Positions 1 through 32,000 of a DNA stretch of 32,000 bases are shown piece by piece (within the stretch, counting starts at the first letter, position 1; the number at the start of each line of letters is the position of its first letter). Position numbers and translations under genes: made by a program. Source of the stretch: Pyrobaculum calidifontis JCM 11548 (GTDB lineage: Archaea > Thermoproteota > Thermoprotei > Thermoproteales > Thermoproteaceae); contig NC_009073.1 of the NCBI RefSeq assembly GCF_000015805.1, positions 810,001 through 842,000 of the forward strand. The letters are read 5' to 3'. Below the pieces are notes generated by a model that made no database searches, was not told the DNA's origin, and worked only from the letters and a program-made list of their open reading frames with translations.

Positions 1-98
1 GGTGCGGGCTGTTGAGGCGTGAGGAGCCAAGACGCTATTCCAATAGCTATAATAACAACGATAATGGTGGTTATTATTACTAGGTTTTTTGTCTGCAT
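1..98 (-). CDS. Partial CDS (5' end only, continues past window start): N-terminal signal-anchor of an unidentified secreted/membrane protein
   Basis: A minus-strand ATG near 98 opens MQTKNLVIITTIIVVIIAIGIASWLLTPQQPAP... and stays open to the window edge. It has a hydrophobic anchor after a short polar N-terminus. It is absent from the ORF track because it is truncated. Confidence 0.35.
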   Translation of the reverse strand, partial: MQTKNLVIITTIIVVIIAIGIASWLLTPQQPA

Positions 99-302
99 AG
101 AGCTGAGATTTCAAATGTTTAAAAACTTATTTATCGTTACTCGACGTAGAGGTACAATTCGCCTATATTAAGATTTAAACATAGTTTTAACCAGAAAATG
201 AGGTACATAATACCGATTATCTAAGCGCCTATGCGCTGTCGCAATGGGTATAGGCCAGAATCGCTTATAATAAATAAGACGTAACACCTACGTCAGAGGA
301 GG

Positions 303-972
303 TACGATTTTGCCACCAAGTTCTTCGCTTTCACCTGGAAATACCTGACGCCTATAATGGAGAGGCTAAGTCCTAAAAAAGCGGACTGCGCATTATCAAA
401 GTATCTGAGTCCCATTCGCCCCAGACCTCCTAAATTATCTTTGAACTTGTCAAGCCGTCTCCCGCCGCCTGCCTCATGACAGAGTATATGTTGACGAGGG
501 GACGCGGCGTAACCGGAAACTTGACTGCGGCGAGTAAGCCCCTCTTTACCCCAATAAAGAGGGCTGACAGGCGTCGTGGTGAATGAAGGATTTAAACGCG
601 CTATTTGGCCTAGCCGTGTCTCTAGGTGGGTTAGTTGATGTCGCCTTAGACTCCCTTTACGTCTTTCTACTCCCCACGGCAATAGCGGCGGCGCCAAGCA
701 TATTTGTCGCTCTACCGCAGAGACGGAAATATGGCGGAGTGTGGTAGCCGTTATAAACGGCTTAGTGGTCTGCCCACGGTTTCCTGGCCCCTCTACCTCC
801 ACGGCTAGGAGGGCCCTTGGGCTTTTTGGACGGGCTGTACACTCTTAACGCTGTTGTGCTGGAGTACAGTCCCCTCATCCTGCTCCTCTACACGGCGTTT
901 GTCCACAAAACCATGCTTGGTGAGCGGGACACGGCCATGCAGTTAAGCGTCATGCTCTTATGTCGTGTCTAA
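303..972 (+). pseudogene. Probable decayed gene: successive + strand frame fragments with membrane-protein-like sequence broken by stops/frameshifts
   Basis: Hand translation gives fragments in shifting frames: YDFATKFFAFTWKYLTPIMERL..., GLAVSLGGLVDVALDSLYVFLLPTAIAAAPSIFVALPQ..., GPLGFLDGLYTLNAVVLEYSPLILLLYTAFVHKTMLGERDTAMQLSVMLLCRV*. No intact ORF exists on this strand. The only long ORF (293..802, minus) has a non-protein-like composition. Confidence 0.3.
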
Positions 973-1023
973 ATTCTACATATTAGTGAAATAAATCATT
1001 TTTTATTGTAAAAATGGTTTTTT

Positions 1024-2214
1024 GTGAAAAGGATAGCAGTTCTAGGGGGAGGTACAGGAGGCTTAATAGTGGCAAATTTACTTGCGCGCAATCTCCGTAG
1101 AGAAATTGTAAAAGGAGAGGTAGATCTCATGCTGTTTGACAAAAGTAATACGTATATATTAGAGGCGGGGCTTCTCCCCTATGTGGCACACGCATTTGAC
1201 GAAGAAGATTTAAAATATAACAAGAGAACTCTTCTCGACCCTGTAATTAAGTACTATACAGGGCCTAGTGGAACTATTACATATATTGACTTGAAAAACA
1301 GAAAGTTTAAAACACAAGATGGAAAAGAGTATAGCTATGACTACTTAGTAATAGCGCTGGGATGTACCTACGACATAAGCCAACCCCCCGGACTTAAAGA
1401 CGACTACCACACCTACTACGAGTTTGAAAAAGCGAAAGAGCTCAGAGAAATGCTTGAGCGTTTTACGGGGGGCTCAATTGTACAAATGGTTTACATGCCC
1501 GACGTTCCTATTAAGTGTCCCATAGCATCTGGCAAAGGCCCACTCCTAATAGACAGCTACCTTAGCCATGTGAGAAGACTGCGCGGCAAATACATGGTTA
1601 CGGTGGTGACCACCGTGGACCACCTACATGCACAGCCAGAGGTAAATAAAGTCCTAGAAGAGAGACTGAGGGAGAGAGGACATACGTGGATATACAACTT
1701 TGAACCTTCTGAGGTAGACCCGAAAAAGAAAGAGGTCATAGCAACAAACGGCGAGAGGGTAAAATACGACCTGCTAATAACCATACCCCTTCACAGAGGC
1801 CCTGAGGTGATTAAAAAGTCTGAAATAGGCGATCCATACGGCTTCTTGCCGGGAGATAGATATACGTTGACGTACAGGAGGGGGAAAGAACATTACGACG
1901 AAGTGTACATAGTTGGCGACGTTGCTAATATAGGCGTTGCACGCGCCGGCGCTGTAGCACACTACGAGGCCTACGTAGTTGCCCACAACATAGCCAGCGA
2001 AGTTAAAGGATTTGGGGACAAAATTTTGTTCTTCGGGGAGGTTATATGCCCCTACCTAGAGACGGCCTATACGCCCTACGATAAGGGCAGGGCGTGGATG
2101 CCGTGGTGGACTTATGCTAAAAACGCCAGGCCCTTCGTAGGCACCACCTGGGGCTGGTACCTCATGAGAACTTACTATCTCACAATACCTCTCACTCTGA
2201 GGGGGTTGATATGA
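1024..2214 (+). CDS. FAD-dependent pyridine nucleotide-disulfide oxidoreductase, sulfide:quinone oxidoreductase / NDH-2-like
   Basis: GTG start. The N-terminus has a Rossmann fingerprint (IAVLGGGTGG). A conserved-looking Cys lies in PIKCP and a late Cys in EVICPY, resembling the SQR/FCSD flavoprotein layout. The stop overlaps the next start (ATGA). Confidence 0.8.
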   Translation: MKRIAVLGGGTGGLIVANLLARNLRREIVKGEVDLMLFDKSNTYILEAGLLPYVAHAFDEEDLKYNKRTLLDPVIKYYTGPSGTITYIDLKNRKFKTQDGKEYSYDYLVIALGCTYDISQPPGLKDDYHTYYEFEKAKELREMLERFTGGSIVQMVYMPDVPIKCPIASGKGPLLIDSYLSHVRRLRGKYMVTVVTTVDHLHAQPEVNKVLEERLRERGHTWIYNFEPSEVDPKKKEVIATNGERVKYDLLITIPLHRGPEVIKKSEIGDPYGFLPGDRYTLTYRRGKEHYDEVYIVGDVANIGVARAGAVAHYEAYVVAHNIASEVKGFGDKILFFGEVICPYLETAYTPYDKGRAWMPWWTYAKNARPFVGTTWGWYLMRTYYLTIPLTLRGLI

Positions 2215-2696
2215 GTGAGGTAAGCGAGTTAGTCAAAGAGTTGAGGTCTAGGTGGATTGCCACTGAGAGAGTTGTAGCCACGGCGGCGGGGAAGTCTAAG
2301 CCTGTTCTCCCAGACGAGGTAGTGCTACAACATTTAAAGGCAGCCGCCGAGTTTCTTGTAAGATCTGGCACATTAGACGTCGTAGTTGAACTCTTGGCGA
2401 CGCTTGCAATGTTACAAGACGTTGTAACAGATAGAATGGTGGACGAGTGGGCAAGAAACCTAAGGAAAGTAGGCCTCCTAGCCGACAGTCTTACAAGGAC
2501 GTCGCTTCTAGAGGTGTTGTCTAATGCGCTACTAGACGTAGAGTTAGAAAGAGCAATTCTAGAAGTAAAAGACGGAAAAAAGATCTCGCTTATCACGCTA
2601 ATTTCTCTGTTTAACGACCAAGAAGTACGCCAAGGTCTCTATATCGTACTCAAGCTTCTAAAAGCGTTGGGAAAAGCAACTAAGACGCTTGAGTAA
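2211..2696 (+). CDS. Helical accessory protein, DUF1641-like by context
   Basis: ATGA coupling to the upstream flavoprotein. It is 161 aa, helical and Leu/Val-rich, with no TM segment. DUF1641 proteins typically sit directly after SQR/NDH-2-like flavoproteins. The family call rests on context and recall, not on a search. Confidence 0.5.
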   Translation: MSEVSELVKELRSRWIATERVVATAAGKSKPVLPDEVVLQHLKAAAEFLVRSGTLDVVVELLATLAMLQDVVTDRMVDEWARNLRKVGLLADSLTRTSLLEVLSNALLDVELERAILEVKDGKKISLITLISLFNDQEVRQGLYIVLKLLKALGKATKTLE

Positions 2697-2773
2697 AATT
2701 ACGAACACCGATATGTGTACACAAAGTATATTCTATGTACACTTGTAATAGTTATGATTAAATATTTCAAGAG

Positions 2774-3379
2774 ATGTGCCGATGCATGGATGTGATTTCT
2801 CTCCAGATAATAGAAACGTTGGCAGAGGCAGAGTTGTACAAAGGAGGTGCTTCACCTTATTATGTAATGAAGAAACTAAATCTCTACCCAGCTTTTTCAT
2901 ATAAACTTATTAAAAAACTTGAAAAAGAAAACTATATAATATGTAAGAAGAATAAAAAAGGGAGAATCTGCAACTTAACTCTTTATGGAATAGTTACATT
3001 ATTTAAAGAATACAATAAGAATTTAGCAAGACTACTATTTGTTAAAAAATTAAATTTAAAATTATTAGAAATTGACAGTGCAGATAGGGTCTTAGAAAAA
3101 TTGGCCTCTCTTGATGGGAATAACGGCTACATCTATCTAATTATTGGTTTTTGTCTACTCAATTTTTATGATAATGACATAAGAAAATTACTTGTTGAAT
3201 TATTGAAAGACATAGATTTTATGATGATAATAGGGGGCAAATGTGTATATATGCACAAAAATGGGGCTCGATATTGTTTTTGTACAACAAGTTTATATGA
3301 TGGTGAATGTAAGAAAGAAAAGTGCCCATTTAACGTGAACCTTCCATTAAAAATCTTAAAAGAGATATTCTCGCGTTGA
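2774..3379 (+). CDS. Putative winged-helix DNA-binding protein with C-terminal Cys/His cluster, encoded in a strongly AT-rich islet
   Basis: The N-terminal segment (SPYYVMKKLNLYPAFSYKLIKKLEKENYIICKKNKKGRICNLTLYG) looks like a wHTH. The C-terminus carries C-x3-H-x6-C-x-C-x8-C-x4-C. Lys/Asn/Ile-rich codon usage is unlike the neighbouring genes. Confidence 0.6.
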   Translation: MCRCMDVISLQIIETLAEAELYKGGASPYYVMKKLNLYPAFSYKLIKKLEKENYIICKKNKKGRICNLTLYGIVTLFKEYNKNLARLLFVKKLNLKLLEIDSADRVLEKLASLDGNNGYIYLIIGFCLLNFYDNDIRKLLVELLKDIDFMMIIGGKCVYMHKNGARYCFCTTSLYDGECKKEKCPFNVNLPLKILKEIFSR

Positions 3380-3446
3380 AATATAACGCCTCTTGTTATA
3401 CATGCTGTTGTAATAATGTATTTTAATATAGTTTATAAATACGCCT

Positions 3447-4865
3447 ATGTCTCAAACTAAAATCGACTGGAGTTCCTTGTATAAGAAGGAGGATTGGTGG
3501 GCTCTGTGGCTTGGCCTATTTGTGTTTCTACTAGCCGCCGCCTTTTTACTAGGGTGGGCGCCTAAGGTCAGTGTGTGGCTCGACCCAATGAAAAGCGTCT
3601 CTACCGCCAGTAAAGATTTTGCATATCTAGGGGGCTGGAGCATCCTCCTCCTCTACTTCTTTACTTTAGTAGTTTTGACTATAGCGGCGGCGATTATGAA
3701 ATTTGACGTGAAGGCCTACGCAGTTGGCTACACTGTTATCTTCTGGCTGTCTTACCTCATGTGGTGGATTGGACACAACGCATATATAGCCGCTACTCCC
3801 GACCAATACCCCAAGTTTGGCATAAACTGGAGTCTTAGCTTGACCGGCGAAGCCGGCTACATCTTCGCGCTTCTGCTGGGCTTGATCATTGGCAACGCTT
3901 TTAGAAAGCTACCAAAGCCGCTGGAGACAGCTGCCAGGCCTGAGTGGTATATTAAAACCGCTATTGTCCTCCTAGGCGCAGTCATCGGCGCCAAGTCTCT
4001 AGCTAATCTCCAAGTCGCGGCAGAGATTCTGACTAGGAGCCTTATAGCAATAGTGGCCGCCTACTTGATCTACTGGCCTATTAGCTATTGGGTCTCTAGA
4101 AAGCTAGGCTTAGATAGACAGTGGTCCGCCGTGTTGGCCTCCGGCGTGAGTATATGCGGCGTGTCTGCAGCTATCGCCACGGCTGGCGCAATAGGCGCGC
4201 CCGCGGTGATACCCGGCACCATAGCCTCTATAATTGTCATATTCGCCGTAGTAGAACTTATTATCCTCCCGTGGATAGCTGCACAGATTTTGACTTGGGC
4301 TCCCCTAGCCGCTGGCGCTTGGATGGGGCTCGCCGTTAAAACCGACGGTGCCGCCGCCGCGTCGGGCGCAGTGGCGGACGCACTCATATCGGTCGTGGTT
4401 CCAGAGGCTAAGAACTGGGTTACTGCGACGGCGGTTACAGTCAAGGTGTTTATCGACATATGGATAGGCTTGTGGGCTTTTATAATGGCGCTGTGGTGGG
4501 TCACTAGAGTGGAGAGAAAGCCCGGGGAGAAGGTGTCCGCCATAGTTATCTGGTTTAGATTCCCGAAGTTTGTAATTGGCTACTTTGTCACTATGCTTGC
4601 GCTTATGGGACTGGCGTGGTTTATGCCGCTTAAACAAGCCGCAGATTTAGCTAACGCAATTGCTGGACAGTCAGACGTGTTGAGGCAGTTCTTCTTCCTC
4701 ATCACCTTCACCTCGATTGGGCTAACTACAAACTTTAGAAAATTTAAGGAGATTGGCGCTGGCAAGGCGGTATTGGCATACGCCATTTCGCTGTTGATAA
4801 TTATAGTCATTGCACTGGCGCTGTCTATTGCCTTCTTTGCAGGCGTGCCGCTTCCCAAATCCTAA
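3447..4865 (+). CDS. YeiH/UPF0324-family integral membrane protein (putative sulfate exporter family transporter)
   Basis: About 10 or more hydrophobic segments. The motif SGVSICGVSAAIATAGAIGA matches the conserved ICGxSA core I associate with UPF0324/YeiH. Confidence 0.75.
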   Translation: MSQTKIDWSSLYKKEDWWALWLGLFVFLLAAAFLLGWAPKVSVWLDPMKSVSTASKDFAYLGGWSILLLYFFTLVVLTIAAAIMKFDVKAYAVGYTVIFWLSYLMWWIGHNAYIAATPDQYPKFGINWSLSLTGEAGYIFALLLGLIIGNAFRKLPKPLETAARPEWYIKTAIVLLGAVIGAKSLANLQVAAEILTRSLIAIVAAYLIYWPISYWVSRKLGLDRQWSAVLASGVSICGVSAAIATAGAIGAPAVIPGTIASIIVIFAVVELIILPWIAAQILTWAPLAAGAWMGLAVKTDGAAAASGAVADALISVVVPEAKNWVTATAVTVKVFIDIWIGLWAFIMALWWVTRVERKPGEKVSAIVIWFRFPKFVIGYFVTMLALMGLAWFMPLKQAADLANAIAGQSDVLRQFFFLITFTSIGLTTNFRKFKEIGAGKAVLAYAISLLIIIVIALALSIAFFAGVPLPKS

Positions 4866-4869
4866 TTTT

Positions 4870-5979
4870 TTAAATCCAATACAGCCTATAACATTTTTTA
4901 CAAGCTTCCGGCGGCTCTGGTGGAATTGTCTCTATTTTTCTAATCTCATATCTGTAGACGAATTCTCTGTAGCTCTTCTTCCTAATTATATCGGCCAGTC
5001 TCTCGTGTCGTATATTTCCAAAGGCTAGTCGCGGAGCTTTTTCGCACCTTTCTTCAAAACACCTTTCCGCCGACTGCGTAGAGAGGCCTAGGTATACGCA
5101 GGGGTAGACTGAGCCGTCGACGCCTATGAACAGCGTCGAAGTGGGGGCCTCTGGACACTCCACGTGTTCCCAAGGCGTGTATAGGCGGTGGAAGAGCGTT
5201 ATACCCACTTCCTTTGCCACTCTCTTTGCGGCTTCTACTACGGCTAACACGTCGTCTGGTGGTGGTTCAAACATCTTTGAAAATACCTTGAGCCCCCAGA
5301 GGTCTGGGCGGGGGATGTAGCTGAGGTTGCTTAGGCGTACCTCGTCCACCCCTGCCTCGGCCATTAGTTTTACGAACTGGGGCAATTCGCGGTAGGTGTT
5401 TTTCAACATCATGTATATGGCGACGGTTCTCGTCTTCGCCAAGGCGTTTTTCGCCGCCTTTACAAAGGTCTTGAGGTTTTGAAGGACAGTGTCGAAGTCG
5501 TTTCCCACTCTGACTCTGTTGTGCGTCTCAGCCGTCGCCCCTGCGAAAGTCACTGCCACAACGTCTACGCCTACTTTTGCAACATCCTCCGCTACTCTTC
5601 CCAGCAGTAGCCCATTGGTGGTAAAGCTGACTTTGTAGTAACGCCTCGCCTCTTTTAACATGTCTAAGAAGCGTGGGTGCAATAGGGGCTCTCCCCAGCC
5701 CTGTAGATGTAGGTGTTCTACGCCGACTTCTCTCCCCTCTTGGACTATTTTCTGGAAAAGCGAGAAATCCATGAACTCCCTCCTCCAGTCGCTGTAAAGT
5801 GCAACGGGACAGTAAATACAACGAGAGGTACACGCCGTCGAAACTTCGACCTGGAGTATGGAGACCACGAGACCTATCCTTTTATTTAATTTAAAACTAC
5901 TTAAGTATGTGGACGTCGCCGAGTTTAAGAGGTGGATGTTCATGGCGGAACGCACGTTGGAGTCCGCCATTAGGGACAT
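4870..5979 (-). CDS. Radical SAM enzyme with SPASM/twitch-type C-terminal auxiliary-cluster domain
   Basis: CTSRCIYC is the CxxxCxxC cluster motif. The C-terminus has C-x14-G-x4-C, then CFEERC and ACKKC. The first ~110 nt overlap the divergent HEPN ORF. The real start is probably internal, for example GTG near 5868, which sits ~20 nt from an A/T box at 5880-5897. Confidence 0.85.
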   Translation of the reverse strand: MSLMADSNVRSAMNIHLLNSATSTYLSSFKLNKRIGLVVSILQVEVSTACTSRCIYCPVALYSDWRREFMDFSLFQKIVQEGREVGVEHLHLQGWGEPLLHPRFLDMLKEARRYYKVSFTTNGLLLGRVAEDVAKVGVDVVAVTFAGATAETHNRVRVGNDFDTVLQNLKTFVKAAKNALAKTRTVAIYMMLKNTYRELPQFVKLMAEAGVDEVRLSNLSYIPRPDLWGLKVFSKMFEPPPDDVLAVVEAAKRVAKEVGITLFHRLYTPWEHVECPEAPTSTLFIGVDGSVYPCVYLGLSTQSAERCFEERCEKAPRLAFGNIRHERLADIIRKKSYREFVYRYEIRKIETIPPEPPEACKKCYRLYWI

Positions 5980-6322
5980 GGAGGGCGGCGACTATAACTG
6001 GGCTTGTTTTAAGGCGCACCAGGCCGGGGAGTTCGCCGTTAAGGCCGTCCTGTACGGCATAGGGAAGCCAGCGAGAGGCCATGCTATTACTCGGCTTCTG
6101 AGGGAGCTCACTGCGTTTGTCCCCGTGGGAGGGGATGCGTTCGAGGACGCGGCGCTTTTAGACAAATTCTACGTGCCCACTAGGTATGTGGATGCGTGGA
6201 GCGAGGGCGTGCCGTATGAGTATTACACGAGGCGCGACGCCGAGTTAGCAATAGAGGCTGCGAGGAGGATTATTGAGTTTGCGAAGGGACTATGGAGGTC
6301 GTTAGGTGGAGAGAAGAGCTAA
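5858..6322 (+). CDS. HEPN domain protein (toxin-type partner of the downstream MNT)
   Basis: AEFKRWMFMAERTLESAIRDMEGGDYNWACFKAHQAGEFAVKAVLY ... YVPTRY is a typical HEPN (PF05168-like) layout. The likely true start is GTG 5909 or ATG 5936/5942. The 3' end overlaps the MNT gene by 31 nt. Confidence 0.8.
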   Translation: METTRPILLFNLKLLKYVDVAEFKRWMFMAERTLESAIRDMEGGDYNWACFKAHQAGEFAVKAVLYGIGKPARGHAITRLLRELTAFVPVGGDAFEDAALLDKFYVPTRYVDAWSEGVPYEYYTRRDAELAIEAARRIIEFAKGLWRSLGGEKS

Positions 6323-6669
6323 GGAAGAGGGCCCTCGGCCTCGCCTTGGAGGCCGCGGCGCAGGTACACGGCACTGTGTTCCTCGTGGGCTCATATGCGA
6401 GGGGGGACTTCGGCGAGGACAGCGACGTAGACCTCCTAGTGATTGCACACTTCACAGAGCCGCCGCACCGGAGGCTCTTGCGCCTCACTCTGCCCGTGGA
6501 AGTCATAGCCTTAACGCCGGAGGAGGCTCTTAGAGCCGTGGAAAAGTGCTACCCCATCGCCTACGACATTGCGCTTGGAGTAGTGCTAAAGGACGAATTG
6601 TCTATCGCCGAGGAGTTAATTCAAAAGGCTAAGCGGTGCACTGCGGGAAAGAGTTATAAAGAGGGGTAG
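6292..6669 (+). CDS. Minimal nucleotidyltransferase (MNT, Pol-beta superfamily)
   Basis: Carries the GSYARGDFGEDSDVDLLVI motif (GS-x10-DxD) and overlaps the upstream HEPN gene. Confidence 0.85.
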   Translation: MEVVRWREELRKRALGLALEAAAQVHGTVFLVGSYARGDFGEDSDVDLLVIAHFTEPPHRRLLRLTLPVEVIALTPEEALRAVEKCYPIAYDIALGVVLKDELSIAEELIQKAKRCTAGKSYKEG

Positions 6670-6734
6670 AGGTAGAGAGGGCTCAGAGGGCCGCGCCAGC
6701 GGCGCCGTGAAGAGCCGCGTCGGGTCCCCCTTGT

Positions 6735-7058
6735 CTACACTATCCTCTTCCAGTACTTCATGGCGTCGCGGAGCACGGCGGATTTGGCCTCTATCACCTC
6801 CTCAGGCGTGTAGGGCAGTACGTCTAGCGAGAGCGGCAGATCCAGCCTGGCCTCCGCCTTGGCCACGAGTTCAAGCCTCTTAAGCCACGGCATGCCCCGG
6901 ACGCTGGGCGACACAATGACTACGTCTACGTCGCTGTCCACGAGCCAGTCTCCCCTGGCCCATGAGCCAAAGAGGTAAGCCGCCTCAACCACTATACCCA
7001 TGCGCTCTAGCTCCTCCACCAGTAGCTTAACTGCTCTAACAACTTTCTCCTCCGCCAT
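6735..7058 (-). CDS. Minimal nucleotidyltransferase (MNT), second copy
   Basis: Carries the LFGSWARGDWLVDSDVDVVIVS motif. It is overlapped by 23 nt by the upstream (minus strand) HEPN reading frame. Confidence 0.85.
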   Translation of the reverse strand: MAEEKVVRAVKLLVEELERMGIVVEAAYLFGSWARGDWLVDSDVDVVIVSPSVRGMPWLKRLELVAKAEARLDLPLSLDVLPYTPEEVIEAKSAVLRDAMKYWKRIV

Positions 7059-7447
7059 ATGCCAGCGACGCCAGTTTTACGACCTCTGCCGCGATCTCGA
7101 CGGCGTACGCCGCCTCTCGCCTTGTGAAAAGCTCAGAGGGCGGGCCGCCGGCCGCGTCCGGGTACCTAGACGTGGCGTAGTACTTTGTCAAAACGGCGAG
7201 CCCCTCCACGAGCTCTGGCGAAAACTCGACGCCAGCGCCCCTCAGCTCGCGGTATAGCTCTAGCAAATTGTGCCTCTTGGGGGGCTCCTTTCTCAAGAAG
7301 AGGTAGAAGAGGGATTTCAGAGCCTTATCCGCCGCTTGATGTGAGTGAAATGCGACAAAGTTGTAAAGCCCATTTTCAAGTAATATCTTGGCAACTTTGC
7401 ACTCGTGGACGGCCTCCCCTAAGCCAAATCAGCCCCTCTTCTCTCAC
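7036..7447 (-). pseudogene. HEPN domain gene interrupted by a +1 frameshift (pseudogene, sequencing error or recoding)
   Basis: The track ORF 7036..7296 starts at TTG and holds only the C-terminal half (YYATSRYPDA...). The same frame stays open upstream to 7428 (GEAVHECKVAKILLENGLYNFVAFHSHQAADKALKSLFYLF) but has no start codon there. A GTG at 7447 opens another frame (VREEGLIWLRG...), which gives the expected HEPN N-terminus. The two frames join at a GGGG run near 7416-7420. Confidence 0.6.
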
Positions 7448-7785
7448 ACCTACGTCTACCTACACTTTTTTATCACTATGCGCGGAGTGCTCGGTAGCCT
7501 TAGACACGTTAGATAACACGCTCTCTCTGGAACGCGGCTACTCCAGAAGCCCTTAGGAATACCTTTGTCTATTCTCATTGTGTAGAACAAGCGGAGGTCT
7601 TTACTCTCAGAGGTTTTGACTGGATGAGTAGCTCGTATCCAGTGCCGCCCCATGGAGACCCGGTATTTGTCAAGGGGGCGATTGGGCACGGCCCGTATTG
7701 TCGCCGGCATCTGCTATTATCGCAATGGGCATCTTAACCGCTCTCTTAAGCGTATAGAATATGCCGCTTTGGCATTACGCCGTTT

Positions 7786-8856
7786 TTAGATAAATCGCCT
7801 GTAGAGGTTGCCGTAGTGGCCTATGTGCCCCCTGATTTTTATCTCGTAGCCACACTTTGGACATCTTTTGCCGTCCAGCTTCACTTCGACAACTCTGTCG
7901 GCGAATCTCTTTATTAGCAGGGCGCCGCATTTGGGGCAGTAGGTGTGTTGGGCCTTGTGGCCGGGGACGTTGCCCACGTATACGTAGTCCAGCTCCTTCC
8001 TAGCCCTCTGCCATATCTCCTCCAAGAGTTGGACGGGGGTGGGCGGCACGTGGGGCATCAAGTGCGCCGGGTGGAATGCCGTGATGTGCAACGGTATTGA
8101 CCTATCCACCTTGGCGACGGCCTCTACGACGTCGTCTGCTTCGTGGTCGTTGACCCCGGGTATTACCAAGTACGTCACCTCGACGTGTACGCCTCTGCCC
8201 CAGAGGTACTGTATCGTATCCACTACGCCGTGAAAATCCGCGGCCAGCCAGCGTCTGTAGGTCTCAGGTCCCCCCTTTAAGTCCACGTTTGCCCCCTCCA
8301 TCCCCGCAGCTATAAGCGCGTCTAAGGCCTCGCGGGTTAAGTAGCCGTTTGTATTAATCGTCTTGTGGAGGCCCGCGGCGCGTTTAAACACGTCCACTGT
8401 GTACTCCAGGAGCATAGTCGGCTCGTTGAAGCTCACGTTGATTCCAGAGTCGCCGTTTTCTAAGGCCCACTCCACTATCCTCTCCGGCGGTGTATATACG
8501 CCGGAGTACATCACCACCTTGCTCAAGTGCCAGTTTTGACACCAAGCGCAGGGGAAGTTGCAACCCCACCCGCTTATCGTCAACGCAGAGGTCCTCGGGT
8601 AGAAGTGGTACATCGGCTTAATCTCCATTGGCCTCGACTCCGCCGCGGAGAGGAGGCCGTAAGTGGCGACGTAGAGCTTCCCCCCTTTGGCGAACCGGTT
8701 TTTACAAAGGCCCCAAGTCCCCTCGCGCAACATACACCTACGTCTACAGACGAGGCACCTCACGCCAGAGCCCACGCGCTCAAAAAGGGGAGTTTCAACC
8801 ACATGAGGCCCCCTCGGGCTCGGAGGCGGCGATGCGCGCGGCCAGCTATAGGCCAC
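7786..8856 (-). CDS. AmmeMemoRadiSam-system-type radical SAM enzyme (AmrS / PflA-like activase family)
   Basis: CNFPCAWC is the CxxxCxxC motif. The N-terminus has CLVCRRRC...GLCKNR and the C-terminus has CPKCG...CPKCG zinc-ribbon-like pairs, the layout typical of AmrS. The N-terminal ~20 codons of the ORF may be an extension. Confidence 0.75.
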   Translation of the reverse strand: MAYSWPRASPPPSPRGPHVVETPLFERVGSGVRCLVCRRRCMLREGTWGLCKNRFAKGGKLYVATYGLLSAAESRPMEIKPMYHFYPRTSALTISGWGCNFPCAWCQNWHLSKVVMYSGVYTPPERIVEWALENGDSGINVSFNEPTMLLEYTVDVFKRAAGLHKTINTNGYLTREALDALIAAGMEGANVDLKGGPETYRRWLAADFHGVVDTIQYLWGRGVHVEVTYLVIPGVNDHEADDVVEAVAKVDRSIPLHITAFHPAHLMPHVPPTPVQLLEEIWQRARKELDYVYVGNVPGHKAQHTYCPKCGALLIKRFADRVVEVKLDGKRCPKCGYEIKIRGHIGHYGNLYRRFI

Positions 8857-9046
8857 AAGCTGGTATGTGTCTAGGGGGTAAAAGTCTTAATCCTCTGTTC
8901 TGAGAGCGCTAAGAATATGCAGGCCGGCCTCCTCCAGACCGACAAGTAGTAAGGGGCAAGTTAGCCTCTGTCTCTCACACAAACCCCACGGCTAAGAATT
9001 TGGCCATCAGCCTCCGCGTCGCGACGCCTAAGGCGCTTAAGGTCGT

Positions 9047-9265
9047 CTAAAGTGCCACATACGCCGGTGATAGAGCCACGTCCGGCTTGGCAACTAGAGC
9101 CGCGCCGCCTTGTTTAAGTCGGTTGTATAAGCATCGTAGCCCTCTTACCGGGTCTGTGAAACGCTGTAGTTTTTCAAGGAGAGAAGCTAAGTCTGCCCCT
9201 ACGCCAATCTCGCAGACAGACGCCGCCTTGGCAAACTCCCCAGAGAGCGCTATGCCTCTTGTCAA
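9047..9265 (-). pseudogene. Remnant of a class I SAM-dependent methyltransferase
   Basis: The 72-aa ORF has a motif-I-like VCEIGVGADLASLL followed far too soon by LYNRLKQGGAALV, the usual post-motif RvLkpGG segment. An upstream out-of-frame piece reads MVSDRFDKRHSAL. This implies an internal deletion plus a frameshift. Confidence 0.35.
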
Positions 9266-9884
9266 ATCTATCTGAGACCATAGCCTCTGTGCCTTACCCC
9301 GAGCTTGAGGGTCGCAACATGAGCTAATATGTCATCTCCTGGAAAACGACTCAAACAACCTGAAGTAGATGGCTTGCTTCGACGGTCAGCAGGCCGCTAT
9401 AGATTACTTTCAAAGCTGTTCTTGTCAGCGGCGTTTGAATCGACTTAGCTCATACTGATTCTAAAAACTCTACGTGCTTAGTCGCATAGCTGTTCAACGG
9501 CGTATTGGATCCTGGAGCTTCCTAGTGTTGCTCCTTTGAGAAGAGCCGCGTGGGCTAAGGGCCGCTGAGTGGCCTTAAAAACGACGAGCTCTTGTCCCAG
9601 CTCTGTCCACTACTTAGCCGCGTAGAATGCGCCCCATGCCGATATTTTTGAACCTCTCCTCTGCCGCTAAAAGTCTCGACGAGCCCCCAACCACATATCA
9701 TAGCGGTGGGCGACAGCTACCGTATAGAGCTGGACAAAGGGGAAAGACACCTGAGGTCTTGTGTCTTCGGTAGCCTAGCCTTAACTCCCCCGTGCCGGTG
9801 TAGACGCTTACCTCCTCTTGTGTTATTGACAAGTCTTAGAAGTCTCATACCGCTATGTTGAAATACTGCTAAAAAGCAACGGCC

Positions 9885-10412
9885 ATGGAGCCCGCGGCCA
9901 TCGTGCTTTACGCAGTCTTGCTCTTAGCCGCTTGGTACCTCCTGGCATCTTTTCTAGCCCGATTCGCCAATAGGAGGGTTGTGTCCAAATGCCCATGTGA
10001 AGTGGTGCGCTATCTGGGGGATCCCTCCTCGCTTTACGTGAACCTCAACTGCGGTGGGAAAAAGGTGGAGGTGTACATAAGGAGAGAGCCGTGGGACAAC
10101 CCCCTCAACTTGGCCGCATTCTATCTGCTCAGGAGGAGCGCCTACACGGCAGTGCGGTTTAGCCTGGGATTTGACGCAGGCGTAATTGACGCCTCGCGGA
10201 GCGGCGCTGGGAGAAGAGTTGGAAACTACTACGTGGTTAATATATCGACTCCCCGGGAGCTGGCGGAGAGGCTGTTAAGCCTCGCCGATGAGGCTGGAGT
10301 TTGGAGAGTCACAGTGTCCGGGGAATTGGTCCAGCTCCTATGGCGCGGCAAAGACTGCAGCTATGTGGAAAAGGCATTATCTATAATTAAAAATATAGCC
10401 AAAGAACGATAA
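9885..10412 (+). CDS. Hypothetical protein with N-terminal TM anchor
   Basis: The 175-aa ORF has protein-like composition and a hydrophobic N-terminus (AIVLYAVLLLAAWYLLASFLA). A T-rich tract follows the stop. I recognise no family. Confidence 0.55.
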   Translation: MEPAAIVLYAVLLLAAWYLLASFLARFANRRVVSKCPCEVVRYLGDPSSLYVNLNCGGKKVEVYIRREPWDNPLNLAAFYLLRRSAYTAVRFSLGFDAGVIDASRSGAGRRVGNYYVVNISTPRELAERLLSLADEAGVWRVTVSGELVQLLWRGKDCSYVEKALSIIKNIAKER

Positions 10413-10459
10413 AGACTTGGGACACCCTGTTTTTCTCTTTAGAAGTTAACGAAACTAGA

Positions 10460-10467
10460 TTTAAAAA
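10460..10467 (+). promoter_or_regulatory. TATA-like box (TTTAAAAA) for cstA
   Basis: Centred about 23 nt upstream of the cstA ATG (10487), consistent with a leaderless or short-leader archaeal promoter. Confidence 0.45.
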
Positions 10468-10486
10468 CAGAATAAAATGTTGTTCC

Positions 10487-12262
10487 ATGTTAAACACGCC
10501 GGCCCCCTATATCTTGTTGGGGCTAATACTATACTTTTTGACATATTGGTTCTACGCCAGGTGGGTGGACAAGAAGATTTGGGAAAGCGACCCCAACAGG
10601 CCCACGCCAGCGAAGCTCTACTTCGACGGCGTGGAGTACTTCCCAGTGTCTAAGTACGTGCTCTTCGGCTACCAGTTCAAGTCGGTGGCTGCGCTTGGCC
10701 CCATTGTGGGCCCCTTGACTGCCGTCCTCTTCTTCGGCTGGGTGCCTGCCCTCCTCTGGGTGATATTTGGCAACATGTTCATTGGGTGGGTACAGGACTA
10801 CAGCTCCATGATGCTCTCCATAAGAAATGAGGGCCGCTCAATGGGGCCGATAACCTACAGACTGCTTGGAGATAGAGTTCGGAAAATCTTGCTAATATAT
10901 CTAATCTTCTACTTGATAATTATCACGGCGGTTTTTGAGTGGGTGATCATCGACGTGTTGAACAGAGTGCCTGGGACCTTCACTGCCGTGTTGTTTGTAT
11001 TGTTCGGCGGCGTAATATTCGGCGTTCTTATCTTCCGCATGAGGATGGACGTACTCTTGGCGACCCTCATAGCCCTCGCTATAGTGTTCGTGGGCTACTT
11101 CACCGTGGCACTAGTTCCCGCAGTTAGGGCGCCGGGGACCAACTTCCTGGACCCGCCGGACTTCTTCAAGGCACACAACTTCAACCCAGCTCTGACGTGG
11201 CCTGGCACGTTGACCGTGGCCTTCTGGCTGGTGGTACTCTCCATCCTCTACTACATAGCCGCTGTGACTCCGATGCCCAAGTTCCTACTGCCCACCGTGT
11301 ACGTGGGATATCTTCCGAGCATTATCGCCCTAGTGCTCGTCTTAATTGCCGCGATCTTTACGCCGTTGACGGGGCTGACGATACAGCAGACGCCCGTAAA
11401 GGCTCTCTACGTAGATCCGCTTCAGAACCCCCAGGGCGGCCCGCTGTGGCCAATACTCTTTGTGACAATTGCCTGCGGAGCGATCTCTGGCTGGCACAGC
11501 CTAGTCTCGTCGGGTCTAACGCCTAAGCAACTTGAGTATGAGACAGACGCCTTGCCAGTGGGCGGAGGGGCCATGATGACCGAGGGCGCCGTGGCCCTTT
11601 CCTCCATCGCCGCAATAATGGTGCTATCACAGCCCCCGGCGGGCGCCGCGGCGTATGTGCAAGGTGCGACTCTGCTCACCACCAAGCTTCTGAACGTCCC
11701 AGACGTGTACATGAACATCTTGTACGGCATCTTCGTGACGGTGATGGGGCTTATAACATCGATGCTCTTTGTGAGAGTGTTCAGGCTGATAATGGCGGAG
11801 CTGTTTGAGGAAAGCCCGCTTGGCAACAAGTACATATCTCCCCTGGTGATACTGGCCATCTCCGGCTTCTTGGCGTTTGTGGGTAGCTGGACAAATCTCT
11901 GGATATTCTTCGGCGGCACCAACCAGCTACTGGCCGGCCTAGCGCTGTTACTAGTGGCAATATTCCTCGCCAGCATAAAGAAGCCCACGGCCTACGTCTT
12001 TGTGCCGGGCATATTCATGGCCATCACCACCCTTGCTGCGCTGGCTTGGGAGACGTACGTATATGGCCTATACGCATACTTAGGCAAGCCGATAGGGGTT
12101 CAAGCGGCGGTCGCAGCCTTGTACGGCAAAGACATAGTTACAATTTCCAACTTGATCTCCGCGGCGTTTGGAGCGCTGTTGCTTGTACTAGGCGCAATAA
12201 CCACGTATTACCTAATCACAGGCTGGGTTAAATACAAGAGGGGGGAGGCGGTAAAGAAATAA
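10487..12262 (+). CDS. cstA: Carbon starvation protein CstA family transporter (peptide/pyruvate uptake family)
   Basis: 591 aa and polytopic. It carries the GWHSLVSSGLTPKQL motif characteristic of CstA (compare GFHSLVSSGTTSKQ). Confidence 0.9.
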   Translation: MLNTPAPYILLGLILYFLTYWFYARWVDKKIWESDPNRPTPAKLYFDGVEYFPVSKYVLFGYQFKSVAALGPIVGPLTAVLFFGWVPALLWVIFGNMFIGWVQDYSSMMLSIRNEGRSMGPITYRLLGDRVRKILLIYLIFYLIIITAVFEWVIIDVLNRVPGTFTAVLFVLFGGVIFGVLIFRMRMDVLLATLIALAIVFVGYFTVALVPAVRAPGTNFLDPPDFFKAHNFNPALTWPGTLTVAFWLVVLSILYYIAAVTPMPKFLLPTVYVGYLPSIIALVLVLIAAIFTPLTGLTIQQTPVKALYVDPLQNPQGGPLWPILFVTIACGAISGWHSLVSSGLTPKQLEYETDALPVGGGAMMTEGAVALSSIAAIMVLSQPPAGAAAYVQGATLLTTKLLNVPDVYMNILYGIFVTVMGLITSMLFVRVFRLIMAELFEESPLGNKYISPLVILAISGFLAFVGSWTNLWIFFGGTNQLLAGLALLLVAIFLASIKKPTAYVFVPGIFMAITTLAALAWETYVYGLYAYLGKPIGVQAAVAALYGKDIVTISNLISAAFGALLLVLGAITTYYLITGWVKYKRGEAVKK

Positions 12263-12284
12263 AAACCCGTACACGTTTTTTCCT

Positions 12285-12533
12285 ATGAAAATCTTCGATA
12301 AGCTAAGGGAGGTGATAGAGGGTCTCACGGTCCACGGCCAGTCTACCGCGATACTTAGAGTAAAGGCGCAGATAGACAACTTGTTCATGTTGATTACCCT
12401 TGGCGACATGCTGGGCGTGCCCATCCTTCCGCCGTACTACTCCCTTAGGCTAATGCCCTACGTCTTTCCCAACATCCAGAACTGGAAGCGCTACATGCTC
12501 AGGGAGAGAGATGTCACAGACTTAGTGTCATGA
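12285..12533 (+). CDS. Small protein S1 (82 aa), YYSLRL-PY motif, paralogue of 14511..14774
   Basis: Aligns without gaps to S2 over ~77 positions (LITLGDMLGVPILPPYYSLRLMPY vs LTFGDFVGMPLLTTYYSLRLLPY). ATGA overlap with the downstream ATPase. It starts 22 nt after the cstA stop. Confidence 0.75.
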   Translation: MKIFDKLREVIEGLTVHGQSTAILRVKAQIDNLFMLITLGDMLGVPILPPYYSLRLMPYVFPNIQNWKRYMLRERDVTDLVS

Positions 12534-13534
12534 AGGGCCTTAAGGGACTTTTAGAGGAGAACCCGCGGCTCAAGGTATTCATCTATGCCGGCAAAGGCGG
12601 ATTAGGCAAGACCACCCTCAGCGCCGCCACGGCAGTAAAGCTCTCCTCTTTAGGCAAGAAGACCCTCGTATTTAGCACAGACCCCCAAGCCTCGCTCAGC
12701 GACGTGTTTGAGCAAAACGTGTTCGGCAAGGGGGAGGTGAAGATCGCGGAGAACTTATACGTGATGGAGATAGACGCGGACAAGAGGATACACGAGTACG
12801 TCTCCTCCATCAAGAAGAAGATCATCGACATGTACAAGCTCGACCGCCTGCCCCAGGACATCGAGGAGTACATAGACAGCGCGGCGGCTGAGCCGGCCAT
12901 GTACGAGTCCGCGGTCTACGACGCCATGGTTGACGTAGTCACCGAGGGGAAGTACGACTACTACGTCTTCGACATGCCGCCCTTTGGCCACGGAATTAGA
13001 ATGATCGCGATAGCAGACGTTATAAGCAAGTGGGTGGACAAGATCACCGAGCTTAGGCGGCAGGCCTATGAATACGGCAGAGTGGCCGCGTCGCTTAAGA
13101 GGAGCAAGCTGACCTACGAGGACGAGATCTTGCAAGAGCTGGAGTACATCCGGGGGAGGATCCTCAAGTTTAGAGACATCGTAATGAATACGGAAACCAC
13201 GGCGTTTCTCATGGTCATGACCCCCGAGAAGATGACTATTCTAGATACGGAAAAGGCACTTGAGATGTTCCAGTCCCTGGGACTGAAGTTGACTGGCATA
13301 GTGGTGAACCAAGTATACCCGCCAGAGCTCGCCTCTCGCCCAGATGCGCCGTCTTACCTAAAGAAGAAGGTGGAAGAGCAGAAGAAGTACATAGCCGAGA
13401 TAGCGGACAAGTTCGGTAAGTATGTGATAGCAGTTACGCCCATGTTAAACAGAGAGCCCAAGGGGCTAGACACCTTAAAAATCGTGGCCGAGGAGCTCTG
13501 GAGCCCAAAGAAGAGACTGGAGGACTACATATGA
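12530..13534 (+). CDS. ArsA/Get3 (TRC40)-family SIMIBI ATPase, catalytic motifs largely intact
   Basis: Deviant Walker A AGKGGLGKTT; STDPQASLSD (compare Get3 STDPAHNLSD); FDMPPFGHGIRMI (compare DTAPTGHT); VVNQVYP. It has no cysteine. ATGA overlaps at both ends. Confidence 0.85.
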   Translation: MKGLKGLLEENPRLKVFIYAGKGGLGKTTLSAATAVKLSSLGKKTLVFSTDPQASLSDVFEQNVFGKGEVKIAENLYVMEIDADKRIHEYVSSIKKKIIDMYKLDRLPQDIEEYIDSAAAEPAMYESAVYDAMVDVVTEGKYDYYVFDMPPFGHGIRMIAIADVISKWVDKITELRRQAYEYGRVAASLKRSKLTYEDEILQELEYIRGRILKFRDIVMNTETTAFLMVMTPEKMTILDTEKALEMFQSLGLKLTGIVVNQVYPPELASRPDAPSYLKKKVEEQKKYIAEIADKFGKYVIAVTPMLNREPKGLDTLKIVAEELWSPKKRLEDYI

Positions 13535-14514
13535 GACAGCTCCTATCTCAGCGGGGCATTAAGTACATCTTCTTCGGCGGGAAGGGCGGCGTGGGGAAGA
13601 CCGTGGTCGCCGCAGCCACGGCCCTCTATGCCGCCGAGAATCTGGGCGAGAGGACGCTCTTGGCCAGCTTCAACCCCGTCCACTCTCTCACGTCGCTCTT
13701 CCAGCAAGACCTCTCCGGAGGAGTCATAAAGCAGGTGCAAGGCGTGAAAAACCTCTGGGCGATAGAGGTGCAGTACGACGACATTGTGGAAAAGTACAAG
13801 GCCCGCATCACGAACTTGCTCAAGGAGATGTTGAAGATGGCGGAGCTCTCGATCGACATAAAGCCTCTTGTGGACATAGCCACTACAAACCCGGCCTTCC
13901 ACGAGGCGGCTGCCTTTGACAAAATGATGGACGTGGTGTTAAAGGAGGGGCCCAACTTCGACAGAGTCATCTTCGACATGGCCGCTGTGGCAAACGCGGT
14001 GAGGCTGATAGGCCTCTCGAAGCTGTATGGCGCCTGGCTTCAGAGGACGATAAAGATGCGCAGAGAGACCCTCTCGCTAAAGGAACAGCTCTCATTTAGA
14101 AAAGAGAAGGTGGCCAAGGAGATTGAGCAAGACCCAATCCTCCTCGAGCTACAAGACTTATACAACCGCTACATGAAAGTTAGAACCGTCTTGACAGACC
14201 CGTCCTCTACGCGGTTTGTCTTTGTAACAATACCCACAATCCTCTCCATCTCGGTAGTACAGAGATTCGTTGAAATGGTTAAGGCTTATGAGATACCGTT
14301 CGGTGGCGTCGTTGTAAATATGGTGATACCCCGCGAGGAGGCCGAGGCCGACGCCACTGGCTACATAAAGAGCAAGTACGAGGAGCAGGCGAAGAACTTG
14401 GAGCTGATAAGGTCCGCCTTCGGCCCCCACATACTCGCAGTGGTGAAGCAGTTCCCCGAGGAGATAGTGGGCTTGGAGAGGCTGAGGATGTTTACAAAAG
14501 AGCTATTTTCATGA
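13531..14514 (+). CDS. ArsA/Get3-family ATPase paralogue with degenerate switch motifs
   Basis: Walker A GGKGGVGKT is intact. Switch I reads SFNPVHSLTS (Asp to Asn) and switch II reads FDMAAVANAVRLI (TGH lost). VVNMVIP is retained. It has no cysteine. Confidence 0.85.
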   Translation: MRQLLSQRGIKYIFFGGKGGVGKTVVAAATALYAAENLGERTLLASFNPVHSLTSLFQQDLSGGVIKQVQGVKNLWAIEVQYDDIVEKYKARITNLLKEMLKMAELSIDIKPLVDIATTNPAFHEAAAFDKMMDVVLKEGPNFDRVIFDMAAVANAVRLIGLSKLYGAWLQRTIKMRRETLSLKEQLSFRKEKVAKEIEQDPILLELQDLYNRYMKVRTVLTDPSSTRFVFVTIPTILSISVVQRFVEMVKAYEIPFGGVVVNMVIPREEAEADATGYIKSKYEEQAKNLELIRSAFGPHILAVVKQFPEEIVGLERLRMFTKELFS

Positions 14515-14774
14515 AAGTTCGGCAGGCTGTACGCGACTTCTTTTACGGCCTCCTATTCCTAGACCTATACAGAGAGACAGCCAAGACGTACCTACAGTAC
14601 AAACTGCTGCTCCACTTATTGACCTTCGGCGACTTTGTGGGTATGCCGCTCTTGACCACATACTACTCCCTACGCCTACTCCCCTACTCGCTACAAGAAC
14701 TGTACGACCTAAGGCGCGAGGCAGCACGCGAACACGACATATTTGAAGAGCTGGCGGAGTTCGATGTCCACTGA
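14511..14774 (+). CDS. Small protein S2 (87 aa), YYSLRL-PY motif, paralogue of 12285..12533
   Basis: See S1. ATGA overlap with the upstream ATPase. The acidic C-terminal tail is EELAEFDVH. Confidence 0.75.
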   Translation: MKVRQAVRDFFYGLLFLDLYRETAKTYLQYKLLLHLLTFGDFVGMPLLTTYYSLRLLPYSLQELYDLRREAAREHDIFEELAEFDVH

Positions 14775-15195
14775 GTTCTCCTGGCACGCAATAGCCGTGG
14801 GAAACAGGATGCTGGGCCCCTACAACTTCCTAGTCCTCACAGCTCCGCCGACGTGGCGCATCGTCATAATGCCCATGGCCTCCGACGTGTTTAAACACAG
14901 AGAAGTAGACGGAGTCAAGTGGGTGAGGGACGGGGAGGTGATGCACTTTGTAAAAGACGGAGGAGAGGCCTACGTGTTAAAGATAAGCGTAAAGCCTGGG
15001 AGGAAGAAAGCCGAGGGAACCCCAATAGCCATCAACGGGCACCACGGAGTGTACCAAGTGAGAGAGAGGGGCGATAGGTACCACTTGACAATTCAGTTCT
15101 ACTGCGACCGCACAGACCGCACAGTCAAAATCACGCTTGAGGGTCTGAGAGATCTGTCTATTTTGAACTACGTGGGGCAGAGCCGTTGCCACTAG
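14764..15195 (+). CDS. Hypothetical soluble protein (143 aa) ending the ArsA-like operon
   Basis: The track ORF starts at 14743. The ATG at 14764 (MSTEFSWHAIAV...) overlaps the S2 stop by 11 nt. I see no TM segment and no motif I recognise. The 3' end overlaps the convergent taw1 gene by 38 nt. Confidence 0.6.
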   Translation: MSTEFSWHAIAVGNRMLGPYNFLVLTAPPTWRIVIMPMASDVFKHREVDGVKWVRDGEVMHFVKDGGEAYVLKISVKPGRKKAEGTPIAINGHHGVYQVRERGDRYHLTIQFYCDRTDRTVKITLEGLRDLSILNYVGQSRCH

Positions 15196-16300
15196 CCGGG
15201 GGCACAATCCAGCGGTCTACATACCTCTTCATGTTCTGCAAGACGACGATACGGCTGGGCTCGTCGTCGTCCATGTAGACAAAGTCGGCGCCTATCCTCC
15301 TCAGCTCCTCCAAGAGCTTGTATGCCCAAGCCTTGACCTCCTCGTGGCTCAACATGTCCTCCCTCTTCAGCCTGAAGGTGGAGTGGCCTAGGTGCATGTA
15401 GCTCTTTACCTCGACGAAGTGGGGGTTGCCCCTCTTGACAAGCTCGGCGAACTGCGGGATGTACCTCTCGTCGTAGTTCAAGCTCCTTATCAGAGTAATC
15501 CTCATGACGGTCCTCGTGGGCACCACTGCGAGTAGGTCAAGCGACTGGAGCCACTTCTCCCAGGCGTCCTCCCTGTTGTACACGGGGACGTTCACCCTGT
15601 AGTACAGCTCCTTGTTGGGGGCGTTAGTGGAGAGGTAGAGCTGCGTGGGGAGGGCGTCCTCTTCCCAAAGCCGCTTAATCATCTCTGGGTGCTGGCCGTT
15701 TGTGACAAGGAATACGGACTTGGTCTCGGGGAGCGACTTTATCAGCTTTATCAACTCTGGCAACTTTGGGTACATAGTGGGCTCCCCCGAGAGGGAAATA
15801 GCCCAGTGGGTAGGCGCCAGCGCCTCCTTGACGCGTCTCTTCCCCTCGGGGTGGCCCCAGTACCCCGACAAGAGGCGCACCCTCTCCTTCAACACCCCCC
15901 TCACGATCTCCTCGGGCTCTAGGTAGAACCTCTCGTCGAGGACAAAGGCGTCGAACTCCTCCGTGGGGCGCCAGCAGTAGACACAACGGTTGCTACATAC
16001 AAGCCCCACGGGGCTCATCTCTACACAGCGGTGGGAGCCCCCCGCCGGCGCGTTGTAGAACTTCACCTTGTAGCAAGACTTGCCCCCCTCGATGGCCTCC
16101 CTAGTCCACTTACAGAGCTCCACGGCGGCGTGGCCCACAAAGCCGTAGTGCCGCTCCACGAGCGCCCTGCCGGCAGATGCCCTAATCTTAATCCGCGGCC
16201 CCTCCAACACGTGGTAGCGGCCAATGGGCTCAACTTCGCAGGACACAGGTAAGCCCCGTTCTCTATATATAAGCTTGTCCAAAGGAACAGCGCAACACAT
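15158..16300 (-). CDS. taw1: tRNA 4-demethylwyosine synthase Taw1 (TYW1 homologue), radical SAM
   Basis: HYGFVGHAAVELCKWTREAIEGGKSCYKVKFY...SHRCVEMSPVGLVCSNRCVYCWRP and AISLSGEPTMYP match the archaeal Taw1 layout. The 470-aa track ORF has a non-homologous His/Pro/Ala-rich extension overlapping the divergent gene at 16325. Likely starts are ATG 16300, GTG 16246 or GTG 16210. Confidence 0.85.
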   Translation of the reverse strand: MCCAVPLDKLIYRERGLPVSCEVEPIGRYHVLEGPRIKIRASAGRALVERHYGFVGHAAVELCKWTREAIEGGKSCYKVKFYNAPAGGSHRCVEMSPVGLVCSNRCVYCWRPTEEFDAFVLDERFYLEPEEIVRGVLKERVRLLSGYWGHPEGKRRVKEALAPTHWAISLSGEPTMYPKLPELIKLIKSLPETKSVFLVTNGQHPEMIKRLWEEDALPTQLYLSTNAPNKELYYRVNVPVYNREDAWEKWLQSLDLLAVVPTRTVMRITLIRSLNYDERYIPQFAELVKRGNPHFVEVKSYMHLGHSTFRLKREDMLSHEEVKAWAYKLLEELRRIGADFVYMDDDEPSRIVVLQNMKRYVDRWIVPPASGNGSAPRSSK

Positions 16301-16324
16301 ATAAACGTGGGACAATGAGCAGGT

Positions 16325-16660
16325 ATGCCAAGCGTAGTCGGAGACGTGGTGGGCTTGTTGGTAGGGTGGCTTGTGAGCAGCTTCGCGGTGTGGCTCGCAT
16401 TGAAGATTTTCCCCGGCAAGCAGAGGAGAGAGGACTTCGTAGGGGCAATGATTACCGCGGCTGTGGGCGCCCTCGTCTACTGGTTTTTCCACGCCGTGTT
16501 CCGCATACCCGTGATAAGCGGCATATTGGGCTTCTTCGTCTGGCTCTACGCCCTTAGGAAGATCCAGCACGTCGGCTGGCTCGGCGCCTTAGCGCTCGCA
16601 ATACTCATCTACATAATAAACGGGGTGCTCAGCCTATTCCTCCCCACGCTAAAACTCTAG
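16325..16660 (+). CDS. Small integral membrane protein (about 4 TM segments)
   Basis: 111 aa with hydrophobic segments. A TATA-like CATATAAA lies ~22-27 nt upstream of the ATG. It is divergent from taw1. Confidence 0.7.
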   Translation: MPSVVGDVVGLLVGWLVSSFAVWLALKIFPGKQRREDFVGAMITAAVGALVYWFFHAVFRIPVISGILGFFVWLYALRKIQHVGWLGALALAILIYIINGVLSLFLPTLKL

Positions 16661-16733
16661 CCCTTTTTCACCCCCTCCCAGCGGCGTCAATCCCTCCATA
16701 GAAAACTTTATAAAGATCAGATGATTCTGTTAT

Positions 16734-17459
16734 GTGGAGAATCAGCTTGAAAGGCTGATAGTCGGAACACTTGCACACGGGCATTACGATTACAGCTTGA
16801 CTATTAGGAGCTTTGCGGAAGGCTCTGGCATGCCCTTCTCTGCGATTAGGCGTGCCGTGTATAGGCTGGAGAGGGAGGGAGTTGTCAGAGTGCTTAAGCT
16901 CAGCAACCAGTACGTGGTAAGGCTGAGGAGCGTTGAGAGGGCCTGGGAGCTCGGCTACTTAGACACGTCGTATGTCACATACGGCGCGGGCTACTTCGCC
17001 CCCTTCACTGGCTACAGGCGCGGCTTTTACCTAAGCGACGAGGCGTATATAACTCTCCCGTTTAGAATCAGGCGCCACGAGGCGCTCACGAGGCTCATAG
17101 ACCTCGAAATAAGATCCCGCGCCGACATGGAGCCCGCCCTGGCTTGGATTGGGGAGTGGCCCCGCTTCACACTACTCTTCTACCGCGCTACACTACAGCC
17201 AGTGGACAAGAGGTGGGAGGAGCTCATAAGACAACACGGCATAGAGCCTACCCAATGGCTCCCTCCGGCCTACGGCTTCTTCGCCTTTCTCATATACGCC
17301 GTGAGAAAGCTGACGGGCGCCGACTGGAAAGAGGCCTACTGCAAGGCCTTAGAGCTCGTCCGAGACTACGTGCAAGAGACTAGGGCAGGGACAAGCCCAA
17401 CGGAGGAATTCGTGGACAAGGTCCTTGCGGAGATGTCAAAATGGCCCTGTACAAAATAG
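16734..17459 (+). CDS. Hypothetical protein with N-terminal winged-helix-like domain
   Basis: GTG start. SFAEGSGMPFSAIRRAVYRLEREGVVRV resembles an HTH recognition region. It overlaps the next wHTH gene by 19 nt. Confidence 0.55.
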   Translation: MENQLERLIVGTLAHGHYDYSLTIRSFAEGSGMPFSAIRRAVYRLEREGVVRVLKLSNQYVVRLRSVERAWELGYLDTSYVTYGAGYFAPFTGYRRGFYLSDEAYITLPFRIRRHEALTRLIDLEIRSRADMEPALAWIGEWPRFTLLFYRATLQPVDKRWEELIRQHGIEPTQWLPPAYGFFAFLIYAVRKLTGADWKEAYCKALELVRDYVQETRAGTSPTEEFVDKVLAEMSKWPCTK

Positions 17460-17737
17460 CGAGGTCTCTCAGGAGAAGTAGGCTGAGGCTGGCCATACTC
17501 AAGCTACTGTGCGAGGCGGGGGAGCCCCTCTACCCAGCCCTAATAGCCAGGGCAGTGGGGGCAAGCTACGAAAACGTGTTAGGGGCCCTGCGCGGGCTGG
17601 GGAGGCGGTATAGGCGCGAGGAATCCCTCCTCGGGCTCGGCTTGGTAAAAGAGGTCAAAGTGGGGGGCCAGAGGCTGTACTACGCCGACGAGGAGATCTG
17701 CAAAAACCTAGAAGACTCGCTAAACGGCCTCCTATAG
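17441..17737 (+). CDS. Small winged-helix transcriptional regulator (ArsR/MarR-like fold)
   Basis: 98 aa. RLRLAILKLLCEAGEPLYPALIARAVGASYENVLGALRGL is a typical wHTH, followed by a wing (VKEVKVGGQRLYY). Confidence 0.65.
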   Translation: MALYKIARSLRRSRLRLAILKLLCEAGEPLYPALIARAVGASYENVLGALRGLGRRYRREESLLGLGLVKEVKVGGQRLYYADEEICKNLEDSLNGLL

Positions 17738-18096
17738 GCCACGCGCTTGGCGCCCACTCCTATACGCGCGGGCCCAGGACTCCGCCTCAGCCGCCGCCAG
17801 CGCGGGCCGATGTGACATCTAGTCTGTCAGCGGACTTGCCGCTGGGCTCTCAGTACAGCTTAGGCAAAAATGTCTCAATGGACGTGCTGTAAATACCGAC
17901 GTGTACCTACAATACTACGTACAATTACAACTACTTTACAATTCATAATAAGCCTGACGATTTGCACGCCCATGAGACAGAATTGGACCATCACAAAGCT
18001 CTCAGAGAACAGCCCGTCGCCATCTCTGGCACACTGTGAAACAGAGATCATTATATGGAGGAAAGAAATCTTGCGAAAAACCTCTAGCCCATCGCC

Positions 18097-19683
18097 ATGA
18101 GCCTCTTCTTAAAACTATTGAAATATGACATAGAGTATACGAAAAAATACTGGAAATACTCTGTACCTTTCTATATCTCCTATCTGCTAGATGTGGCCGT
18201 ATTCCTTCTTATGAATTACTTACTTAAACAGCTTGTAGATTCCGCGATTTCTGGCGAGTTACATAATGTAATATTCTACACTGCTTTCTTTCTCCTATCT
18301 GTCACATCACGATTTGTACTAGTCTTCCTCGGCGACTACATCTCCGACCTGTATAAGAAGGCAGTGGAGCTTGACTTGGCCCTCCGCATTGTTGAAAGGA
18401 GGGTTGAGGGGCCTTCGCATCCGCCTGGTGAGGTCTTGTCTCGCGTTACCGCTGACTTGGAGAACGCGGTTTACGCCATTGCGACGCCGCTTTGGCTCTT
18501 CTTCGTTGTCGGGGATGTGGCCGCGGTTGCCCTCTTCGCCTACTGGCTTCAGCCCCTCTCCCTTCCCCTTATACTCCCCTTCGCCGCGCTCTACGCCGTT
18601 TTGATGAAGAGGGTGGGGCCGCGCCTATTGGACGCTAGGTCTAGGGAGAGAGAGGCCTACGGCGGCTGGTTCAAAAGGCTGAAAGAGGCTGTGGAGGGGG
18701 CACACAGCCTACACAGGCTGGGGCTGAGGAGAGCGCCCAAGCTGTTGACAGACGCCACAGCCACATACTTCGCCAAGTTCAAAAAGTTCACGCTGTACAG
18801 CCGTAGTATTGACTACCTGCTTCAAGCCCCGGCACAAGTAGGGCCCAACTTCGTCTTTGCAGTAGCGCTACTTTTGGCTCTGCAAGGGCAGGGCACTGTG
18901 GGAGACGCAGTGGCGCTGAGAAACTCCCTCAACGGACTTTTCCTCCCCATCGGCCACCTCATGTCCACGGTGGGCTCTTTTTACGTTATGGCCTCGTCGT
19001 TTTTGCGTGTTGAGCCTCTTCTGCGCTCTGCACAACCCCGCGTTGTGAGGGGGGCCGTGGCGTATCTAAGGGACGCGGTCTTTTCTTACGACAACGGCGT
19101 AGTTGTGGAGGTGGTGGGTGAGGTGGCTGTTGAGGAGGGTGACTTTGTGTGGGTTAGGGGGCCTTCTGGGGCTGGGAAGTCCACCTTGGCTAAGGCGCTG
19201 TGTGGCCTTGTGGAGCCCGCCGGCGGCGTTGCGGTGGCGGCTGTGGACTGCGTCTACGTGGGCAACGACGACTACCTCTTCGACGCCACTGTGTACGAAA
19301 ACATCGACCTTTGGGAGGGGAGGCCTAGGGGGGATGTGGAGTGGGCCGCCGCGGCGGCGGGGGTGGACTTCCCCTTGGACAAGAGGTGTGGGGAGGGGGG
19401 TAGGGAGCTCTCCGAGGGGCAGAGGCAGAGGGTCCTCATCGCCAGGGCTCTGCTGAGGAGGCCTAGGCTCCTCGTCCTCGACGAGGCCACCTCCGGCCTA
19501 GACAAAGAGCTGGAAACCAAAGTGCTACAGGCAGTGCGGCAGGCCGCAAAGGCAGTGGTAGTAGTGTCGCATAGAGACAGCCCAGCACAGTACAGCAACA
19601 AAATAGTAGAAGTAAGAGAAGGAAGGGCGTACATGGTAACAGTCAATAAAGGCGTTGGCGGGGATAGTTCTGCGCAAAGGTGA
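18097..19683 (+). CDS. ABC exporter, fused transmembrane and ATP-binding domains (MsbA/MdlB-type half transporter)
   Basis: The N-terminal ~310 aa are hydrophobic TMD. Walker A is GPSGAGKST, the signature is LSEGQRQR, Walker B is LLVLDEATSGLD, and the H-loop is VVSHR. Confidence 0.85.
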   Translation: MSLFLKLLKYDIEYTKKYWKYSVPFYISYLLDVAVFLLMNYLLKQLVDSAISGELHNVIFYTAFFLLSVTSRFVLVFLGDYISDLYKKAVELDLALRIVERRVEGPSHPPGEVLSRVTADLENAVYAIATPLWLFFVVGDVAAVALFAYWLQPLSLPLILPFAALYAVLMKRVGPRLLDARSREREAYGGWFKRLKEAVEGAHSLHRLGLRRAPKLLTDATATYFAKFKKFTLYSRSIDYLLQAPAQVGPNFVFAVALLLALQGQGTVGDAVALRNSLNGLFLPIGHLMSTVGSFYVMASSFLRVEPLLRSAQPRVVRGAVAYLRDAVFSYDNGVVVEVVGEVAVEEGDFVWVRGPSGAGKSTLAKALCGLVEPAGGVAVAAVDCVYVGNDDYLFDATVYENIDLWEGRPRGDVEWAAAAAGVDFPLDKRCGEGGRELSEGQRQRVLIARALLRRPRLLVLDEATSGLDKELETKVLQAVRQAAKAVVVVSHRDSPAQYSNKIVEVREGRAYMVTVNKGVGGDSSAQR

Positions 19684-19890
19684 GCTTAGTTTTGGAGTCG
19701 CCGAGCTTGTCCACCAGTCTACGGGAAAGCGCGTCTTACGCTTTCAGCGGCGTTGCACGTAGGGGGTGGCCAGTGCCGCTGGCTAGCGTGTTGGGAAGTG
19801 AAGTGTCAAGTGCTGATCGGCTTACTTAGGCGGTTTTGTGATGGGGGCTATTCTCCCCGTAAGTTAGTGCGCGGTAATTGGGAGAAAAAC

Positions 19891-19898
19891 TTATAAAG
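19891..19898 (+). promoter_or_regulatory. TATA box (TTATAAAG) of the tRNA gene
   Basis: Lies 21-28 nt upstream of the predicted tRNA 5' end (19919). Confidence 0.55.
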
Positions 19899-19918
19899 CG
19901 GGGTGTGCGGGAAGTGCG

Positions 19919-20055
19919 GCCCCGGTAGTCTAGCCCGGTCAAGGGCCTTAGGCCGATTAAGGATGCGGGCCTCATATACGGGAAGTATAGGCCAATCGAG
20001 CCCGTGACCCGGGTTCAAAAGGGGGCACCCCCTGAGAGTCCCGGCCGGGGCACCA
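19919..20055 (+). tRNA. tRNA with anticodon CAU (elongator Met or Ile2) carrying three introns; CCA encoded
   Basis: I folded it by hand. The acceptor GCCCCGG/CCGGGGC is followed by discriminator A and an encoded CCA. The D arm is GUCU-AGCCCGGUCAA-GGAU, the anticodon arm CGGGC-CUCAUAA-GCCCG, the variable region UGAC, and the T arm CCGGG-UUCAAAU-CCCGG. This fold needs three segments removed: 19943-19960 (18 nt, D-loop/D-stem junction), 19977-19998 (22 nt, canonical 37/38) and 20020-20038 (19 nt, T-loop about 59/60). The mature length is 75 nt plus CCA. Confidence 0.8.
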
Positions 20056-20587
20056 CGTCTTTATCAAATTCTCAATCCACATAGGTTGTTTGATAATATC
20101 GGCGGGGAGGTCGATGTATAGAGGTGTAAACCGAGTGAAAAGTGAGAACTATGGGGCTCGGCGCCTAACACTACAAGATTTGCTCTTATGTGTACATAAT
20201 TAGCGACAATGTGCCAATCATTACTGTATCGGCATTTAATTAGCCAGCTTAGTGGAGGACTTATTGGGGGAGGGATGGTGATCGACTTGGCGAGGAGTCC
20301 CTGTCCGAAACCAGGCCTGCTGACCTCCCTCCCCCTCTGGCTGAAATATAGAGGGGAACTATATAACTTTTTTCGCTGTATAAATTTCGGTAGCCTCTTG
20401 GCAATGGCGGACGTCAGGTCTCACACATATAGGTCTCAGATTGGGAGTCCCAATTGCGACCTTGTCTCTGTGACGTAGTATGGCTTTTGCTTGACCCTTG
20501 ACATGTCCAGGCTACCTTGGCCCTAGTGCGTATCTTTGGGAATGTGCTGTACGGCGTTTGTCTAGATCAAACTTATTTAAATGAGGT

Positions 20588-21394
20588 GTGATAGTTGCTA
20601 TGGAGGTTATTGTTAAACGTCTTGAGGGCGTTCCCCTCGTTACCGCCTACGTGTTTGAAGTTGGTGGCGTTAGAGTTGTCGTCGACCCTGGCCCTGCTTC
20701 GTTGTTTGAGCCCATGGACGTAGACGCAGTCCTTTGTACACATATCCACTTGGACCACTGCGGCTCCGCTGGGCACTTGGGCAAGCCCACGTATGTGCAT
20801 GAGAGGTATACTCGCCACGTGGCCGACCCCTCTAAGCTTTATGAGTCTAGTAGGGCCGTCTTGGGCGTCTTTGCGGAGAAGTTTGGCCAGCCGAGACCAA
20901 ACGAGGCCGTGATGGGCGTGGCCGACGGGACGAGACTCTTCGACGCCGTTGATGCCATTCATACGCCGGGGCACGCCCCCCACCACGTGATGTACTACTA
21001 CAGAGATGAGAAGGCGTTGTTTGTGGGCGACGGCGCTGGGGTCCACATACCTGAGCTAGGCGTCGTAGTGCCGACGACTCCCCCGCCCTTTAAGCTCGAC
21101 GTATACCTCCAGTCCCTCGACAAGGTGAGGGGGCTAGACGTGGAGAAGATCTGCTTCCCCCACTACCATTGCACACACAACGTCGAGATCTTGGAGAGGC
21201 ACAGGGAGCAAGTCAGGGCCTGGGTTGAGGTACTGCAGCAGAACCCCCACATGGACGTCGAAGAGGCTCTCCGCGCCTTGGCCAAAGCCGACGAAAACGT
21301 GGAGAAGGTGCTCGCCGCAGGCGGCCTCTACCTCGACTTCTATCTCCGCTTCAGCGTATTGGGCTTCCTTGACTACTTGAGGGGGAGAGGCTAG
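20588..21394 (+). CDS. MBL-fold metallo-hydrolase
   Basis: Carries the HIHLDHCG (HxHxDH) motif plus downstream His/Asp ligands (HTPGHAPHH). The alternative start is ATG at 20600. Confidence 0.85.
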   Translation: MIVAMEVIVKRLEGVPLVTAYVFEVGGVRVVVDPGPASLFEPMDVDAVLCTHIHLDHCGSAGHLGKPTYVHERYTRHVADPSKLYESSRAVLGVFAEKFGQPRPNEAVMGVADGTRLFDAVDAIHTPGHAPHHVMYYYRDEKALFVGDGAGVHIPELGVVVPTTPPPFKLDVYLQSLDKVRGLDVEKICFPHYHCTHNVEILERHREQVRAWVEVLQQNPHMDVEEALRALAKADENVEKVLAAGGLYLDFYLRFSVLGFLDYLRGRG

Positions 21395-22593
21395 TCGGCC
21401 ACCTCTTTTTCGTACATTTTAGCGACGGCGAGTAGCACCTCCTCGTCCCGCGCCGCGAGCTGTAGGCCCACGGGGAGGCCGGAGGTGGGGGCTGGGACTG
21501 AAATCGCTGGGTGGCCCGTGAGGTTGAAGAGCTCTGTGTATGCCAGCAGCTTGGGCCTCACCGCCACGCTGTCTGCCTCCTCTATTGGAATTGCCTCAGT
21601 GGCTGTCGTGGGCGTGGCCACCACGTCGTATTTCTTGAATAGCTTGTTGAAGAACTGGGTGGCCTCCTCTTTGACCTGCTTGGCCGTGATGTAGGCCACG
21701 GCGGGCAGGGCGGCGCCGGCGGCGAGCAGAGTGGCCACGTCTTTCCCCATTTTGTCCCCCACGCCCCTCAGCAGGTGGTAGTAGTTGGCGGCGGCCTCAG
21801 AGAGGAGGATGGCCGCCCTAGCCGACGCGTATTTACGCGCCTCGACAAACACCTCGTCTCTCACCCCGCCTATTCTCTCGAGGACCTCCACGGCCCTCCA
21901 AAACGCCTTTTCCACATGCCTAGTGTTCTCAGCAATCCCCATCAACACTGCGAAGCGGAACCTCTTGACCTCGGGGAGCTCCCTCTCAAGCCAGCCCACG
22001 GCCGCCATTACGCGGACTAAGTCGTCTACGCTTCTGGTGATGAGCCCCACGTGGTCTAGGCTCTGGGCCAGGGGGAGGACTCCCCTAGTCGGCAGTTTGC
22101 CGTAGGGGGGCTTGTAGCCGACGACGCCGCAGAGGGCCGCGGGTATTCTCACAGAGCCCCCGGTGTCTGTCCCCAGGCCCACGTCGGCGACGCCTATGGC
22201 CACGGCCCCCGCGCTGCCGCCGCTCGACCCTCCCGTTATCCGCGTTGGGTCGTGCGGGTTTCGAGTCGGGCCGAAGTGCGGGTTTATGTTCGTGGCCCCG
22301 AGGGCCAGCTCGTGCATGTTTGTCTTCCCAATCACCACCGCGCCCTCCGCCATCAACGCGGCGACGACAGGCGCAGTCTCTGTTGCAACCCGGCGCATGT
22401 AGGGGGCGCCGTTTGTAATAGGCATGCCTGCCACCTCTATGTTGTCCTTAACAGCCACCGCCAAGCCGCACAGCTTCCCGCACCTACCCGCCTTGGCCAG
22501 CGCCTCAAGCTCCTCAGCCGCCCTCTCGTTTATGTAGACGAAGTAGTTCAAGTCGGCGCGCCTTTTGGCCTCCTCAAGCCTCTTCTCAATCAT
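21391..22593 (-). CDS. Amidase-signature family enzyme, GatA-like
   Basis: KDN...GKTNMHELALG...GGSSGGSAGAVA is the amidase signature with the Ser-cisSer-Lys region. At 400 aa it is shorter than typical GatA (~480 aa). Its start overlaps a tiny upstream ORF by ATGA. Confidence 0.8.
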   Translation of the reverse strand: MIEKRLEEAKRRADLNYFVYINERAAEELEALAKAGRCGKLCGLAVAVKDNIEVAGMPITNGAPYMRRVATETAPVVAALMAEGAVVIGKTNMHELALGATNINPHFGPTRNPHDPTRITGGSSGGSAGAVAIGVADVGLGTDTGGSVRIPAALCGVVGYKPPYGKLPTRGVLPLAQSLDHVGLITRSVDDLVRVMAAVGWLERELPEVKRFRFAVLMGIAENTRHVEKAFWRAVEVLERIGGVRDEVFVEARKYASARAAILLSEAAANYYHLLRGVGDKMGKDVATLLAAGAALPAVAYITAKQVKEEATQFFNKLFKKYDVVATPTTATEAIPIEEADSVAVRPKLLAYTELFNLTGHPAISVPAPTSGLPVGLQLAARDEEVLLAVAKMYEKEVAD

Positions 22594-22703
22594 AGTAGCT
22601 GAAGCCCCTCCAAGACCCTCTCCACGACTCTCTCAACCTCCTCGGCGTCCACGGGTATCTCCAAGTCCCTCAACAGGGCCTCTACGTACTTCAGCTTACT
22701 CAT
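22590..22703 (-). CDS. Possible 37-aa mini-ORF, GatC N-terminus-like, coupled to the amidase
   Basis: MSKLKYVEALLRDLEIPVDAEEVERVVERVLEGLQLL resembles the helical N-terminal part of GatC. ATGA overlap with the amidase start. The longer track ORF (to 22802) would overlap the translin gene by 107 nt. Confidence 0.3.
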   Translation of the reverse strand: MSKLKYVEALLRDLEIPVDAEEVERVVERVLEGLQLL

Positions 22704-23280
22704 GGCGGCACGTAGTGGCGTAGAACAGCTTCTCAGAGATCCAGTTGGCCTGCGACCCCACGTAGTCCACCTTCTTCCTAAGCTCGTAATCCCTCGGCTC
22801 AAGGGCCAAGAGGTCTAGGTAGAGCTTCTCAACCGCCTCTTTAATCCTGCTCGCCGCTTCTACATTCTTCTGGAGTAGCTCCTCCGTTGCCGTGCGCCCC
22901 AGCTCGCCTGCCACGTCGGCTATCCCCATGAGGTACGTGTAGACATCTACCCCCAGCTCCTCCTTAGTCGGGAGACGCCCCTCCTTCAACAAGCTGTAGA
23001 GGGCCGTGGCCTCTACATACTCCTGCAGACCCGTGGTGGCGCTTCCATAGAACATGGGCCACTGCTCAATCAACTTCCTCAAGTGGGCCACCACGTCGTT
23101 CATCTCCTTGAGCGCCCTCTCAGCCGCGGCGAAGTCCTTCCTAATGGCTGAGTACACCACGGCCTTCGAGAGGCGGGAGACCTTGATAGAGGTTTGGACT
23201 ACTTCATCTTTTGCCCGCTCGTAGGCCCTTAGGTCGTCGTAGAGGTTTCTGATGTCAATCACAACGGCCAGTGAGAGCAT
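22696..23280 (-). CDS. Translin-family nucleic-acid-binding protein
   Basis: YTYLMGIADVAGELGRTA matches the translin Y..G..D..GEL.R motif, and the protein is all-helical. The start is ambiguous: ATG 23280, or GTG 23262, which sits ~25 nt from the TTTATAAA box at about 23283-23290. Confidence 0.7.
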   Translation of the reverse strand: MLSLAVVIDIRNLYDDLRAYERAKDEVVQTSIKVSRLSKAVVYSAIRKDFAAAERALKEMNDVVAHLRKLIEQWPMFYGSATTGLQEYVEATALYSLLKEGRLPTKEELGVDVYTYLMGIADVAGELGRTATEELLQKNVEAASRIKEAVEKLYLDLLALEPRDYELRKKVDYVGSQANWISEKLFYATTCRHE

Positions 23281-23316
23281 GTTTATAAAGACACGCGGCG
23301 GCTTATGCACTACAGG

Positions 23317-23529
23317 CTATGCTACGCCCAATAGCCCCAAGTCTATATTGGTGAGAGTGATGTAGGGTGTGCCGTTTTTGTCGTACTTCACTTCTACTTT
23401 CCTCTCCACGCCTATTTCGCGGTACAGTGTGTTTATGGTCTCCGTGACTGCGCGGACCGCTTCGCCGGTGACCCACACTTGTTTGCCGTCGTACTTCCCG
23501 CCCGTTGCCCTCCGCCATTCCTTTGTCAT
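23317..23529 (-). CDS. Small basic hypothetical protein (70 aa)
   Basis: An internal ATG (MTKEWRRATGGKYDGKQVWVTGEAV...) has a TTAAAG box ~25 nt upstream. Composition looks beta-rich. I recognise no family. Confidence 0.45.
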   Translation of the reverse strand: MTKEWRRATGGKYDGKQVWVTGEAVRAVTETINTLYREIGVERKVEVKYDKNGTPYITLTNIDLGLLGVA

Positions 23530-23596
23530 CACGGCAGTAGTTTGCGCCGTCTTTAACTGCGCGTAATTGGCGTTTCGTTGACGCAAATAGAGGTGC

Positions 23597-24478
23597 TTAT
23601 ACGAGCCACGCGGCGGCGATTAGGGGGGAGAGGAGGAGTATGGGGAGGGGCAACGCCGGGCCGTAGCCCCACCTTTTTAGGAATACCTCGACGGTGAGGC
23701 GGAGGCCTGCGTATATCGTCGCGACGCCTAGGGCCACCGCGGCCAGGGCCACGGCGCCTCCAAACGCCGCTAATCTCGCCGCTACGAAGCTCAGGGCCAT
23801 TGAGTAGACTACAAAGTCGCCAACTCCCAGCGAAAAGGCTTTCAGCCTCACCACGAAGCCGAAGAGCGGCGTGTCGCGGCCCTTGGGAGGAGCCGCCCCG
23901 CTACCGCTGGCGGCCTCCTCCTTCGCCTTTTTTATCAATTTGCCGAGGAGGCCACGGCTTACCATGAGGTAGTCGTACACCGGCAACGCCACTAGCAACG
24001 CCAGCACTGTGACGCTTGGCAGAATCCAGACGAACATTGAGCCGGCGAGCGCGCCGAGGAAGCCCAGGAAGAGGTCGCCCCTCCTTCTGCTCAAGAGAAA
24101 GACCACCAACACGCCGACTGCGGGGGAGAGCAATATGGCCCACGTGGCGGGCCCCGGGGGCAGGATCCCGTAGCTGTAGTAGAGCCAGGCGTAGAACTGC
24201 ACGACGCCCAACGCCAGTGTGAACCAGACGAAGTAGAGGAAGAGGCTTAGCAACCTCCTGCGGGTGAGGAGTAGGTATATAGCCGCAGTTGCCACCACTA
24301 GGAGTGTGAAAAACACGGCTAGGTTGTACAAAGTAGCGCCCGGGGTCTCCGCAGTGGCGTAGATCGCTGTGTCCATCTGCGGCTTTTCTACATAGGGTCT
24401 GACGTAGAGGGGGAGCGTCCCCAGCAACGCGGCCAAGGCAACGGCCAGCAACGCAAGGACAACCACGCACATGTCCAC
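23597..24478 (-). CDS. Presenilin / signal-peptide-peptidase homologue (A22 intramembrane aspartyl protease)
   Basis: Polytopic, with LPVYDYL (YD), LGVGDFVVYS (GxGD) and GPALPLP (PAL) motifs in the canonical order. Confidence 0.8.
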   Translation of the reverse strand: MDMCVVVLALLAVALAALLGTLPLYVRPYVEKPQMDTAIYATAETPGATLYNLAVFFTLLVVATAAIYLLLTRRRLLSLFLYFVWFTLALGVVQFYAWLYYSYGILPPGPATWAILLSPAVGVLVVFLLSRRRGDLFLGFLGALAGSMFVWILPSVTVLALLVALPVYDYLMVSRGLLGKLIKKAKEEAASGSGAAPPKGRDTPLFGFVVRLKAFSLGVGDFVVYSMALSFVAARLAAFGGAVALAAVALGVATIYAGLRLTVEVFLKRWGYGPALPLPILLLSPLIAAAWLV

Positions 24479-24542
24479 TGGCGTATATATAACCTTTCAC
24501 GTCGCTACGCAAAAATTTTTAAACGGTACACCTCGGCGCCTT

Positions 24543-24686
24543 ATGAAGGCGGTTGAAAGACTCGGGCGCTGGGCAAGAGAGCTTATGGAACTTGGCATCG
24601 ACGTAAGGCTCCCCCCACAGCTATTGATACCGAGGCTATACTTCCTCGCGCCCCGGCTAGCGGTAAAGCTCGCCGACGCGTCTTAA
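24543..24686 (+). CDS. Possible small ORF (47 aa)
   Basis: ATG at 24543 (MKAVERLGRWARELMELGIDV...) is preceded by AAAAATTTTTAAAC centred ~26 nt upstream. There is no homology evidence. Confidence 0.3.
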   Translation: MKAVERLGRWARELMELGIDVRLPPQLLIPRLYFLAPRLAVKLADAS

Positions 24687-24757
24687 ATACACCAGATTTA
24701 GTGTTGACAGTGATGAGAAACCCGGGTCTGTACTATGCAGAGGACATAGGCCGCTGA

Positions 24758-25720
24758 CTATTTTATCAACGCGGCGATGAACTTCACGGCGAGGCGGGGC
24801 CGCTTGGCGAGCGCCACAAACAGCGTCTTCGCCGACAGATTCTCCTCTATGTAGTCTCGCAGTACTCCGTCCTCGGCCAGCTCTAGCAGACCCTCGCCGC
24901 TCCGAATGAGCCGCTCGGCTAGAGAGAGGAGGCTCCTTTGGAACTCCACCTGTCTTACAATCTTCTTTACTCGCCTTTTGTACTCCTCCAGCGGCTTCTT
25001 TGTGGAGAGAGCCTCGGCCAGGGCCAGGGCTGAGAGTATCCCCGGCCTAATCCCCTCGCCGGTTAGGGGGTAGACGAGCCCCGCCGCTTCGCCGATTCTA
25101 AACCCCTCGCCGTCGTTCAGCACAATGTCTGGCTTAACTGTGAGGGGGGCGCCTCGCACGTCTAGTATCCGGCCTCCGCCTAGCCACTTCTCCACGAACT
25201 GCCTCACAAGGGGGACTGGGTTCTCTACGCCTAGGAACCCCCCACCCACGTTTAACACTCCTCCGTGGGGGAATACCCAGTAGAACCCCGTAGCCTCGCG
25301 TGGGAAGATGAAGTGGACGGTCTCCTCGTCTGCCTTGGCCCCCGCCACGTAGGCTCTCACAACGGTTATTTTGACGCCGCGGCTTTGGTAGGGGCCGCCG
25401 GCCTTCACTACCACGTCGCCTTTCTCTGCCTGCACCTCCCTTGGGCGTAGTGCCTCCACCCACCTCTCCTTGTCAACAATGTACCACCTGGGCTTTGCGT
25501 AGGCCACTTCTCCCACTTGGCTAGTCCAGTGGTAGAATCTGAAGACTTTGACCTTGTCTACCACGAAGCGGGGATCTACTAGGGGGGTCTCCACTGGCAC
25601 CGCCTCGCCGCACGCCTTAAAGTACCGCCTAGAGATGTCTACGCCGGAGGCGTCTTTATATGCTCTTAGAAAGGCCGAGCCTGCGGGGCCGAGACCTATG
25701 ACTGTGACTCGTGGCTTCAC
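24758..25720 (-). CDS. Geranylgeranyl-reductase-family FAD-dependent oxidoreductase (short form)
   Basis: N-terminal VTVIGLGPAGSAF dinucleotide fold and GEAAGLVYPLTGEGIRPG near the C-terminus (GGR-family GDAAG...GEGI motif). Confidence 0.75.
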   Translation of the reverse strand: MKPRVTVIGLGPAGSAFLRAYKDASGVDISRRYFKACGEAVPVETPLVDPRFVVDKVKVFRFYHWTSQVGEVAYAKPRWYIVDKERWVEALRPREVQAEKGDVVVKAGGPYQSRGVKITVVRAYVAGAKADEETVHFIFPREATGFYWVFPHGGVLNVGGGFLGVENPVPLVRQFVEKWLGGGRILDVRGAPLTVKPDIVLNDGEGFRIGEAAGLVYPLTGEGIRPGILSALALAEALSTKKPLEEYKRRVKKIVRQVEFQRSLLSLAERLIRSGEGLLELAEDGVLRDYIEENLSAKTLFVALAKRPRLAVKFIAALIK

Positions 25721-25747
25721 GTCGGGGAGGGGATTTGCTAATATAAG

Positions 25748-26173
25748 CTATGCGGACATCCCAGGCTCGAAGGTCCATTCTTGGAAGGCAACAGCCTCTC
25801 TCAGCGCCGCGTCCTCTCGGATTAGGTCGCGTATGGAGAGTACGCCGTAGAGTTTCCCGCCTTGCGTCACCACTATGTGGCGTATGCCGTGTTTACGAAA
25901 CGCCTCTGCCGCCTCTGCCAAACTCCTGTCGTACTCAAGGGTTATAACTCTCTTGGTGGCAATTATGTCGCAGGGCTGGTCTAAGTCTATGCCGTAGGCC
26001 ACTGCTCTAACTACGTCGCGCTCAGAAACCACGCCGACGACCCTCTGGGGGTCCCTTGGGTCTACTAGGACCACTAGGCCTACGTTGTTTTCCGCCATTA
26101 GCTTTGCCACGTCTCGTATTGAAGTGGAGGGCGTCGCCTTTACCACCTCCTTTTTTGCAAATTGGCCAATCAT
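25748..26173 (-). CDS. CBS domain pair protein
   Basis: Two CBS repeats (SIRDVAKLMAENNVGLVVLVD...VVGVVSERDVV; EAAEAFRKHGIRHIVVTQGGKLYGVLSIRDL). The internal ATG at 26173 is supported by an A/T box at 26191-26200. The track N-terminal extension is non-homologous. Confidence 0.85.
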   Translation of the reverse strand: MIGQFAKKEVVKATPSTSIRDVAKLMAENNVGLVVLVDPRDPQRVVGVVSERDVVRAVAYGIDLDQPCDIIATKRVITLEYDRSLAEAAEAFRKHGIRHIVVTQGGKLYGVLSIRDLIREDAALREAVAFQEWTFEPGMSA

Positions 26174-26190
26174 AATGAAATACGGGGAGT

Positions 26191-26200
26191 AAAAATATAT
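26191..26200. promoter_or_regulatory. Shared A/T box (AAAAATATAT) between divergent starts 26173 (-) and 26219 (+)
   Basis: The box centre lies ~23 nt from each start codon, and the two starts are only 45 nt apart. Confidence 0.4.
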
Positions 26201-26218
26201 TGAACGCGTATATGTGCC

Positions 26219-26614
26219 ATGGACAAGGTCAGGAGCCACGAGTTGACTCACTTGGCGGAGTTGATGAAGCTCAAGGCATCTGTCGAATCGGAGTACCTGA
26301 GGGAGTTTATAGACGGGCTAATTCGGGAGACGTACCTCCGCGTTAAGTTGCTTGACGCCCTGTCGCTCCCCGAGATGGCGCTCGAGGCCGCGGAGAAGAG
26401 GCCTCTCGACGAGGTAATCAAGGCGCTCGAGGTCATGTGTACGCATTACGAGGAGCACTTGGCCGAGGTTAAGAAACTGAGGGAGGCCGCTAAGACGCCT
26501 CTCGAGCTCGAGGTGGTGGCCGCCTTGGAGAAGTCGATAGAGAGGTCCCACATAACGGTGAGAATGCTGATAAACGCGCTGACAGAGACCGCCAAGGCGT
26601 CCCAAGCCACATAA
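26219..26614 (+). CDS. Hypothetical all-helical protein (131 aa)
   Basis: Protein-like Glu/Leu/Lys-rich helical composition, with a promoter box upstream. I recognise no family. Confidence 0.55.
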   Translation: MDKVRSHELTHLAELMKLKASVESEYLREFIDGLIRETYLRVKLLDALSLPEMALEAAEKRPLDEVIKALEVMCTHYEEHLAEVKKLREAAKTPLELEVVAALEKSIERSHITVRMLINALTETAKASQAT

Positions 26615-26733
26615 CCGCGCGAAAACACGACGCTGAGTGAGGCGGGGGAGGGGCGTGGCCCAGTCCTACGGCAGATGGGGCTCTTGCAGGTGTAGTCTAG
26701 CGAATGTTGTGTGAGCGTAGACAAGATAGGGCT

Positions 26734-26747
26734 GGGGGGGGGGGGGG
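26734..26747. repeat. Homopolymer tract G14 (C14 on the minus strand)
   Basis: Counted directly in ...agggctGGGGGGGGGGGGGGcgtctatgg... It begins 4 nt beyond the cren7 stop codon on the minus strand. Confidence 0.9.
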
Positions 26748-26750
26748 CGT

Positions 26751-26942
26751 CTATGGCGGTAGTCTTGCGATTACTTTTCTTACGGTCTTTCCGTTGGGGA
26801 GCTTGAATAGGGCTACTATGACGCCGGGTTTTCCGGGGGGTTGTAGAACCCAGGCCTTGGCTGGCTTGAGCAAGAATCGCTTCCCCTCGTAGACCACCTC
26901 GTATTCTTTGTTGAGTATTTCCTCTGCCACGTCTTGGTCCAC
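26751..26942 (-). CDS. cren7: Chromatin protein Cren7
   Basis: [30 protein letters not shown] aligns with the Sulfolobus Cren7 core [31 protein letters not shown]. It is 63 aa and basic. Confidence 0.85.
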
Positions 26943-26978
26943 GTCTGTGGATATATGTTTTTCTGATGGTTTTGCGGT

Positions 26979-28085
26979 TTAGACCAGCGAGCCGCTTATC
27001 GGCCTGTCTCTGCGTATTATGCCGGCTCTCAGGACGTGGTCTGCCAGCACCACGGCGGTTATGGCCTCCAGCGCCACTAGGGCCTTTGGCACAATGGTGA
27101 CGTCGTATCTGCCTTTGAACTCCAGCGTGGTGGGCTCCATTTTGCCCAAGTCGACGGTCTGCTGCGGCTTGCGCACGGAGGGGGTCGGCTTAAACCACGC
27201 CCTGAAGTACAGCGGAGCGCCCACAGTTATGCCGCCCAGAAGGCCCCCGGCTCTGTTGGTGGCCAGCGCCGGTCTCCCGTTGACGACGGTGATGGGGTCG
27301 TTGGCCTCTGAGCCAAACATCTTGGCCAAGGCCCTCCCGGCGCCCCACTCAAACGCCACTACGCCGGGTATGGAGAATGCGGCCTTGGCCAAGTCGGCCT
27401 TTATTTTGCCGAAGTGGGGCTCGCCGAGCCCCGGCGGAACTCCCAAGGCCCACACCTCTACCCCGCCTCCTATGCTGTCTCCCCTCAGCACAGCCTCCCT
27501 GATCTTCTCGACCATCTTCTCCAGGGCCGCGTCGTCTACCACGGGGAGGGGCTTCTCCCAGCTCTTCCTCACGTCGTCCACGGTGTACGTGGCCGATATC
27601 TCCACACCGCCGAGCTCCACCACGTGGCCCAGCACCTCGACCCCCACGTGTCTAAGCACGGCCTTTGCCACCGCCCCCGCGGCCACTATGGCCGCCGTGG
27701 TGCGCCCAGAGGCCCTCCCCCCGCCTCTGTGGTCGTAGTTGATGCCGTATTTGAGGTAGTATGCCAAGTCCGCGTGGCCTGGCCTGGGCTTGAGCCAAAG
27801 CTCCTCGTAGTAGCTGGAGATGACCTTCCTGTTCCAAATGACTATGGCTATGGGAGTCCCCTGGGTGCGCCCCTCTTTGACTCCCGAGAGTATTTCAAAC
27901 TCCTCTGGCTCACACCTCGGGTTTAGGACAGGGATGTGGCAAAACATGCGCCTCTCAAGCTCCCGCTTCACGTCTTCCTCGGACAAGGGCAGGCCGGCGG
28001 GGACTCCGTCGACTACTACGCCTACTGCTTTGCCGTGGCTTTCGCCGAAGGTGGTTATCCGGAACTCCCGGCCGAAGGTGTTCAT
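26979..28085 (-). CDS. aroC: Chorismate synthase
   Basis: [31 protein letters not shown] is the canonical AroC N-terminus. The ATG at 28085 overlaps the aroE stop (ATGA). The track extension to 28148 is spurious. Confidence 0.9.
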
Positions 28086-28870
28086 AGCCCGAGGAACTGC
28101 GCCACGGCCCTCCTCATGACCTCTCTGTCGGGCTCTACCCCCAGCCATATCCTCTCGGCGAGGGCGCCCTGCTCCACTAAGAGGCTTACTCCGTCCACCA
28201 CCTTGACCCCCCTCTTCTCCGCCTCTTGGACCATCCTAGTGCGGGGGGTTGGGGTGTAGACGAACTCCACGTAGAGGGCGGCCTTGCTCAAGTCGGCGAG
28301 TATTTGGTCGTGTATGGGGGTCGCGTTTATTACCACGTCGGCAGGCGGAGCCTCGCCCCATCTAACTGCTGTCACTTCGCGACTGAATTTTTCCCCAAAC
28401 TCCTTGGCCAGAGCCTCAGCCCTCTCCGCCGTCCTGTTCATTATATAGATCCTCCGCGCCTCGGCCTTGACTGCGGCGAAGGCGGCTGCCCTAGCCGCGC
28501 CGCCTGCGCCTATTATTAACACGTCGGCTCCCTTTATATAGTCCCCGGCGAGGTTATATACAGCTAGGGCGTCTGTGTTGTAGCCCACCAAGAGGTTCCT
28601 CTCCACGAGCACTGTGTTTACGGCTCCTACGGCCCTCGCCTCCGCCGCCAAGGCGTCTAAGTACTTCACTATCTCCTCCTTGTGTGGTATTGTGACGTTG
28701 AACCCGCGGAAGTTTAGGCGGGCGAGTTGGGCAAAGCAGCCGAGCTCTTCCCTTGGCACGTCCAGCGCCACGTACACGGCGTCGATGCCGAGCGCCTTGA
28801 AAGAGGCCGTGTGCATGGCTGGGCTGGCCGACTTTCCCCTAATTCCCTTCCCAATTACGGCGAAGTACAC
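28082..28870 (-). CDS. aroE: Shikimate dehydrogenase
   Basis: [35 protein letters not shown] and GAGGAARA are the AroE motifs. GTG start. Confidence 0.9.
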
Positions 28871-28922
28871 AGAGAAGAAAACTATTTAAAAAGATAAGTG
28901 GTAGCCTCCATGCGTCCCCCAA

Positions 28923-29645
28923 GTGGTTGGGGTAATAGGCGCTGGTAAGCTCGGTAGCCAAATAGCCATCAGACTCTCGGGCAACGGGGTTAGAGTTGTG
29001 GCATCGGTGAAGAGCGAGAGGTCGTATCAGCGCCTGTCCGCCCTCGGCCTCGAGGTGTACCGAGACAACAAAGTGGTCGTGGAGCTGAGCGACGTGTTAA
29101 TACTCGCGGTGAAGCCGGCTAATTTGCCCGAGCTGGACTTCTACACGGAGAAGCCGCTCATCTCCTTCGTGGCTGGCGCAACCTCTGAGGCGCTTCGCAG
29201 ACTGTCGGCTAGGCCCTACCGCGCGATGACGAACATTGGCCTAACCACCATAGCGGTGGCCGGCCCCTACGACAAGGCTGTGGAAGAGCTTCTCTCTAGA
29301 ATTGCCCCGACGATTTGGGTCGAGGAGAGGCTTATAGACCCGTTGACCATCCTCCTGGGGAGCGGGCCCGCCATAGTTGCCGAGTTGGCCATGGCGTTGG
29401 TCCGCGCCTCTGTCAACATTGGAATACCTTGGGACGTGGCTAGGGAGATCACCCTCTCTCTAATGACCGCTCTCCCATACCTAGACGACAAGTTCGGCCT
29501 TGAGAAAGTGGCCCAGTACGTGGCCACGCCCGGCGGCACGACGATAAAGGCCCTCCTCGAGCTAGCCCCGGCGGAGGCGGCTATAGCAAGCGCCTTTGAG
29601 AAGGCGTACGAGCGCGTGTTAAAATTACGCCAACAGACCTCCTAG
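28923..29645 (+). CDS. proC: Pyrroline-5-carboxylate reductase-like NADP oxidoreductase
   Basis: N-terminal VGVIGAGKLGSQIA Rossmann fold, LILAVKP, and C-terminal ATPGGTTIKALLEL (P5CR sPgGtT motif). At 240 aa it is somewhat short. Confidence 0.7.
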   Translation: MVGVIGAGKLGSQIAIRLSGNGVRVVASVKSERSYQRLSALGLEVYRDNKVVVELSDVLILAVKPANLPELDFYTEKPLISFVAGATSEALRRLSARPYRAMTNIGLTTIAVAGPYDKAVEELLSRIAPTIWVEERLIDPLTILLGSGPAIVAELAMALVRASVNIGIPWDVAREITLSLMTALPYLDDKFGLEKVAQYVATPGGTTIKALLELAPAEAAIASAFEKAYERVLKLRQQTS

Positions 29646-30637
29646 CCGCCTATTTTGACCACCCGCCTGCCTATGTGGGAGGCCTTGGGCGTCTCCTCAA
29701 GCAACTTGGGCAACTCGGAGAAGTGGTACAGTGTATACACAGGCTTGACTGCGCCGGAGGCCAACATCTGGAGCGCCGCCTCGAGGTCTCGTTTGCTCCC
29801 CTGGAGAACTGGCAGAATTTCCACCTGTTTCAAGATCAAGAGGCCTAGGGGCAGAGATGCCGGCTTGGGGTCCACGTTCCCCACGAGGGCCACTTTGCCG
29901 CCCCAGTTCAGCGACCTAACCGTCTGCTCCAGCGTGGGCCCTCCGACGTTTTCAATGGCCGCATCCGCGCCCCCGAGCTTCTTTACCTCTTCGGAGAACG
30001 TAGCCGTGGTAACCACGTGGTCTGCGAATTTAGACACTGCCTCGGCCTTGGCGGGGCTAGTCACAGCCACCACCTTTGCCCCATAGGCCTTGGCCACTTG
30101 CACCGCGTGTATCCCCACGCCGCCCCCTGCGCCGGTCACAACTACCACCTTACCAGGCCCCACCTCTGCCACTCTGGCCGCTCTAACCAAGGTGGAGAGG
30201 ACGCAAGCCGCGTAAGACGCGGCCTCGAAGGAAACGCCTGGCGGTATTTTTACAAGGGCCTTGTAATCCACTGACACATACTCGGCGAAGACTCCGGGGA
30301 TCTCCTCCCCCAGGACTTTCCTATTCCTACACAGATACTCTCTGCCAGATCTGCAGTGCTCGCACTCTCCGCAGAACTCGTACATCATGCCAGCCACCGC
30401 GTCGCCCACCTTTAAGCCCTCTACGCCCTCGCCCACCTCTTCCACTACTCCCGCGAACTCGTGCCCGGGCACTATTGGCAGTTTGACCCGCTGAAACCCC
30501 TTATAAGCCAGGTAGTCCCTATAACACACGCCGGCGGCCACAACTCTCACCACCACGCGGCCGCGCGTCGCCCGCGGCTTTTCCACTTCCTCAAGAGAAG
30601 GCTGTTCGCCGAAGGCCCGTAAGACAAAGGCCTTCAT
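29642..30637 (-). CDS. Zinc-dependent alcohol dehydrogenase (MDR superfamily)
   Basis: GVCYRD...PGHEFAGVVEEVG is the catalytic Zn site. CGECEHCRSGREYLC is the structural Zn site. GAGGGVG is the NAD(P) fold. Confidence 0.85.
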   Translation of the reverse strand: MKAFVLRAFGEQPSLEEVEKPRATRGRVVVRVVAAGVCYRDYLAYKGFQRVKLPIVPGHEFAGVVEEVGEGVEGLKVGDAVAGMMYEFCGECEHCRSGREYLCRNRKVLGEEIPGVFAEYVSVDYKALVKIPPGVSFEAASYAACVLSTLVRAARVAEVGPGKVVVVTGAGGGVGIHAVQVAKAYGAKVVAVTSPAKAEAVSKFADHVVTTATFSEEVKKLGGADAAIENVGGPTLEQTVRSLNWGGKVALVGNVDPKPASLPLGLLILKQVEILPVLQGSKRDLEAALQMLASGAVKPVYTLYHFSELPKLLEETPKASHIGRRVVKIGG

Positions 30638-30678
30638 ATAGGCGGTGCGAATCCCAAGTTATAACTGTTCTCTCCCCC

Positions 30679-31791
30679 TTACTCCGCCTCAACTGCCCTT
30701 ACGCCGATGCCCAAAAGCCTCCTCATCACTCTGTCTATTAGCCTTATGTAGGCGCCCCTCTGCCCTATAAAGGCGCCGAACTCGCTCCTCTTTACTTGCA
30801 CGAGCAGCTCGGGGCCTGCGAAGTCTGCATCGACGATGTGCTTCTGAATCCAGCCGATGGGATGGAGCGCCCTAATCCACTGTTTAAAGTCCAGGGTCAT
30901 TTCCAACACCCTCAGCCGCGCCCCCGCCTCCCCCTCAATGGTCTTAATCCGCTCTCCGCCCTTGCCCACCACTCTGCCCAGTTGCCCCTCTTTGACGACT
31001 AGGAGGGCGTCTGGCACATTTTCACTCTTTATCCCCAGCGCGTCTTTATCTGCGCGAAACTCCACGGCGGTTATTATGTCGGCATCTGGCGCAAAGATGC
31101 GCGCAGTCTCGTATATGTAACGCTCGGCGTCTGAAAGCGTCCTCTTGCGCATCCTCAGCTCGAGCGCAAGCCTAATCCCCCGCCTCGCGCCGGGCCTCAC
31201 GATGTCCTTCACGCCGAGGTCCACCACCTCGGCCTTCTCCTCCCCCAGCAACGCCTCTCTGAGAAGAGTTGCCCCATCTCTCTCGACGCCCACGGGCTTT
31301 TGGAAAATGGGGTCGCCGGCCACAATGAGGCGGCTGCCTCTCCCAAGCCTTATCAAGATCTCCGCGGCGCTCTCCGGCTGCACGTTTTGCGCGTCGTCGA
31401 GGAAGATTACGCTGTCGTCGAAGGTCCTGCCGCGCAGGTACGACACGTCTGTGACAACCACCTTCTCCTCCTTTATGAGCTTCTCCACATAGGCGCTGTC
31501 TGCGTAGGGGCCCAGGATGTCCCCCAAGTACGCCGAGGCTATTCTGTAGTACATGTCTCCGAGACGCTCCGGCGTCAGAGTCTCCCCCGTCGACACGTCC
31601 ACGATTGGACGCGCGATGATAAACCGCTTAGCCTTCCCATTCTCCACAGCCCAAATGCCGTAGGCAATGCTCAAAAGCGACTTGCCAGTCCCAGTGGGCC
31701 CAAAGAGACCCACAAGCTCGTTCTCAGGGTCCCTTAGCACATTTACAGCACGCTCCTGCCCCACAGTCATCGGCTTAAGCTTGTCAAGCAT
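30679..31791 (-). CDS. PhoH-like ATPase fused to a C-terminal KH domain
   Basis: Walker A GPTGTGKS; Walker B IFLDDAQN; KH motif VVGKGGERIKTIE. The ATG at 31791 (MLDKLKPM...) is supported by a TTTTTAAA box at 31811-31819. The track TTG start at 31863 is unlikely. Confidence 0.85.
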   Translation of the reverse strand: MLDKLKPMTVGQERAVNVLRDPENELVGLFGPTGTGKSLLSIAYGIWAVENGKAKRFIIARPIVDVSTGETLTPERLGDMYYRIASAYLGDILGPYADSAYVEKLIKEEKVVVTDVSYLRGRTFDDSVIFLDDAQNVQPESAAEILIRLGRGSRLIVAGDPIFQKPVGVERDGATLLREALLGEEKAEVVDLGVKDIVRPGARRGIRLALELRMRKRTLSDAERYIYETARIFAPDADIITAVEFRADKDALGIKSENVPDALLVVKEGQLGRVVGKGGERIKTIEGEAGARLRVLEMTLDFKQWIRALHPIGWIQKHIVDADFAGPELLVQVKRSEFGAFIGQRGAYIRLIDRVMRRLLGIGVRAVEAE

Positions 31792-31893
31792 GACCGACCG
31801 AGGGCACAAGTTTAAAAACGTTAACAACTCAACGCCACAGCGCGCAAGCGGCGGCTTAGTCAAAGTTTTAAATTGACCGGCTCGGTGACGCTC

Positions 31894-32000
31894 ATGGAGA
31901 GGCCAGCAGTAGCCGTGGCCGCGGCCGTGGTCAAAGATGGGAAGGTCCTTCTCATCAAGCGTAAGTACCCACCGTCGGCGGGCAAGTGGTCTCTCCCAGG
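31894..32000 (+). CDS. Nudix hydrolase, N-terminal fragment (continues past window end)
   Basis: MERPAVAVAAAVVKDGKVLLIKRKYPPSAGKWSLPG is a typical Nudix N-terminus up to the G-x-W-x-x-PGG entry of the Nudix box. An A/T box at 31866-31874 lies ~24 nt upstream. Confidence 0.6.
   Translation, partial: MERPAVAVAAAVVKDGKVLLIKRKYPPSAGKWSLP

What the first reader, a model, noticed from the sequence alone, without database searches (positions are those of the whole stretch)
12285..15195. Five-gene coupled operon: twin small YYSLRL-PY proteins bracketing a pair of cysteine-free ArsA/Get3-like ATPases plus an unknown 143-aa protein
Seen in sequence: five + strand ORFs (12285-12533, 12530-13534, 13531-14514, 14511-14774, 14764-15195) are joined by three ATGA start/stop overlaps and one 11-nt overlap, so they form one translationally coupled unit. 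ORFs 2 and 3 are ~330-aa ArsA/Get3-type ATPases (GKGG[LV]GKT; STDPQASLSD / SFNPVHSLTS; VVNQVYP / VVNMVIP). ORFs 1 and 4 (82 and 87 aa) align to each other without gaps over ~77 positions, roughly 35-40 percent identity by eye. They share L[IL]T[LF]GD..G.P.L..YYSLRL[ML]PY and a C-terminal RE[RH]D. The order is small-ATPase-ATPase-small, a mirror arrangement rather than the S-A-S-A expected from simple tandem duplication. ORF 5 matches nothing I recognise. Established knowledge: ArsA energises the ArsB arsenite pump, Get3/TRC40 delivers tail-anchored proteins, and eukaryotic Get3 dimerises through a CxxC zinc site. This window has no arsB/arsR/arsD/arsC and no obvious Get1/2-like receptor. Both ATPases and both small proteins contain no cysteine at all. 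Inference: this is a self-contained hetero-oligomeric Get3-like machine with two dedicated small partners (adaptors, regulators or clients). I cannot place it in any described pathway.
Basis: partly seen in the sequence, partly recalled or inferred. Interest (0 to 1): 0.85.

Follow-up and report, generated by a model that had tools for sequence, protein, structure and literature searches.

The report
CstA-linked ArsA/Get3-like ATPase operon
The five overlapping genes are real, but they are the ATPase half of a widespread module tied to a CstA membrane transporter that was described from genome comparisons in 2010 and whose function has never been tested.

Summary
Five + strand ORFs are joined by three ATGA overlaps and one 11-nt overlap. 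There are two cysteine-free ArsA/Get3-family ATPases and two paralogous small proteins (34% identity, no gaps).

The unit is not self-contained. A CstA-family transporter gene ends 22 nt upstream, preceded by a single-pass membrane protein gene. CstA lies upstream in 62 of 64 related loci, and the ATPase pair lies downstream in 65 of 66. At least 588 species genomes carry a related small-protein gene.

Castillo and Saier (2010) described this cstA-cstX-arsA cluster, including two ATPases of 334 and 327 aa and two CstX paralogues in Pyrobaculum arsenaticum. They proposed that the ATPase energises CstA through CstX. The small proteins are Pfam DUF7990.

Added here:
- The two ATPases and the two small proteins are each ancient, distinct paralogues.
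- ATPase 2 always carries Asn in place of the switch-I catalytic Asp.
- DUF7990 is predicted to be a helical hairpin whose basic helix resembles the Get3-binding helix of yeast Get2.
- ORF5 belongs to a small β-rich family with a conserved His/Cys tetrad, found beside module genes in all nine further loci.

The function remains untested.

The parts
9885..10412 (+). 175-aa protein with one N-terminal transmembrane helix. It is the Thermoproteales counterpart of a roughly 170-240-aa single-pass membrane protein found beside cstA in bacteria. It is probably the 'CstY' type accessory protein of Castillo and Saier, but that identity was not verified.
   Evidence: Maximum 19-residue Kyte-Doolittle hydropathy is 2.38 at residues 6-24. 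Profile-profile match to the bacterial family: hhalign probability 94%, E=1.1e-7, 153 columns, shared EPWDNP/EPRDVP motif. A member of the family is present in 56/64 related loci. No Pfam family is recorded for it.
10487..12262 (+). CstA-family secondary transporter, 591 aa. It is the conserved membrane partner of the module.
   Evidence: PF02554 CstA at E=2e-98. It is 33-34% identical to the CstA of Chloroflexi modules. CstA lies upstream on the same strand in 62/64 related loci.
12257..12265 (+). A/T-rich TATA-like box (AAATAAAAA) about 24 nt before the S1 start codon. It is a candidate archaeal promoter for a leaderless S1-to-ORF5 transcript.
   Evidence: An A/T-rich box at the same distance is present in all six Thermoproteales loci. 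Promoter function is inferred from the known archaeal TATA position and was not tested.
12285..12533 (+). S1: an 82-aa DUF7990 (CstX) protein of the 'Sb' type. It is predicted to be a two-helix hairpin with a hydrophobic Pro/Gly/Tyr-rich tip and a basic C-terminal helix, WKRYMLRERD.
   Evidence: 100% identical to a Pyrobaculum calidifontis protein. There are 2230 homologues, and all 120 listed carry PF25952. It is 59-61% identical to the bacterial Sb paralogue. AlphaFold2 gives helices 2-42 and 50-81 at mean pLDDT 80.
12530..13534 (+). A1: a 334-aa ArsA/Get3-family ATPase. It is the catalytically complete paralogue, with P-loop GKGGLGKTT, switch I TDPQASLSD and switch II DMPPFGHG.
   Evidence: PF02374 at E=2.8e-72. 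It is 49% identical to bacterial A1 but only 31-32% to bacterial A2. Motif conservation was checked across 77 loci. The closest solved structure is archaeal Get3 3UG6, E=5e-57.
13531..14514 (+). A2: a 327-aa ArsA/Get3-family ATPase. It is the degenerate paralogue, with an intact P-loop (GKGGVGKTV) but switch I SFNPVHSL (Asn for the catalytic Asp) and switch II DMAAVANA (no Gly-His).
   Evidence: PF02374 at E=1e-57. It is 42% identical to bacterial A2. Every readable A2 switch-I motif listed across the 73 A2 sequences has Asn in place of Asp.
14511..14774 (+). S2: an 87-aa DUF7990 (CstX) protein of the 'Sa' type. It is distinguished by a C-terminal His-ending tail, EFDVH.
   Evidence: 34% identical to S1. 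Scores 113 bits against a DUF7990 HMM built here. Its tail matches the bacterial Sa tail [EH][FYH][HD]LHG[VLI]. Exactly two DUF7990 genes are present in 79/85 sources scanned: 84 loci plus the window.
14764..15195 (+). ORF5: a 143-aa β-rich accessory protein with conserved His93, Cys114, Cys142 and His143, ending in ...CH. These residues are a candidate metal-binding site.
   Evidence: 23 close homologues in Pyrobaculum/Thermoproteus. 67 clusters match at E<=1e-3 in a profile search of 1.84 billion representatives. The H/C/C/H positions are conserved in 91-96% of 59 members. AlphaFold2 gives an all-β model, pLDDT 73, pTM 0.71. It lies beside module genes in all nine further loci.

Best explanation
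The five genes are the cytoplasmic ATPase sub-operon of a conserved CstA-transporter module. The module consists of a single-pass membrane protein, CstA, two DUF7990/CstX hairpin proteins (Sa and Sb types), two ArsA/Get3-family ATPases (A1 and A2) and, in some lineages, an ORF5-like His/Cys protein.

Proposed mechanism:
- A1 and A2 form an asymmetric heterodimer like the two halves of ArsA.
- A1 hydrolyses ATP.
- A2 binds nucleotide but, with Asn in place of the catalytic Asp, hydrolyses poorly or not at all.
- Each small hairpin protein uses its basic C-terminal helix to hold one ATPase subunit, and its conserved hydrophobic tip to dock on CstA or the membrane.
- ATP-driven closing and opening of the dimer is thereby passed to CstA, to energise or gate transport, as ArsA does for ArsB.

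What is shown: gene content, paralogue identity, conservation of the neighbourhood, the motif asymmetry, and the predicted hairpin fold.

What is inferred: every physical interaction, the direction of the effect on transport, and the substrate.
For: - Neighbourhood: CstA lies upstream in 62/64 loci, A1+A2 downstream in 65/66, and the membrane protein is present in 56/64. The loci span Thermoproteales and many bacterial phyla, and at least 588 species genomes were hit.
- Ancient, fixed 2+2 composition: window A1 is closest to bacterial A1 (49%) and A2 to bacterial A2 (42%). S1 is closest to bacterial Sb (59-61%), and S2 shares the Sa-type C-terminal His tail.
- Asymmetry: A1 has DPQASL and G-H, while A2 has NPVHSL and A-N, in essentially every locus. 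By established knowledge, not tested here, Get3 D57N binds ATP but does not hydrolyse it.
- The small protein is more conserved than its partners: about 60% identity between archaea and bacteria, against 33% for CstA. It has invariant Gly, Pro, Tyr, Arg and Glu positions, and a nearly invariant Asp, in and around the hairpin tip and the basic helix. That pattern fits a protein-protein interface.
- AlphaFold2 predicts a two-helix hairpin.
- The basic helix WKRRMLRER resembles the Get3-binding helix of yeast Get2, EKRRLLRERR (sequence verified in PDB 3ZS9; RERR function in PMC8530227). None of 7332 control ORFs reaches 7/8 identity to KRRLLRER, against 38 of 165 DUF7990 ORFs.
- Castillo and Saier made the same proposal independently from co-evolving trees (PMC2963123).
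Against: - No experiment exists for any component.
- E. coli CstA and BtsT are reported to work as proton-coupled pyruvate carriers without any ATPase (own knowledge, not checked here). E. coli cstA has only the unrelated small gene ybdD beside it. An ATPase is therefore not intrinsic to CstA function.
- In Thermoproteales a TATA-like box separates cstA from S1, so co-transcription with cstA is not required.
- The closest solved relatives of A1 and A2 are archaeal Get3 proteins, not ArsA.
- The helical subdomain is about as hydrophobic as that of M. jannaschii Get3, so a Get3-like client-binding groove is not excluded.
- The Get2 resemblance is an 8-residue motif noticed after the fact, and it is weak in S2 (3/8).
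- The His tail of Sa, the His/Cys tetrad of ORF5 and the CxxC protein have no role in this model.
Confidence: 0.45

Rival explanations
1. Dedicated Get3-like targeting or assembly chaperone. The A1/A2 dimer shields the hydrophobic hairpin tips of the DUF7990 proteins, or segments of CstA or the single-pass protein, in a composite groove. It then delivers or assembles them at the membrane. The small proteins are clients or assembled subunits, not adaptors.
For: - The closest solved structures are archaeal Get3 proteins 3UG6 and 3ZQ6, at E about 1e-56, aligned end to end.
- The hydrophobic fraction of the helical subdomain is similar to M. jannaschii Get3: 0.31-0.39 against 0.31-0.37.
- The DUF7990 hydrophobic stretch lies about 20 residues from the C-terminus, with KD19 of 1.56 and 1.43. 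That is roughly a tail-anchor layout.
- The ORF5 model weakly resembles folds that include the Eag chaperones (EagT6, SciW), E about 0.2-0.3. By own knowledge, not checked here, those chaperones bind transmembrane helices.
Against: - The hydrophobic stretch contains invariant Arg and nearly invariant Asp plus four conserved Pro residues, and AlphaFold2 puts the turn of the hairpin in its middle, so it is not a single membrane-spanning helix.
- The A1 segment equivalent to the Met-rich lid region has 0 Met against 9 in M. jannaschii Get3, and a 5-residue deletion.
- There is no CxxC zinc site.
- A general targeting factor would not be expected to be locked to one transporter gene in 62/64 loci.
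- An obligatory hydrolysis-impaired subunit is unknown for Get3 homodimers.
Confidence: 0.22
2. Metal- or redox-linked function. The ATPase pair, the His-tailed Sa protein, the His/Cys ORF5 protein and the CxxC thioredoxin-like protein together handle a metal, metalloid or thiol-reactive substrate that moves through the CstA-like carrier. This would parallel As(III) capture by ArsA and ArsD.
For: - The Sa tail is His-rich in many bacteria, for example SDHEHHLHGV.
- ORF5-like proteins conserve H93, C114, C142 and H143 in 91-96% of members.
- A CxxC protein accompanies the module in 14/64 loci and in L086.
- DUF7990 proteins weakly match the NCBIfam 'cory-CC-star' family.
- The unrelated E. coli cstA neighbour YbdD belongs to the KCU-star selenoprotein family.
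- ArsA itself is a metalloid-activated ATPase (established knowledge).
Against: - A1, A2, S1 and S2 here have no cysteine at all, and the Pyrobaculum Sa tail has only one or two His residues.
- ORF5-like and CxxC genes are absent from most loci.
- No metal transporter or metalloregulator is nearby.
- The His/Cys tetrad could simply be a structural zinc site.
Confidence: 0.1
3. One reading: a self-contained Get3-like machine of five proteins that is functionally independent of the neighbouring genes.
For: - The five genes overlap one another but not cstA.
- A conserved TATA-like box precedes S1.
- One locus, L074, has Sa-Sb-A1-A2 with no CstA within about 7 kb upstream.
Against: - CstA is adjacent in 62/64 loci across two domains of life.
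- CstA, CstX and ArsA trees co-evolve (PMC2963123).
- ORF5-like and DUF7990 genes also occur beside CstA without any ATPase gene, in L088 (ORF5-like) and L093 (both; its putative CstA is a 587-aa gene with no Pfam on record).
Confidence: 0.05

Closest known systems
cstA-cstX-(cstY)-arsA gene clusters of Castillo and Saier 2010 (Int J Microbiol 2010:187373; PMC2963123)
   Same: The gene set matches: CstA, one or two CstX proteins of about 90 aa, and single-domain ArsA homologues of about 330 aa. Their Pyrobaculum arsenaticum entries Par1 and Par2 are 334 and 327 aa and 31% identical, with two CstX paralogues. The window has the same lengths and the same identity. They also proposed that the ATPase energises CstA through CstX.
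   Different: The system is the same. Points not found in the passages of that paper read here are the fixed Asp/Asn asymmetry of A1 and A2, the Sa and Sb subtypes with distinct C-termini, the hairpin prediction (the paper calls CstX 'single TMS'), the ORF5-like family, and the scale of the family (at least 588 species). I did not verify by sequence that every CstX in the paper is DUF7990, or that their CstY is the membrane protein found here.
ArsA-ArsB arsenite pump
   Same: An ArsA-family ATPase with two non-equivalent nucleotide-binding units is encoded next to a secondary carrier that can in principle work alone.
   Different: - Here there are two separate single-domain genes instead of one fused protein of about 580 aa.
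- There are no metalloid-binding cysteines.
- TIGR04291 scores 114 and 101 bits against a cut-off of 650.
- The carrier is CstA, not ArsB or Acr3.
- There are extra hairpin adaptors.
- No arsR, arsD or arsC genes are present.
Archaeal Get3 (M. jannaschii 3UG6, M. thermautotrophicus 3ZQ6) and the eukaryotic GET pathway
   Same: These are the best sequence matches among solved structures, aligned end to end. The basic helix of DUF7990 resembles the Get3-binding RERR helix of Get2. A hairpin of about 80 residues also recalls the cytosolic coiled coil of Get1 (own knowledge, a lead only).
   Different: - Two diverged paralogues replace a homodimer.
- There is no CxxC zinc site.
- One subunit lacks the catalytic Asp.
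- The lid segment has few or no methionines.
- The genes are tied to a transporter gene.
- No sequence or fold match links DUF7990 to Get1 or Get2.
Mycobacterium tuberculosis BagA/BagB (Rv3679/Rv3680)
   Same: Two adjacent, different Get3-like ATPase genes, implicated genetically in glycerol and nitric oxide tolerance (PMC10597346). By own knowledge, not checked here, they act together as a heterodimer.
   Different: The relationship is distant. BagA and BagB NCBIfam models score 57 and 39.5 bits against cut-offs of 400 and 521. I did not examine whether the bagAB locus has DUF7990 or CstA genes.
E. coli cstA-ybdD (and btsT-yjiX)
   Same: A CstA-family carrier gene is followed by a very small conserved protein gene.
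   Different: YbdD is PF04328 / KCU-star and is not detectably related to DUF7990. No ATPase genes are present.

Membership tests
ArsA/Get3/TRC40 ATPase family (PF02374, TIGR00345) | Profile score above the curated cut-off over the full length | tested here: met
   PF02374 scores 244 and 196 bits (cut-off 24.3). TIGR00345 scores 235 and 201.5 bits (cut-off 135).
ArsA/Get3/TRC40 ATPase family (PF02374, TIGR00345) | Deviant Walker A P-loop GKGGxGKT | tested here: met
   A1 has GKGGLGKTT and A2 has GKGGVGKTV. The motif is conserved in most of the A1 and A2 sequences from the related loci.
ArsA/Get3/TRC40 ATPase family (PF02374, TIGR00345) | Switch I catalytic Asp (TDPAHS/N) and switch II DTAPTGHT | tested here: inconclusive
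   A1 keeps the Asp and Gly-His (TDPQASL, DMPPFGHG). A2 has Asn and Ala-Asn (FNPVHSL, DMAAVANA) in essentially every locus. A2 is therefore a family member by profile, with a degenerate catalytic site.
True arsenical pump ATPase ArsA (TIGR04291 / NF041417) | Fused two-domain protein of about 580 aa that scores above the equivalog cut-off | tested here: not met
   Both are single-domain proteins of 334 and 327 aa. TIGR04291 scores 114 and 101 bits against 650. NF041417 scores 134 and 119 bits against 800.
True arsenical pump ATPase ArsA (TIGR04291 / NF041417) | Metalloid-binding cysteines and ars gene neighbours (arsB/acr3, arsR, arsD, arsC) | tested here: not met
   A1 and A2 contain no cysteine. 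No ars family appears among the 32 window ORFs scanned against Pfam.
Get3/TRC40 tail-anchored protein targeting factor | CxxC zinc-mediated homodimer | tested here: not met
   There are no cysteines. In the alignment with 3UG6, its C..C segment faces PELASRPDAPSY in A1. Two diverged paralogues replace one gene.
Get3/TRC40 tail-anchored protein targeting factor | Hydrophobic, Met-rich client groove with a TRC40 insert | tested here: inconclusive
   The hydrophobic fraction is similar to M. jannaschii Get3. The lid-equivalent segment has 0 Met in A1 and 2 in A2, against 9 in M. jannaschii Get3, and A1 has a 5-residue deletion. No structure of A1 or A2 was predicted.
Get3/TRC40 tail-anchored protein targeting factor | Delivery of tail-anchored clients to a Get1/Get2-type receptor | not testable with these tools
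   There is only a motif-level resemblance between the DUF7990 basic helix and the Get2 RERR helix. No profile or fold match was found.
cstA-cstX-arsA module (Castillo and Saier 2010) | A single-domain ArsA homologue of about 330 aa encoded with cstA and a CstX protein of about 90 aa | tested here: met
   The window order is cstA, S1, A1, A2, S2. The P. arsenaticum entries in the paper have identical lengths, 334 and 327 aa, and two CstX paralogues. The neighbourhood is conserved in 62/64 and 65/66 loci.
DUF7990 (PF25952) | Match to the family profile | tested here: met
   The cluster holding S1, and all 120 listed homologues, carry precomputed PF25952. S2 scores 113 bits against an HMM built here from family members. 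The local Pfam copy reported no family for S1, for S2, or for two bacterial proteins whose precomputed annotation is PF25952, so it appears not to hold this model.
BagA/BagB (NF053622 / NF053621) | Score above the equivalog cut-off | tested here: not met
   Best scores are 57 bits (BagA, cut-off 400) and 39.5 bits (BagB, cut-off 521).
YbdD/YjiX (PF04328, KCU-star) | Match to the family profile | tested here: not met
   S1, S2 and the bacterial DUF7990 proteins give no PF04328 hit even at E<=1. YbdD itself scores E=1.6e-30.

The most novel reading that the evidence does not exclude
DUF7990 hairpin proteins are prokaryotic counterparts of the Get1/Get2 receptor elements: a cytosolic helical hairpin plus an RERR-type basic helix. 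They dock an asymmetric Get3-like heterodimer at the membrane next to CstA. If so, the Get3-receptor binding mode predates eukaryotes, and this would be the first candidate membrane receptor for a prokaryotic Get3 homologue. It could be tested directly by binding assays with mutants of the conserved LRER residues.
Probability: 0.12. Interest if true: 0.75.

Novelty: already known. Interest (0 to 1): 0.4.

Why it matters
This module is one of the larger groups of ArsA/Get3-family ATPases with no tested function. Relatives of its small protein are encoded in at least 588 species genomes, in hyperthermophilic archaea and in many soil bacterial phyla. If the ATPase really powers or gates a CstA carrier, it would be a second case, after ArsAB, of a secondary transporter converted into an ATP-dependent one. 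It would also revise how CstA-family 'carbon starvation' transporters are understood.

Several features described here give concrete handles for experiments:
- the built-in Asp/Asn asymmetry between A1 and A2;
- the very strongly conserved hairpin adaptors;
- the ORF5-like His/Cys protein.

As a discovery, however, the gene cluster and the main hypothesis were published in 2010.

Tried and rejected
- Natural fusions as evidence of interaction. Locus L084 shows Sa-Sb and A1-A2 in single ORFs, but the A2 domain is cut at model position 197 of about 323 and the Sa tail is out of frame. These look like frameshift errors in a metagenome assembly, so they were rejected.
- DUF7990 profile against all PDB sequences. 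Only a chance hit to maltase-glucoamylase, E=0.19.
- Foldseek of the S1 hairpin model against PDB. Nothing better than E=8.
- ORF5 against the membrane protein families. hhalign probability below 1%, so they are unrelated.
- Relation of DUF7990 to E. coli YbdD. None detected.
- Literature searches for DUF7990, CC-star, CstX, and CstA with Get3-like or ArsA-like terms after 2010 found nothing relevant.
- The word-indexed homology search with the 175-aa membrane protein found one close hit and no family name.
- Comparing the helical subdomains to decide for or against a Get3-type groove was inconclusive.
- The sigma-70 promoter scanner was not used, because the organism is an archaeon.
- No multimer prediction was possible with the tools.

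Full report
**1. The observation**

The window comes from Pyrobaculum calidifontis or a very close relative: ORF1 is 100% identical to a protein of that species.

The three ATGA start/stop overlaps and the 11-nt overlap are in the sequence. The same overlapped gene order recurs in five other Pyrobaculum/Thermoproteus genomes (L005-L009), so it is conserved and not a chance layout.

ORF2 (A1) and ORF3 (A2) are clear ArsA/Get3-family ATPases: PF02374 at E=2.8e-72 and 1e-57, with TIGR00345 above its cut-off. They are 31% identical to each other.

ORF1 (S1) and ORF4 (S2) align over 77 residues without gaps at 34% identity, E=1e-13. S1, A1, A2 and S2 contain no cysteine. The ATG at 14764 gives 143 aa for ORF5, which matches its homologues.

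**2.

A 591-aa CstA-family transporter gene (10487-12262; PF02554, E=2e-98) stops 22 nt before S1. Upstream of it, 9885-10412 encodes a 175-aa protein with one N-terminal transmembrane helix.

The small proteins are not orphans. S1 has 2230 homologues, and all 120 listed are assigned to Pfam PF25952, which is DUF7990. Bacterial members are about 60% identical to the archaeal protein.

In Chloroflexi metagenome contigs the order is [small CxxC protein]-CstA-DUF7990-DUF7990-ArsA-ArsA.

**3. How conserved the module is**

I fetched 80 loci: five from Thermoproteales and the rest from bacteria. The bacterial loci include Acidobacteriota, Chloroflexota, several proteobacterial classes, Actinomycetota, Gemmatimonadota and Rokubacteria.

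I annotated these loci with my own ORF calling plus phmmer. The counts were:

| Feature | Loci with feature / loci with enough flank |
|---|---|
| CstA upstream on the same strand | 62 / 64 |
| A1 and A2 downstream | 65 / 66 |
| Single-pass membrane protein of about 170-240 aa | 56 / 64 |
| CxxC thioredoxin-like protein | 14 / 64 |

Exactly two DUF7990 genes are present in 79 of 85 sources scanned, counting 84 loci plus the window.

The window's 175-aa protein is the homologue of the bacterial membrane protein. hhalign gives 94% probability and E=1.1e-7 over 153 columns, with a shared EPWDNP/EPRDVP motif.

**4. The paralogues are ancient and differentiated**

- Window A1 is 49% identical to bacterial A1 but 31-32% to bacterial A2.
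- Window A2 is 42% identical to bacterial A2.
- S1 is 59-61% identical to the bacterial 'Sb' paralogue, which ends ...REKDV[ST]DAMF.
- S2 shares a His-ending C-terminal tail with the bacterial 'Sa' paralogue: EFDVH here, against [EH][FYH][HD]LHG[VLI] in bacteria, often His-rich as in SDHEHHLHGV.

Most bacterial loci sampled have Sa-Sb-A1-A2. The window's order Sb-A1-A2-Sa also appears in an unrelated low-GC locus, L086.

**5. Built-in asymmetry of the ATPases**

Across the loci:
- A1 keeps the switch-I Asp (DPQASL) and a Gly-His in switch II.
- A2 always has Asn (NPVHSL) and Ala-Asn (DTAPTANARRLL, or DMAAVANAVRLI in Thermoproteales).
- Both keep the P-loop.

The Asp corresponds to Get3 D57; compare STDPAHSL in the aligned archaeal Get3. 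From established knowledge, not tested here, D57N lets Get3 bind ATP but not hydrolyse it.

The likely complex is thus a heterodimer with one competent catalytic site and one impaired site. This recalls the non-equivalent halves of ArsA.

**6. The small proteins**

AlphaFold2, run with a 70-sequence alignment, predicts two long helices (2-42 and 50-81) joined by the GVPILPP turn. Mean pLDDT is 80.

The hydrophobic stretch that led earlier authors to call CstX a 'single TMS' protein straddles the turn. It contains invariant Gly, Pro, Tyr and Arg positions and a nearly invariant Asp. Its 19-residue hydropathy maximum is only 1.56. I read it as a hairpin with a conserved hydrophobic tip rather than a membrane-spanning helix. 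That tip could dock on a protein or dip into the membrane.

The second helix carries the near-invariant W[KR]RR[MV]LRE[RK]D. This resembles the Get3-binding helix of yeast Get2, EKRRLLRERRQ. I verified the Get2 sequence in PDB 3ZS9 and 3SJD. Its RERR residues are the ones whose mutation disrupts binding to Get3 (PMC8530227).

As a control, no ORF among 7332 non-DUF7990 ORFs from the same loci reaches 7/8 identity to KRRLLRER. Among DUF7990 ORFs, 38 of 165 do, and 148 of 165 reach 6/8.

This remains a short motif noticed after the fact. Neither profile search nor fold search links DUF7990 to any solved protein. It is a lead, not a membership.

**7. ORF5**

ORF5 has 23 close homologues, all named ones from Pyrobaculum/Thermoproteus. 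A profile search of 1.84 billion representatives found 67 clusters, mostly of 155-170 aa.

I examined nine further loci carrying a member: L079, L086/L087 (duplicates of one locus) and L088-L094. In every one the gene sits beside module genes (CstA, DUF7990 and/or ArsA-like), often directly next to a DUF7990 gene.

The family conserves His93, Cys114, Cys142 and His143 in 91-96% of 59 members and usually ends in ...CH.

The AlphaFold2 model is all-β, with pLDDT 73 and pTM 0.71. His93 and Cys114 lie at opposite ends of one β-hairpin, so they would be neighbours in space. I infer a metal site. Fold matches are too weak to name a fold.

ORF5 is thus a real accessory component found in only some lineages, with no Pfam family.

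**8. Prior art**

Castillo and Saier (2010, PMC2963123) reported 26 cstA-arsA associations in bacteria and archaea. They named the roughly 90-aa protein CstX and a roughly 210-aa single-TMS archaeal protein CstY.

For Pyrobaculum arsenaticum they listed two adjacent ArsA homologues of 334 and 327 aa that are 31% identical, plus two CstX paralogues. They showed co-evolving trees, and proposed that the ATPase energises CstA with CstX as the linker.

I found no later paper on the topic in the searchable library and no experimental test.

**9. Mechanism**

The explanation I favour, at about 0.45, is the ArsAB-like one. An asymmetric A1/A2 dimer is tethered by the two hairpin adaptors to CstA, possibly with help from the single-pass protein. 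It uses ATP to energise or gate transport.

The main rival, at about 0.22, is a Get3-like chaperone or assembly role for the hairpins or for CstA. It remains viable for two reasons. The nearest solved relatives are archaeal Get3 proteins. The helical subdomain is about as hydrophobic as that of M. jannaschii Get3, although it is poor in methionine.

A metal or redox role, at about 0.1, would account for the His tail, the His/Cys tetrad and the CxxC protein. It lacks support from the cysteine-free core proteins.

In Thermoproteales a conserved TATA-like box about 24-28 nt before the S1 start codon suggests that S1-to-ORF5 has its own leaderless transcript directly after cstA.

**10. Verdict**

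The sequence observation is accurate and the five genes do belong together. They are the ATPase half of a module that has already been described and is very widespread but functionally untested. They are not a new self-contained machine.

The novelty rating is 'already known'. Interest is moderate because the function is still open and several new handles emerged:
- the A2 Asn substitution;
- the Sa and Sb subtypes;
- the hairpin with a Get2-like helix;
- the ORF5-like His/Cys family.

Noticed in passing
L001:3338-3781, L004:2512-2901, L086:6494-6886: A protein of about 130-150 aa with an HCxHCE motif and weak thioredoxin/DUF1525 similarity sits just upstream of cstA in 14/64 loci. In L086 it sits downstream of the ORF5-like gene. 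It has no Pfam family above threshold and may be another accessory component.
   Followed up: partly
L036:7170-8231: A Chloroflexota genome has an orphan Sb-type DUF7990 gene with no CstA or ArsA-like gene within about 3-8 kb. L074 has Sa-Sb-A1-A2 but no CstA within about 7 kb upstream. These are the only exceptions in the sample.
   Followed up: partly
L088:2155-5480 and L093:3-3338: ORF5-like genes also occur beside a (putative) CstA gene with no ArsA-like gene in the stretch shown, and in L093 next to a DUF7990 gene. In L088 the cstA gene is called as two halves. In L093 the 587-aa gene has no Pfam on record and is only presumed to be CstA. This suggests the accessory proteins relate to CstA itself and not only to the ATPase.
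   Followed up: no
window 15158-15195: The convergent Taw1/TYW1-like radical-SAM gene (15158-16570, minus strand; PF08608 and PF04055) overlaps the 3' end of ORF5 by 38 nt. The 470-aa ORF listed probably starts too far upstream.
   Followed up: no
window 1-4900: This stretch has lower G+C (0.40-0.50 against about 0.52-0.63 elsewhere). It encodes a pyridine nucleotide-disulphide oxidoreductase, a DUF1641 protein, a winged-helix protein and a PF03601 membrane protein. It may be an acquired or differently composed block.
   Followed up: no
window 16325-17737: Three small ORFs lie here. One is a 111-aa four-TM protein with a weak holin-superfamily-IV match, below the Pfam cut-off. One is a 241-aa ORF with no family. 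One is a 98-aa EarA-like protein. Their function is unclear.
   Followed up: no
NCBIfam NF041419, matched by window 12285-12533 and 14511-14774: DUF7990 proteins weakly match the 'cory-CC-star' family (E=1.4e-9 and 3.8e-4, below its cut-off). The unrelated E. coli cstA neighbour YbdD belongs to the 'KCU-star' selenoprotein family. Judging from the family names alone, two unrelated families of small CstA-linked proteins may both have reactive C-terminal residues. This recurring theme is unexplained.
   Followed up: partly
L084:7008-10310: An alphaproteobacterial metagenome assembly shows Sa-Sb and A1-A2 as single ORFs. The truncated A2 domain and the out-of-frame Sa tail point to frameshift errors rather than true fusions.
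   Followed up: yes
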